Shown: positions 1 to 64,000 of the stretch, in pieces
How the letters are laid out: every line of letters starts with the position of its first letter
How positions within the stretch are numbered: position 1 is the first letter of the stretch
Assembly: GCA_002269645.1 (NCBI GenBank)
Contig: NIVC01000636.1
Coordinates: forward strand, 248,001-312,000
Length of the DNA: 64,000 nt
Direction: 5' to 3'
Source of the DNA: Macrostomum lignano
Lineage: Eukaryota
The notes under the pieces: generated by a model
What the model was told of the DNA's origin: nothing
The model's input: the letters and a program-made list of their open reading frames with translations, nothing else
Databases searched by the model: none
Made by a program: the position numbers and the translations under genes

Positions 1-407
1 TAGAAGTAAAAGATATGGGATATTGTTTCTTAGAAAACGTTTCCTATCTCTGGTTGTCATCAAGTTCAATATGCTCTTTATTAAAATGCTTGCAAAAGAA
101 GCTTGCGATCTGTGAGACCGGGCAAGCTGCGGGTCTGCCATCTGCCCGCCATTCAGCGGCTCCGTTTGCTTATTCACATTTTTGCATCTCCTGTGCGCTT
201 CGGTTTTTCAAAGTACATAAAAGTACATGTGGTTGCGCCTGCTCTGAGACACAAAATTTCTACATAATCTTTGATGCCGTGGGCCTTCTGATTGAAAGTG
301 TTTTGTTCTTTTTTATTTTTAAATTTGAATTTAGAGGAACACTTGTCAATCAATATTCTAAGGAATTATTCAATAATACCAATCGGTTCCATCCCTGTTT
401 GATGATA

Positions 408-1750
408 CCACTGTCCCCATCCCAGTCTGAGAATCCCACTGTCCCCATCCCAGTCTGAGAATCCCACTGTCCCCATCTTAGTCTGAGAATCCCACTGTCC
501 CCATCCCATACTGAGAATCCCACTGTCCCCATCCCATACTGAAAATCCCACTGTCCCCATCCCAGTCTGAAAATCCCACTATCCCCATCCCAGTCTGAAA
601 ATCCCACTATCCCCATCCCAGTCTGAGAATCCCACTGTCCCCATCTTAGTCTGAGAATCCCACTGTCCCCATCCCAGTCTGAGAATTCCACTGTCCCCAT
701 CCCAGTCTGAGAATTCCACTGTCCCCATCCCAGTCTGAGAATCCCACTGTCCCCATCCCAGTCTGAGAATCCCACTGTCCCCATCCCATACTGAGAATCC
801 CACTGTCCCCATCCCATACTGAAAATCCCACTGTCCCCATCTTAGTCTGAGAATCCCACTGTCCCCATCCCATACTGAGAATCCCACTGTCCCCATCCCA
901 GTCTGAGAATCCCACTGTCCCCATCCCATACTGAGAATCCCACTGTCCCCATCCCATACTGAAAATCCCACTGTCCCCATCCCAGTCTGAAAATCCCACT
1001 GTCCCCATCCCAGTCTGAAAATCCCACTATCCCCATCCCAGTCTGAAAATCCCACTGTCCCCATCCCAGTCTGAGAATCCCACTGTCCCCATCCCAGTCT
1101 GAGAATTCCACTGTCCCCATCCCAGTCTGAGAATCCCACTGTCCCCATCCCAGTCTGAGAATTCCACTGTCCCCATCCCAGTCTGAGAATCCCACTGTCC
1201 CCATCCCAGTCTGAGCACCCCATGAGAATCCCACTGTCCCCATCCCAGTCTAAGAATCCCACTGTCCCCATCCCAGTCTGAGAATCCCACTGTCCCCATC
1301 CCAGTCTGAGAACTCCCCATGAGAATCCCAGTCTGAGAACTCCCCATGAGAATCCCAGTCTGAGAACTCCCCATGAGAATCCCAGTCTGAGAACTCCCCA
1401 TGAGAATCCCAGTCTGAGAACTCCCCATGAGAATCCCAGTCTGAGAACTCCCCATGAGAATCCCAGTCTGAGAACTCCCCATAAGAATCCCAGTCTGAGA
1501 ACTCCCCATGAGAATCCCAGTCTGAAAACTCCCCATGAGAATCCCAGTCTGAGAACTGGCCGTGAGAATCCCAGTCTGAGAACTCCCCATGAGAATCCCA
1601 GTCTGAGAACTCCCCATGAGAATCCCAGTCTGAGAACTCCCCATGAGAATCCCAGTCTGAGAACTCCCCATGAGAATCCCAGTCTGAGAACTCCCCATGA
1701 GAAACCCAATCTGAGAACTGGCCATGATAATCCCACTGTCCTAATCCCTG
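408..1750. repeat. Tandem minisatellite: 28-nt unit (CCCACTGTCCCCATCCCAGTCTGAGAAT) changing to a 27-nt unit (CCCCATGAGAATCCCAGTCTGAGAACT) after ~1310
   Basis: Units read directly. The array ends at the TTTCAG acceptor (1751-1756) just upstream of the SCaMC ATG. Confidence 0.95.
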
Positions 1751-1761
1751 TTTCAGGGCCG

Positions 1762-4700
1762 ATGTCGAAGGACGGCAAAAAGCCTTACAATGCGGAGGCG
1801 GAGCGCGCCCGCATCGCCCGGCTGTTCAAGCAGCTGGACAAGGACGGCGACGGCCGCATCAGCGCCTCGGAGCTCAGCGCCGCCCTGAAGCAGCAGTACG
1901 GCCAGGAGGCCAAGCGACTGGAGGCGGCCGAGCGCGTGATCCAGGCCAGCGACTCAAACGCGGACGCGGGCCTCGATATGGACGAATTCGTCCGCTACGT
2001 CACCGATCAGAACAGGCGGCTCCGCCTGGCCTTCAAGGAGCTGGACAAGAACAAGGACGACCGCATCGATGCCGAGGAGATCCAGGCGGCCATGCTGGAG
2101 CTCGGCATCAAGCTCAACAAAGCAGAGGCTGAGCAGCTGCTCAACAAACTCGACAAGGACGGCTCGCTGAGCATTAATTATGAGGTGAGTGGCTGAGGCC
2201 TGGCGCTGGCCCATTTCGGGCCCTGGATGAGTCGCATGGAGAGGCAGCGGGCCCTGGATGATCCGCATGGAGAGGCAGCGGGCCCTGGATGAGCCGCATG
2301 GAGAGGCAGCAGGCCCTGGATGAGCCGCATGGAGAGGCAGCGGGCCCTGAATGAGCCGCATGGAGAGGCAGCGGGCCCTGGATGAGCCGCATGGAGAGGC
2401 AGCGGGCCCTGTATGAGCCGCATGGAGAGGCAGCGGGCCCTGGATGAGCCGCATGGAGAGGCAGCGGGCCCTGGATGAGCCGCATGGAGAGACAGCGGGT
2501 CTTTGATGAGCCGCATGGAGGGACAGCGGGCCCTGTATGAGCCGCATGGAGAGGCAGCGGGCCCTGGATGATCCGCATGGAGAGGCAGCGGGCCCTGGAT
2601 GATCCGCATGAAGAGGCAGCGGGCCCTGGATGAGCCGCATGGAGAGGCAGCGGGCCCTGGATGAGCCGCATGGAGAGGCAGCGGGCCCTGGATGAGCCGC
2701 ATTGAGCTTCATAATAATCCCTGTATTTTTGCGTTGTCCGCACTCCGCCATCCATCTTGTTTGCTCAGGTCGCATTAATACATCGGTTGCCCCCAGTGAC
2801 CCGGGACTACGGAAAGGGTAAATAGTGTGTTATGGTGTGAGCTAATACCCAGATTATTATTAATAACGTTTAAATATCGGCTGCTGGCATTGTATGCCGC
2901 TCTGCTTTAGAGATGTTGGACCTGCCACATGCTCACACGCTGCATGTACGTGGCGTGGCGGAGCCACTGATTGCCCGCTTGTCACTGTTGTGTCTTCGCC
3001 GCATTTTTATTGTTAGGCCTTCATCATAGCTGTTGGCTTCCAGCAGCCCCCTCGTATTCTGCTTAATGTACTTTTATTTTATACTTTTTCTTGGATGTAA
3101 ATTCATTTTGTTGTACCGGTACGAACCCGTTGATTTGGTTCTGTTTCGGATTGGGATCACTGCTCCCAAGTCCATTGATGGCACTATGATCATAATGGGA
3201 CAATTCCCCTAACTCCTTAAATCACACCCTTCATAACAGGATAATTCTCCCAATTCCCTCAGTTGCACCCTAACCATAATGGGATAATTCTCCCAACTCC
3301 CTCAATCGCACCCTAATCATAATGGGATAATTCTCCCAACTCCCTCAATCGCACCCTAATCATAATGGGATAATTCTCCCAACTCCCTCAATCGCACCCT
3401 AATCATAATGGGATAATTCTCCCAACTCCCTCAATCGCACCCTAATCATAATGGGATAATTCTCCCAACTCCCTCAATCGCACCCTAATCATAATGGGAT
3501 AATTCTCCCAACTCCCTCAATCGCACTCTAATCATAATAGGATAATTCTCCCAACTCCCTCAATCGCACCCTAATCATAATAGGATAATTCTCCCAACTC
3601 CCTCAATCGCACCCTAACCATAATGGGATAATTCTCCCAACTCCCTCAATCGCACCCTAACCATAATGGGATAATTCTCCCAACTCCCTCAATCGCACCC
3701 TAGTCATAATGGGATAATTCTCCCAACTCCCTCAATCGCACCCTAACCATAATGGGATAATTCTCCCAACTCCCTCAATCGCACCCTAATCATAATGGGA
3801 TAGTTCTCCTATCGCGCAGGAGTGGCGCGACTTCCTGCTGCTGACGGGCCGGCACTCGGTAGATGAGATCTTCATGCTGATGCGCCGAGCCTCCAGCTTC
3901 GACATCGGCGAGAGCTTCGTGATCCCCGACGATTACACACCGGAGGAGCGGCAGTCCGGCGTGGCCTGGAAGACGCTCGTCTCCGGCGGCCTGGCCGGCG
4001 CCGTTTCCCGCAGCGCCACGGCGCCGCTGGACCGCCTGAAGGTGGCCTGGCAGGCCAGCGCCGGCTCCAAGGACAGCCACGGCGCCAAGGCCTCGATGTG
4101 GCGCGGCATCGCCGGCATGGTGACAGAGGGCGGCGTGGCCAGTCTGTGGCGCGGCAACGGCGTCAACTGCATCAAGATTGCCCCGGAGTCCGCCATCAAG
4201 TTCCTGGCCTACGAGACCTACAAGGGCCTGATTGTGGGCGAATCAAAGCGGCCGGTGAGGCTTACCTGGATCCTGCTTTCTCCTGTTTAGGATATTTGTA
4301 ATTACTTATCTTGAGGGCTGCCTTTTGATTAGATCCCATTTTAGGAGGATCAGTAAATCTCTATATGCGGAAATTGGCAGATCCCCATTTTTGAATAATC
4401 AGCAGATCCCCATTCGGGAAAATCCCAAATCCCCATTTAGAGAATCGGGAGATCCCATTTGGGAGAATCGGCAGATCCCCATTTAGGAGAATCTGCAAAT
4501 CCCCATTTAGGAGAATCGGCAAATCCCTATTTGGAAGAATCGGCAGATCCCATTTAGTAGAATCGGCAGATCCCCATTTAGTAGAATTGGCAGATCCCCA
4601 TTTGGTAGAATCGGCAGATCCCCATTTGGTAGAATCGGCAGATCCCCATTTGGGAGAATCGGCAGATCCCCATTTAGTAGAATTGGCAGATCCCCATTTG

Positions 4701-7120
4701 GTAGAATCGGCAGATCCCCATTTGGTAGAATCGGCAGATCCCCATTTGGTAGAATCGGCAGATCCCCAATTAGTAGAATTGGCAGATCCCCATTTGGGAG
4801 AATCGGTAGATCCCCATTTGGGAGAATCGGCAGATCCCCATTTGGGAGAATCGGTAGATCCCCATTTGGTAGAATCGGCAGATCCCCATTTGGTAGAATC
4901 GGCAGATCCCCATTTGGGAGAATCGGCAGATCCCCATTTAGTAGAATTGGCAGATCCCCATTTGGTAGAATCGGCAGATCCCCATTTGGTAGAATCGGCA
5001 GATCCCCATTTGGGAGAATCGGCAGATCCCCATTTAGTAGAATTGGCAGATCCCCATTTGGTAGAATCGGCAGATCCCCATTTGGTAGAATCGGCAGATC
5101 CCCATTTGGTAGAATCGGCAGATCCCCATTTAGTAGAATTGGCAGATCCCCATTTGGGAGAATCGGCAGATCCCCATTTGGGAGAATCGGCAGATCCCCA
5201 TTTGGGAGAATCGGTAGATCCCCATTTGGTAGAATCGGCAGATCCCCATTTGGGAGAATCGGCAGATCCCCATTTAGTAGAATTGGCAGATCCCCATTTG
5301 GTAGAATCGGCAGATCCCCATTTGGGAGAATCGGCAGATCCCCATTTGGGAGAATCGGCAGATCCCCATTTGGGAGAATCGGCAGATCCCCATTTGGGAG
5401 AATCGGCAGATCCCCATTTGGGAGAATCGGCAGATCCCCATTTGGGAGAATCGGCAGATCCCCATTTGGGAGAATCGGCAGATCCCCATTTGGGAGAATC
5501 GGCAGATCCCCATTTGGGAGAATCGGCAGATCCCCATTTGGGAGAATCGGCAGATCCCCATTTGGGAGAATCGGCAGATCCCCATTTGGGAGAATCGGCA
5601 GATCCCCATTTGGGAGAATCGGCAGATCCCCATTTGGGAGAATCGGCAGATCCCCATTTGGGAGAATCGGCAGATCCCCATTTGGGAGAATCGGCAGATC
5701 CCCATTTGGGAGAATCGGCAGATCCCCATTTGGGAGAATCGGCAGATCCCCATTTGGGAGAATCGGCAGATCCCCATTTGGGAGAATCGGCAGATCCCCA
5801 TTTGGGAGAATCGGCAGATCCCCATTTGGGAGAATCGGCAGATCCCCATTTGGGAGAATCGGCAGATCCCCATTTGGGAGAATCGGCAGATCCCCATTTG
5901 GGAGAATCGGCAGATCCCCATTTGGGAGAATCGGCAGATCCCCATTTGGGAGAATCGGCAGATCCCCATTTGGGAGAATCGGCAGATCCCCATTTGGGAG
6001 AATCGGCAGATCCCCATTTGGGAGAATCGGTAGATCCCCATTTGGGAGAATCGGTAGATCCCCATTTGGGAGAATCGGCAGATCCCCATTTGGGAGAATC
6101 GGCAGATCCCCATTTGGGAGAATCGGCAGATCCCCATTTGGGAGAATCGGCAGATCCCCATTTGGGAGAATCGGTAGATCCCCATTTGGGAGAATCGGTA
6201 GATCCCCATTTGGGAGAATCGGCAGATCCCCATTTGGGAGAATCGGCAGATCCCCATTTGGGAGAATCGGCAGATCCCCATTTGGGAGAATCGGTAGATC
6301 CCCATTTGGGAGAATCGGCAGATCCCCATTTGGGAGAATCGGCAGATCCCCATTTGGGAGAATCGGCAGATCCCCATTTGGGAGAATCGGTAGATCCCCA
6401 TTTGGGAGAATCGGCAGATCCCCATTTGGGAGAATCGGCAGATCCCCATTTGGGAGAATCGGCAGATCCCCATTTGGGAGAATCGGCAGATCCCCATTTG
6501 GGAGAATCGTTAGTCCCTATTGTTGAAGCAAAACTTTATCCCTCTCTTCCCTCCAGGTGCAGCTGCACGAGAAGTTCGTTGCCGGCGCCCTGGCCGGGGC
6601 CACGGCGCAGACGCTGATCTACCCGCTGGAGGTGCTGAAGACGCGGATGTGCCTGCGCAAGACCGGCCAGTACTCATCGCTGTTTGACTGCGCCCGCAAG
6701 GTGTACGCGGAGGGCGGAGCGGCCATCTTCTACCGCGGCTACGTGCCCAACATGCTGGGCATCCTGCCATACGCCGGCATTGACCTCGCCCTGTACGAGA
6801 CCTTCAAGCAGACCTACCAGAAGTGGCGCGGCAACGAGAGCGGCAGCCCGCCCATCTACGTGTCCCTGGTGGCCGGTGCCGTGTCCTCCGTGTGTGGCCA
6901 GGTGGCCACCTACCCGCTGGCTCTGGTGCGCACCAAGCTGCAGGCCCGCATCGGCGGCGGCGGCGGCCTCGGCAGCATGTTCGCCGACATCCTCAAGCGG
7001 GAGGGCGTCCGCGGCCTCTACCGTGGCATGGGGCCGAACATGCTGAAGGTGATCCCCGCCGTCAGCATCTCCTACGCCACCTTCGATGAGATGAGGCGCA
7101 GGCTGGGGCTCATCAAGTGA
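1762..7120 (+). CDS. SCaMC: Calcium-binding mitochondrial carrier (SCaMC / SLC25A23-25 family, ATP-Mg/Pi carrier), ~473 aa, 3 coding exons
   Basis: Exons 1762-2184, 3820-4254 and 6557-7120, both introns GT-AG phase 0. Four EF-hand loops: [36 protein letters not shown], and [11 protein letters not shown]|E across intron 1. Carrier signatures PLDRLK, PLEVLK and degenerate PLALVR. Family motifs [23 protein letters not shown] and [20 protein letters not shown] at 7174-7179. Confidence 0.95.
2215..2702. repeat. Intronic 31-nt tandem repeat (GAGCCGCATGGAGAGGCAGCGGGCCCTGGAT), SCaMC intron 1
   Basis: About 15 near-identical copies read directly. Confidence 0.95.
3190..3805. repeat. Intronic 43-nt tandem repeat (ATAATGGGATAATTCTCCCAACTCCCTCAATCGCACCCTAATC), SCaMC intron 1
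   Basis: About 14 copies. The last degenerate copy runs into the 3' splice site at 3819. Confidence 0.95.
4370..6510. repeat. Intronic 24-nt tandem repeat (CAGATCCCCATTTGGGAGAATCGG), SCaMC intron 2
   Basis: About 88 copies, degenerate at the 5' edge and nearly perfect in the core. Source of the spurious 676-aa [11 protein letters not shown]. Confidence 0.97.
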
Positions 7121-7189
7121 GCACCTAGAGGAAGCTGGCTGGCTGTCACTGCAAATCGACATAAAATCCCTTCATTAAAGATCCCATCA

Positions 7190-7900
7190 GGATATCAGGA
7201 ATCCCAACCCTGAGATCCCATCCCGATATCAGGAATCTCAACCCTGTGATCCCATCCCAATATCAGGAATCTCAACCTTGAGATCCCATCCCGATATCAG
7301 GAATCCCAACCTTGAGATCCCAGAAACCCTAGAAACCCTAACCCTAACCTTGAGATCCCATCCCGATATCAGGAATCCCAACCTTGAGATCCCATCCCGA
7401 TATCAGGGATCCCAACCTTGAGATCCCAGAAACCCTAGAAACCCTAACCCTAACCCAGAAACCCTAACCCTGAGATACCATCCCGATATCAGGAATCTCA
7501 ACCCTGTGATCCCATCCCGATATCAGGAATCTCAACCTTGAGATCCCATCCCGATATCAGGGATCCCAACCTTGAGATCCCAGAAACCCTAGAAACCCTA
7601 ACCCTAACCCAGGAACCCTAACCCTGACATCCCATCCCGATATCAGAAACCATAACCCTGAGATCCCATCCCGATATCAGAAACCCTAACCCTGAGATCC
7701 CATCCCGATATCAGAAACCCTAACCCTGAGATCCCATCCCGATATCAGAAACCCTAACCCTGAGATCCCATCCCGATATCAGAAACCCTAACCCTGACAT
7801 CCTATCCAGATATCAGGAGAATCCCAAGCTTTAGATCCCAATCCGATATCAGTAAATCTCAACCCTGAGATCCCATCCCGATATCAGGAATCCCAACCCT
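7190..7900. repeat. ~34-nt satellite (GAGATCCCATCCCGATATCAGGAATCCCAACCCT) with interspersed CCCTAA telomere-type hexamers
   Basis: Units read directly. AAACCCTAACCCTAACC runs at ~7335, ~7440 and ~7597. Confidence 0.9.
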
Positions 7901-8609
7901 TTCAGTGGCCCGCGAGTCACCAGCTGTTTTGTTTCACAATTTCCGAACTGACCCATTCGAACAAAAATCACCGACTCAAGATTTGAAAGGCCCGCCGACA
8001 GCAACAGTTGCTAAACGAACAATTTTCATAGAAAAAAATATTTATAGTTTTGTTATACTGATTATTTACACTAACTGGCCCTTTTTACCGCATCCGCGCC
8101 TCGGTCCGCCTTCTCTGCTTTCAAGGTTGTTCAAAGCGCGGCCGGTTCCTCATGCGACTCTTGGCTGTGCCAACCCCCCTCCAACTGCTGAGCAACCGAA
8201 ATTTTATTGCTTCCCTGCAAACTTTTTTTTCGATTTTCGAACGCAGCCAACAGTTGGAAGTTTTCGTCTTCAAGTTTCTATAGAAATGTTTGTTGTTATG
8301 AATATTGCCGCCATTCACTGATGCTCTCGATCTATGCTATATTTATGCATATCTCATCTGCACTCAATTACCTTTTTCTGACCGCCATTTTTATTCTATT
8401 TAATCATTTTCTGCGATCGTTTAAAGTTCGCTGAATTGCGAGTGTGAAAATATTATCTTCATCATTTTTCCTAATTAATTATTCATATTACAAACGAAGA
8501 CTAACCCAGCTATTTATATTTATATTCTAACTGTTAGCCAAGTTTTGCTCTTTATTCGATCTCAGAGAATTGTTTTTTTGCTTTCTTTAGTACTAATATT
8601 ACGTAGTAT

Positions 8610-10010
8610 CCAGCAATGTGCACTGCAGCTACTAATAGTAGCTCTGTATCAATACACCCGGCAATTTGCACTGCAGCTACTAATAGTAGCTCTGTATCAA
8701 TACACCCTGCAATTTGCACTGCAGCTACTAATAGTAGCTCTGTATCAATACACCCGGCAATTTGCACTGCAGCTACTAATAGTAGCTCAGTATCAATACA
8801 CCCGGCAATTTGCACTGCAGCTACTAATAGTAGCTCAGTATCAATACACCCTGCAATTTGCACTGCAGCTACTAATAGTAGCTCTGTATCAATACACCCG
8901 GCAATTTGCACTGCAGCTACTAATAGTAGCTCAGTATCAATACACCCTGCAATTTGCACTGCAGCTACTAATAGTAGCTCTGTATCAATCCACCGGGAAT
9001 TTGCACTGCAGCTACTAATAGTAGCTCAGTATCAATACACCCGGCAATTTGCACTGCAGCTACTAATAGTAGCTCAGTATCAATACACCCGGCAATTTGC
9101 ACTGCAGCTACTAATAGTAGCTCAGTATCAATACACCCGACAATTTGTACTGCAGCTACTAATAGTAGCTCTGTATCAATACACCCGGCAATTTGCACTG
9201 CAGCTACTAATAGTAGCTCAGTATCAATACACCCGGCAATTTGCACTGCAGCTACTAATAGTAGCTCAGTATCAATACACCCGACAATTTGCACTGCAGC
9301 TACTAATAGTAGCTCAGTATCAATACACCCGGCAATTTGCACTGCAGCTACTAATAGTAGCTCAGTATCAATACACCTGGCAATTTGCACTGCAGCTACT
9401 AATAGTAGCTCAGTATCAATACACCCGGCAATTTGTACTGCAGCTACTAATAGTAGCTCAGTATCAATACACCCGACAATTTGTACTGCAGCTACTAATA
9501 GTAGCTCAGTATCAATACACCCGACAATTTGCACTGCAGCTACTAATAGTAGCTCAGTATCAATACACCTGGCAATTTGCACTGCAGCTACTAATAGTAG
9601 CTCAGTATCAATACACCCGACAATTTGTACTGCAGCTACTAATAGTAGCTCAGTATCAATACACCCGACAATTTGCACTGCAGCTACTAATAGTAGCTCA
9701 GTATCAATACACCTGGCAATTTGCACTGCAGCTACTAATAGTAGCTCTGTATCAATACACCCGGCAATTTGCACTGCAGCTACTAATAGTAGCTCAGTAT
9801 CAATACACCCGGCAATTTGCACTGCAGCTACTAATAGTAGCTCAGTATCAATACACCCGGCAATGTGCACTGCAGCTACTAATAGTAGCTCAGTATCAAT
9901 ACACCCGGCAATTTGCACTGCAGCTACTAATAGTAGCTCAGTATCAATACACCTGGCAATTTGCACTGCAGCTACTAATAGTAGCTCAGTATCAATACAC
10001 CCGGCAATGT
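8610..10010. repeat. 48-nt tandem repeat containing two palindromes (TGCA-C-TGCA and AGCTACTA-A-TAGTAGCT)
   Basis: Unit GCAATTTGCACTGCAGCTACTAATAGTAGCTCAGTATCAATACACCCG, about 29 copies. Confidence 0.96.
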
Positions 10011-11489
10011 CTACAGACACATCAAAAGCCCTGAATAAATGTGCATGTAGGTCCGATACTGCGCTTTCTAGCTACTTATAGTAGGTGACTAGCAATAAAA
10101 GTGCATAGAATGTGTGCGTGCAGCATAGTTTATTCTCCTAATTCAAAGCACGGCCTGCAGCTGAGTCAAGTATTATTGCCTGTCCATCAAGCCCTGGCCA
10201 ACGGGCACTCATTGCTGCTTTCCTGGCCAGCTCTCAGCTCTCACTCGCAGTTCAGCGCCTGCCTGCTCATTCGATCTCAAACCCAGACGGCCAGCGCCTG
10301 GCAACTGCACTGCTAGCATCCAACGCCTAGCGATCAATGCATCTCATGACCTTTCCTGCATGCTTTGTGGGCCAAGGAATGATGGAGATGTGAGGCTGCA
10401 GAAATTGAGAGGCAACTGTCTCAGCAGAAGTGCTTCTGGCCTTGAGAGTTGTGCGGGAGAGAGAGAGCTGCTCCCCACTCCGTCTTATTAGCGATTGCAG
10501 CCCCATCATTCCTCGCCTCTCTCCCGATATATGCTGTTCGCTTGGGGGGGGGGGGGAGCATCGCACGGGCACGGCTTCCCGCGGGAGTCTGGACTGCAGC
10601 AGAGGGGCGCTGCATGAGGCTGACCGGATCTGCAGGCTGCCATTCCTGCTTCTGTCTGGGGCATTCTGGGCAATGGGTTGAGTGACTTATCAAGTTAAGC
10701 TTAATATGTTCTCCTTCGTGACTCACTGCACTGCCAATGCAGAACATAAAATGGAGGCTGCTGTAGTTCAGAGGCGAGAAGGAGACGGAGAGAGTGAAGG
10801 AGAGAGAAGGATGGAGAGGGAGAGGAGCGATGTCGAGATGCAGAGGATGCCGCAGACTGAGCTCCCCACGTTTGGCAGTGCAGAGCTGGCAGCAAATCCG
10901 CAATTCCCTCCAGCCCATGCACGCAGCTTCTCGTCAAGACTCCGCCCGCGCCCGGCTCGCCTTTCCGCACCGCGCCGCTCATTTTGCATTTCGCCCCGGC
11001 CCGGCCAGCGCTGGCGGCGGCCGACAGTCTCGGCCGCAGTCGCGAGGCGGCTGCTCTTTGAAGTGCCTTCCCCTCCCTCAGTGCCACCGTCCACCATCCC
11101 GCGGCCGTCTACGCAGAGGGTGAAGCATTAAGAGGGCGTTTTTTTAGCTGACCGGAATTCCCGGCCCCGTCCTGTCGTCCCCCCCCCCATGTCTCCCGCA
11201 TCGCAGCAAATCGAATTCCCAGCAATCGCTTTGCTCTCATGGCTAATCAGATTCCCGCCGGCTCCATCGCTCGACCGGCCGCGTCTCATCGGACTCCGCG
11301 GACCGCAGAATCTGCCGCTTGCGCTTTCAGGACTTCAGATTGGACCCCGGGGAGCTCGGCGATTGAACAGCCGATTGAAATTTATATGCAATTCGACTGA
11401 CATTGGGTGTAGTGGCGGACTTGAATACTGATGGGGTAAGTGGACAGCATTTAAGGACGAAATTAAATGAGCAGAGTGACATAGGCTAA

Positions 11490-11610
11490 GGGACATGGAC
11501 AGAGTGACATAGGCTAAGGGACATGGACAGAGTGACATAGGCTAAGGGACGTAGGCTGAGTGACATGGACAGAGTGACAGACAGAGTGACATAGGCTGAG
11601 TGACATGGAC
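11490..11610. repeat. Short ~28-nt tandem repeat (GACAGAGTGACATAGGCTAAGGGACATG)
   Basis: About 4 copies read directly. Confidence 0.85.
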
Positions 11611-11638
11611 AAAATATCAAAGAAGTCACATTGGCAGA

Positions 11639-11835
11639 GACAGAGCAGCTCAGTGGTTAGCGAGCCTGACTCTCGCTCCAGAGTACCCCGGGTTCGATTC
11701 CGTGTACCGTCACATCAATCTGGGACTCGTGATTCTCTCGTCTATGAGGACGAGACCCCAAGGCGCAGAGTGTATTTGCCCGACAGGCTGTACACCCCGT
11801 GTGAGCGCCTGTCTGCGTACGCATTCGTGTGCTCT
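11639..11835 (+). mobile_element. tRNA-derived SINE-like element (Pol III A/B-box head)
   Basis: A-box-like CAGCTCAGTGG (11646-11656), paired D-stem GCTC/GAGC, and B box GGTTCGATTCC (11691-11701). No clean acceptor or T stem. Shares CCCCAAGGC..GAGTGTA..TGCC.GA with the element at 32340-32514. Followed directly by a 21-nt tandem tail. Confidence 0.65.
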
Positions 11836-12450
11836 AGATCATAGAATCAGACTTCTAGATCATAGATCAGACTTCTAGATCATAGAATCAGACTTCTAGA
11901 TCATAGAATCAGACTTCTAGATCATAGAATCAGACTTCTAGATCATAGAATCAGACTTCTAGATCATAGAATCAGACTTCTAGATCATAGAATCAGACTT
12001 CTAGATCATAGAATCAGACTTCTAGATCATAGAATCAGACTTCTAGATCATAGAATCAGACTTCTAGATCATAGAATCAGACTTCTAGATCATAGAATCA
12101 GACTTCTAGATCATAGAATCAGACTTCTAGATCATAGAATCAGACTTCTAAATCATAGAATCAGACTTCTAGAGCATAGAATCAGACTTCTAGATCATAG
12201 ATCAGACTTCTAGATCATAGAATCAGACTTCTAGATCATAGAATCAGACTTCTAGATTATAGAATCAGATTTCTAGATCATAGAATCAGACTTCTAGATC
12301 ATAGAATCTGACTTCTAGATCATAGAATCAAACTTCTAGAGCATAGAATCAGACTTCTAGATCATAGAATCAGACTTCTAGAGCATAGAATCAGACTTCT
12401 ACATTATAGAATCAGACTTCTAGATCATAGAATCAGACTTCTAGATTCTA
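11833..12450. repeat. 21-nt tandem repeat (TCTAGATCATAGAATCAGACT)
   Basis: About 29 copies, directly 3' of the SINE-like element. Confidence 0.95.
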
Positions 12451-12959
12451 AATCGAGAAGACTTCTAGCAGCATGCATCGCAGGGGCCAGCTAGACATGA
12501 ATTGTTAATCGACAAAAACGCTCTACCCGCTATCCAGAAGCTGGCGGGGTTCGACGCACGCAGCCTTCACAGATCTGTGCATCGCTCAGTGCCGCTCCCA
12601 AGGCCTGCTATGTTCTCTTCTATCGGTACTGTATACTCCTGTCTTCTGCTTCCTTCGCCCAGATTTCTGCTTTCAATAACCAGCCGTCCTGCCGGCCCAC
12701 CGGGTGCAGGGCTGGCCAGAGGCACAAAGATGAAAGAAGAGCGGCCTCGGATTTGCAAAGGCAAAGCCTCCTCTGCCTCTTCCTGACTGAGCAGAGGGAA
12801 ATGCAGCGAGCAGCGGATCAGAGGCAGCCAACTGGCTCTCTGTGCGGCCCTTTGGCTCGGATTTAAATATCACTATAATGGCTTTGAAGGGAGCCCTCGT
12901 GGGGACAGACTTTTGTTAGGGGCACAGGAATTTCTTATTTACTTTTGGCATGTTTGCTG

Positions 12960-13410
12960 CAAACGGCAGCAGGAAGGGCTCTGATTGGCTGGGCGTATTT
13001 CCATAGACTGCAGAAGGAAGAGCTCTGATTGGCTGGGCGTTTTTTCATAGACTGCAGAAGGAAGAGCTCTGATTGGCTGGGCGTATTTCCATAGACTGCA
13101 GAAGGAAGAGCTCTGATTGGCTGGACGTATTTTCATAGACTGCAACGGGAAGGGCTCTGATTGGCTGGGTGTATTTCCATAGACTGCAACAGGAAGGGCT
13201 CTGATTGGCTGGGCGTATTTCCATAGACTGCAGAAGGAAGAGCTCTGATTGGCTGGGCGTATTTCACCATAGACTGCATCAAGAAGGGCTCTGATTGGCT
13301 GGGCGTATTTCACCATAGACTACAGCAGAAAGGGCTCTGATTGGCTGTGTATATTACACAATAGACTGCAGCAGGAAGAGCTCTGATTGGCTGGGCGCAT
13401 TTCACCATAG
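12960..13410. repeat. ~44-nt tandem repeat carrying 10 consensus CCAAT/NF-Y boxes (CAGCCAATCAGAG on the minus strand)
   Basis: CTCTGATTGGCTG counted 10 times between 12979 and 13393. Confidence 0.9.
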
Positions 13411-13817
13411 GATACAGGAATTCGTTTTTTGCTTGGCTGATTTGCAGTGAAAAAATTGTCAAAGTAACGCGGGGACATCAGTAGTTCATATTTTATATAT
13501 TTGAACAGTCGCTATTGTACGTAAAAATATCGATTTTTCAAAACGTTTCGTTTTTAATTGCCGCTGCATCGTGACTTGGGTAATTATGCAGAAAAGCAAC
13601 ATTGCGCAGGCATGCGAATGCAGGGTACAGTACGGATTAACGCAGTGACTGGGCGAGTTTTCATAGCTCTGCTCTCATCAGCGCCTAAAACTAGAGTGTC
13701 AGCTGTGGTTCATTGATCAGAAAAGTCCTTCGATGTTGAAAATCGAAATGGCCGGAAGTGAACGTGCAACCCAGGTTGATTCTCCGTCTTGCCTGTGGTA
13801 GGTTTTTACCTCAGCCA

Positions 13818-16800
13818 TCAGTGATGATGGTGCAGCTCCACCCCCAGCGGGTGCCACACTGTGTGTGTCTGGTAGGGCATCTTGATGGCCGCCTCCCAGT
13901 GCGTCCACCGCTCCCCGCTGCACTTGTTGCCGAGCCGCAGGGCGCCTGGGATTGCGAAGGTGCGGGGAATTCGCGTTCGATTTCTGGTGTACACAGCCCC
14001 CCCCAACTGCACACTGACACACACTGCCCCAGGTGTACACAGCCCCCCTGCACACTGACACACTCTGCCCCAGGTGTACACAGCCCCCTGCACACTGACA
14101 CACTCTGCCCCAGGTGTACACAGCCCCCTGCACACTGACACACTCTGCCCCAGTTGTAAACAGCCCCCCCCCTGCACACTGACACACTCTGCCCCAGGTG
14201 TACACAGCCCCCTGCACACTGACACACTCTGCCCCAGGTGTACACAGCCCCCCCCCTGCACACTGACACACTCTGCCCCAGGTGTACACAGCCCCCTGCA
14301 CACTGACACACTCTGCCCCAGGTGTACACAGTCCCCCCCTGCACACTGACACACTCTGCCCCAGGTGTACACAGCCCCCCCCCCTGCACACTGACACACT
14401 CTGCCCCAGGTGTACACAGCCCCCTGCACACTGACACACTCTGCCCCAGGTGTACCCAGCCCCCCCTGCACACTGACACACTCTGCCCCAGGTGTACACA
14501 GCCCCCCCCCCTGCACACTGACACACTCTGCCCCAGGTGTACACAGTCCCCCCCCTGCACACTGACACACTGCCCCAGGTGTACACAGCCCCCCCCCCTG
14601 CACACTGACACACTCTGCCCCAGGTGTACAAAGTCCCCCCTGCACACTGACACACTCTGCCCCAGGTGTACACAGCCCCCCCCTGCACACTGACATACTC
14701 TGCCCCAGGTGTACACAGCCCCCCCCCTGCACACTGACACACTCTGCCCCAGGTGTAAACAGCCCCCCCTGCACACTGACACACTCTGCCCCAGGTGTAC
14801 ACAGCCCCCTGCACACTGACACACTCTGCCCCAGGTGTACACAGCCCCCCCCTGCACACTGACACACTCTGCCCCAGGTGTACACAGCCCCCTGCACACT
14901 GACACACTCTGCCCCAGGTGTACACAGCCCCCCCCTGCACACTGACACACTCTGCCCCAGGTGTACACAGCCCCCCTGCACACTGACATACTCTGCCCCA
15001 GGTGTACACAGCCCCCCCTGCACACTGACACACTCTGCCCCAGGTGTACAAAGTCCCCCCTGCACACTGACACACTCTGCCCCAGGTGTACACAGCCCCC
15101 TGCACACTGACACACTCTGCCCCAGGTGTAAACAGCCCCCCCTGCACACTGACATACTCTGCCCCAGGTGTACACAGCCCCCTGCACACTGACACACTCT
15201 GCCCCAGGTGTAAACAGCCCCCCCTGCACACTGACATACTCTGCCCCAGGTGTACACAGCCCCCCTGCACACTGACATACTCTGCCCCAGGTGTACACAG
15301 CCCCAGGTGCACGCAGCCCCAGGTGTACACAGCCCCAGGTGCACACACCCCCTGCCCTGACTCACCGATAAAGTCATTCTTGGCGCCGAAGTCTTTGTCC
15401 CACACGGTGATCTCCAGGGTCTTCAACGGCAGCTCCTGAGGCGACACGCTGAACAGGAAATCCTGCGGGAGAGTGAACGAGCCAGCTAGTGATTACTGAT
15501 GAGCACCCGGACTCAAATCTCAGATCACGGCGGGGTACCTCATTGAACTCCGGGTTCAGGGTTTTCTTCTTGACGGCAGTTTTGAATTTCCCGTTCCGGT
15601 TGCGGTCGGGCCGGAGGAACCTGCGGAGGCGCGGGCGGGCTGTGCAAAGTAGGGCAGCAAGCTTTGTTTCTAAGAAAGTTTTTGAAGGCAGGATTTACGC
15701 GAAAAAGCAGATTGCCTTTTCTAGCTACGCTTTTGAAAATTGAAGGCTTCAACTTTTAGTTACAGAGAGGAAGGCGCGTCAACAGCTGCCTGACATGCCC
15801 GGCAATAATTAAGAAGGAGCAGACAGCGCTGCAATGCAGATGCAGGGTCGCTTCCTCAAGCCCAAAAAGTCTGGCTCAAAACTTCACGACACCCACTTTG
15901 TGAACTGGCCCTGGAGTCTGCGTATGCAGAGAAGCTAAAGAAATACTTTAGTGGGCCTCAGATGGCGGCTTGTGTGCGCATCGGGGCGCGGCCCATCAGC
16001 GCGAATCGCCCAGCTCACTGAAACAGCTGGTAAGATGCCTGCTTTGCATTCCTGCCGCGAATTCCAGCTGCCCTTTTCTCGAGGATGAGGCGGAGAGGCT
16101 CCGTCTCCTCACTCTCTCTTTACCCGCCTCCGTGTCGCGGTCAAAGCTTGGAGGCATGCGGGCGGCATCGCCCCTGCCCCCTGCGCCCTTCCCCTGCCAT
16201 CTTCCCCTGCCCCCCCTGCCATCTTCCCCTGCCCCCTGGCATCTTCCCCTGCCCCCCCTGCCCCTTCCCCTGCCATATTCCCCTGCCCCCTGCCCCTTCC
16301 CCTGCCATCTTCCCCTGCCCCCTGCCCCTTCCCCTGCCATCTTCCCCTGTCCCTGCCCCCTTCCCCTGGCATCTTCCCCTGCCCCCTGCCCCCTTCCCCT
16401 GCCATCTTCCCCTGCCCCCCTGCCATCTTCCCCTGCCCCCTGGCATCTTCCCCTGCCCCCCTGCCCCCTTCCCCTGCCATCTTCCCCTGCCCCTGCCCCT
16501 TCCCCTGCCATATTCCCCTGCCCCTGCCCCTTCCCCTGCCATCTTCCCCTGCCCCCTTCCCCTACCATCTTGCCCTGCCCCCTTCCCCTGCCATCTTCCC
16601 CTGCCCCCTTCCCCAACCATCTTCCCCTGCCCCTTCCCCTGCCATCTTCCCCTGCCCCCTGCCCCCTCCGAGTCCCTAACGAGGCGGCGCGGTACTCACA
16701 GCTTCACGAAGGGGTCGCTGTAGCCGTTGGGGTCCATGGCCAGCAGGCCCACGCACTGGATGACCTTCACAGTCAGCTCGCTCTTGGCCGGTGCATAAAA

Positions 16801-19800
16801 CAGGCCGATCTGGATCTTGCCGCGGTCGCAGGCCTGCGCGGTGAGCGACTTCTCCAGCTCCTGCCAGGCGTGGGTGGGGGGGCTTGCATCTCATTGCTTT
16901 TCTCCCTGCAACCCAATTTGCTCCCTTCTGTTTTTTGTCCCACTTTCACCAGGGAGATGGTCGTCTGGAGCGGAGCGCCTTCGCCACCCATTTAATAACT
17001 ATAAAGTGATAAATTGGATCTCAACAGTTCGAATCACAATTTTTATCGAGGAAAACTCTGAATTTGTCAAAATTCCCTGCATCCCTGCATCCCTGCATCC
17101 CTGCATCCCTGCATCCCTGCATCCCTGCATCCCTGCATCCCTGTATCCCTGCATTCCTGCATCCCTGCATCCCTGCATCCCTGCATCCCTGCATCCCTGC
17201 ATCCCTGCATCCCTGCATCCCTGCATCCCTGCATCCCTGCATCCCTGTATCCCTGCATTCCTGCATCCCTGCATCCCTGCATCCCTGCATCCCTGCATCC
17301 CTGTATCCCTGCATTCCTGCATTACTTCATTGCTGTATCCCTGCATCCCTGCATCCCTGCATCCCTGCATCCCTGCATCCCTGCATCCCTGCATCCCTGC
17401 ATCCCTGTATCCCTGTATTCCTGCATTACTTCATTGCTGTATCCCTGCATCCCTGCATCCCTGCATCCCTGCATCCCTGCATCCCTGCATCCCTGCATCC
17501 CTGCATCCCTGCATCCCTGCATCCCTGCATCCCTGCATTCCTGCATTACTTCATTGCTGTGTCCCTGAATCCCTGCATCCCTGCATCCCTGCATCCCTGC
17601 ATCCCTGCATCCCTGCATCCCTGCATCCCTGCATCCCTGCATTCCTGCATTACTTCATTGTTGTATCCCTGCATCCCTGCATCCCTGCATCCCTGCATCT
17701 CTGCATTCCTGCATTACTTCATTGCTGTGTCCCTGCATCCCTGCATCTCTGCATTCCTGCATTACTTCATTGCTGTGTCCCTGCATCCCTGCATCCCTGC
17801 ATCATATTTTTGCTAGTTTTCGCTCCAACTCTACACAATTTTCCAGTCAGAGACTCGGGCTGCAAGGCCGGATCGGTGCGGAGGCGGCCGGACTCTTAGC
17901 CGCTAAAAATAAGAGGACTTGGCCGGGGAGAAAGTTAAGAACTCACACCGACTTCTTCAGCCAAGAAGAAATCCCACAAGCTCAGTCAGGCAGTGGATAC
18001 ATATGGGGGGCTGTTTCCCTACTAACACAGCCAAGGACCGCGACCGATTCCCCCAGGCGAGAGCTGGGCCGGATGCCGGGCCGCTCTCTGATTCGAGGGG
18101 CAAATTCATCGATTGGGTCGGAGAGTGCAGGCGGCTGAGATGAGGCGGGGGGAAGAAACGAATGAAATAGTGGGGGAGAAAGGATGGGAACAGAGAGATG
18201 AGTGACAGAAGAGACAGGGGAGGGAAAGAAAATAGAAAGACCAGGGCGTGAGAGCGAGACAACAGTGAGACAGGAGAGATTAGGGTGAAACAGGAGAGAT
18301 TAGAGTGAGATGGGAGGATTAGAGTGAAACACGAGAGATTAGAGTGAGATGGGAGAGATTAGAGTGAAACAGGAGAGATTAGAGTGAAACAGGAGAGATT
18401 AGATTGAGACAGGAGAGAGTAGATTGAGACAGGAGAGATTAGAGTGAGATAGGAGAGAGTAGATTGAAACAGAAGAGATTAGAGTGAGATAGGAGAGATT
18501 AGAGTGAGACAGGAGAGATTAGATTAAGACAGGAGAGATTAGAGTGAAACAGGAGAGATTAGAGTAAGACAGGAGAGATTAGATTGAGACAGGAGAGATT
18601 AGATTGAAACAGAAGAGATTAGAGTAAGACAGGAGAGATTAGAGTGCGATATGAGAGATTAAAGTGAGACAGGAGAGATTAGATTGAGACAGGAGAGATT
18701 AGATTGAAACAGGAGAGATTAGAGTGAGATAGGAGAGATTAGAGTGAGACAGGAGAGATAAGATTGCTCAAAGAAACCCCGCAGCAACGAGAGTGAGATG
18801 AGAGTGGGCGCTGCCGGTCTGCCTGCACCGGAAGCTGAGCAGTGAGTCCCAGCTCAGCCAGCGCCATCTGTGCAGCCGCATCCCCCCAGGGCTACCTCAT
18901 TCTTGGGCTGCAGGTGAACAGCGTAGCACTCCTTCCGGCCGTGGGCCAGCTGCCTGAGGGGGAACACGACCTCCCCCATCCAGTCGTAGCCGATGGTGTC
19001 CTCGTCCAGCACCGTGAGCCTGCGGGTCGGCGGAATTGTCGCGAGGGAGGTGAGAGGAAGTTTCTTCGTGATGAAGATTGTGAGGCTGAATCCCCGTCGC
19101 GTACTTTTGAATCCCAAATAAAGATAAGTTAAAGAGAGTCTCGGAGCTCAAAGTCGATAAATGCACTGGATGACCCAGCCTGGTGCTGCGAACTGATCAT
19201 CTGTTTGATCACTGGCTGCGCACTGGGGGGGTAGAGAATCTATTAGATAACTGGATTAGTGGTCCATGGACTGCTTTAGCGATGCGTGGACTTTCAGGCA
19301 ATTCTGATTGCAAATCCGTGAATAATATAGCGACTCATGATCTTTGTTACGGCTAGTCTTGCAATCCATGAACTAGTCTTGCAATCCATGAACTAGACTC
19401 GCAATCCATGAACTAGACTCGCAATCCATGAACTAGTCTTGCAATCCATGAACTAGACTCGCAATCCATGAACTAGACTCGCAATCCATGAACTAGTCTT
19501 GCAATCCATGAACTAGACTCGCAATCCATGAACTAGTCTAGCAATCCATGAACTAGATTAGCAATCCATGAACTAGATTAGCAATCCATGAACTAGATTA
19601 GCAATCCATGAACTAGACTCGCAATCCATGAACTAGTCTTGCAATCCATGAACTAGACTCGCAATCCATGAACTAGTCTAGCAATCCATGAACTAGATTA
19701 GCAATCCATGAACTAGATTAGCAATCCATGAACTAGATTAGCAATCCATGAACTAGACTCGCAATCCATGAACTAGTCTTGCAATCCATGAACTAGACTC

Positions 19801-20521
19801 GCAATCCATGAACTAGTCTAGCAATCCATGAACTAGATTAGCAATCCATGAACTAGATTAGCAATCCATGAACTAGATTAGCAATCCTTGAACTAAATTA
19901 GCAATCCTTGAACTAGTCTAGCAATCCATGAACTAAATTAGCAATCCTTGAGCTAGATTAGCAATCCTTGAGCTAGATTAGCAATCCTTGAACTAGACTC
20001 GCAATCCCTGAACTGGACCATCATCCATGGGCAGTATTAGCCAGCAGAGCTCGCATGAACTCGCTGGAGCGCCCCGGCCCCGTCCGCCTGCCTCAAGTTC
20101 TTCTTCTCCAGGTCTGCGGGCAGGACGCCGCTGTAGCAGAACTCCTCGTCCCAGATGGGGCTGAGCGTCCGGTGGCAGGTGCGGGTGCGCAGCTTGGTGC
20201 CCTTGCCCGTGTCCGGCAGCAGGTGGATCTTCACGTACGGATCGGACAGCCCGTTCGAGTCCTGGGCCGTCATGCCGGTGCCTTTGATGATGCGGATGTA
20301 CAGTGCCGAGTTCGCGATCAGGTACTGCAGGGCGAAGTGCACCTGGCCCAGCTGCCGGTTAGGAAAATGCGACTCCAGCTTCATCCGCTGCAACTCCTGC
20401 AGTTGCTGCTGCTGTTGTTGCAGCTCTTGCTGCTCCTGCTGCTCCTGCTGCTGCAGCTGCGCCTCGTCGGGAGTTTGCGTGTATTCCGAGATCGACTCCT
20501 TCTTGACGGACTTGGCTGACG
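13818..20521 (-). CDS. RPH3A/DOC2: Rabphilin-3A/DOC2-family tandem C2-domain Ca2+ sensor (C2A + C2B), six confident exons
   Basis: Exons 20521-20092, 19019-18896, 16860-16700, 15620-15539, 15462-15366 and 13945-13818, all phase-compatible. C2A: DSNGLSDPYVKIHLLP, KLRTRT, VLDEDTIGYDWMGE. C2B: MDPNGYSDPFVKL, KFKTAVKKKTLNPEFNE, WDKDFGAKNDFIG. Rabphilin/DOC2-type tail GERWTHW...VWHPL. Poly-Q linker before C2A. The 20091-19020 intron appears to be GC-AG. Confidence 0.9.
13985..15345. repeat. Intronic ~40-nt tandem repeat (CACACTGACACACTCTGCCCCAGGTGTACACAGCCCCCCTG) with variable C-run length
   Basis: Fills nearly all of intron 13946-15365. Confidence 0.95.
16160..16670. repeat. Intronic C-rich low-complexity repeat (CTTCCCCTGCCCCCTGCCAT variants)
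   Basis: Read directly. G-rich on the transcribed minus strand. Confidence 0.93.
17073..17800. repeat. Intronic 8-nt tandem repeat (ATCCCTGC)n with a higher-order TTACTTCATTGCTGT interruption
   Basis: Read directly. Confidence 0.95.
18280..18765. repeat. Intronic 20-nt tandem repeat (GGAGAGATTAGAGTGARACA)
   Basis: About 24 copies. Confidence 0.93.
19355..20010. repeat. Intronic 20-nt tandem repeat (GCAATCCATGAACTAGATTA and variants)
   Basis: About 32 copies inside the GC-AG intron. Confidence 0.95.
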
Positions 20522-20544
20522 CTGTGGGTGTTGGGTTTCAGGTC

Positions 20545-21470
20545 TATTCAGGTCGAGGTCAATTCGGGTCGAGGTCAATTCGGGTCGAGGTCAACTGGGG
20601 TCGGGGTCAATTCGGGTCGAGGTCAATTCGGGTCGAGGTCAACTGGGGTCGGGGTCAATTCGGGTCGAGGTCAATTGGGTCGAGGTCAATTGGGGTCGAG
20701 GTCGATTCGGATCGAGGTCAATTCGGGTCGAGGTCAATTCAGGTCGAGGTCAACTCTGGTCGAGGTCAATTCGGGTCAAGGTTAATTCGGTCGAGGTCAA
20801 TTGGGGTCGAGGTCGATTCGGATCGAGGTCAATTCGGGTCGAGGTCAATTCAGGTCGAGGTCAACTCTGGTCGAGGTCAATTCGGGTCAAGGTTAATTCG
20901 GGTCGAGTTCAATTCGGGTCGAGGTCAATTCAGGTCGAGGTCAATTCGGGTCGAGGTCAACTCTGGTCGAGGTCAATTCGGGTCGAGGTCAACTGGGGTC
21001 GAGGTCAATTAGGTCGAGGTCAATTCAGGTCGAGGTCAACTCTGGTCGAGGTCAATTCGGCTCGAGGTCAATTCAGGTCGAGGTCAATTCAGGTCGAGGT
21101 CAACTCTGGTCGAGGTCAATTCGGCTCGAGGTCAATTCGGCTCGAGGTCAATTCAGGTCAAGGTCAATTCAGGTCGAGGTCAACTCTGGTCGAGGTCAAT
21201 TCGGGTCGAGGTTAATTCGGGTAGAGTTCAATTCGGGTCGAGGTCAATTCAGGTCGAGGTCAATTCGGGTCGAGGTCAACTCTGGTCGAGGTCAATTCGG
21301 GTCGAGGTCAACTGGGGTCGAGGTCAATTGGGTCGATGTCAATTGGGTCGAGGTCAATTCGGGTCGAGGTCAATTCGGGTCAAGGTCAATTCGGGTCGAG
21401 GTCAATTGGGGTCGAGGTAAATTCGGGTTGAGGTCAATTCGGGTCAAGGTCAATTCGGGTCGAGGTCAAT
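20545..21470. repeat. Intronic 15-16-nt tandem repeat (GGTCGAGGTCAATTCG) rich in AGGTCA half-sites
   Basis: Read directly, roughly 55-60 units. Confidence 0.93.
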
Positions 21471-21541
21471 CCAGTCGGTGCCAAATCAAGTCAGGTGCTG
21501 AGCAATCGCCACTCTATTTCAGCTTCATCAAAACGGCTCAC

Positions 21542-21685
21542 ACTTTCGTGACAAAGACTTGGCCGCCAGCTCCTCGGCCGCCTCTTTGCGAGCGGGCTCC
21601 GGCGGCTCCCCTGCGTCAGTCGCTCCGTAGTTCGTGTAGCCGCCCGCGGGCTGCCGACTGCCGCCCACTGCTGCTCGCGCCGGGC
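21542..21685 (-). CDS. Probable upstream coding exon of the rabphilin/DOC2-like gene
   Basis: CAG| acceptor and |GTGAGC donor, 144 nt, phase 1-1, open (GPARAAVGGSRQPAGGYTNYGATDAGEPPEPARKEAAEELAAKSLSRK). Splices in frame to the exon at 20521. No homology recognised. Confidence 0.5.
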
Positions 21686-22654
21686 CTGCGGATGGCGGGC
21701 GGAGTCTGTGCGAGTGGGGCTTCCCAAAGTGCCTGACGTCATTTAGTCCGGAACTTAGTCTGCAGATGTGGAGACTCGCGAGAGCCGGTGAGAGGGCAGC
21801 GACTTGCGGGCTGAGTTTCTCCTCTGCAAAAGCCGCTGGGAGACTCGGATTCTCCTCCAGGGGACTCCGCAAGCCTCCCTGATCAGGCCGTCTGCCCCGC
21901 CCTCGCGGCCTGGGAGCCCCGCGCCCGCCACCTGCTGGTTCGCTACTCCCTGACCAGCAATATCTGCTCCCGACTGCCCTGCTCTAGAAGTTTTCCCCGT
22001 AGTTTCCCCTCCCTCCTGCGCTCGCTCCCTGAGGACTTTTTGCTTGCTAGGCTTCCATCGGCTCCCTCTCAGCGCCCCCCCCCCCCCGAGTTCGTTAGTC
22101 AGGCAGCTCAGGCAGCCGCCGCGAGTTTCGAGCAGACAAGGAGGATATTTTTGTGCAGAGGCGGCCCCTCATCCGCAGCTGCAGCCGCAGCAAGCCGCTC
22201 CCGGTTCCAGCGGCTGAAAAATATAAATCCCAACCCCCGCTTCCCTACAGAGACTCCCAGGGGATTTCGGCTCAGCCATGCGGCTGGGACTCCTCTCCGC
22301 CAAGACGCTTCACGCACTGCGGGGCCGCCCGGACCGGAGGTGCGCGGCTGACGGTGAAAGATTGGCGGCGGGCAGGCAGGAAGCTGGCGGGAGCGCGGGA
22401 ATTAATTGAGAAGCTGAGGCTGCTCAGGAGAAAGTGGAGCTCAGAGCCGGCAGATGAATGCGGCAATGCCGGCCAGGTGGGGCTCAGCTCAGCTGGGGAG
22501 TCAGGAAAGGGGAGCCGCCCCGACAAGGCCTGAGCAGCGGCTTCAGGGCCGGGGAACACCTCCGAAAACTGCAGGACTGCCGCAGCCCTCTAGCGGTTAA
22601 ACAGCTGGCGTTAATCCTGCTGCGGGGTCTGGACCGCTCTGCCCCGCCTGCGAA

Positions 22655-22790
22655 TGGACTCTCATGTCCCTGCATAGGTGGACTCTCATGTCCCTGCATA
22701 GGTGGACTCTCATGTCCCTGCATAGGTGGACTCTCATGTCCCTGCATAAGTGGACTCTTATGTCCCTGCATAGGTGGACTCTCGTGTCTG
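22655..22790. repeat. 24-nt tandem repeat (GGACTCTCATGTCCCTGCATAGGT)
   Basis: About 5 copies. Confidence 0.9.
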
Positions 22791-22914
22791 CTTACTAACC
22801 GCGACCAACTCTGCTTAACTTGTCTCTGAACTCTTTCAACTTCTCTCAGAGATCATAAACGGTCTCCCGGGTCGGCAGTCACGTGACCAGTTTCCCTCCT
22901 CATCCCCAACGCAC

Positions 22915-23188
22915 CGCCGCTCGCCTTGGCGGCCTTCAGTGGCACGAATTTGTCGTCGTCTCCAGCCTCGCCGGCGCCGCTTCGGTGGCCGTCGGCGGCG
23001 AGCGCCGCGGCGGAGCAGCAGCTGCCCCTGGAGACGCGGCCGCTTCCGGCGCTGCCCCCGCTGCGACCTCCGCCTCCCCAGCGGCGCCGCGCGTCCGACC
23101 GGCGGAAGCGGCCAGCGAATTCGGCAAAGGTGGCGAGGGCGCCGGTCGGGCAGCAGTCGAGCAGCGCGCGGCTGGCCGCCGAACCCAT
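22915..23188 (-). CDS. Probable first (or second) coding exon of the rabphilin/DOC2-like gene, starting MGSAASRALLDCCPTG
   Basis: ATG at 23188 and G|GTGCGT phase-1 donor at 22915, compatible with the downstream phase-1 exons. NAGNAG acceptor 4-7 nt upstream of the ATG. Confidence 0.5.
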
Positions 23189-23899
23189 GCGGCTGCTGGT
23201 TGTTGAAGGTTCAAAAGCTTAAGGGCTGAAGGGCTGAAGGACTGAAACGTGGATGGATTGAGCTGTGGAACAGTAGAAGTTGTCTTGGCCAAAGAGGCGC
23301 CAAGCGCAGTTACAATCAATCTCCTAAAAGCCAAGATGTGCTGCAAAAAATGGGAGGGCTGAGACTCAAAGAAGAAGCCACGGGCAGCCAAGGTGCTCTT
23401 AAGCAGTGCTTTAGATGTGCCGAGATGCAGCGAAGAGGCTGGGGCTCCAGGGCGCGGCAGGCGGATTGGACCCCGGACTGCTGGGCGAATGGGCGAATAG
23501 AGAGCGAGAAGAGTTGAGCAGCTGAGCTGAGCAGGGGAACAGCGGGAGGCTTCGCTGATTGATTTTATTACCGCTGGAGAAGTCCCTCGCTGCTGGGAGT
23601 ACTAGCTCGAGCTCTTCAGCATCAATTCTCAGCATTCATACTCTGCGCCCCATCAGCTTAAGTTGCATTGAGTTCCCCAGCTTCACCGGAATCCATTATT
23701 AATCGATTGTATGGCCACCCCGTGGCGGGCTGTCGTTCTCATAATAATTTATAATTTACTCATTTAAGCCTGTTTTTCTACTGATAGTAGGATAGTGAAG
23801 ATGTTTTGCAAAAATTTATCATATCTGACCTATTTTCTTCGCGTCCTACAAACTTAATGTAGATCTCATGGTGCATGGAATCAACTTTGAGGAATGCTT

Positions 23900-24345
23900 A
23901 GTCTAGTAGTCCTTGGTCCACTGGATTAGTCTAGCAGTCCTTGGTTCAGTGGATTAGTCTAGCAGTCCTTGGTTCAGTGGATTTGTCTAGTAGTCCCTGG
24001 TTCAGTGGATTTGTCTAGTAGTCCCTGGTTCAGTGGATTAGTCTAGTAGTCCCTGGTTCAGTGGATTTATCTAGTAGTCCCTGGTTCAGTGGATTTGTCT
24101 AGCAGTCCTTGGTTCAGTGGATTAGTCTAGCAGTCCTTGAGTGGATTAGTCTAGTAGTCCTTGGTCCAGTGGATTAGTCTAGTAGTCCTTGGTCCTGTGG
24201 ATTAGTCCAGTAGTCCTTGGTCCTGTGGGTTAGTCTAGCAGTCCTTGAGTGGATTAGTCTAGTAGTCCTTGGTCCAGTGGATTAGTCTAGTAGTCCTTGG
24301 TCCTGTGGGTTAGTCTAGCAGTCCTTGGTACAGTGGATTTGTATA
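23900..24345. repeat. ~28-nt tandem repeat (AGTGGATTAGTCTAGTAGTCCTTGGTCC variants)
   Basis: Read directly. Confidence 0.9.
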
Positions 24346-24417
24346 GTAGTTTCTGGTTAAGCGATTTATTTTGGTTAAAAATTACCTCAAAACTTCTAAA
24401 TATGGCGTTGAAGGGGT

Positions 24418-24955
24418 GCCAATCTGTGTGTCAGGAGGCGCCAATCTGGGTGTCAGAGGTGCCAATCTGTGTGTCAGAGGTGCCAATCTGTGTGTCAGAG
24501 GTGCCAATCTGTGTGTCAGAGGTGCCAATCTGTGTGTCAGAGGTGCCAATCTGTGTGTCAGAGGTGCCAATCTGTGTGTCAGGAGGCGCCAATCTGTGTG
24601 TCAGGAGGCGCCAATCTGTGTGTCAGGAGGCGCCAATCTGGGTGTCAGAGGTGCCAATCTGTGTGTCAGGAGGCGCCAATCTGGGTGTCAGAGGTGCCAA
24701 TCTGGGTGTCAGGAGGCGCCAATCTGGGTGTCAGAGGTGCCAATCTGTGTGTCAGAGGTGCCAATCTGTGTGTCAGAGGTGCCAATCTGTGTGTCAGGAG
24801 GCGCCAATCTGGGTGTCAGAGGTGCCAATCTGTGTGTCAGAGGTGCCAATCTGTGTGTCAGAGGTGCCAATCTGTGTGTCAGAGGCGCCAATCTGTGTGT
24901 CAGAGGTGCCAATCTGTGTGTCAGGAGGCGCCAATCTGGGTGTCAGAGGTGCCAA
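24418..24955. repeat. 21-22-nt tandem repeat (GCCAATCTGTGTGTCAGAGGT)
   Basis: About 25 copies. Confidence 0.93.
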
Positions 24956-25464
24956 AACGCAGATGCTTCAGAGGTTCTCACGGTTCTGTATTCCTCTTCA
25001 TCACTTAATTCATTACCGAATGAGTTCCGAACTGAATTTCTTATCCAGAATCTTCTCAGCTGTCGAGGGTCTCAGGGGCCCCTCATCAGTTGGAGTTGAG
25101 AGCCGACTGAAAAGGCTCTGAAGGTGATACGGCTGGCTTGAGTATCCATCAGGAACCGGAAATTCCTTATTCTGACAAGTCTTAGGAGTCTGGAACGGAT
25201 TAAGGATATAGCAGATGAGTCTGATTGCCGCTGCATCCTGAGTCAGTTTTGGTGGGATTGGAATTTTTATTGCCGTCCATTGCGCAGTTGGTCCTGCGGG
25301 CACCAAATGTCGAATTTGATGATGGATGAACTTGACAATGCGATGGAGGGAGGCTCGGGTGTTAAACTTCACATAATCCCTGGCTTGCGGTATCCGGGGC
25401 CGAAACCTCGCTTTAAAAAACACATTAAAGCGGTTGGTAGATCTGTGTTTTCCTTTTTCGAACA

Positions 25465-26670
25465 CCCTGAATAGACTGGAGCCCTTCTAGAGCCCCTGAA
25501 TACACACTGGAGCCCTTCTAGAGCCCCTGAATACACACTGGAGCCCTTCGAGAGCCCCTGAATACACACTGGAGCCCTTCGAGAGCCCCTGAATACACAC
25601 TGGAGCTCTTCTAGAGCCCCTGAATACACACTGGAGCTCTTCTAGAGCCCCTGAATACACACTGGAGCCCTTCTAGAGCCCCTGAATACACACTGGAGCT
25701 CTTCTAGAGCCCCTGAATACACACTGGAGCCCTTCGAGAGCCCCTGAATACACACTGGAGCCCTTCGAGAGCCCCTGAATACACACTGGAGCTCTTCTAG
25801 AGCCCCTGAATACACACTGGAGCCCTTCGAGAGCCCCTGAATACACTGGAGCCCTTCTAGAGCCCCTGAATACACACTGGAGCTCTTTTAGAGCCCCTGA
25901 ATACATACTGGAGCCCTTCGAGAGCCCCTGAATACACACTGGAGCCCTTCGAGAGCCCCTGAATACACACTGGAGCCCTTCGAGAGCCCCTGAATACACA
26001 CTGGAGCCCTTCTAGAGCCCCTGAATATACACTGGAGCCCTTCTAGAGCCCCTGAATACAATGGAGCCCTTCGAGAGCCCCTGAATACACACTGGAGCCC
26101 TTCGAGAGCCCCTGAATACAATGGAGCCCTTCTAGAGCCCCTGAATACACACTGGAGCCCTTCGAGAGCCCCTGAATACACTGGAGCCCTTCTAGAGCCC
26201 CTGAATACACACTGGAGCCCTTCGAGAGCCCCTGAATACACACTGGAGCCCTTCGAGAGCCCCTGAATACACACTGGAGCCCTTCGAGAGCCCCTGAATA
26301 CACACTGGAGCCCTTCGAGAGCCCCTGAATACACACTGGAGCCCTTCGAGAGCCCCTGAATACACACTGGAGCCCTTCGAGAGCCCCTGAATACACACTG
26401 GAGCCCTTCGAGAGCCCCTGAATACACACTGGAGCCCTTCGAGAGCCCCTGAATACACACTGGAGCCCTTCGAGAGCCCCTGAATACACACTGGAGCCCT
26501 TCGAGAGCCCCTGAATACACACTGGAGCCCTTCGAGAGCCCCTGAATACACACTGGAGCCCTTCGAGAGCCCCTGAATACACACTGGAGCCCTTCGAGAG
26601 CCCCTGAATACACACTGGAGCCCTTCGAGAGCCCCTGAATACACACTGGAGCCCTTCGAGAGCCCCTGAA
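25465..26670. repeat. 31-nt tandem repeat (GAGCCCTTCGAGAGCCCCTGAATACACACTG)
   Basis: About 38 copies, between the DOC2-like and YMRFamide genes. Confidence 0.95.
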
Positions 26671-27293
26671 CTCAGCTCCAATTCCCTCAAAGGTTTCACT
26701 GCACGCGCATCGGAAATCACAGAGCCGGGCACCGGCTCTGCACTGCCCCGGCAACCAGCTCAGCCGCACGGGGCCGAGCTGGCAGGTGGAGCCGCCAGCG
26801 CCCGGATTGGCTGCCCGGCCGGCGTCGAATCTGCTGCGCCGGCTTCCCCGACACGCGGGAGGGGGAATAAAATCCCCCGCCGGTCCGCCGTCGGGGGGAG
26901 CCGCCACTCGGTGGAGCAGCTTCTCGGCAGATCAAGGCAGTCGCCAATTTTCGAGCTTTGAAAATCTCAGGTGAGATCATTGCTATCTGAAATTATTGCC
27001 TTCCCTGGTCTCTGCCCCCTCCCAGGTCCCCACTGACAGCTGCCTCCAGTGCCCCGCCCTCCCCGCTGACTGGGCAGCGATCTGTCATGCCTAGCGCAGC
27101 TTGTCTCCCGAGCACAGGGGGGGATGACCCGGCCATCCATCAGCTGCCCGGCCAGCTGCTCAAACAGACCCAGCCCTCCTCAAGCTCTCCCGAACCCGTC
27201 TCCGCATTGCAGCGATTTAGCGAGCGAACAAGCGAGGCGGAGCCAAGCGAGTGAAAGTCGAATCGGATCGCACAGCTCGGCAAATCAGGCAAA

Positions 27294-28126
27294 ATGAACT
27301 GCGTCGCTGCCCTGGCCGCTCTGGCCCTCCTGGTCGCGCTGGCGCCCGCCGCCTCCACTACCGACGGCAAGGCGGCTGCCGCCCCAGGTGAGTTTCCGCC
27401 GCCTCCTGGCCCTCCTTTTCCATGTCCCACCGAGACCCCGCCGGCTGCCGCTGGCCCCGCCCCTTGCGTGTCGGGCTCCGCCAAGGAGGCGGCAGCAACC
27501 GTCCAGACGCGGCCACTGGGAGGCGCTTCTGAGAGACTCCGACCCGCCTAAGTCGTGTTTCAGGGAAACCCTCTCTCCCTGCCTGGCAGCTCGCAGGTTC
27601 CCGCGGGAACCGCCCCTCCCATGTCCGCCCCTCCCATGTCCGCCCCTCCCATGTCCGCCCCTCCCATGTCCGCCCCTCCCATGTCCGACCCGGCCCTTCA
27701 GCCTCCTCACAGTCCCGCCCCGGTCACTCAACCTCCACTCCAGAGGCCGAGCAGGCGGAAAAGAGGTACATGCGCTTCGGCCGCTCGGGCGACTCGGCTG
27801 CTGACGAAGACGGCCTGGACGGCCTGGACAGCGTGGACGAACACTGGCCGGTAGAAGCGGACAAGAGGTACATGCGCTTCGGCAAGCGATACATGCGCTT
27901 CGGCAAGAGGTACATGCGCTTCGGCCGAAGCAACGAAGACCCGAACGCTGAGGTGGACAAGCGGTACATGCGTTTCGGCAAGCGGTACATGCGCTTCGGC
28001 AAGCGGTACATGCGCTTCGGCAAGAGATACATGCGCTTCGGCCGAAGCTACGAAGACCCCGACGCTGAAATCGACAAGCGGTACATGCGTTTCGGCAAGC
28101 GGTACATGCGCTTCGGCCGAAAGTAA
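27294..28126 (+). CDS. FMRFamide-like neuropeptide precursor, ~158 aa, encoding 10 copies of YMRFamide
   Basis: Exon 1 (27294-27387) encodes signal peptide [21 protein letters not shown] and ends at G|GTGAG. Exon 2 (27744-28126) follows CAG|. Ten YMRF-G units each preceded by KR and followed by KR, R or RK, with acidic spacers. AATAAA at 28254-28259. Confidence 0.95.
27610..27690. repeat. 15-nt tandem repeat (CCCCTCCCATGTCCG) in the neuropeptide intron
   Basis: About 5 copies. Confidence 0.85.
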
Positions 28127-29496
28127 TGCCACAATCAAACTGCAGTTAAACACTGATTGCCGCTGAGCACTGGCAGAGCCCTCCAGCACCCCCTCTTAAT
28201 CCGCCCTCCGTTCCACAGTTCCGCAGTTCGCTGTTCAATCAATTGAAATGACAAATAAACTGGTTCTTCGAGTCCCCAACCTCAGGTGACTCTTGAATCG
28301 GGGCCGCCGGTTCCCCCAGCAATACCGATTGTCTTGGAAGTCTGTTCAATGTAACCCCGCGGATCTGGGCATGTACTATTAGCATTGCCAGGGCTGCAGC
28401 AGTGTCTGCTTGACATTAAAAACTGATGTCTGCAAGGCTGCATTGCCGGATCCGTTCTCCTCGAGTGCAAGTCCCGCTGCCTCTGCAGCACTGACACTGC
28501 GGGGTGCTGGCAGCAGAGGGGGCCGGAGCTGGGGAAGCTGGGTAAGGTAGAGACGCTTCTTAGCCAAGAGAATTTTCCCTTCCACGCGATAGCAGAGCCG
28601 CGGAGCACAAGGGAAGAAAATTCGCCCTGAGCGCCATGTGTTGCCGTGGGATGCCGCGAACGTCTTGGCCATGCGCTGGTAGCTCGTACGCAGAGCTGCT
28701 AAGATGACGCCTGCGTCTCCCGGTTACCCAGCGGGTTTGTCAGCCTCCCAAACACCTGACGGTTCGATGCCCCTCTCCATCCTTCATTGCCCCTCCATCA
28801 GCTTGATGCAGCGCCGTCAGCTCAGTTTGAAGAGGCTGGGGTTGGGGAGGCTCGCTAAACAAGCCTTGTCAATCGCTGGGCCGCTGCCTGACGGGTGTCT
28901 CAATTTCCAATTGTTGCTTTTGCGTGTTGAGAAGCAGCTCATAGCCAGGCTCTTGCCCTGCTTCAGAGATTGCCGCGACACGGCACTCAGAGACCCGCCT
29001 GCCGTTCTGCCACTCCATACAGCAGAACAACAGAAGAGCGCGGATCAGAGGGGGCCGCCGCCGCCGCGTGGCGGAGGCTGTCAAAGCTGAGAGGCTGCTC
29101 TGACGCGGAGCAGCAGAAATCGATGAATTTCGATAGAAAACTCAAAGGCCTCTCCGCTTTCAGCTGGTGGGACTTTTCCCCTCTCCTAGTTTCACACGGA
29201 GCAGTGGGGATCGAGCGGCGCCGTCCAAGTCACTTACGATCTCAGATTTCTTCATTTCGAATGACGTGATTTGGCTGCCAATATTGTCACGGTGAGGGGC
29301 TCTCTTCTAGAAGAAGATTGCCAATCAAACAGTGGCCGGCATTCTGAAACTGTTGAGGTTGAGAAATTTGATGCCGATGCTCGGGAGGGACTCATCTGCG
29401 ATGCTTCAATAATTGCTTTTTTATCACCCTGGCGGGCTGCGGGACTCGGATTTCGGCTGGGTTTTCCTGGAAAGAAACAATTGCCAAAGATTGCCT

Positions 29497-30262
29497 GGGG
29501 TGATGGGGTGATGGGGTGATGGTGATGGGGTGATGGGGTGATGGGGTGATGGGTGATGAGGTGATAGGGTGATTGGGTGATGAGGTGATAGGGTGATTGG
29601 GTGATGGGGTGATGGGGTGATGGGGTGATGGGGTGATGGGGTGATGGGGTGATGGGGCGATGGGTGATGGGTGATGGATGATGGGGTGATGGGGTGATGG
29701 GGTGATGGGTGATGAGGTGATAGGGTGATTGGGTGATGGGGTGATGGGGTGATGGGGTGATGGGGTGATGGGGTGATGGGGTGATGGGGTGATGGGGCGA
29801 TGGGTGATGGGGTGATGGGGTGATGGGGCGATGGGTGATGGGGTGATGGGGTGATGGGGTGATGGGGCGATGGGTGATGGGTGATGGGTGATGGGGTGAT
29901 GGGGTGATGGGGTGATGGGTGATGGGGTGATGGGTGATGGGTGTTGGGTGATGGGGTGATGGGGTGATGGGGTGATGGGGTGATGGGTGATGGAGTGATG
30001 GGGTGATGGGTGATGGGGTGATGGGGTGATGGGGTGATGGGGTGATGGGGTGATAGGTGATGGGTGATGGGTGATGGGGTGATGGGTGATTGGGCGATGG
30101 GTGATGGGTGATGGGTGATGGGTGATGGGTGATGGGTGATGGGGTGATGGGGTGATGGGTGACGTGGTGATGGGGTGATGGGGTGATGGGGTGATGGGTG
30201 ATGTGGTGATGGGGTGATGGGGTGATGGGGTGATGGGGTGATGGAGTGATGGGGTGATGGGG
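29497..30262. repeat. G-rich (GGGGTGAT/GGGTGAT)n microsatellite
   Basis: Read directly. Source of the HHPITPSP ORFs. Confidence 0.95.
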
Positions 30263-30904
30263 AGACTGTAGTATTGAGGGCAGTAGCCCCAGCCGCAGAG
30301 CTGCTGCAGTCGGACGGAGCCGCACAAATGCAGTGATGGAGCCGAGCCAGATGTCGCATGCAGCTGCCCCACATGATTTCTTGGGAATTCGGTGCAGCCG
30401 AGAGTGCTCAAACAGGTGTGTTCTGTATTTCTGCCAGTATTTTCGTGTACTCACCTTCGCCTCATCCGCCCCAGCCTCCCCCCCCCGATCGCAGCGCATT
30501 GATCTCGGGGTTTTTCGGGTCCAAGAAAATTGCAAAATTTTCTGCCTGACTTGAGCAGGTGACTCTCCTGTGGCAGGTGCACTTTTTCCCTCCCCCGGCG
30601 GGCCCGCACCGCCAGCTCCCATTGTCGGCGGAGGAGGCCTGTTAGCAATTTATTTTGAATTCATTCAGAATGGCTTCATGGCTTTGGAATTTTAGCTCCA
30701 CTCTGCCTTCTTGTTTTACTAGAGGTAAGTTAAAAATTAAATTCATAATTCAATTAATTATTTTCCCCGCTCTTAGTTATGTAGCCATTGCGGGGCTTTC
30801 TGAAATATTGCTTTTTGGTCGGAAGCTGAGGCAGACAGTTTTCATGCGCTGTCACAATCTCAGCGATCTTGTGATCCCTGCTTTTATCACAAGAGGCTCG
30901 CGGT

Positions 30905-31800
30905 CTGGTCATAGCCTGCATGGATCTGGTCATAGCCTGTACGGATCTGCTCATATAGTCTGTACAGATCTGATCATAGTCTAAAAATCTGGTCATAGCC
31001 TGTACGGATCTGCTCATATAGTCTGTACAGATCTGATCATAGTCTAAAAATCTGGTCATAGCCTGTATGGATCTGGTCATAGCCTGTACGGATCTGCTCA
31101 TATAGTCTGTACAGATCTGATCATAGTCTACAGATCTGGTCATAGCCTGTACGGATCTGGTCATAGCCTGTACGGATCTGCTCATAGCCTGTACGGATCT
31201 GCTCATAGTCTGTACAAATCTGATCATAGCCTACAAATCTGGTCATAGCCTGTATGGACCTGATAATAGCCTGTATGGATCTGGTTATAGCCTGTACGGT
31301 CCGAATCAAAAGTATACACGGTCCTGATCATAAATGTGCACGATCCTTGTAATAGGTCTGTAGTATATGTACGGTCCCGATCATAGATGTGTACGGTCCT
31401 GATCATAGGTGTGTACGATCCTGGTCATAGGTGAGTATGGTCCTGATCATAGGTGTGTACGGTCCTGATCATAGGTGAGTACGGTCCCGATCATAGGTGT
31501 GTACTGTACCGATCACAGGTGTGTACGGTCCCGATCATAGGTGTGTACGGTCCCGATCATAGGTGAGTACGGTCCCGATCATAGGTGTGTGCGGCCCTGA
31601 TCATAGTTGTGTACGGTCCCGATCATAGGTGTGTACGGTCCCGATCATAGGTGAGTACGGTCCCGATCATAGGTGTGTACGGTCCCGATCATAGGTGAGT
31701 ACGGTCCCGATCATAGGTGTGTACGGTCCCGATCATAGGTGTGTACGGTCCCGATCATAGGTGAGTACGGTCCCGATCATAGGTGTGTACGGTCCTGCTC
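30905..31800. repeat. Two adjacent related arrays: 21-nt TCATAGCCTGTACGGATCTGG (30905-31300) and 22-nt TCATAGGTGTGTACGGTCCCGA (31320-31800)
   Basis: Read directly. Both share the TCATAG..TGTACGG core. Confidence 0.9.
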
Positions 31801-32339
31801 ACAGTTACCGCTGTCACCGCTAGCTGTGTACTCACTCGTTGCTCTCAGATCGAACATGACTGACGCAGGCTGGCTGAAATGCTGAGCCCTAGCGGCTGTC
31901 AGCGAGAGTCCCCGTGCTTGGCCAGCACTGACTGACAGGTTGGGGCATCGCAGGTGTCGCTTGTCAATTCGTTTGCTCAGCAGGCTCTTGGCTGTAATTC
32001 AGCTTATCATTCGTATCCTATTCACTGCAAGCCCTGTATAGGCTGCGGGGCTGATGGGTGAAGAAGCAACAGTGCTGGTGCGATGAGGCGGGGAGGCTGG
32101 GGCATTAGCAGCAGACAGCAGGTGTGACGCAGGCAGACGACCAATTAAAAAAATCGGGTAAAGTGCCAGGATAAACTGTGAGGATTAAAAAGCGGCCTGG
32201 GAATTAGCGAGGCGGACAGAAATTCTCAGGCTGAAACCTGATGTGTCGGCCGCGCGCCAGGGACTTCTGGAAATAGCACGGTTGGACTGGAAGCCTGAAT
32301 AAAGTGCGCCCCCGCCTAGCGTTCAGTGGGTCGAAGATT

Positions 32340-32514
32340 TTTGTCCTTTTGCACCAAGGAGAGGGGATTAAGGACTGCCACAGTTCAGTCACAACATTAG
32401 AGAGGTCACCTTCGGCATGTACACTCTCCGTGCCTTGGGGTTGGCCCTCACGGGTCGGAATCGAACCAGGGGTCGCGGCGCGAGAGTCGGAACGCTTCCA
32501 GTCCACCGGTGCCA
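32340..32514 (-). mobile_element. Second, diverged tRNA-derived SINE-like element
   Basis: The minus strand reads TGGCACCGGTGG (A-box-like)...CCGACTCTCGC...GGTTCGATTCC (B box, 32467-32457)...CCCCAAGGCACGGAGAGTGTACATGCCGA, matching the 11639 element. The 3' boundary is uncertain. Confidence 0.55.
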
Positions 32515-32698
32515 ATTCTAGAAGTCCCTGAGTGTGCTCCGCGAGCGACCTTGCTCAGGACTTTGCAACTGGCCAGGTTGAAGTGATGAGGTGAGTTGGG
32601 ATAAAATAGTGATAAATAGGAGGACAATTAGAATATCATATTGCAGTTTTCTCGAATTTGTTTTTAGTCTCAAAACAGACTCCAGTTCCTCCGCCTCA

Positions 32699-35600
32699 TC
32701 ACACTGGCTCCTCAGCCTCCTTGTCGTTCAGCGGCACGCTGCCCTCCCCGCTGAATGGCCTGGCGTCGTAGTTGCTGGGCACGTGCCAGAACTTGTCGTC
32801 CTGGAAGAAGTTCTCCATGCGCACCGGGTCCAGGATGGGCAGACGGAGAATGAAGCCTGCGGATGGGGAGGCGGGGAGGCTAAAGATGATGCTGGTTTGC
32901 TGGGTGAGTAGGAATGGGTGGTTAGAATTCAGTGGTGGGCAGCTCAGCCATCCCAGAGCACAGGGCTGAGCAGCAGGGCAGGTCAGCCATCCCAGAGCAC
33001 AGGGCTGAGCAGCAGGGCAGGTCAGCCATCCCAGAGCACAGGGCTGAGCAGCAGGGCAGGTCAGCCAGCCCAGAGCACAGGGCTGAGCAGCAGGGCAGGT
33101 CAGCCATCCCAGAGCACAGGGCTGAGCAGCAGGGCAGGTCAGCCATCCCAGAGCACAGGGCTGAGCAGCAGGGCAGGTCAGCCAGCCCAGAGCACAGGGC
33201 TGAGCAGCAGGGCAGGTCAGCCAGCCCAGAGCACAGGGCTGAGCAGCCGCCCACCTGTCAGCAGGCCACCCAGGACGGCGCACAGCAGCGTGAGTCCCAG
33301 CGCGGCGGCCTGAAAAGCCGCTTGCGACCCGGCGGAGCGGCCGGCGCCGCCTCCTTCAACTGACAGGGTGCCGTCCTTCACCACGTATTCGAAGGCGCTG
33401 CCGTTGGCCGTGACTGGCGCCCTAGCCGGAAAAATCTGGTAGAGCCTGCGGGGGAGTTTAAATGGGTCCGTGGGTGAGTTTATGGGTCCGTGGGTGAGTT
33501 TATGGGTCTGTGGGTGAGTTTATGGGTCCGTGGGTGAGTTTATGGGTCTGTGGGTGAGTTTATGGGTCTGTGGGTGAGTTTATGGGTCTGTGGGTGAGTT
33601 TATGGGTCCGTGGGTGCGTTTATGGGTCCGTGAGTGAGTTTATGGGTCCGTGAGTGAGTTTATGGGTCCGTGAGTGAGTTTATGGGTCCGTGAGTGAGTT
33701 TATGGGTCCGTGAGTGAGTTTATGGGTCCGTGGGTGAGTTTATGGGTCCGTAAGTGAGTTTATGAGCCCTTGAGTGAGTTTATGAGCCCTTGAGTGAGTT
33801 TATGAGCCATGGATTGAGTCTATGAGCACACGAGTGAGTTCATGAGCTCATGAGCGAGTCTATGAGCACATGAGTGAGTTCATGAGTGAGTTCGGAGACC
33901 CATACCACCATCTACCATGTCGCGCAGGATGCAGTCAGGCTGAGAGCGCGGGGCGGCTCATCCTGCCAGCAGTTCGGCAGCCAATGAGATGCCGATCACT
34001 GCGAGCGTCTCGGCGTGTTTTTCATTTTTTCATAGATTTTTTATTAATGTAAAGCCGGCCCGCCTCCCGCCCCGGAGCTCAGGCGGCTGTTTATGGATTT
34101 TAATTTGGTGTAAGGCATTTGTCTGCAACAATGCGCTGCCAGTGCAGCTGCCAAAGCGGGTGTTTGGAGATGCTGCAGCTCTGGTGCTCTTTTAGCTAAA
34201 AAATATGCGAGCTTGCGCTGGGACTGCTCGATTTTTTAAAAGGAAAGATGATGATGGGAATCTGGGATTGCAATGCTGGAAAAATTGTTTTTTTTCCAAA
34301 TACTCCTTGATTATGATGAGGGAATCTGGGATCCAAATGATGGGATCTGGGATCCAAATGATGGGATCTGGATCCAAATGATGGGATCGATCTGGATCCA
34401 AATGATGGGATCTGGGATCCAAATGATGGGATCTGGATCCAAATGATGGGATCTGGATCCAAATGATGGGATCTGGATCCAAATGATGGTAGGTGAAATC
34501 AATTGAATGAGTGGATCTGGAGAAAGGATGATTGAGGTGCTGAAGCCGGATGGGGATCTGGAATAAAGACAATCGGGATCTGGGATAAAGGTAAACAGAA
34601 TGACCGAAGTGCACATAAAGACTGTTGCCATGGCAAGCAGCACCTCACCCGTTCCCATAGTCATCGAGGCTGGCCGAGGCAGAGTAGATAATGCCCAGGA
34701 GGCCGGCCAGCAGACCGGGCATGCCGTGCAGGTTGTTGACCCCGCATGTGTCCAGGATGTTGGCGGCGCGCAGCTTTTTCTGCAGATTTTGCGGCAAGGA
34801 ACTGACTGAGCTACTGACAGTAGGCTGTGGTAGGTTTGCTTCTGTTAGGCAAATGATAGAAAAAGACAGATCCCAGCATGAATTCCCAGACACTATAAGT
34901 TAATTTTCTAATTGGAAAGTAAACTCTTAGAATTTTAAAATGTTTAATCCTAAATCCTAAATCCTAAATCCCAGATCCCAAATCCCAGATCCCAAATCCC
35001 AGATCCCAAATCCCAGATCCAAAATCCCAGATCCCACCTGCAAAACCCGCATACCAATTCTTGACTCCCATCCCAAGTCACACATCTCAAACCTCATATC
35101 CCCATAACGGGATACCCAATCTCAAATCATAAATCCCAGGTTCCAAATCCCAGATCCAAAATCCCAGATCCCAAATCCCAGATCCCAAATCCCAGATCCC
35201 AAATCCCAGATCCCAAATCCCAGATCCCAAATCCAAAATCCCAGATCCCAAATCCCAGATCCCTAATCCTAGATCCCAAATCCCAGATCCCTAATCCTAG
35301 ATCCCAAATCCTAGATCCCAAATCCCAGATCCCAAATCTTGGATCCAAAATCCAAGATCCTAGACCCCAGACCCCTAACCCCAGATTCTAATCTCAATCT
35401 TCCTATTGCATCAACCCCCCGCAGGCAGGTGAGCAGTGCTCACGCCAGGTGCTCACAGCAATCACAGCGTAGCCAAACACGCTGAGCAGGCCGGCCAAGC
35501 AACCGATGATCAGAGCTCCGTACGGCCGGATCATCATGTCGGCGACTGTCCCGACGGCCACCCCGCCGGCCAGCGTGGCGTTCTGAATGTGACTCATCTC

Positions 35601-37789
35601 GAACTTGCCCTTCTCGAAGAGGGCGGAGGCGGCGTAGGCCACGACGGTGCAGGCGGCCAGGGACAGGTAGGTGTTGATCACCGCCCGGTGCTTGTCGTCT
35701 CCCGAGGCCAGGCCGGCGTTGAAACTCGGCCAGTACAGCCACAGAAAGATGGTGCCTGCGGAAGTGAATGAGTGAGTGAGTGAGTGAGTGAGTGAGTGAG
35801 TGTGTGAGTGAGTGAGTGAGTGAGTGAGTGAGTGAGTGAGTGAGTGAGTGAGTGAGTGAGTGAGTGAGTGAGTGAGTGAGTGTGTGAGTGAATGAGTGAG
35901 TGAGTGAGTGTGTGAGTGAGTGAGTGAGTGAGTGAGTGAGTGAGTGAGTGAGTGAGTGAGTGAGTGAGTGAGTGAGTGAGTGAGTGAGTGAGTGAGTGAG
36001 TGAGTGAGTGAGTGAGTGAGTGAGTGATCTCAGCTCACCGATCATGGCGAACAGGTCGCTGCTGTAGCCCGAATGGTCGTTGCTGTTCTTGCCGTCGCCC
36101 GGCGCGGTCAGCGCCTTGGAGGCGGCGATGCCGAAGTAGGCGCCGAACACGTGGACAAACATGCTGCCGCCCATGTCCGCGGCCTGGGGATTTTATTGGG
36201 ATTTGTCAGCGGAACGAGCCTTGACTGCCGCCTCCCCACAGGCTTCCGGCCGATTGTCGCCATGATCGCCCAGAACCCCCCCCCGCGAACTGAGCAGCAC
36301 ATTGCTGATGAATCGCTCAGATGCAACCCTTCATACCTTGAATATGTATAGGCCAACATATTCGTTAGCAACAAAGATGGGGATCTCGACAAGCGACAGC
36401 ACGAGACACTGCAGTGGCGACAGCCGGCCCAGCATCGCGCCGAAGGAAATCAGCACGGCGGCGCAAGCGAAGTCGGCAGCCAGCAGTCTGGAGGATTTCG
36501 AAGGGGGTATTTTGATGGCTGCAGTGAATATGCCTGCTACACTACTCATAACTGGATAGTAGAGTAGTGCGAACTAATTTTTTCATGCAAATTTATTAGG
36601 TTTATATCCCACTGCACGTAAGTTAAAAAACACCACCCTGACCCTAACCCTAACCCTGACCCTAACCCTGACTCATTTCAGCCACGTCTGGGTCACAGCT
36701 CACCCCTGAATATCGATGCTGAACTTGGCATCCTTCAGGTGGAAGAACCCGTTTACCAGCATGCCCCACTGGATGACCAGCGCGGAGATGAGCATGTTGA
36801 GGCCTACGCTGCAGAAGCCGTACCACTTCAGGAAGGTCATGAGGAACCCGAAGCCGGCGAATATCATCACGTGGACGTCCTGAAACACTGGAAGTTTTAT
36901 ATGGAAGACTATCATATGGAGGTTATTGAGGAGTGACTAGAGATAGGGCGACCAGACTACCGGGAGGTGACCAGATCACCGGGGAGGTAACCACACTATC
37001 GGGGAGGAGAAGGAGACCAGACTACCGGGGAGGTGACCAGACTACCGGGAAGGTGACCAGACTACCGGGAAGGTGACCAGACTACCGGGGAGGTGACCAG
37101 ACTACCGGGGAGGGGACCAGACTACCGGGGAGGTGACCAGACTACCGGAGGGGTGACCAGACTACCGGGGTGGTGACCAGACTACCGGGGAGGTGACCAG
37201 ACTACCGGGGAGGTGACCAGACTACCGGAGGGGTGACCAGACTACCGGGAGGTGACCAGACTACCGGAGGGGTGACCAGACTACCGGGGAGGTGACCAGA
37301 CTACCGGGGAGGTGACCAGACTACCGGGAGGTGACCAGACTACCGGAGGGGTGACCAGACTACCGGGGAGGTGACCAGACTACCGGGGAGGTGACCAGAC
37401 TACCGGGGAGGTGACCAGACTACCGGGGAGGTGACCAGACTACCGGGGAGGTGACCAGACTACCGGGGAGGTGACCAGACTACCGGGAGGTGACCAGACT
37501 ACCGGGGAGGTGACCAGACTACCGGGGAGGTGACCAGACTACCGAGGAAGCGACAACGTCGCATTAAATCCCATCAATCCAGCCTTCAGAGCCCCGTGCG
37601 CTCACTCGGGTAGTTCGGTCCCAGGCTGTTCTCAGCGCCCACCTCCGCCGGTCTGAGCCGTCCGGTTGCGTTGCCCCACAGCCCGGCGTCCGCCTGCTCG
37701 TCGTACTTGGCGAATGCGGCAAACAGCGCCACAAAAAGCGCCTGCAGGGCCAGCGCCACGGCGCCGAATTTTGCGTTACCGAATTCCAT
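32699..37789 (-). CDS. Rh50: Rh-family ammonia/ammonium transporter (Rh50 / RHAG-RHBG-RHCG-like), ~480 aa, 8 exons
   Basis: Exons 37789-37606, 36887-36704, 36487-36337, 36183-36039, 35755-35457, 34779-34649 (acceptor least certain), 33445-33255 and 32856-32699, all GT-AG and phase-compatible. Motifs: YP|[44 protein letters not shown]|[39 protein letters not shown] (twin pore histidines), FQDDKFW. Confidence 0.95.
32935..33246. repeat. Intronic 39-nt tandem repeat (AGCAGCAGGGCAGGTCAGCCATCCCAGAGCACAGGGCTG), Rh intron 7
   Basis: About 8 copies. Confidence 0.93.
33455..33890. repeat. Intronic 20-nt tandem repeat (AGTTTATGGGTCCGTGRGTG), Rh intron 6
   Basis: Read directly. Degenerates toward higher coordinates. 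Confidence 0.9.
34320..34490. repeat. Intronic ~20-nt repeat (GGATCCAAATGATGGGATCT), Rh intron 6
   Basis: About 8 copies. Confidence 0.85.
34945..35395. repeat. Intronic 14-nt repeat (AATCCCAGATCCCA), Rh intron 5
   Basis: Two blocks, ~34945-35035 and ~35125-35395. Confidence 0.88.
35764..36027. repeat. (TGAG)n / (CTCA)n microsatellite filling Rh intron 4
   Basis: About 65 tetramers occupying almost all of the 283-nt intron. Confidence 0.97.
36945..37545. repeat. Intronic 19-20-nt repeat (GACCAGACTACCGGGGAGGT), Rh intron 1
   Basis: About 29 copies. Confidence 0.94.
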
Positions 37790-38339
37790 CGTTGCTGCCG
37801 CGCTGCCGGGGCTCTGCGGTAAAAATGCGAACGACAGAACTGCACTGGCAAGAGGCCGACAGACAAATGCGGGCTAAGCTGATTTTATGCAAAAGTCACT
37901 GGCCCGCTGGGGCGCCCGGTCGCCCCACCTCCTGCACAGGCGTACAAACCCAGGGGCCTTGACATTTCCTGCTCTGTCTGCCCTCAACACCCCTGGCCTG
38001 CAGGTCTTTGCTTGGCTTTCAGGTTGACTTTTTCGCTCTGTCTCATTGCTTTTGCGCATAAAAAGCAGCCAGCGGGCCTGTCGCTGCTCTGGAGCGCGCC
38101 ACACCCTAATTTTTGACACACCTCCGAGCACCTGACCTGCTGCTTGCTCCAATACAGATAGCAGTGCGTTGCAACATGCAAAACGGTGGGAATGATGGAG
38201 ATTGTTTGGCGCTGACCGAAGAAGTAAAGCCACTTTTAGCTCGAATTGTACTCGTAAATAATTACTGGCAAGAGGGTGAAGTTGACCGGAGCTGTGTCCA
38301 GTCACGAAGGGAACAAAGGGGAAGAAAGGACAGGGGAGA

Positions 38340-39170
38340 TGAAAGGATAGAGGGGAGAGAGCGAAGAGAGGGAAGAGAGGGGCGAGGTGGGAGAGAGAGG
38401 AGAGAAGGAAGAGAGGGAAGAGAGGGGAGAGAGAGGAGAGAAGGAAGAGAGGGAAGAGAGGGAAGAGAGAAGAGAGGGAAGAGAGGGAAGAGAGAAGAGA
38501 GGGAAGAGAGGGAAGAGAGAAGAGAGGGAAGAGAGGGAAGAGAGGGAAGAGAGAAGAGAGGGAAGAGAGGGAAGAGAGAAGAGAGGGAAGAGAGGGAAGA
38601 GAGGGAAGAGAGGGAAGAGAGGGAAGAGAGGAGAGAGAGGGAAGAGAGGGAAGAGAGGGAAGAGAGGGAAGAGAGGAAAGAGAGGAGAGAAGAGAGGGAA
38701 GAGAGGGGAAAGAGGGGGGAGATGGGAGAGAGAGGAGAGAAGGAAGAGAGGGGAGAGAAGGAAGAGAGGGAAGAGAGGGAAGAGAGGGAAGAGAGGGAAG
38801 AGAGGGAAGAGAGGGAAGATAGGGAAGAGAGGGAAGAGAGGGAAGAGAGGGAAGAGAGGGAAGAGAGGGAAGAGAGGGAAGAGAGGGAAGAGAGGGAAGA
38901 GAGGGAAGAGAGGGAAGAGAGGGAAGAGAGGGAAGAGAGGGAAGAGAGGGAAGAGAGGGAAGAGAGGGAAGAGAGGGAAGAGAGGGAAGAGAGGGAAGAG
39001 AGGGAAGAGAGGGAAGAGAGGAAGAGAGGGAAGAGAGGGAAGAGAGGGAAGAGAGGGAAGAGAGGGAAGAGAGGGAAGAGAGGAGAGAGAGGGAAGAGAG
39101 GGAAGAGAGGAGAGAGAGGGAAGAGAGGGAAGAGAGAGAAGAGAGGAAAGAGAGGGAAGAGGGGAGAGGC
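38340..39170. repeat. Polypurine repeat (GAGAGGGAA)n and variants
   Basis: Almost purely G/A over about 830 nt. Confidence 0.95.
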
Positions 39171-39840
39171 AGAGTGTGGAGCAGAGAGATATGAAATCGA
39201 AGAGCACTGAGCAAATAATTGAGGTGATGGCAGAAGCAGATAAGTTTGCAGCTAATTTGATCAGCTCTAAAAGCTCTCCCTCTACTCAAAACTCCCAGGT
39301 CCAAGGCGGAACCGGTCAGGTGGCCGCAGCAACTGCTCTGCAGTCGGGGCCACCGCTATCTCTGTTATCTGTCTTGTAGTTTTTCAGCTGGACTTTATCA
39401 GAAGATTTTGTGCAAACTGAAATCTAAAGAAGCGCTTTATTGCTTTCGCAATAAAAGCAACAGCGAGGCTCCCTTGCTGATAGCTGCTTCTGGGGAGCTC
39501 CGAAAACTTTGCAGCACGCATGCTGTTTAAGACAACAAAGAGGGTATTATAAGCGTTGAAATATTGACATTTGACATCGGGGCAAAGCGGTGGATTAAGC
39601 GGAGGGGGGCACAGCTGATCCTTCCGGGCAGATCCCCCACAAGAAGAAAAAGCAAGGCAGTTCTTTAAGCCTGAGTGGCAGCGGGGCTGCACGGGAACTG
39701 CACGCAAGGGCGGCTCTGGCTGCTTGGATCCGGCTTTCGGGCTGACTGGAAAGACAGGCTGAGACTGAGTTGCTGTTCACCTGGCCTTGTGCCGCCGCTT
39801 GTGGTGGGCCAGCACAGACTTTTGTATTTTGTTTCTTCCT

Positions 39841-40728
39841 GGATTGTTTGACTCATGGGCTGTTTGAGTCATGGACGGTTTGAGTCATGGATTGTTTGAG
39901 TCATGGATTGCTTGAGTCATGGACTGGTTGAGCCTTGGATTGTTTGAGTCATGGATTGTTTGAGTCATGGGCTGTTTGAGTCATGGATTGTTTGAGCCAT
40001 GGGCTGTTTGAGTCATGGACTGTTTGAGTCATGGACGGTTTGAGTCATGGACTGTTTGAGTCATGGACGGTTTGAGTCATGGACTGTTTGAGTCATGGGC
40101 TGTTTGAGTCATGGGCTGTTTGAGTCATGGACTGTTTGAGTCATGGATTGTTTGAGTCATGGATTGTTTGAGTCATGGGCTGTCTGAGTCATGGACGGTT
40201 TGAGTCATGGATTGTTTGAGTCATGGATTGTTTGAGCCATGGGCTGTTTGAGTCATGGGCTGTTTGAGTCATGGGCTGTTTGAGTCATGGACTGTTTGAG
40301 TCATGGATTGTTTGAGTCATGGATTGTTTGAGTCATGGACTGTTTTAGTCGTGGATTGTTTGAGTCATGGACTGTTTGAGTCATGGATTGTTTGAGTCAT
40401 GGACTGTTTGAGTCATGGATTGTTTGAGTCATGGACTGTTTGAGTCATGGATTGTCTGAGTCATGGACGGTTTGAGTCATGGATTGTTTGAGTCATGGAT
40501 TGTTTGAGCCATGGGCTGTTTGAGTCATGGGCTGTTTGAGTCATGGGCTGTTTGAGTCATGGACTGTTTGAGTCATGGATTGTTTGAGTCATGGGCTGTT
40601 TGAGTCATGGATTGTTTGAGTCATGGACTGTTTGAGTCATGGACTGTTTGAGTCATGGGCTGTTTGAGTCATGGACGGTTTGAGTCATGGACTGTTTGAG
40701 TCATGGATTGTTTGAGTCATGGGCTGTC
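39841..40728. repeat. 16-nt tandem repeat (TGTTTGAGTCATGGAY) containing a consensus AP-1 site (TGAGTCA) in nearly every unit
   Basis: About 55 units read directly. Confidence 0.95.
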
Positions 40729-41124
40729 ATAGGCATCCTTCATAACGAAGCTGCTCTAATTTACAAAAAAATTATGAGTTTCTTTTCAAAAAAGATCACA
40801 AAACCCGAGCAGGCTACTTGAGCAGTAGTGCTGCTCATACAGTGTTAAAATTTGTGCAGAATTTCGGTCTCAGCTCTCGGGTTTCAGGAAGAGGGCGAGA
40901 AGAAAAGAGGAGGCTGATGGGAGATGGCCGGAGGAAAGGGAGGGCATCGCTGAGCAAACAAAAAGCTTAGAAATGAGGGCGGAAATCTAAAGAAATGCGC
41001 TGATTGCACTGAATAGAGGTGGGGCTGAGTCTTCCTGCTGGCATTCATCACTGGAGCGCCTTTGCTTGGATTGAAGAGCCTTTGAAAGAGAATTGCGACA
41101 TTGAAGCATTGCACCATTAGGCAG

Positions 41125-42470
41125 GATACCCGCCATCTATCAAGAAGATACCCGCCATTCACCGAGAAGATACCCGCCATCTATCAAGAAGATACCCGCC
41201 ATTCGCCGAGAAGATACCCGCCGTCTATCAAGAAGATACCCGCCATTCACCAAGAAGATACCCGCCATTCGCCGAGAAGATACCCGCCGTCTATCAAGAA
41301 GATACCCGCCATTCACCAAGAAGATACCTGCTATCTATTAAGAAGATACCCGCCATCCATTAAGAAGATACCCGCCATCCATTAAGAAGATACCCGCCAT
41401 TCATTAAGAAGATACCCGCCATCCATCAAGAAGATACCCGCCATCCATCAAGAAGATACCCGCTATCCATCAAGAAGATACCCGCCATCCATCAAGAAGA
41501 TACCCGCCATTCATTAAGAAGATACCCGCCATCCATTAAGAAGATACCCGCCATCCATTAAGAAGATACCCGCCATCCATTAAGAAGATACCCGCCATCC
41601 ATTAAGAAGATACCCGCCATCCATTAAGAAGATACCCGCTATCCATCAAGAAGATACCCGCCATCCATCAAGAAGATACCCGCCATCCATCAAGAAGATA
41701 CCCGCCATCCATTAAGAAGATACCCGCCATCCATCAAGAAGATACCCGCCATCCATCAATAAGATACCCGCCATCCATCAAGAAGATACCCGCTATCCAT
41801 CAAGAAGATACCTGCCATCCATCAAGAAGATACCCGCCATCCATCAAGAAGATACCCGCCATTCATCAAGAAGATACCTGCCATCCATCAAGAAGATACC
41901 CGCCATCCATCAAGAAGATACCCGCCATCCATCAAGAAGATACCCGCCATCCATCAAGAAGATACCCGCCATCCATCAAGAAGATACCCGCCATCCATCA
42001 AGAAGATACCCGCCATCCATCAAGAAGATATCCGCCATCCATCAAGAAGATACCCGCCATCCATCAAGAAGATACCCGCCATCCATCAAGAAGATACCCG
42101 CCATCCATCAAGAAGATATCCGTCATCCATCAAGAAGATACCCGCCATCCATCAAGAAGATACCCGCCATCCATCAAGAAGATACCCGCCATCCATCAAG
42201 AAGATACCCGCCATCCATCAAGAAGATACCCGCCATCCATCAAGAAGATACCCGCCATCCATCAAGAAGATACCCGCCATCCATCAAGAAGATACCCGCC
42301 ATCCATCAAGAAGATACCCGCCATCCATCAAGAAGATACCCGCCATCCATCAAGAAGATACCCGCCATCCATCAAGAAGATACCCGCCATCCATCAAGAA
42401 GATACCCGCCATCCATCAAGAAGATACCCGCCATCCATCAAGAAGATACCCGCCATCCATCAAGAAGATG
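41125..42470. repeat. 22-nt tandem repeat (CCATCCATCAAGAAGATACCCG)
   Basis: About 60 copies. Confidence 0.96.
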
Positions 42471-44024
42471 AATTCATTCTGATGCTGAAGAAATCCCCTG
42501 ATAATTAGTTGATGTTTGCGGCCGCGCTGAGGTCTCACTTAAAAAATTGGGCAGTAAAAGTGCGCCCACGAGCGGCATTGTTTGCTTTCATCTCTGCCGC
42601 TTTGAGACTGGCCGCTTCAAAGGCAGAAGCCTCCCTTTGAGAGATAAAGTAGAGGGAGGGATGGGGGCAGCGCAGGCCGGTCCGCAGCGGTGGGAGCATC
42701 CTCGGCAGCAGAATATTTTTAATATACCATTGGTTTTTCTGACTCCGGCTTATCTGCCAGGCCTCCCCATTGTTTACCCAAGGCCAAGCTGCGAGCTCGG
42801 GACCCACCAGACCATGACTGCCGCATCCCAGCAGAAGTTGCCAGATGGCATATCCATCGAGATGCACTGGGGTGGGGGGGGGGGCAATCCCGAGCCAGGG
42901 AGATCCCCGAACCGGAGTCTGGAGCAGTAAGTCTCCGCCAACTCTTCACGATGAGTCATCAAAAACTTATTCAACTAGAAGAAGAGCGGCTGGACTCGCA
43001 CCAATGAGGACCCTCAAGGCACAGAGAGTGCACCTGCGTGACGATGGAACTACCTGCCTGGTTGCGGGATGATGTCGCCGAAGGCCTGCGAAGATTTCCT
43101 ACGAAACGAAGTTCCCTGTTCTAGTTGACACAGACAGCGGCTTTCTGCCTATCATTGAGTTCTGCTCAGTTCAGCGTCTGAAAATGAAACTGGGGGAAGG
43201 CCCGCCACTCCGCACCCTCGTTCAAGGACTCCTTGACCCGGCCACCCCCGGCCAAGCCCCGGACAAGCCCCGGACAAAAACTTACCAAAGTCACGCGCAG
43301 CGGCTGAGCTCGGATCGCCAGGCTGGCGGGCAGTGACATCGTAGGTCAAGAGAGCCGCAGACCGGGCGCAACTCGCTGCTCACTGAGTGAGGGAAGTCGG
43401 ATCGCATTTTATAATCAGTTCGGACTCGAAGGTGGAAAATCCCCCCCCCCAATTCCCCAAGGTGCACATCGGCAATATTCGAATTCGATTGCCCTGTTCC
43501 ACCTTGGCTGGGCGAGGCCCCGCACTCCGCTCTAAGTGCTTAGTCTGGTTGCCGGGGGCGGTGGGAGGGCGGAACTCGCCTGTCAGCAGCTGCGCGGGCT
43601 GAGTTCTCCGCTGCTGCTTTAGCCTTGGCTGAGCTGATCCCAGATGAGGCGGAGATGGAGGCTGGGTAATGCGGGAAGGGGCTGCAACTCGACCCCGCAG
43701 CAGCGGCAGCAGCAATTTTGCGCCTGAAGACCTCAGAGACGCGCGAGTGATCGGGACGGGGGGTCGACCGCTTGCTAGGCAGCTTGATGAGGCTTCATCT
43801 CGCGCCCAGACTCCTTCCCTACGCCCTGGCTCACCTTGGCACGCCATGCTTGTCACGGCGGCTTTTTGATACTCAATGCCACTTCGGGCTGCCCGGGCAT
43901 CGCGTGACGCCCCGGCTTCTCCGGGAGACGCTCGGCTGGCAGCCCCCCCCACCCAGATTTTACCGAGCCTGCCTGTCTTTCAGTTGCGCCACTTTCTGCA
44001 GCCCTGGCTTGCCTTCTGAAGCTC

Positions 44025-44545
44025 GCTTGAGGGAATCTTGCTTGAGGGAATCTTGCTTAAGGGAATCTTGCTTGAGGGAATCTTGCTTGAGGGAATCTTG
44101 CTTGAGGGAATCTTGCTTGAGGGAATCTTGCTTGAGGGAATCTTGCTTGAGGGAATCTTGTTTCAGGGAATCTTGCTTGAGGAAATCTTGCTTGAGGGAA
44201 TCTTGCTTGAGGGAATCTTGCTTGAGGGAATCTTGCTTGAGGGAATCTTGCTTGAGGGAATCTTGCTTGAGGGAATCTTGCTTGAGGGAATCTTGCTTGA
44301 GGGAATCTTGCTTGAGGGAATCTTGTTTCAGGGAATCTTGCTTGAGGAAATCTTGCTTGAGGGAATCTTGCTTGAGGGAATCTTGTTTCAGGGAATCTTG
44401 CTTGAGGGAATCTTGCTTGAGGGAATCTTGCTTGAGGGAATCTTGCTTGAGGGAATCTTGTTTCAGGGAATCTTGCTTGAGGGAATCTTGCTTGGGGGAA
44501 TCTTGCTTGGGGGAATCTTGCTTGAGGGAATCTTGCTTGAAATAA
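44025..44545. repeat. 15-nt tandem repeat (CTTGAGGGAATCTTG)
   Basis: About 34 copies. Confidence 0.95.
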
Positions 44546-44596
44546 TCTTTATCAGGAATCTTCTTGAAGAAATCTTCAAGGGAATCATGCTTATTC

Positions 44597-45382
<786 letters not shown>

Positions 45383-46059
45383 GAACTGGTGGGCCATGAG
45401 CAGCGCAGGGATGGACAGAGGAGGGGGCGCGCATTCAAATCGATTTATTCGCAACGCACAGCACGGAACCTGCAGGGTCAGAGAGCGCAGTTGAGCAGAG
45501 GGGGGGGGGGGTTCTGCTCGAATTCCCCCGGCTGAGATCGAAGATTAATTTGGCTTCGACGGCCGGGCGACCGGGAGGCGCGAGGCCCGGAACGGGAAAC
45601 TTCTTTGACTTCTGGCCTCCCCTCTCGGCCCTCTCCGAACAGGAAAGCCGGGCCTGCTGCGCACTCGGGCTCGAATTTTCGTCTCAAATCTGAGGTTCGA
45701 TATTTACGGGTGTTGTGCACTTTTGAGTAGAGCAGCCTCTGCCCTGGAGACCGGTGGCTAGACGGAAGGACTCACTGAGGCTCTCCATCAGGGCAGCTTA
45801 CGCTCGTATGACAGCTTAGTGATTGATTGATTGACAGCCTGGGGTCAGCTGCAATAGGAAAAATATTTAGAGTCGTCCGAAAGAATTTTGGGAAATTGTG
45901 ACTGTATTGGTTCTCAACTATTCCCCCGAAGACACGCCCTCTTCCTCGTGCTGAATGCCCCCCCCCCCGAAAAAATTCCTGGTTGGGCGCAACACTGGAT
46001 CTTCGCACGCACGAAGCACCCCTATTTTTCTAGATCCTATCAGTGTACATAGTATTGAC

Positions 46060-46925
46060 TCATTGGCCCAGCAGTGTACAAAGACACAAGGGCCCAGCAA
46101 TGTACATACACACAAAGACACATGTACATAGACACATACACAAGGGCCCAGCAATGTACATAGACACAAAGACACAATGTACATAGACACATACACAAGG
46201 GCCCAGCAATGTACATAGACACAAAGACACAAGAGCCCAGCAATGTACATTGACACAAAGACACAAGAGCCCAGCAATGTACATAGACACAAAGACACAA
46301 TGTACATTGACACAAAGATACAAGAGCCCAGCAATGTACATTGACACAAAGACACAAGAGCCCAGCAATGTACATTGACACAAAGACACAAGAGCCCAGC
46401 AATGTACATTGACACAAAGACACAAGAGCCCAGCAATGTACATAGACACAAAGACACAATGTACATTGACACAAAGACACAAGAGCCCAGCAATGTACAT
46501 TGACACAAAGACACAAGAGCCCAGCAATGTACATTGACACAAAGATACAAGAGCCCAGCAATGTACATTGACACAAAGACACAAGAGCCCAGCAATGTAC
46601 ATAGACACAAAGACACAATGTACATTGACACAAAGACACAAGAGCCCAGCAATGTACATTGACACAAAGACACAAGAGCCCAGCAATGTACATTGACACA
46701 AAGACACAAGAGCCCAGCAATGTACATTGACACAAAGACACAAGAGCCCAGCAATGTACATTGACACAAAGACACAAGAGCCCAGCAATGTACATAGACA
46801 CAAAGACACAATGTACATTGACACAAAGACACAAGAGCCCAGCAATGTACATTGACACAAAGACACAAGAGCCCAGCAATGTACATTGACACAAAGATAC
46901 AAGAGCCCAGCAATGTACATATACA
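46060..46925. repeat. ~34-nt tandem repeat (GACACAAAGACACAAGAGCCCAGCAATGTACATT) with shorter deletion variants
   Basis: Read directly. Confidence 0.94.
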
Positions 46926-48231
46926 CAAAAGTTCAGCAATGTACATAAACCCTTTAGCCCAGCAACATACTTCAATACATAGACCCAAGAGCCCAGTAAA
47001 TGTGCATAGACCCCTTATTTATCACGATAGATAAGAAGGCTTCATCCCTTTTCACCTTTTATTGGTTTTTACTAGCATGTATTGAAGCCGAATCTCGGGA
47101 CAAATGTGATGCAGAACACACAGATATTCAATCTTCTGCTGAGCCATAGCCAAAGTGTGCTGGGATTTCACTTCAGAATACTACAGTATAGTCTTCATTC
47201 CCAAGCAGATCGAAATGATCCAAGGTGAATTCGTGTAATTTGCACGGGAGTGAAAAACGTGTTTTATTAATTTAATGCATAACGTTACTGTAAAAAAATA
47301 ATTTGATCTTAAGAAGCCTCTGACTTCGTATTTCAAATTTCAAAGCGAGCTGGAGTCTCTCTTAGATAAATTTTAAGGATTTGTTAATTGAGATTCAAAG
47401 CAAAGGCAGTGGAAAATCTCCGGCTTTAATTTTCGGCAAGCGCGCAAAGAGAGAACTGAGCTTGCCTTATTATTCAGTCTCAGACTCTCTGCGTCATCAG
47501 CCACTTCTGGCCGGGACTTGAAAGCTTGAATCAAACAAAGAAGACTCAAACGAATTTAGACCCAGGTACAGGTAATGCCAGTCAACCAGACCGGACTCAA
47601 AGCTCGTGAGCACCAAGTTATCAATAAATCAATAAGGTGTGAATTTGAATTGCGATTGTTTTGTTTCATTCAACAAAAATATATATTAGAAAGTTATGAA
47701 AGTGATTCCCGGATATATACTTAGAAATACTTGTTTTTGTGTACTTTTATTTTCAACCGCCGTGATATACTTATCTATCCTGGGTAGAAAAACAAAACTG
47801 ATTTTTGATTACTGAAACTGGAATTAGCATCCAGCATCTGAGATGCGGCTGGGTTGCTAGGGCCTACAGACTAATCTTGGTCACAAATCGCTGCAGCACA
47901 GCTGAGCTCTGCTCCTGCTCTCACTTTGGCTGATTATCTAACTCACTGGCTGAGTCCACACTGAGCTTTCCTTGCCTAATCCCCGGGTGTCTGGGGGAGA
48001 CTGGGAATAGAGAGGCTGGGCGCCTCATCAGTCGGATTGCGCGCTGAGGCTGGGACTCGGACAGGAGTTGGCGCTGAACTTTTTTGGCATCCCGATGGGA
48101 TTCGAGCTCTGACAGCGAGATTCGAGATTTGCTCTGGGGATTTGGGCTGGAGTGACGGGAGACACGCGGTGAGCATTTGCTCCTGCCGTTCATCAATACA
48201 ATTTCCCCTTTAATCAGTTGGTTTGTTAATG

Positions 48232-48622
48232 GGATTGAGATTGATCAACTGATCTATGGGTGAGATTGATCAACTGATCTATGGGTGAGATTGATCAACT
48301 GATCTATAGGTGAGATTGATCAACTGATCTATAGGTGAGATTGATCAACTGATCTATAGGTGAGATTGATCAACTGATCTATAGGTGAGATTGATCAACT
48401 GATCTATAGGTGAGATTGATCAACTGATCTATAGGTGAGATTGATCAACTGATCTATAGGTGAGATTGATCAACTGATCTATAGGTGAGATTGATCAACT
48501 GACATATAGTGAGATTGATCAACTGATCTATAGGTGAGATTGATCAACTGATCTATAGGTGAGACAGATCAACTGATCTGTAGGTGAGATTGATCAACTG
48601 ACATATAGGTGAGATTGGTCAG
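48232..48622. repeat. 25-nt tandem repeat (GAGATTGATCAACTGATCTATAGGT) containing the palindrome TTGATCAA
   Basis: About 15 copies. Confidence 0.94.
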
Positions 48623-49051
48623 AACGGATTCATAGGTAAGATGAAACTTGATATGAGTGCGAATTTGCTGCCAAAAAATCAAAGCACAAGGCGTCATCAA
48701 GTTATAGATGCCAGAGCAGTTAACATTGAAAACGGGGTGTATCATTTGCCATCATTTTTTCATTTGCCATCGTTGGCAGCTGAACAGCACTTTCACATGG
48801 CAACTGTAGCCGCGGAACCATCGGGTCCTTAGCCAGCCTACGGTATCGCGTCATTTTCCAATAAGACATATTCTTGTAACCATAGCAACCCACTGAATTC
48901 TACTGACTAATACTTTATACTCGCAGATGTAGGCAGTCGGGTGGGAGTTTGGGAGATTTTTCCCAGATTTTCACAAAACCGGCCTGGTGTTGGAGGAAAT
49001 GAGGCGGCAAACAACAAAGTCGGCAGTAACGACTAGCGGGCGGGCGGCTCG

Positions 49052-49966
49052 TCAGTTGCCCCTGACGGTGGCCAGCAGGCGGGCGGCGCACGGCCGGCTG
49101 CAGCCGATCACGTCGGCGGCCACGGGGTCGGCAGGCGCGTGTGCGGCCCGCACGGCGGCCAGCAGGGCGTCGGCCTGGCGGCCGCAGGTCACCGGCTCGG
49201 ACTCGCGCAAGCAGAGGTCGGCGGCCACGGTGACGAAGGCGCGGTCGCAGGCGCCGGCTTCGATGCCGTAGTGGCCCGCGCAGGCGGCGCACAGGCGGTG
49301 GCTGTCACACAAGGCGGCCGCCTCAGCGTCCATTGCCAGGCCGAAGCGGCGCCGCACCTGGGCGCAGTTGGCCAGCGGCGTTCCGGCCGGAAAGCAGGCG
49401 CCGCCCTCGGCTTCGGCTGCCTCCTCGCCTTCGGCGTCGTGCCGAGCCAGCATCCCGGCCAGCCGGCGCAGGTCGCGGTCCCGAGCCGCGTTCTCCGCTG
49501 CCTGCGGCGGCGGCGCCACGGCGGCGGCCCGCTTCGGCGGAGACGCGTCGGGGGCCTCGGCGGCCTCGGTGACCTCCGCGGCGGCCTCGGCGGCGGCAGC
49601 TGCGGTGGCTGCCACGGAGCGCAGCTCGGCGTTCTCGGCACGCAGGCGTCGCAGCTCGTGGGCCTGGCGGCGGAGCTTCCGGACGGCGGTGCGGCCGGCC
49701 CGGACGGCCTCGGTCAGGGCTTCGTCCAGCTCCAGGCGTCGCCGCAGGCCACCGAGCGCAGCCTCGCCTGCCAGCTCGGCAGAGTTGGACGCCAACGCCA
49801 GCTGGCTGCCCTCGGCCCGACGGTCCAGCGCGAGGTCGCCAGCGTACACACCGTCGTCGAAGTCGTCGTCGAAGTCGCCTTCCGCGTCGGAGATTCGGGC
49901 GAAGGCACTCAGCAGCAGCAGCAGCAGCAGCGGCAGCGGCCGCAGGCAGGTGTAGCGGACAGTCAT
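49052..49966 (-). CDS. Intronless secreted protein, 304 aa: signal peptide, acidic stretch, coiled coil, Ala-rich linker and C-terminal conodipine/group IX sPLA2-like Cys domain with a degenerate active site
   Basis: Signal LRPLPLLLLLLLSAFA. The segment LCDSHRLCAACAGHYGIEAGACDRAFVTVAADLC has the same spacing as the conodipine motif C-D-x-H-D-x-C-Y-x-C-x-x-H-F-G-x5-C-D-x-A-F-x6-L-C (recalled, not searched). Ten Cys in residues 191-293. Codon style matches the other genes. Confidence 0.8.
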   Translation of the reverse strand: MTVRYTCLRPLPLLLLLLLSAFARISDAEGDFDDDFDDGVYAGDLALDRRAEGSQLALASNSAELAGEAALGGLRRRLELDEALTEAVRAGRTAVRKLRRQAHELRRLRAENAELRSVAATAAAAAEAAAEVTEAAEAPDASPPKRAAAVAPPPQAAENAARDRDLRRLAGMLARHDAEGEEAAEAEGGACFPAGTPLANCAQVRRRFGLAMDAEAAALCDSHRLCAACAGHYGIEAGACDRAFVTVAADLCLRESEPVTCGRQADALLAAVRAAHAPADPVAADVIGCSRPCAARLLATVRGN

Positions 49967-52734
49967 GTCTCTGCGCTCCGCTGTGTCAATCCGCTCCCCT
50001 TCTCGCCAAAAAGCGCCGCTCCAGTCTTTTAAGGCTTTCCCAGACTTATCTGAGCTGCACCGGGGCGGGGTGGCGAGATGGCGCGGCGGGTGGCCGTTTG
50101 TTTATCCCCACTAGTCCTGTCCCCGCCTGCCCTCGGGCCTGGACCAATGACAGCCGGCTCGCGTACTGCGGCATGCGGACTGGCACCTGCTGTTTGACTG
50201 GGAAGGGGCGGCAGTTCCCCAGGGCTGAGCTGAGGGGAGCAGTTTGAGCGCTGGGAGAGAGATGAGGAGAGATGAGAGAGATGAGATGAGGATCTGCAGC
50301 TGGGAATGCGGAGGGGGCCAGGTCCCATCCCGACACTTACAGGCTTTTGTTTCCTCACGTGGGGACAGAAAACAGAAGGCAGACAGACAGAAACACTGCA
50401 CTGCCGGCACTGAATACGGGGGGGGGGGGTACGGGCTGAGAATAAGGGAACTGCTCAGTCTCACAGGACCTCAGCTCCGACACGACGTATAATTAAGAGT
50501 ATAATGCAAGACATGCGGGACTGCTGTGCTAATTTCTGCTGCAATTTCTGAATTGATCTCCAGCCTCGCAGTTTTTCCCAGCTCTCGAAGCGCCCGCTGA
50601 CGTCCCACCTCCGTCCCGGAGTGCAGCGGGGTACAGCGGCCCGGCGGTCAGTCTGGAGTCTGTACTCTGGCATTGGTTTGAGTCAGGTGTGCCAGAAAGC
50701 GGAAAACCCTCTGCCTGGGCCAAGATAGACTTTGAGAAGGGCTGGAATGATGAGGGCTAGGGGAAAGGAGACGCATGCTGACAGCAATATGCATCTTGCT
50801 CCATGGCCTGAGTTGCCATGGCAACCGTGACAGAATTGGCGAGGCGTAGAGGCACGAGCGCGAGCCTGGAAGAAGAGGGAGCGGAAAGAGGGGAGCTGAG
50901 CAAACCGAGCCAAACTTTGCAGTTTTGTCCCTGAGAGCATCGGCCTCGTTGCTGGGAGAGACGGGAGCGACTTGAGCTCAGCTTCAAGCTTTGTTGTCCA
51001 TGAAAATTAGATGGATGTGCGGCAATTATTCATTTTTTCGAGCTCTCCTTTGAGCTCGCGGCACCGCCCTCCCAGCAATGTTTGCCTTTCCTCAACGACT
51101 CTTTGATGTCCGGGCCGATCGTGGCAATTTTCAGTCAAAAAAGCTGATCTCGAATGTACTTTAGTGGCCGCTGCCTTCCCAGATTTTTCCCGGGCATTAA
51201 GTCGGGGGATCTTGTGGGATTAGGAAAATTGCAGGCCGCATCGTAAAACTCTGCTGAGCTCGGATCGCCCCGGCGAGCCCATTGTGCAGCTATAATTGGA
51301 TTCCGAGGGCCGCCGCTGCCGCTCGCTCCGCCGTCCCCGGCCGAAATCTCGGCAATCGGATGGCGGCGCGGGGCACCGGGGAACTCTTTGAGGAAGCCGG
51401 CCTGTCCCGGCCAAGCTCTGAAACCCTGGGGATTTCAGTCAGTCTGCTTCCCCTTCCACTCTCTCTCGGTGCTAGTGAGCAGATTTGCCAGCCGCCTAAG
51501 GCATCAATTATTCCTCGTGTCCCTGTGTTATCCTCCTTCCTGAGAGCTGAGGGACCGGCTGCACTATTGCAGCCCCTCAGCCTCTCCAGCTCATGCCCGG
51601 CCTCATGTCTTGCATCCGCCGTTCTTGAGCCTCTCATTGTGAATTTTTAACGGACTTTCAAGCTCACGATTTCAGCCCATTCGCAAGTTCATGTGCGCAA
51701 TCGGAGTCTGCGTCAATTATCACAGATCTGCAAATGTCTGGTCCACGCTCTCTCCTGATGAGGAACAGAGCAACCGCAGCCCCACAATGCATGCAAGTTT
51801 TGACGCAGATGAGAAAGCAAGAGCTGGCTGTACTCTGTAAGTGGAGTGCGCCGACTCGATTGAGAATTTATCAATCAATTCATTTTTAACAGCATGAAAA
51901 AAAGCATTTGTCTGCCCACAGATGCCGTCTAGACAGCAACATGGGTCAGGACATACTCAGCAGAATTGGCAGGAGCAGCAGCCGAGCACTCAGCGCTACT
52001 CAGCGATTTGAGTAGCAATCAAAATCCGGCAGGGGCGCTCGGCACTAGCTGCAGGGAATTCATCCCATTTTTAATCTCCAATCTGCCATGCAGCGCCCGC
52101 TAAGTGATGACGCATCAATGTCAAAATTTTTCAGCCTATAACAAGCTTCTATTATGAATCCAAAGAAGGTCGCGAGTTCGAGTACCACACTAGACTTGTC
52201 GAGAAATTGTATCCTACGCAGGGAATGTGTCCCAAGGCGGAAGTATGCGGATGAGCAATTGCCATGGCAACCTCGGCATAAAGCCGTATTTAACAGTCAG
52301 ATGAAATGACACACACAGGCCGCGCTGGGTGCCATGAAATATAAATGCGCAGCGGGCTACTGCAGGCAGCCAGTTGAATAGGGGCAGGCGGGTATTGAGC
52401 CAAGCAGCGGCCAGGGCCAACTTGAAGCACCAATAAAATTGAGAAAAAAACTGTAGCCTGCGGCGTCGCTCCATCATCCTGCCGGAGTCGCCTGCCCAGG
52501 TGAGGGGATTGGGCCGTGATAAATTAAATTACAGCTCAGCGAGAGGTCTATGCGGGCTGGCAAGTACAGTTGGACACAATTAAGCAGGGCAAGTGCTCTA
52601 CGCTGGTACGAGTATAGAGGCTGAATCGCGGATCATTGGATTTTATGCGTTCATTTCTTCTACTTATAGTAACAAAGAAGCGCGAGAAATTCTTTTTTTA
52701 ATCTTTGATAAATATCATCAATATTTACCCCCTC

Positions 52735-54215
52735 CCAAGTGACTTGATTCTCGTGAACTGGAACCCCAAGTGACTGGATTCTCGTGAACTGGAACCCCAA
52801 GTGACTGGATTCTCGTGAATTCGAACCCCCCAAGTGACTGGATTCTCGTGAATTCGAACCCCATTAAGTGACTGGATTCTCGTGAACTGGAAACCCCCCT
52901 CCCAAGTGACTGCATCCTCGTGAACTGGAACCCAAGTGACTGGATTCTCGTGAACTGGAACCCAAGTGACTGCATTCTCGTGAACTGGAACCCCAAGTGA
53001 CTGCATTCTCGTGAGCTGGAACCCCAAGTCCTGGATTCTCGTGAACTGGAACCCCAAGTGACTGCATTCTCGTGAGCTGGAACCCCAAGTGACTGCATTC
53101 TCGTGAGCTGGAACCCCAAGTGTCTGGATTCTCGTGAACTGGAACCCCAAGTGACTGGATTCTCGTGAATTCGAACCCCCCAAGTGACTGGATTCTCGTG
53201 AATTCGAACCCCCCAAGTGACTGGATTCTCGTGAACTGGAAACCCCCCCTCCCAAGTGACTGCATCCTCGTGAACTGGAACCCAAGTGACTGGATTCTCG
53301 TGAACTGGAACCCAAGTGACTGCATTCTCGTGAACTGGAACCCCAAGTGACTGCATTCTCGTGAGCTGGAACCCCAAGTCCTGGATTCTCGTGAACTGGA
53401 ACCCCAAGTGACTGCATTCTCGTGAGCTGGAACCCCAAGTGACTGCATTCTCGTGAGCTGGAACCCCAAGTGACTGCATTCTCGTGAGCTGGAACCCCAA
53501 GTGACTGCATTCTCGTGAGCTGGAACCCCAAGTGACTGCTGACTGGATTCTCGTGAGCTGGAACCCCAAGTGACTGCATTCTCGTGACCTGGAACCCCAA
53601 GTGACTGCATTCTCGTGAGCTGGAACCCCAAGTGACTGCTGACTGGATTCTCGTGAGCTGGAACCCCAAGTGACTGCATTCTCGTGAGCTGGAACCCCAA
53701 GTGACTGCATTCTCGTGAGCTGGAACCCCAAGTGACTGCATTCTCGTGAGCTGGAACCCCAAGTCCTGGATTCTCGTGAACTGGAACCCCAAGTGACTGC
53801 ATTCTCGTGAACTGGAACCCCAAGTGACTGCATTCTCGTGAGCTGGAACCCCAAGTCCTGGATTCTCGTGAACTGGAACCCCAAGTGACTGGACTCTCGT
53901 GAGCTGGAACCCCAAGTGACTGCATTCTCGTGAACTGGAATCCCAAGTGACTGCATTCTCGTGAGCTGGAACCCCAAGTCCTGGATTCTCGTGAGCTGGA
54001 ACCCCAAGTGACTGCATTCTCGTGAGCTGGAACCCCAAATGACTGCATTCTCGTGAGCTGGAACCCCAAGTGACTGCATTCTCGTGAACTGGAACCCCAA
54101 GTGTCTGGATTCTCGTGAGCTGGAACCCCAAATGACTGGATTCTCGTGAGCTGGAACCCCAAATGACTGGATTCTCGTGAGCTGGAACCCCAAGTGTCTG
54201 GATTCTCGTGAACTG
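52735..54215. repeat. ~31-nt tandem repeat (GTGACTGCATTCTCGTGAGCTGGAACCCCAA and variants)
   Basis: About 47 copies, with some higher-order structure. Confidence 0.95.
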
Positions 54216-54789
54216 ACTCAGACTTAGTCTCACCAGAGCTAACACCTGCTTCTTGTACAGGGAACGGTCAGAATGCCCTATTTAGTGTCTAACCGAGACC
54301 TTCTGATTCATTATTACAGTTGCAGCTGCAAAAACTTGGAGCAACCTATCAATCAATACCCAGCTCAACTCTATACCGAGAGGAAAGGCAGAGTAACTTG
54401 CTCACTAATGCACTTTGAACCCGTGCTCATTCATCACAGCTCCATGCCCTCATTTCCGGAGCAGGATTTTCTTTAAGAATGGCAATTGCCTCAGTTATAA
54501 GGCTACCAAAATGAAGCAAGGCAATCAATAAGCTGGACTGCATTTTAGCCAATAGTAAAGACAAAATATTTCCAATTCAATATGCCATATAATTACAGCA
54601 ATCATGCAATGTACTCGTCATTACAATAGGATTAATAGGCGAAGTTCACTCTGAACAGAAGAAAAATTAAAATGAAATTTTTAAAACAACAGCTAACGGC
54701 ACGGCTGCACGGCGTAACAGCGGCAAAGTCTGAATTTTTATGGACACCCAACTGACACCGAACACTAGAGGCTGCGGGCAGCGAGCTGG

Positions 54790-55160
54790 GGTGGGTGATT
54801 GGGGGAGTGGGGGATTTGGGAAGTGGGGGATTGGGAAGTGGGGATTGGGGAGTGGGGGATTTGGGAAGTGGGGGATTGGGAAGTGTTGGATTGGGAAGTG
54901 TGGGATTAGGAAGTGGGGATTTAGGAAGTGGGGATTGGGAAGTGGGGGATTGGGAAGTAGGGGATTGGGAAGTGGGGGATTGGGAAGTGGGGGATTTGGG
55001 AAGTGGGGGATTTGGGAAGTGGGGGATTGGGAAGTGTTGGATTGGGAAGTGTGGGATTGGGAAGTGGGGATTGGGAAGTGTTGGATTGGGAAGTGTTGGA
55101 TTAGGAAGTGGGGATTTGGGAAGTGGGGATTTGGGAAGTGGGGGATTGGGAAATGGGGGC
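54790..55160. repeat. G-rich 14-15-nt tandem repeat (GGGAAGTGGGGGATT)
   Basis: About 25 copies. Confidence 0.93.
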
Positions 55161-55904
55161 TTGAGAGGTGGGAGAACGCGACAATTTTGGGATGCAATCA
55201 TAGTGTAAGCAGCGAGAAACAGAGAAATGTAATTAAAATAAAGTGAAAGAGTCAATTCGGGCAAACGAGAGACTTGAGTGCTGTCGCGACTGCTCAAACC
55301 GCAGCAGCAAAGATAGGGAGCACAAATGGACAGTAAATAAGCAAGGACAAAAAGCATTAATCGGGACTTTATTCCCGCAAAAATCCACGCAATGAGCAGA
55401 AACAAATAAAGGTACAAAAAGTCCGCACCCGCCGCTGCAGACAAGAATTTTTGCTTTTGCAGGCACACCTGCGATGGCAGGCTGGGAGATTGGGCAGCAG
55501 AGGGGGGGGGGCAAAGCGGCCGCAAGTGAGCAGCTCTGAGTACAGGGGGAGATTGCAAGTCCCAGAGAGCAAGACTTTTTGCGATCAGGGGGAGGAGGGA
55601 CAGAAGGAGGAATCCGATTTTATCCCCCCCCCCGAGTGTACACCGGCTGGACGTCGCTAGCCGCGCAGAGCAAGCGGAGATGCTGCAAAGCGCCGATCTC
55701 AGCTGAGGAAGGCGGGCAGGCAGGTGCAAAATCAAAGACAAGACGACAGGAAGAGGACTGAGCGCGGGGCCGGCGATGCAAAGCTATTTTGGGACTCTCC
55801 GAGCATCACAAGCTCCGAGTCCGCATTGAATTTCGTTGTTAAGCCCCCCGCCCATCCCCGGCTGCCTCCCCTCGCGGATTATCCCCAGCAGCTGAGCTGG
55901 AGCT

Positions 55905-56438
55905 TCATCCCTTGGCCTGTGCGGCCAGCCACTCCAGGCCGGCCGTGAGGCCCTCGCCGCTCAGGGCGCAGCAGGCCTGAATGTGCCAGGGGTTGGCCCG
56001 GATGCTGGTGAGGTCCAGCGCCTGGCTGATCTCGGCCGCGGACAGCCGGCCGTTGATGTCCTGCTTGTTGGCGAGCACGAGCAGCCGCGCCCGCTTCAGG
56101 TGGTCCGAGGCGAGCATCTTGTACAGCTCGTCCTTGATGACGGCCAGCCGCTGCCTGTCGGAGGAGTCGATGACGAGGATGATGAAGTCGGTGCTCTGGT
56201 AGTAGGTCTCCCACGTGGCCCGGATGGAGGTCTGGCCGCCCAGGTCCCACATCACGAAGTGGATGTTGCGCCAGCGCAGCTGCTCCACGTTGGAGCCGAT
56301 GGTAGGCGAGGTGTGCACGGCCTCGCCCAGCACCAGCTGGTACAGCACGGTGGTCTTGCCGGCATTGTCCAGCCCGACCAGCAGTACTTTGTGCTCTTGG
56401 GTACCAAAAAGGCTCCACAGCCTGGCTATTATCAGCCC
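55905..56438 (-). CDS. ARL5: ADP-ribosylation factor-like protein 5 (ARL5); the initiator Met is not encoded in this exon
   Basis: After TTGCAG| the exon reads [30 protein letters not shown] (ARL5-type N terminus and P-loop). G3 WDLGGQ, G4 NKQD, G5 CAL. Stop at 55905. No internal introns. Confidence 0.92.
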
Positions 56439-56479
56439 CTGCAAGTTGGCGAGTGCCGTGATTTACTGATAGGCTTCAA

Positions 56480-59400
56480 CTGAACTCGAATTAACAACCA
56501 GGTAGGATCCTGGGATTGGGATCCTACTTGACCCTTATTCAATACAAGGCTGGATGAGACAAGGAATTAGGCAGGCAGTCAAGATGGAATTGAAAGTTTC
56601 ATGCTTGCATATCGAACTATTTGACAACAGGGAATAATCTGGTCTGTTCTTGCCACATTCTCTCAAACAAACCACATGCTAAGAGTTCACCTTCGACCTG
56701 CTGAATCATCTTGGGACCAGTCTGGTTCAGTATAAGCTGTGGTCCATTTCTCTTCTACTCCCTTGGGTGTGGGATGAGAGATGCTAATGCCAGACCTGGG
56801 GAGTTGCAGCTCTCTACAAAAGTACATGTTTTTTGTTATATGGATATATAAGCTTGTAGACAGGACATACAAATACATATATGGCTTTGGGAATGCATAT
56901 TGCCTATATCTAATTAGTAATATTTGCCAATCAACAACAGAATTAATTTAGACTTATTAAAAGATCATTGGAGCCCTTGATTTAATTGGTAAGAAGGGGG
57001 GGGGGGTAAAACAGAAGAAATAAATTAATTTTGCCCATTTCAAAGCTTTTGTAAAGCAGAGGGAACTATCAAATTCTTAGGTTAGGGACTCAAGCAATAG
57101 AGATCTTCTAAGCAATTGAGGCTAAAGTTGAGATAAATTCAATCCTAGCCATTCTTATAATATTAATAAATAATAATTTACAATATTACACTTGCCTTAA
57201 TGGCCAGATGTGCAACCAACAGCTTAGCTATAGCTATTATGCAATTATGAAAAGTTATAGGAAATTAATTAGCTATAGATATAAACATAAGTAAAGAATA
57301 AGAAAATGTATAAACTGCTATAGATATAGATACAAGAAAGTTTTTGTTATGGTTGAGCTCTTGCTTGTTGGATAAGTTCACAATATATAAAATTTTATTT
57401 TTGACAAAAAATCTAATATATAGTATTGTATATTAAAAATAATTATTAACAATATATTATTACCTATAACTTTAAAGCTATCATCTATTGGAATAAAAAA
57501 TATTTTAGGACATAAAGGAATCTTAATAGCCAAAGTTAGTGATATAATTATTGAATGAAATAAGAAAATCATGCTAAAAAATAGAAAAAAGAAAGAACTC
57601 ATGATGAACTTATGAAAAGAAAGAGAAAAGATTGTCTATAAATGAAAGATTGAAAAAATATACATTAAAAGACCTTTCTTTTGCTGATTTGTTTTTTTCA
57701 TATACTAAAAATGGTTTATCAATAGTGAATAGGTATCTATGCATACATGCCCAACCTCAAAATTTCACCTGTCCGATGCAACTTAGTTTTATCTAGATTA
57801 GTTAGTTCCTCCTAATTGCAACTTAGTTCTTCTTGATTGCAACTCAGTTACCCCAATTGCAACTTAATTTTCAATTTGTATGATTTTCCTTGCCTTTTTT
57901 CTTTTCTTCTTTTTCTCTTTTCTTTTCTCTCTCTCCTCTCTCCTTTCTTTTCTTTTTCTCTTTCTCTCCTTCATTCTTTTCCCAATTTTTTCAATTTTCG
58001 CTTTTTTGATTTTGCAACTTACCTTGGCTAATGTTCCCAAAGATGTTCCCAAATCAGTACATGTATTTTTATTAAGCTCTAGCTCATTGCTAATAAATGG
58101 ATGAAATATTATGCTAGCTAAGACATCAGAAATTATGCTTTTTTATAGTTGATATAGCCCATAATAGTAATAATTTTATACTTTTCTACTATGCTAGGCC
58201 TAGGGCTAAAAAAGGTCTACATTTTATTTTACTAATTAGCAGATAATCAATGTTTAATAGGTTTTAAAATTGTTAGACCTTTAACTTAAATAAGATAAAT
58301 AGCATAGTAACTAAGTAAGCTGTAGTAGTAGGTAGGCTGTAGTAGGCCAGTGCAGGCAAAAATAGGCCCACCTAATAGTAATAGAATGGATATTGGATAA
58401 GATAAAATTGAATGGTTTAAATTGAACCAACAAAAGTTAAGAGTAAGACAAAGTGCTGACAAGCAAAAAGAAATATACAGAATAGAGAGTACTCGTATAT
58501 ATATACTAACGTAACCCACTTTTATAGCAGGAACTAAACTAAAAAGACTAACACTAGTCGCCTACCTTGACTGAGATTAAATTAAGCAAATAAAGACCAA
58601 CCCTACCTCCTATACATAGTGATGGTGTGACGTACTTGCCTATATTTGGAAGATTATTCGGCCTATTTTTTAGCACTTATTATCACACTTAAAATTATTT
58701 TGAGATTTACTGAAACAATTAAACTCAAATAGTTAAATTCGTTGAAATACCATATTGAGTTTCTTTACTTTTGTTTTTTTACACTATTCTGCCATTTTAA
58801 TTTTAGATTTTACACGAAACAAACGTGAACAATAATGCCAGTAAAGTGTAAAAAGTTACACACCCAGTTTTTTTGGGGAAAACGTTACCTTCAAATTGCG
58901 TTCAAAGAGCACAATGAAATTGAAAATAATATTGTATTTTGATTTCGTTTGTCTAGTTCAAATTAAAATTGCAAGTTAGAAGCTTATAGAATGGGTAAAA
59001 TAAATCACAAGAGCATTTTTATTTTTTCATTGGGTAAGCGTGTGTAAACCCTGGGTAATTTCAGGTACGTTTTTGGGGTAATGTCTTACCCAGCAATTAA
59101 ACACTCATTTATTGGCCTCATCATCTATATTTTATGAATAATTATTCTATGATTTATGCTGCATAGGCGATAGCAAGTTATTTTCAATTTCATTGCGCTC
59201 TTTGAATGCAATTTGAAGGTAACGTTTTCGGGTAACTGGGTAACTTTTTACACTTTACCATAAAGCTTGAACTGCAGAGCAAACATCTGCAGATAGCAAG
59301 CATCCCCAGATATTGTTGAAGCATCCACCCAGATAGCAAGCATCTTCCGAGATAGCAAGCATCCCCCAGATATTGTTGAAGCATCTACCCAGATATAAAA

Positions 59401-61930
59401 AATCCTGCAGATAGCAAGAATCCCTAAATTGCAAGCATCCCTGGATAGAAAGAATCCGATACATGTAGCCTAGCTTATCAAGTGCAATAATCCTTTGTTT
59501 GCCAATGCAGTTAATCCTTGGTTTATCAAGCGCAGTAATCCTTGGTTATCAAGTGCAGAAATCCTTGGTTTATTAAGTGCAGTAATCCTTGGTTTATCAA
59601 GTGCAGTAATCCATGGTTTATCAAGTGCAGAAATCCTTGGTTTATCAAGTGTAGTAATCTTTGGTTTATCAAGTGCAATAATCCTTGGTTTATCAAGTGC
59701 AGTAATCCTTGGTTTATCAAGTGCAGTAATCCTTGGTTTATCAAATGCAGTAATCCTTGATATATCAAGTGCAGTAATCCTTGGTTTATTAAGTGAATGA
59801 AAAGAAAATTTCACTACTTTTATATACTTTATATACACTACTAAGATTTGAACCTAGGTCGCTGCATTAGTAGTCCAGTATGTTCAGCTCTAGGCTAGCT
59901 CTCATTGAAGTTAAATGAATTTGTAGCTCATATAAATCAACACTCACACAAAGTCAGGTAGAGTAAAAGTCACATGAAGCAGTTATGATATAATTAATTT
60001 CTTAGGCAGTCAGTATCAGTGTCTATACTAACAATATGGTTAGGCAATATAAATCAAGTACTGTGCTATGCTTCTACACTCAACACTAATGCAATTCAAC
60101 TAGTATACAGACAATAAATAAAAAGCCTATTGTGATGCAATCTATTTCAGAATCAGAATTCAACCAGTCAGTTTTTTTCTTAGCATTCTTATGATGCATT
60201 TAAAGTTGAAAGAGCTGCTTGACCTTTGCAAAAAGCATGTTTTTCAAATATTTAATCCCTTTAGCATCAAGCAATTTCTTAGCAACATTGCAAGTACTGT
60301 CATGGAAAAATTTCTGATTGAACAGTGCATGTTCAAAGAAAATTGGCTTAGCCATTTTTGCTAAAACTGATCACATACTTACCTAGATAGATAGATACCT
60401 ACCAACAGACCATTTTTAGTATATAGAAAATGTTATTCTTAAAAAAGTGGCAATTTTTTTCTAGTTCTTTTAATTAAAGCATGTTTAAAGCATTATATGG
60501 CATTTTTTTGTTTTACAATACTTGCACTTTGTGTCAATTTTGTTATATAATACCCATTGGAAATTAGTGAGAATTGAAATAGATGTAGCTTTGATTGCAA
60601 AAATGTTTCAATCATAGCTTGCTAGCACACAATCCTTATATTCACTTTCATTATACAATGCCCTTAATGGAGAATTTGTTAAGAATGCATTGTAAAATGA
60701 AAGTGAGGAGGTATAGAAGCAAAAATAAGGGAGAATATTAAGAATTGGATATAGCCATGAAGAATCTTACAATTTTAGCTTATTAGTGCACAATCCTTAT
60801 ATTCACTTTCATTATAGGCCTACGATGCCCTCAATAGAGAATTTGTTAAGAATACATTGTAAAATGAAAGTGAGGGGGATATAGCAAATAAATGAAAGAC
60901 TGAAAAGAAATGGGTATGACTGTTAACAAATTATCCCTTATTTTCATTTTTATCCCCCTCACTTTTGTTTTAGAATGCATTCTTAATAAAGTCTTATATA
61001 TTGGTCTATCTATCAAATTGCAGCCATTTGTTGTCTTGGTATCTATTTTCTTAATTAACTAGTATTTCTAAAGCTGCTAAAAATTATCATTGATTTTAAA
61101 TGAGTGACCAATAGTACAAAATTATATTTACACTACTATAAAAGTACAACATAATATTGGTTAAAATTATTTCTATACATACTTCTGAAGAGTCAGAATC
61201 AACATTTGAAAATTGACCTTCCATTTTTTGCAAATTGCAAGTGTAGTGTCCTGATATATTGCTAATCCTTGTTTTGTAAAAGGTTTTGTTTATTCACTCA
61301 AATTTTGGATGCAATAATAAAAATATTATGTTGCATCTTTATTTGAAGAATAACAGCATTGTTTATCTATAGACCAACACATTTTTTTGTTTTTTTTCTA
61401 CAAAGACATTTAATCACTCTTTAATTGGTGGTTCCTTAAAATTAGAAAGGATAGGTAGTAGATAATGGATAATGGATAATAGTAAAAGATGGCCGGTAGA
61501 GGGGGGGTTGCTACTTTAGATATATTAGATAGGTAAGTACTAGATAACACTGTATATTAGTAGCAATTTTAGTGTATATAAGTCACACTTTGGAAGATTT
61601 TAAAAGATTAGAAGATTGTATTTTGTCATTTGAACTAGAAATGATCAAATAGATTTACATCATGGCTATATTGATATATTGCCATGATAAAACTGGTTTC
61701 TTTATATACTTTAGTCAAATTTAATAATAGTAAGAGGCTGCCAAAGCCACTTTTCAATTCTAAGCAGATCTATAAAAGTATAAGGGATTATGTTATTTAA
61801 CCTGACAATAATTTAGAGAAATTAGTCTAGTTGTACATATGCAGTTGGTTACTAGGCCCATTTGCCCATGGGTTAAATATGAGATTTGTCTATTTGTTTT
61901 AACTAAAGACAAAGTTATTAACTAATATAG
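56480..61930. other. AT-rich, largely CpG-depleted block between the divergent ARL5 and HS6ST genes
   Basis: Abrupt compositional switch at both ends. Only about 4 CG dinucleotides found by eye in 59461-61930. Contains internal direct and inverted duplications. Confidence 0.8.
59480..59800. repeat. 24-nt tandem repeat (ATCAAGTGCAGTAATCCTTGGTTT)
   Basis: About 13 copies. Confidence 0.9.
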
Positions 61931-61955
61931 TCATTTGTGGCTATCGCGCCTGCAG

Positions 61956-63911
61956 CACCGCCTGTGGTGCACTGGCTTAGTGCGCCATCTCTGGCGGCGT
62001 CGCAGGCGGCAGGCAGCCATTGTGGCCGCTGCCGTCACCGCCCTGCTGGCGCTCCTGCTGCTGGCCAGCGCCTCGCTCAGAAGGCCGCTGCCGCCGCCCT
62101 TCCAGCTGGAATCCGCCAGCACCATCGAATCCGTTGACCTGTTCGACTCTCGCCGCGATGTCATCGTGCTGCTGCACATGCAGAAGACCGGCGGCTCGCA
62201 CCTCAACCGCCAGCTCGTCTCCGGCTTGCGCCGACCCGACATGCGCTGCCAGTGCGGCCTCGGCGGCCTCGGCGGTGCGCGCCGGCGGAAATGGCGCTGC
62301 AGCTGCCGCAACAGCCGCGGCGACCTGTGGATTGTGAGCCGCTACAGCACCGGCTGGCTCTGCGGCCTCCACGCCGACTTCGCCGCGCTGTCTGCCTGCG
62401 TGCCCGGCCAGCTGGCCGCGCTCGACTCCGACTTTGAGAGGCCGCGCCGCCTCCGCTACGTCACCATGCTGCGCCGGCCGGCCGACCGCTTCCTGTCCGA
62501 GTGGCAGCACGCGCGCCGCGGCGCCACCTGGCGGAAATCGCAGCCCACCTGCCGCGGCCGCCGGCCTCCGCCCTGCCGGACTGGCGACGGCGCCTGGCGC
62601 GGCGTCTCCCTGGCCGAGTTCGCCGCCTGCCGCGCCAACCCGGCGCTGAACCGGCAGGCGCGCATGCTGGCCAACGCCAGCGGCCTGCCCTGCCGGGCCG
62701 TCTTCGCCAACGGGAATCGAACCGCGGACCTACTGCTGGCCAGTGCGCTTCACAATCTGGTAGGGATGGCGGCGTTCGGCCTGACAGAGTGGCAGGTGAG
62801 CGAGCTGCTGGGAAGCTGGGACTTTTATGGAGTTGAGTATCTGGGATATCTGATGGTGTTGAGGATCTGGGATATCTGATGGAGTTGAGGATCTGGGATA
62901 TCTGGTGGTGTTGAGGATCTGGGATATCTGATGGAGTTGAGGATCTGGGATATCTGATGGAGTTGAGGATCTGGGATATCTGATGGAGTTGAGGATCTGG
63001 GATATCTGATGGAGTTGAGTATCTGGGATATCTGATGGAGTTGAGGATCTGGGATATCTGATGGAGTTGAGTATCTGGGATATCTGATGGAGTTGAGGAT
63101 CTGGGATATCTGATGGAGTTGAGGATCTGGGATATCTGATGGTGTTGAGGATCTGGGATATCTGATGGTGTTGAGGATCTGGGATATCTGATGGAGTTGA
63201 GGATCTGGGATATCTGATGGTGTTGAGGATCTGGGATATCTGATGGAGTTGAGGATCTGGGATATCTGATGGTGTTGAGGATCTGGGATATCTGATGGGG
63301 TTGAGGATCTGGGATATCTGAATCTGATGGAGTTGAGGATCTGGGATATCTGATGGAGTTGAGGATTTGGGATACTGAGGGAGCTGTAAAGACTCTTCAA
63401 GCGGATTTGCTGTTGTCACGCGGATGTCACTCCACCAAGCACCACTCTCGGACCCGCGCAGATCCTGACGCAATACCTGCTGAGCAGGCGCCTCGGCCTG
63501 AGCTTCAGCCGCCTGTTCTGGCAGCAGGACGCCACCGTCGCCTCTAATTGGCGCGCCAGCGGCAACTTCAGCCTCGTCGCCGACGCCGGCGACCTCCAGC
63601 AGAGGCGACTGGCGGAGCTCGCCAACCCCGCCGACGCCCGCCTGTACGCAGCGGCCGAGCGGCTGTTTTTCGGCCAGGCCCGCCGCCTGCTGGCTCGGGA
63701 GCCGCTGCTGTCGGCCGGCCAGCGGGCTCGAGTCCGGGACGCCGACTCCGCAATCGGCGGCGACGCACTGACCGCGCTGGCCCGCCGGGTGCTGCTGGAG
63801 CTGGGCGCCGTTGAAGTGGACGACGCCGAGAAGGCAGACATCCGGCGCCGGGTGCGCAAGAAGCTCCTGCGGGCTGGCAACGACGAGGCCGAGTCGGATT
63901 CGAACTCGTGA
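61956..63911 (+). CDS. HS6ST: Heparan sulfate 6-O-sulfotransferase (type II Golgi membrane protein), 2 exons; initiator Met not found
   Basis: Exons ~61956-62795 and 63462-63911, joined by a GT-AG phase-0 intron. Basic cluster RRRRR followed by a hydrophobic signal anchor. 5'-PSB VLLHMQKTGGSHL, WIVSRYSTGWLCGLHADF, 3'-PB TMLRRPADRFLSEWQH, NRQARMLA, FGLTEWQ|ILTQYLL. Stop TGA 63909-63911. Confidence 0.92.
62822..63375. repeat. Intronic 26-nt tandem repeat (GATATCTGATGGAGTTGAGGATCTGG), HS6ST intron
   Basis: About 21 copies. Confidence 0.95.
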
Positions 63912-64000
63912 CTACGGATTCTAGACGGACTACAGCGGGTCCGGCTTGAGTTTCTGAGCCAGCTGCATGCTCTGTACCGGTAATGCGAACTGGGGATGGA

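Follow-up and report, generated by a model that had tools for sequence, protein, structure and literature searches.

The open reading frame at positions 49052–49966 on the reverse strand of the window (the whole 64,000-nucleotide stretch of Macrostomum lignano DNA that was analysed) is a genuine, transcribed, intron-less M. lignano gene, and its product is a secreted precursor-like protein. Judged from sequence comparisons, this protein belongs, as a new member, to a spiralian family of secreted proteins that is undescribed and has neither a Pfam model nor a name. Its C-terminal ten-cysteine domain is tentatively read, with a probability of about 0.4, as a phospholipase A2 (PLA2)-like, non-catalytic module. 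The first-pass annotation had proposed a conodipine-like (group IX) PLA2 pseudo-enzyme fused to a coiled-coil pro-region; the observation behind it was sound, and the label was over-specific.

An intron-less gene in a GC-rich region

The coding sequence is a complete single exon (49052–49966, reverse strand) of 304 codons plus a stop codon at 49052–49054, and begins at the first possible start codon past the upstream stop. GC content across the region is 75% (81, 58 and 89% at the three codon positions). An antisense reading frame of 297 residues (49139–50032, forward strand) overlaps the gene, as do several further long frames, so stop-free stretches arise here by composition. Given the GC content and the antisense frame, length alone is no proof of a gene. 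The alternative that the region holds a chance frame within a GC island and no gene at all nevertheless has a probability close to nil. An orthologue whose protein is 75% identical is carried by contigs of ~1.4 kb assembled from four sequencing runs (P0002/P0011). The orthologue contig L001 is colinear with the window from 49784 to 49052 at a DNA identity of 82%, and the similarity stops at the stop codon. Relative to this orthologue, dN/dS is below 1, at 0.37 for the whole frame and 0.16 for the cysteine domain; by block, it is 1.5 for residues 1–60, 0.18 for residues 61–120 and 0.41 for residues 121–188. Furthermore, the cysteines are conserved across phyla and the signal peptide is located at the first start codon. 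The orthologue, the boundary of similarity at the stop codon, the dN/dS values and the cross-phylum homologues recovered by phmmer therefore place the frame beyond chance and refute the chance reading.

In GenBank, an M. lignano 'hypothetical protein' (BOX15_Mlig014073g3) is 98% identical to the window protein, and a syntenic scaffold also matches. A lookup of the exact protein sequence in public assemblies recovered just this 98% copy. Word-indexed homologue searches from the window protein returned near-identical Macrostomum proteins only. Searches of the literature and supplements for Mlig014073, the Capitella and Lingula accessions, flatworm conodipine and Macrostomum PLA2 returned no mention of the gene or its family.

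The ten-cysteine domain and its spiralian relatives

The domain spans residues 190–304 (49055–49399, reverse strand) and is recognised from phmmer relatives, hhalign and an alignment of 11 sequences (A5). Its cysteines lie at positions 191, 201, 220, 226, 229, 240, 252, 261, 289 and 293; the eleventh cysteine of the protein, C7, is inside the signal peptide. Residues 220–244 read CDSHRLCAACAGHYGIEAGACDRAF, the string that had been quoted in the first-pass annotation, and include His223-Arg224 and Ala227, as described there. Nine cysteine columns are invariant in A5. The second cysteine is found in every sequence, yet is offset by one column in both Macrostomum rows; Macrostomum has N-C where the family has D/N-x-C before this cysteine.

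The histidine of His223-Arg224 (49295–49300, reverse strand) is invariant in the family, whereas the following residue varies among R, K, Q and L in A5 and the exon-1 metagenome matches and is never Asp. Asp241, directly behind the sixth domain cysteine (49244–49246, reverse strand), is invariant in A5. From flatworm to brachiopod, Asp213 is likewise invariant and Glu215 nearly so, and the position two residues ahead of the histidine is D or N in every family member. The strict conservation of the histidine and the aspartate across phyla would also be compatible with a functional active site or with metal binding. No family member has a Gly-rich loop between the first and third cysteines, in agreement with the earlier remark that a calcium loop was not evident.

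An exhaustive phmmer search of 1.84 billion representative proteins recovered five relatives (P0003, P0004, P0006, P0007 and P0008), with E-values of 3e-9 to 4e-4. The relatives include Capitella teleta ELU11710.1 (CAPTEDRAFT_223090) and Lingula anatina XP_013418513.1 and XP_013418517.1, which are labelled uncharacterised at NCBI; further members come from unannotated assemblies (P0003, P0004 and P0006) and from gutless-oligochaete host contigs (L006–L029). P0005, a BED zinc-finger protein among the phmmer matches, was rejected as a repeat-driven false positive. A word-indexed search with the P0004 domain returned P0004 itself only. Aligned by hhalign, the Macrostomum alignment (A1) matched the long relatives with a probability of 98.1% (E = 1e-13) over the C-terminal domain only. 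Twenty-five metagenome loci carry the family domain. Searches with the window protein, its domain and all relatives matched no Pfam model for the family, nor any meaningful family of any kind.

The Macrostomum protein has in common with its relatives the ten cysteines, the invariant His and Asp, a D-x-E-A stretch before the third cysteine, an N-terminal signal-like sequence and dibasic sites. Outside the domain, the two differ considerably. In annelids, a brachiopod and marine animals, the domain closes long, acidic, signal-bearing proteins of 556–664 residues (the Capitella model is a 170-residue fragment), whereas the Macrostomum protein has 304. All relatives have hydrophobic signal-like N-termini and an invariant K-[RK]-K-R site; this site, the long acidic regions and a conserved central helical block are all missing from the Macrostomum protein. 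An E-N-x-x-L stretch (residues 111–126) was considered as the counterpart of the central block and rejected, because an HMM of that block gave the Macrostomum proteins −0.8 and 1.0 bits, values within the range of the shuffled null. In annelids, the domain is interrupted by a phase-0 intron, which is shared by 3 of the 25 metagenome loci, whereas the Macrostomum gene has no intron. Behind the fourth cysteine of the domain, Macrostomum has Ala, whereas all other members have Tyr.

The N-terminal part of the protein

The signal peptide, acidic patch, heptad-like helix and several basic clusters listed in the first-pass annotation are all present in the sequence (all coordinates here on the reverse strand). 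The putative signal peptide (residues 1–23; 49898–49966) combines a basic n-region (R4 and R9), a Leu-rich hydrophobic core (L11–A23; top Kyte–Doolittle 11-residue window 2.9) and small residues at −3/−1 (A21 and A23), which precede the probable cleavage point behind A-F-A; cleavage after residue 28 is the alternative. The full-length orthologue P0011 likewise begins with a Leu-rich signal. The acidic patch DFDDDFDD (residues 31–38; 49853–49876) is seen in the window protein only; at this place the orthologue carries a deletion and a different run of acidic residues. The sequence L-A-L-D-R-R (residues 45–50; 49817–49834), which includes a dibasic pair, is identical in the window protein and in P0002/P0011, with divergent flanks.

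Residues 68–118 (49613–49765) are predicted to form an Arg-rich, amphipathic, heptad-like helix, with a hydrophobic periodicity peak at 3.45–3.5 residues (p = 0.008, 1000 shuffles). The following linker (residues 119–157; 49496–49612) is Ala/Glu-rich, then Pro/Ala-rich, and contains the sole Lys-Arg of the protein (residues 145–146; 49529–49534), which is conserved with its flanking prolines in P0002/P0011. Residues 158–176 (49439–49495) comprise a short charged segment (A-R-D-R-D-L-R-R-L-A-G), then an acidic spacer, and are nearly invariant relative to the orthologue. The basic clusters number eight: RR49, RRR75, RK96, RR99, RR106, KR145, RR167 and RRR205.

The helical N-terminal part is thus present and conserved, as the coiled-coil proposal held, but its designation as a pro-region fares less well: residues 61–120 are under purifying selection (omega 0.18), so the N-terminal part is not simply a pro-region to be discarded. 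No R-x-[KR]-R site occurs in the window protein. Since the conserved Lys-Arg sits in the Pro/Ala linker, cleavage by a proprotein convertase, and with it the release that had been suggested for the domain, is plausible.

Comparison with conodipines

Membership of the conodipines is not supported by the sequence comparisons. The proposal, in which a conodipine-type (group IX) PLA2 became a pseudo-enzyme in the flatworm through an Asp-to-Arg change, drew on a motif spacing given as identical to that of conodipine-M, and the C-x2-H-x2-C pattern is compatible with the active-site helices of secreted PLA2s. Conodipines and the window protein are also both secreted, Cys-rich and of spiralian origin, and the conodipine histidine presumably lies in a Cys-flanked helix, as in the window protein. 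However, no conodipine-like protein was found among word-indexed or exhaustive phmmer matches (1.84 billion representatives). A published survey found no group 9 PLA2 homologue in 44 flatworm proteomes, nor in mollusc proteomes (PMC11811501).

The precursors also differ in layout. The conodipine precursor consists of a signal, an alpha chain, a propeptide and a beta chain, contains a His-Asp dyad, and yields a disulfide-linked two-chain heterodimer with Ca2+-dependent activity (PMC3914837, PMC4278219). In the window protein, by contrast, ~165 Cys-free residues follow the signal, and the ten-cysteine domain then runs uninterrupted to the C-terminus; the sole basic cluster in the domain, RRR205–207, lies between the first two cysteines. 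In place of the dyad, the window protein has His223-Arg224, and its relatives have K, Q or L behind the histidine. Because no member of any phylum has the His-Asp pair, its absence is a family trait and not a loss local to Macrostomum. The earlier claim of a catalytically dead PLA2 fold was right that Asp is lacking behind the histidine, but the missing pair is not specific to this protein. Descent from a conodipine-type enzyme is, on this evidence, very improbable.

Weak likeness to group XIII/XIV phospholipases A2

The Pfam comparison bore out no link to PLA2: none of the PLA2 families matched the window protein, its domain or the domains of its aligned relatives at E ≤ 10, or the full-length relatives at E ≤ 0.1. 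A phmmer search of PDB sequences with the window protein gave no match. When the family profile was compared with the PDB, the single match at E < 10 was the Streptomyces PLA2 1faz, a weak match whose E-value fell from 0.84 to 0.18 with deepening of the profile; canonical group I, II and III PLA2s in the PDB gave no profile match at E < 10. In the HMMER alignment, the family histidine is matched to the histidine in the R-H-D triplet of 1faz, and Asp241 to the Asp of I-D-S-A-F, the latter pairing also being made by hhalign. We take this Asp of 1faz to be the partner of that histidine. The family C-x-[RS]-H, the invariant Asp and two later cysteines thus find counterparts in 1faz, namely C-x-R-H, an Asp and two cysteines.

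Shuffled controls gave divergent results for the different search methods. Scored on the four solved group XIII/XIV PLA2s, the family profile beat 300 of 300 column-shuffled profiles on three. It reached 15.1 bits on 1faz, against a null maximum of 6.8, and a median of 13.8 bits on 79 Streptomyces PLA2s, against a null maximum of 7.4 from 1000 shuffled PLA2 sequences. An hhalign comparison of the family with a group XIII/XIV alignment, on the other hand, scored 10.8 with a probability of 0.1%, a score equalled or exceeded by 38% of column-shuffled controls. The hhalign comparison with the 79 Streptomyces PLA2s was likewise not above the column-shuffled null, and the reverse search, with a PLA2 HMM against family members, was at null level.

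Structure models were of limited use. The AlphaFold model of the window domain, built from three sequences, had a pLDDT of 43.5 and was unusable, and its Foldseek matches are meaningless. The model of the P0004 domain, also from three sequences, reached a pLDDT of 58.6 (68–73 in the core), which is still low confidence. Foldseek found nothing significant for either domain model, with E-values of 3–10 for P0004. The highest-probability match of the P0004 model was the actinobacterial PLA2 8k1w (TM 0.40). The PLA2 fold expected by the first-pass annotation was thus the best-probability hit, but with an E-value of 5.2 and from a low-confidence model.

These weak signals hint at the bacterial and fungal group XIII/XIV type of PLA2, represented by 1faz (Streptomyces), 8k1w (Saccharothrix), 7ygk and 4aup (Tuber). 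These enzymes are small, secreted, all-helical and disulfide-bonded, as the domain is predicted to be. However, the enzymes have four cysteines against ten in the family, and they retain two features that the family lacks, namely the His-Asp pair and, behind it, a stretch of strong conservation. None of the four solved enzymes or the compared Streptomyces sequences comes from an animal.

Proposed role of the domain and alternative readings

The protein runs from a signal peptide through a fast-evolving acidic stretch, a conserved Arg-rich, heptad-like helix and a Pro/Ala linker with a conserved Lys-Arg site to a ten-cysteine domain of ~115 residues, its only part with relatives. The ten invariant cysteines would pair into five disulfides and so hold together a small bundle of helices. 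His223 and Asp241 would sit on neighbouring helices, like the His/Asp pair of secreted PLA2s, and the bacterial and fungal group XIII/XIV enzymes would offer the nearest comparison for this arrangement. In known secreted PLA2s, the Asp adjoining the His holds the catalytic calcium. Canonical Ca2+-dependent PLA2 chemistry is unlikely for the domain, given that a residue other than Asp follows the conserved histidine. From the absence of an adjoining Asp in every family member, we infer that the domain would most likely bind a membrane, lipid or receptor partner in place of canonical calcium-dependent lipolysis. Cleavage at dibasic sites along the secretory pathway may free it from the N-terminal helical part.

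There are precedents among inactive PLA2 homologues, such as snake-venom forms in which the calcium-binding Asp is replaced and mammalian group XIIB. In these proteins, the His and its partner Asp are kept, the calcium-binding Asp is lost, and binding takes the place of hydrolysis. The inactive homologues are, however, unmistakable by sequence, whereas the ten-cysteine family is recognised by no PLA2 model.

The same conserved residues could instead belong to a working, non-canonical lipid hydrolase, in which His223 and Asp241 are catalytic and another acidic residue, either the D/N two residues before the histidine or one from the invariant upstream D-x-E, replaces the calcium ligand. Dead enzymes often lose such residues, and the invariance of His223, Asp241 and Asp213, the near-invariance of Glu215 and the D or N ahead of the histidine in every member would suit this alternative. 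In addition, an S-T-D-x-C stretch presumably supplies calcium ligands in 1faz, and a relaxed hhalign alignment places the family T-D-x-C opposite it. Macrostomum, however, has A-N-C at the T-D-x-C site and Ala for the Tyr behind the next cysteine. The lack of the His-Asp pair throughout the family, and the failure of every Pfam or PDB model of PLA2 to reach significance, further reduce a working hydrolase to a distinctly unlikely alternative.

A prohormone- or granin-like precursor is somewhat less probable than the PLA2-like reading, though several points are in its favour. Here, active peptides would be cut from the N-terminal or central parts, and the ten-cysteine domain, unrelated to PLA2, would be a new fold with folding, sorting or carrier duty, for which neurophysin in the vasopressin precursor is an analogue. 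The long relatives have a signal, very acidic disordered stretches, the K-[RK]-K-R site, more dibasic sites and the central helical block, and the window protein conserves R-R (49–50) and K-R (145–146). The family shares with granin and prohormone precursors a signal peptide, acidic low-complexity stretches, conserved dibasic sites and a Cys-rich domain at one end. The hhalign and reverse HMM comparisons, without PLA2 signal, and the absence of a Pfam family also suit such a precursor. On the other hand, no amidation-type peptide repeats are recognisable, no granin or prohormone family is matched in Pfam, and no conserved peptide products were identified. The N-terminal parts of the Macrostomum protein and the long relatives are not homologous, so that any peptide products would not be conserved, whereas the cysteine domain is. 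Moreover, the PDB profile match and the best-probability Foldseek match both belong to one type of PLA2.

A more far-reaching version of the PLA2-like reading would make the domain an ancient, spiralian-wide animal offshoot of the group XIII/XIV PLA2 fold, whose calcium-dependent catalysis was already gone when the flatworm, annelid and brachiopod lineages separated. The domain would then form the folded end of a new class of secreted, convertase-processed precursors, of which Macrostomum would have a compact, intron-less version. This scenario is speculative and, taken as a whole, unlikely.

Implications

If the PLA2-like reading is true, the family would give animals a lineage of their own within a PLA2 type that, among the solved members compared, is represented by bacterial and fungal enzymes only. 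A whole family, rather than one gene, would then keep the His/Asp core without the calcium site, and it would be informative on how enzyme scaffolds turn into binding proteins. If that reading is false, the family would still be an unannotated, cross-phylum group of secreted proteins that combine prohormone-like features with a strongly conserved domain of five predicted disulfides. Its expression could be described in Macrostomum lignano, which serves as a laboratory model.

The gene and its orthologue

The minus-strand ORF at 49052–49966 is a genuine Macrostomum lignano gene, already present in GenBank as a hypothetical protein. It runs for 304 uninterrupted codons from the first possible start codon past the upstream stop. 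Its product is 98% identical to "hypothetical protein BOX15_Mlig014073g3, partial", encoded on scaffold NIVC01000637.1, which is colinear with the window over 39.4–57.9 kb at 92–98% identity and therefore carries the same locus from another assembly, haplotype or subgenome. The gene's kilobase is 75% GC, compared with 43–58% in the adjoining kilobases, and GC at codon positions 1, 2 and 3 is 81, 58 and 89%. This composition (75% GC, 89% GC3) explains the overlapping ORFs: an antisense one of 297 aa (49139–50032, plus strand) crosses the gene and shows no sign of coding, and other long and several shorter ORFs overlap as well. Since the same composition yields a 297-aa antisense ORF, ORF length alone is no evidence of a gene.

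An orthologue shares 75% identity with the window protein and, in its full-length form, also begins with a signal peptide; its coding sequence lies on ~1.4-kb contigs built from four sequencing runs (SRR28338163–167). Contig L001, which encodes this orthologue, aligns without an intron from 49784 down to 49052 at 82% DNA identity, and the alignment ends at the stop codon; no similarity to the window was detected in the orthologue's untranslated regions (L001 1–173 and 1065–1452). Nei–Gojobori dN/dS between window and orthologue is 0.37 overall: 1.5 for residues 1–60, 0.18 for 61–120, 0.41 for 121–188 and 0.16 for the cysteine domain. The helix and the ten-cysteine domain are conserved. The orthologue also keeps L-A-L-D-R-R (45–50), K145-R146 and segment 158–176; the acidic patch (31–38) is not kept. 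Coding GC (77%, GC3 89%) is common to both species, so the gene's extreme GC bias is older than their split.

All the sequence features listed as seen in the first-pass annotation were recovered in the protein. The N-terminus is signal-peptide-like (R4, R9, a Leu-rich core at 11–23, A-F-A), the acidic patch DFDDDFDD occupies residues 31–38, and eight basic clusters were found, none of them an R-x-[KR]-R site. The heptad-like helix spans residues 68–118, with a hydrophobic periodicity of 3.45–3.5 residues (p = 0.008 versus shuffles), the half-heptad value. Ten cysteines lie between residues 191 and 293, and the motif string quoted for this domain, with His223-Arg224 and Ala227, is residues 220–244. 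As predicted from sequence, this architecture implies secretion.

Genomic neighbourhood

Many satellite-like tandem arrays flank the gene (38349–39165, 39840–40727, 41125–42469, 44025–44540, 44597–45381, 46078–46946, 48236–48621, 52734–54215 and 54791–55172), with periods of 9, 16, 22, 15, 4, 34/159, 25, 31 and 15 bases. Array copy number is not the same in the window as on the GenBank scaffold, and several of the window's long ORFs are nothing more than tandem repeats read through. The nearest recognisable neighbour, also annotated on the GenBank scaffold, is an intron-less 179-aa ORF for an Arf-family small GTPase (55905–56444, minus strand; Pfam Arf, E = 1.3e-64). An AT-rich block at 57–62 kb (27–36% GC) precedes a GC-rich plus-strand ORF (61935–62879) whose Sulfotransfer_2 match is borderline (22.1 bits versus a cut-off of 22). 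The 676-aa ORF at 4587–6617 (plus strand) has low-complexity matches to UBA_5 and Cornifin, and is probably repetitive Pro/Gln-rich sequence rather than a true member of either family.

The ten-cysteine family

Searched against Pfam and against PDB sequences, the window protein matched nothing. An exhaustive phmmer search with residues 188–304 against 1.84 billion representative proteins recovered the orthologue and five true distant matches: the unannotated proteins P0003 (649 aa), P0004 (556 aa) and P0006 (664 aa), Capitella teleta ELU11710.1 (170 aa) and Lingula anatina XP_013418513.1 (560 aa). A BED zinc-finger protein among the matches was a false positive. The window protein is thus placed, by sequence similarity, in a cross-phylum family. 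At NCBI the Capitella and Lingula proteins are named hypothetical or uncharacterised, and the literature search found no paper mentioning them. The Lingula protein has a paralogue at least 90% identical on the same 421-kb scaffold (LOC106179439, LOC106179442), which indicates a probable recent tandem duplication in this brachiopod.

The four long relatives are built alike: a signal-like N-terminus, extended acidic stretches, a K-[RK]-K-R site that never varies among them, a helical block conserved in the middle of the protein, an acidic linker and, at the extreme C-terminus, the ten-cysteine domain. The main rival to a phospholipase A2 (PLA2)-like fold, itself rather unlikely, is that the domain is a new fold within a precursor of prohormone or granin type. 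In profile–profile comparison with the Macrostomum proteins only the C-terminal domain aligns (probability 98.1%, E = 1e-13), and the N-terminal part of the Macrostomum proteins goes unrecognised by an HMM built from the central block.

Scanning metagenomes yielded 25 further loci, most of which, judged from the sample series, probably represent DNA of gutless-oligochaete hosts. In three of them a shared phase-0 GT-AG intron splits the domain directly after C-Y-T-C (L008 511–627 and 2624–2842; L012 275–391 and 2015–2233; L024 3007–3123 and 3669–3863). The Macrostomum gene has no intron at this position; therefore, either the intron was lost or the gene is a retrocopy.

All ten cysteines are conserved across an 11-sequence domain alignment, the second sitting one column off in both Macrostomum sequences. 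The invariant residues are Asp213, Ala216, Leu219, His223, Asp241 and Ala265. The family core thus includes an invariant His and Asp, and the His is followed by R, K, Q or L, never by Asp, in the alignment and the metagenome loci. Where all other members have a Tyr after the next Cys, Macrostomum has Ala. A non-canonical active hydrolase is improbable; it is considered because residues as strictly conserved as the His and Asp could equally be catalytic.

Relationship to phospholipases A2

The identification as a conodipine-like (group IX) PLA2 is not supported: no search, including that of 1.84 billion representative proteins, returned a conodipine-like protein. Conodipine precursors comprise a signal, alpha chain, propeptide and beta chain; they carry a His-Asp dyad and their activity depends on Ca2+ (PMC3914837, PMC4278219). 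Of the traits that sequence can show, the window protein has neither this precursor layout nor the dyad. A systematic survey covering 44 proteomes from flatworms and three from molluscs reported group 9 as the sole group lacking a homologue (PMC11811501). At the sequence level, there is no evidence of conodipine-likeness.

A PLA2-like fold of the ten-cysteine domain is a tentative reading, with a probability of about 40%. Comparators were 1faz, 7ygk, 4aup, 8k1w and Streptomyces loci. The single match of the family profile among 177,635 distinct PDB sequences was the Streptomyces PLA2 1faz, its E-value falling from 0.84 to 0.18 after profile deepening. In this alignment the family's invariant His falls on the histidine of an R-H-D triplet, its invariant Asp matches that in I-D-S-A-F, and three family cysteines coincide with three of the four enzyme cysteines; in the published Streptomyces structure, this enzyme His and Asp are the catalytic His and its partner. 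The profile scored 15.1, 6.8, 6.0 and 4.4 bits on four solved group XIII/XIV enzymes, beating all 300 column-shuffled profiles on three of them, and a median of 13.8 bits on 79 Streptomyces enzymes versus a maximum of 7.4 in 1000 shuffled sequences.

Other comparisons weigh against a PLA2 fold. Pfam PLA2 families matched no family member, and the family profile found no canonical PLA2 in the PDB at E < 10. With hhalign, the family scored 10.8 (probability 0.1%) against the 79 Streptomyces enzymes and against these plus the four solved sequences; 38% of column-shuffled profiles scored at least as high, making the real family indistinguishable from them. The reverse search, with a PLA2 HMM against the family, stayed at null level. 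Both structure models are of low confidence because each was predicted from only three sequences, and Foldseek found nothing significant with either; in favour of the PLA2-like reading, another actinobacterial PLA2, 8k1w, had the top probability (0.30) and TM-score (0.40) for the better model. As the PLA2 hypothesis was stated before the searches, its recurrence counts beyond the raw E-values; it does not amount to proof.

Proposed function

What is new here is that the family has been recognised, together with its invariant core and a weak signal of PLA2 type. The ten cysteines would form five disulfides stapling a helical bundle, with a PLA2-like core geometry. The domain may be freed by cleavage at the conserved K145-R146, which lies within a Pro/Ala linker, and would act through binding rather than canonical calcium-dependent hydrolysis.

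Follow-up and report, generated by a model that had tools for sequence, protein, structure and literature searches.

Introduction

Initiation of translation at the AUG of a spliced leader (SL) has been known in flatworms since 2006, and the mechanism considered here is therefore not new. Every SL reported from parasitic flatworms ends in ATG, and the splice acceptors of these animals are often common to cis- and trans-splicing (PMC12582326). In Schistosoma mansoni, the SL AUG lies in frame in 28% of those transcripts that are trans-spliced, and over 40 cDNAs require it for translation initiation (Cheng, Cohen, Ndegwa & Davis 2006, J Biol Chem 281:733, as cited in PMC9851317). As this class is outlined in the cited source, the locus described here resembles it in three respects: the SL terminates in AUG, the exon receiving it carries no AUG ahead of the conserved N-terminus, and an in-frame junction would make the SL AUG codon 1. 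It differs in that Macrostomum lignano is a free-living macrostomorph and not a schistosome, in that the codon made would complete the Met-Gly of a lipidated GTPase, and in that the M. lignano gene, ARL5, is known from genome, annotation and homology, whereas the schistosome cases, according to the same outline, come from cDNAs and translation assays.

The slORFs identified with slORFfinder (PMC9851317) share with the present case that the leader provides the start codon. Most of them are novel or alternative ORFs starting from NUG codons (PMC9851317), whereas ARL5 is a canonical, conserved housekeeping ORF. A further parallel is found in outron/SL1 trans-splicing of monocistronic nematode genes, where an unpaired 3' acceptor lies at the first exon and the upstream outron is discarded. 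In contrast to the flatworm leaders, nematode SL1 lacks a terminal AUG and adds no coding sequence.

An earlier note on this DNA, which read the terminal AUG of a flatworm SL as the initiator codon of ARL5, had made this reading dependent on the source organism. Both premises of this reading hold: M. lignano is a free-living flatworm (Rhabditophora, Macrostomorpha), and its single SL of 35 nt, CGGTCTCTTACTGCGAAGACTCAATTTATTGCATG, terminates in ATG and is followed directly by a GTAAG donor in the SL RNA gene (PMC8629364). About 30% of the M. lignano genes are trans-spliced, with [T/C]TNCAG as the enriched trans-acceptor motif (PMC8629364), and the terminal ATG of the Macrostomum SL is treated as translation start codon in the M. 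cliftonense/M. hystrix genome paper (G3 2023). Here we analyse ARL5 in a stretch of 64,000 nucleotides of M. lignano DNA, termed the window throughout, and compare it with its copies in the same genome and with its homologues in other animals. The literature that we searched yielded no paper tying the SL AUG to myristoylation.

Results

The window encodes ARL5 without a start codon of its own

ARL5, ARL5A and ARL5B are ARF-like GTPases of the trans-Golgi network that recruit GARP. An N-myristoylated amphipathic helix holds ARL5-GTP on this compartment (PMC6829661). Judged by domain, motif and homology searches, the protein encoded on the minus strand at 56438-55905 is ARL5, that is, a member of the ARL5 subfamily of the ARF family. 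It matches Pfam Arf (PF00025) at 1.3e-64 over profile positions 7-173/174, contains the G1 (GLDNAGKT), G3 (WDxGGQ) and G4 (NKQD) motifs of the Arf-family G domain as well as the P-loop and Gly2, and retains all 64 residues that are invariant in the homologue alignment. Among solved structures, human ARL5/ARL5A and a chain labelled 'ADP-ribosylation factor-like 8' (1yzg) match best; ARL5 chains in the PDB score 1e-77 to 1e-73, versus 1e-57 for ARF1, and nearly all named matches among the 120 best homologues are ARL5, 5A or 5B. Full-length identity to the aligned animal ARL5 proteins is 60-70%, with P-loop and Gly2 kept. In contrast to ARL5, ARL5A and ARL5B, the M. lignano gene lacks both a genomic start codon and introns.

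The coding sequence is a single unbroken frame of 177 codons and a stop, which opens with GGG (56438-56436), closes at TGA (55907-55905) and ends in translation with ...AQAKG. Across the upstream boundary, the minus strand reads ...TAA ATC ACG GCA CTC GCC AAC TTG CAG/GGG CTG ATA ATA GCC AGG CTG TGG..., where, as below, the slash marks the splice junction. This confirms the earlier claims that ARL5 has no ATG of its own and that its exon opens at Gly2 directly after an acceptor; the span given in the earlier note ended at 56445 simply because it took in the TTGCAG. An in-frame TAA (56465-56463) lies 9 codons (27 nt) 5' of Gly2, with no ATG between it and the Gly codon. Since the upstream frame is closed, the unspliced pre-mRNA cannot give an N-terminally extended ARL5. 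The earliest in-frame Met is residue 63, within VMWDLGGQ and thus, as had been pointed out before, deep in the G domain, beyond the P-loop and switch I. Closure of the upstream frame, together with the loss of the P-loop on initiation at Met63, implies that unspliced RNA cannot make ARL5 at all. The features of the locus are listed in Table 1.

Table 1. Features of the ARL5 locus, in window coordinates
Feature	Position	Strand	Evidence
ARL5 coding exon, codons 2-178 (Gly2 to Gly178), intronless, without own ATG	55908..56438	-	translation, Pfam, ARL5 structures
TGA stop codon	55905..55907	-	sequence
TTGCAG 3' splice acceptor, putative SL trans-splice site, junction 56439/56438, phase 0	56439..56444	-	trans-acceptor motif; annotated transcript/CDS start 56438
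In-frame TAA closing the upstream frame	56463..56465	-	sequence
Presumed outron and promoter region, 31.5% GC, repeat-rich	56445..61958	-	opposite-strand neighbour, composition, tandem repeats
AATAAA about 530 nt past the stop, possible polyadenylation signal	55368..55373	-	read from sequence
Rejected micro-exon candidate ATG/GTAAAG, edge of 60-bp tandem repeat	59259..59261	-	chance-level count, no GT[AG]AG
Rejected micro-exon candidate ATG/GTATTT	58751..58753	-	chance-level count, no GT[AG]AG

The homologues place the missing residue precisely. Residue 1 of the window protein aligns with residue 2 of the ARL5 structure chains, and Met1 of the orthologues aligns exactly one residue ahead of the M. 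lignano exon start. The N-terminus could be located in 118 of the 120 best homologues, and among these Met-Gly is missing only in the M. lignano proteins, which argues that the absence of the Met is not due to chance. The N-terminus encoded in the window (GLIIAR) and that of a second M. lignano paralogue (GVALAK) both conform to the loose pattern for N-myristoylation, G-{EDRKHPFYW}-x(2)-[STAGCN]-{P}.

The spliced leader is the probable source of the initiator methionine

The hexamers preceding the frame, TTGCAG in the window and in the copy L001 and TTTCAG in the copies L003, L004 and L007, all fit the [T/C]TNCAG motif of M. lignano trans-acceptors. Taken together, the species, the sequence of its SL, the acceptor motif, the start of the public gene model and a layout common to five gene copies lend indirect support to the reading of the SL AUG as the ARL5 start. 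It is thus very likely that a functional, intronless ARL5 receives its initiator Met from the terminal AUG of the SL, trans-spliced at TTGCAG/GGG immediately before 56438.

In the proposed mechanism, trans-splicing would join the SL end ...UUAUUGCAUG to the exon GGGCUGAUA... in phase 0. As the exon starts at the residue aligning to position 2, the SL AUG would correspond to Met1 of the homologues. The SL-exon junction predicted at 56438 is ...TTATTGCATG joined to GGGCTGATAATAGCC, and it would be spelled ...CAATTTATTGCATG/GGGCTGATAATAGCC in raw reads. The mature mRNA would read ...UUAUUGC-AUG-GGG-CUG-AUA..., with the SL AUG as codon 1 and a 5' UTR composed of the remaining 32 nt of the leader, i.e. 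of SL sequence alone. Its predicted product, M-G-L-I-I-A-R-L-W..., would be a full-length ARL5 of 178 residues, and with the Met removed, Gly2 would be exposed, so that the amphipathic N-terminal helix, which binds the trans-Golgi network, could be N-myristoylated. Three links of this chain are inferred: that reads bearing the SL map to exactly 56438, that ribosomes initiate at its AUG and that the product becomes myristoylated. A point against the proposal is that the SL puts a pyrimidine at -3 relative to the AUG, a poor Kozak context, although the nucleotide at +4 is G.

Public gene models start at the acceptor and leave little room for an upstream cis-spliced exon

The Mlig_3_7 gene models derive from RNA-seq transcripts that were cut at SL-read peaks and trimmed of the SL, with ORFs called by TransDecoder (PMC5730564). 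The public ARL5 model opens at the first base after the AG (56438), is 5'-partial and has no upstream exon. The window protein is 100% identical to a 5'-partial NCBI protein (P0001), and the exact Met-less protein of 177 residues is found on two contigs of GCA_002269645.1 (Mlig_3_7), NIVC01000636.1 and NIVC01000637.1. Over the 18 kb compared (window 45905-64000), the window and NIVC01000636.1 are 100% identical, and the other contig is a copy with 98.7% identity. Since the deposited protein begins at Gly and the upstream frame is closed by the nearby TAA, the transcript model must begin 0-2 nt from the acceptor. A transcript model without a complete CDS argues against a cis-spliced ATG exon, which would give a complete CDS. 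5'-partial models are common in Mlig_3_7 for trivial reasons, and many models of neighbouring genes are partial, some of them opening at or near CAG. As the 'partial' label by itself says little, the case leans on partial status combined with homology, and it is strong because homology fixes where the protein begins, exactly one residue ahead of the exon.

Searches for further traces of the transcript and the protein were negative within their scope. Exact Met-bearing ARL5 proteins were absent from a collection of 15 billion proteins, the SL-exon junction pattern had zero matches in metagenome contigs, as was to be expected, and neither ARL5 nor the Mlig gene ids occurred in the searched supplements of PMC5816591 and PMC5173321. 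Among the 120 best homologues, no transcriptome-derived relative was closer than the M. lignano paralogue.

The alternative that survives best is an upstream cis-spliced exon ending in ATG, either a micro-exon or a 5'-UTR exon, that feeds the same acceptor. Acceptors in flatworms can serve both cis- and trans-splicing, and ATG/GT sites are present upstream at 60413, 59261 and 58753. Two of these had been proposed as micro-exons in the earlier note, and both exist as described there; however, their number and sequence do not bear out the proposal. Upstream of the acceptor, three ATG/GT sites occur in the 5.5 kb that extend to the divergently oriented neighbour gene, compared to 5.95 +/- 2.3 expected; all three deviate from the species donor GT[AG]AG, and the one at 59261 lies at the edge of a 60-bp tandem repeat. 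Moreover, the RNA-seq-based models of all five copies lack such an exon and are 5'-partial at the acceptor, and the upstream regions of the paralogues have a single indel-polymorphic element in common and nothing else. We consider it improbable that an exon of this kind supplies the ARL5 start codon. By analogy with the acceptors of parasitic flatworms, which often serve both reactions (PMC12582326), a minor cis-spliced ARL5 isoform could exist alongside the trans-spliced mRNA.

All five M. lignano ARL5 copies share the layout and evolve under constraint

The comparison included five M. lignano ARL5 copies in two paralogue groups, one composed of L001 and L002, which are of the window type, and the other of L003, L004 and L007. 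The second paralogue encodes a protein that is 70% identical to the first and is represented by three copies (P0003, P0121 and P0122). The junction is TTGCAG/GGG in L001 and L002 and TTTCAG/GGT GTA GCC... in L003, L004 and L007, and in every one of the five copies an in-frame stop lies upstream, while an ATG and introns are lacking. Between the paralogue groups synonymous sites are saturated (pS 0.83) at a dN of 0.21, and the two near-identical window-type copies are separated by 4 synonymous changes and 0 non-synonymous ones. The lack of non-synonymous changes and a dN far below dS imply that the ARL5 genes are under purifying selection. From these comparisons, the ATG-less layout is old and the paralogues are anciently diverged.

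These data bear on the possibility that the locus represents a pseudogene truncated at its 5' end, or a dead retrocopy, and that no ARL5 is translated from it. Such an origin would be in line with the lack of introns and of an ATG and with a GC3 of 0.93 against AT-rich flanks. However, the 177-codon frame is intact and has lost none of the invariant residues, the substitution patterns between the duplicates and towards the paralogue are those of constrained genes, and the gene is included in a transcriptome-derived annotation. Furthermore, homologue searches matched only the five ATG-less copies in M. lignano and did not find an ATG-bearing ARL5 in this species. A dead gene is thus very unlikely.

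In the orthologues of Fasciola hepatica and Taenia crassiceps, the genome itself encodes an unbroken ATGGGC, and introns lie elsewhere, two in Fasciola and one in Taenia. All M. lignano copies are intronless compared to these intron-containing genes (L005 and L006), which suggests, at the level of gene structure, that introns were lost or the gene arose as a retrogene before the paralogues separated. In the Taenia gene, a TTTTCAG is located 25 nt 5' of the genomic ATG (L006 about 2966-2975); trans-splicing might use it as an SL acceptor and still retain the ATG of the gene.

Deletion of a single T would turn the SL end TTGCATG into the TTGCAG of the window, and the gene lacks introns, which raised the idea of a retrocopy that still bears the SL. 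It was rejected for lack of statistical support: when the SL was compared with the 40 nt 5' of the acceptor in both paralogues, a fraction of 0.29-0.49 of the 426 other [TC]TNCAG sites in the window scored at least as high.

Initiation independent of the SL and assembly errors are the least probable explanations

Translation could in principle start without the SL, either at the near-cognate TTG at 56444-56442, two codons upstream of the Gly codon, to give M-Q-G..., or at Met63. The TTG, however, is part of the outron and acceptor and would be lost on splicing, M-Q-G would destroy the Gly2 signal conserved in the homologues, and a protein initiated at Met63 would lack the P-loop and switch I, which makes this explanation highly improbable. 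That an assembly or annotation error removed a genomic ATG is hardly credible even in a repeat-rich, duplicated draft such as Mlig_3_7, as the same AG/GG junction is found on five independent contigs, in two paralogue groups and in differing surroundings.

Surroundings of the gene

No SL RNA gene was detected within the 64-kb window. The ARL5 copy in the window has a GC3 of 0.93 and a GC content of 0.65 amid surroundings of 31-39% GC, compared to a GC3 of 0.46 in the L003 paralogue, which has the same layout. Expression-linked codon bias, biased gene conversion or other processes are candidate causes of this contrast.

A repeat element of about 290-480 bp with an AG-rich core is situated 5' of both ARL5 paralogues (window 57742-58029, minus strand; L003 4630-5105) and holds 4-5 copies of AACTAAGTTGCAAT; the window has 4 such sites, where 0.3 would be expected. 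At window 57742-58029, a block of about 290 nt, which is 79% identical to L003 4688-5093 and includes a GCCAAG/GTAAGT-like site, was considered as a conserved upstream exon or promoter. L004 lacks this block at the orthologous position, which marks it as a mobile or indel element rather than a conserved exon. Given this absence at the orthologous L004 site, the upstream element is probably a small mobile element.

The divergent neighbour gene (window 61953-61962, plus strand; L001 4441-4452) encodes 428-429 aa without a Pfam match and is annotated as 5'-partial. Its model starts at CAG in L001 and 3 nt after CAG in L002, and the gene may also be trans-spliced. Tandem arrays occupy 52734-54215 (31 bp x 47), 54791-55172 (15 bp x 25), 59475-59795 (24 bp x 13) and 62827-63383 (26 bp x 21), the 26-bp array lying inside the annotated span of the divergent neighbour. 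Further low-complexity, stop-free stretches, which occur in all frames, extend over about 4364-6614, 8479-10078, 41606-42505 and 43963-45544. Three further stop-free stretches resemble, by eye, exons of known families: a mitochondrial carrier at 6527-7117 (plus strand), a C2-domain protein at 13720-15492 (minus strand) and an Rh/ammonium transporter at 35443-36192 (minus strand).

Discussion

That a leader ending in AUG can complete a myristoylation signal follows, as we infer, directly from known biology and would be of interest only if it were systematic. What ARL5 provides is a clean, homology-anchored case of a housekeeping flatworm gene that would be unable to make its protein without trans-splicing. 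Gene predictors that demand an ATG will mis-annotate such genes, as illustrated by the public models, which are labelled 'partial' and whose next Met would give a dead GTPase. M. lignano was described in 2021 as the only flatworm with stable transgenesis (PMC8629364). The design of transgenes in this species must reckon with the SL AUG, and ARL5 offers a simple reporter of SL-AUG initiation.

Dependence of ARL5 on the SL AUG would predate the split of the two paralogues, whose synonymous sites are now saturated, and would be absent from the fluke and tapeworm orthologues. We regard as possible, though doubtful, the wider proposal that this dependence is old and obligatory in Macrostomum and one instance of a more general loss of genomic ATGs from genes for N-myristoylated Met-Gly proteins. 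If this were true, trans-splicing would act both as an irreversible ratchet and as a checkpoint, in that a lipidated, membrane-competent GTPase would be produced only from SL-spliced mRNA.
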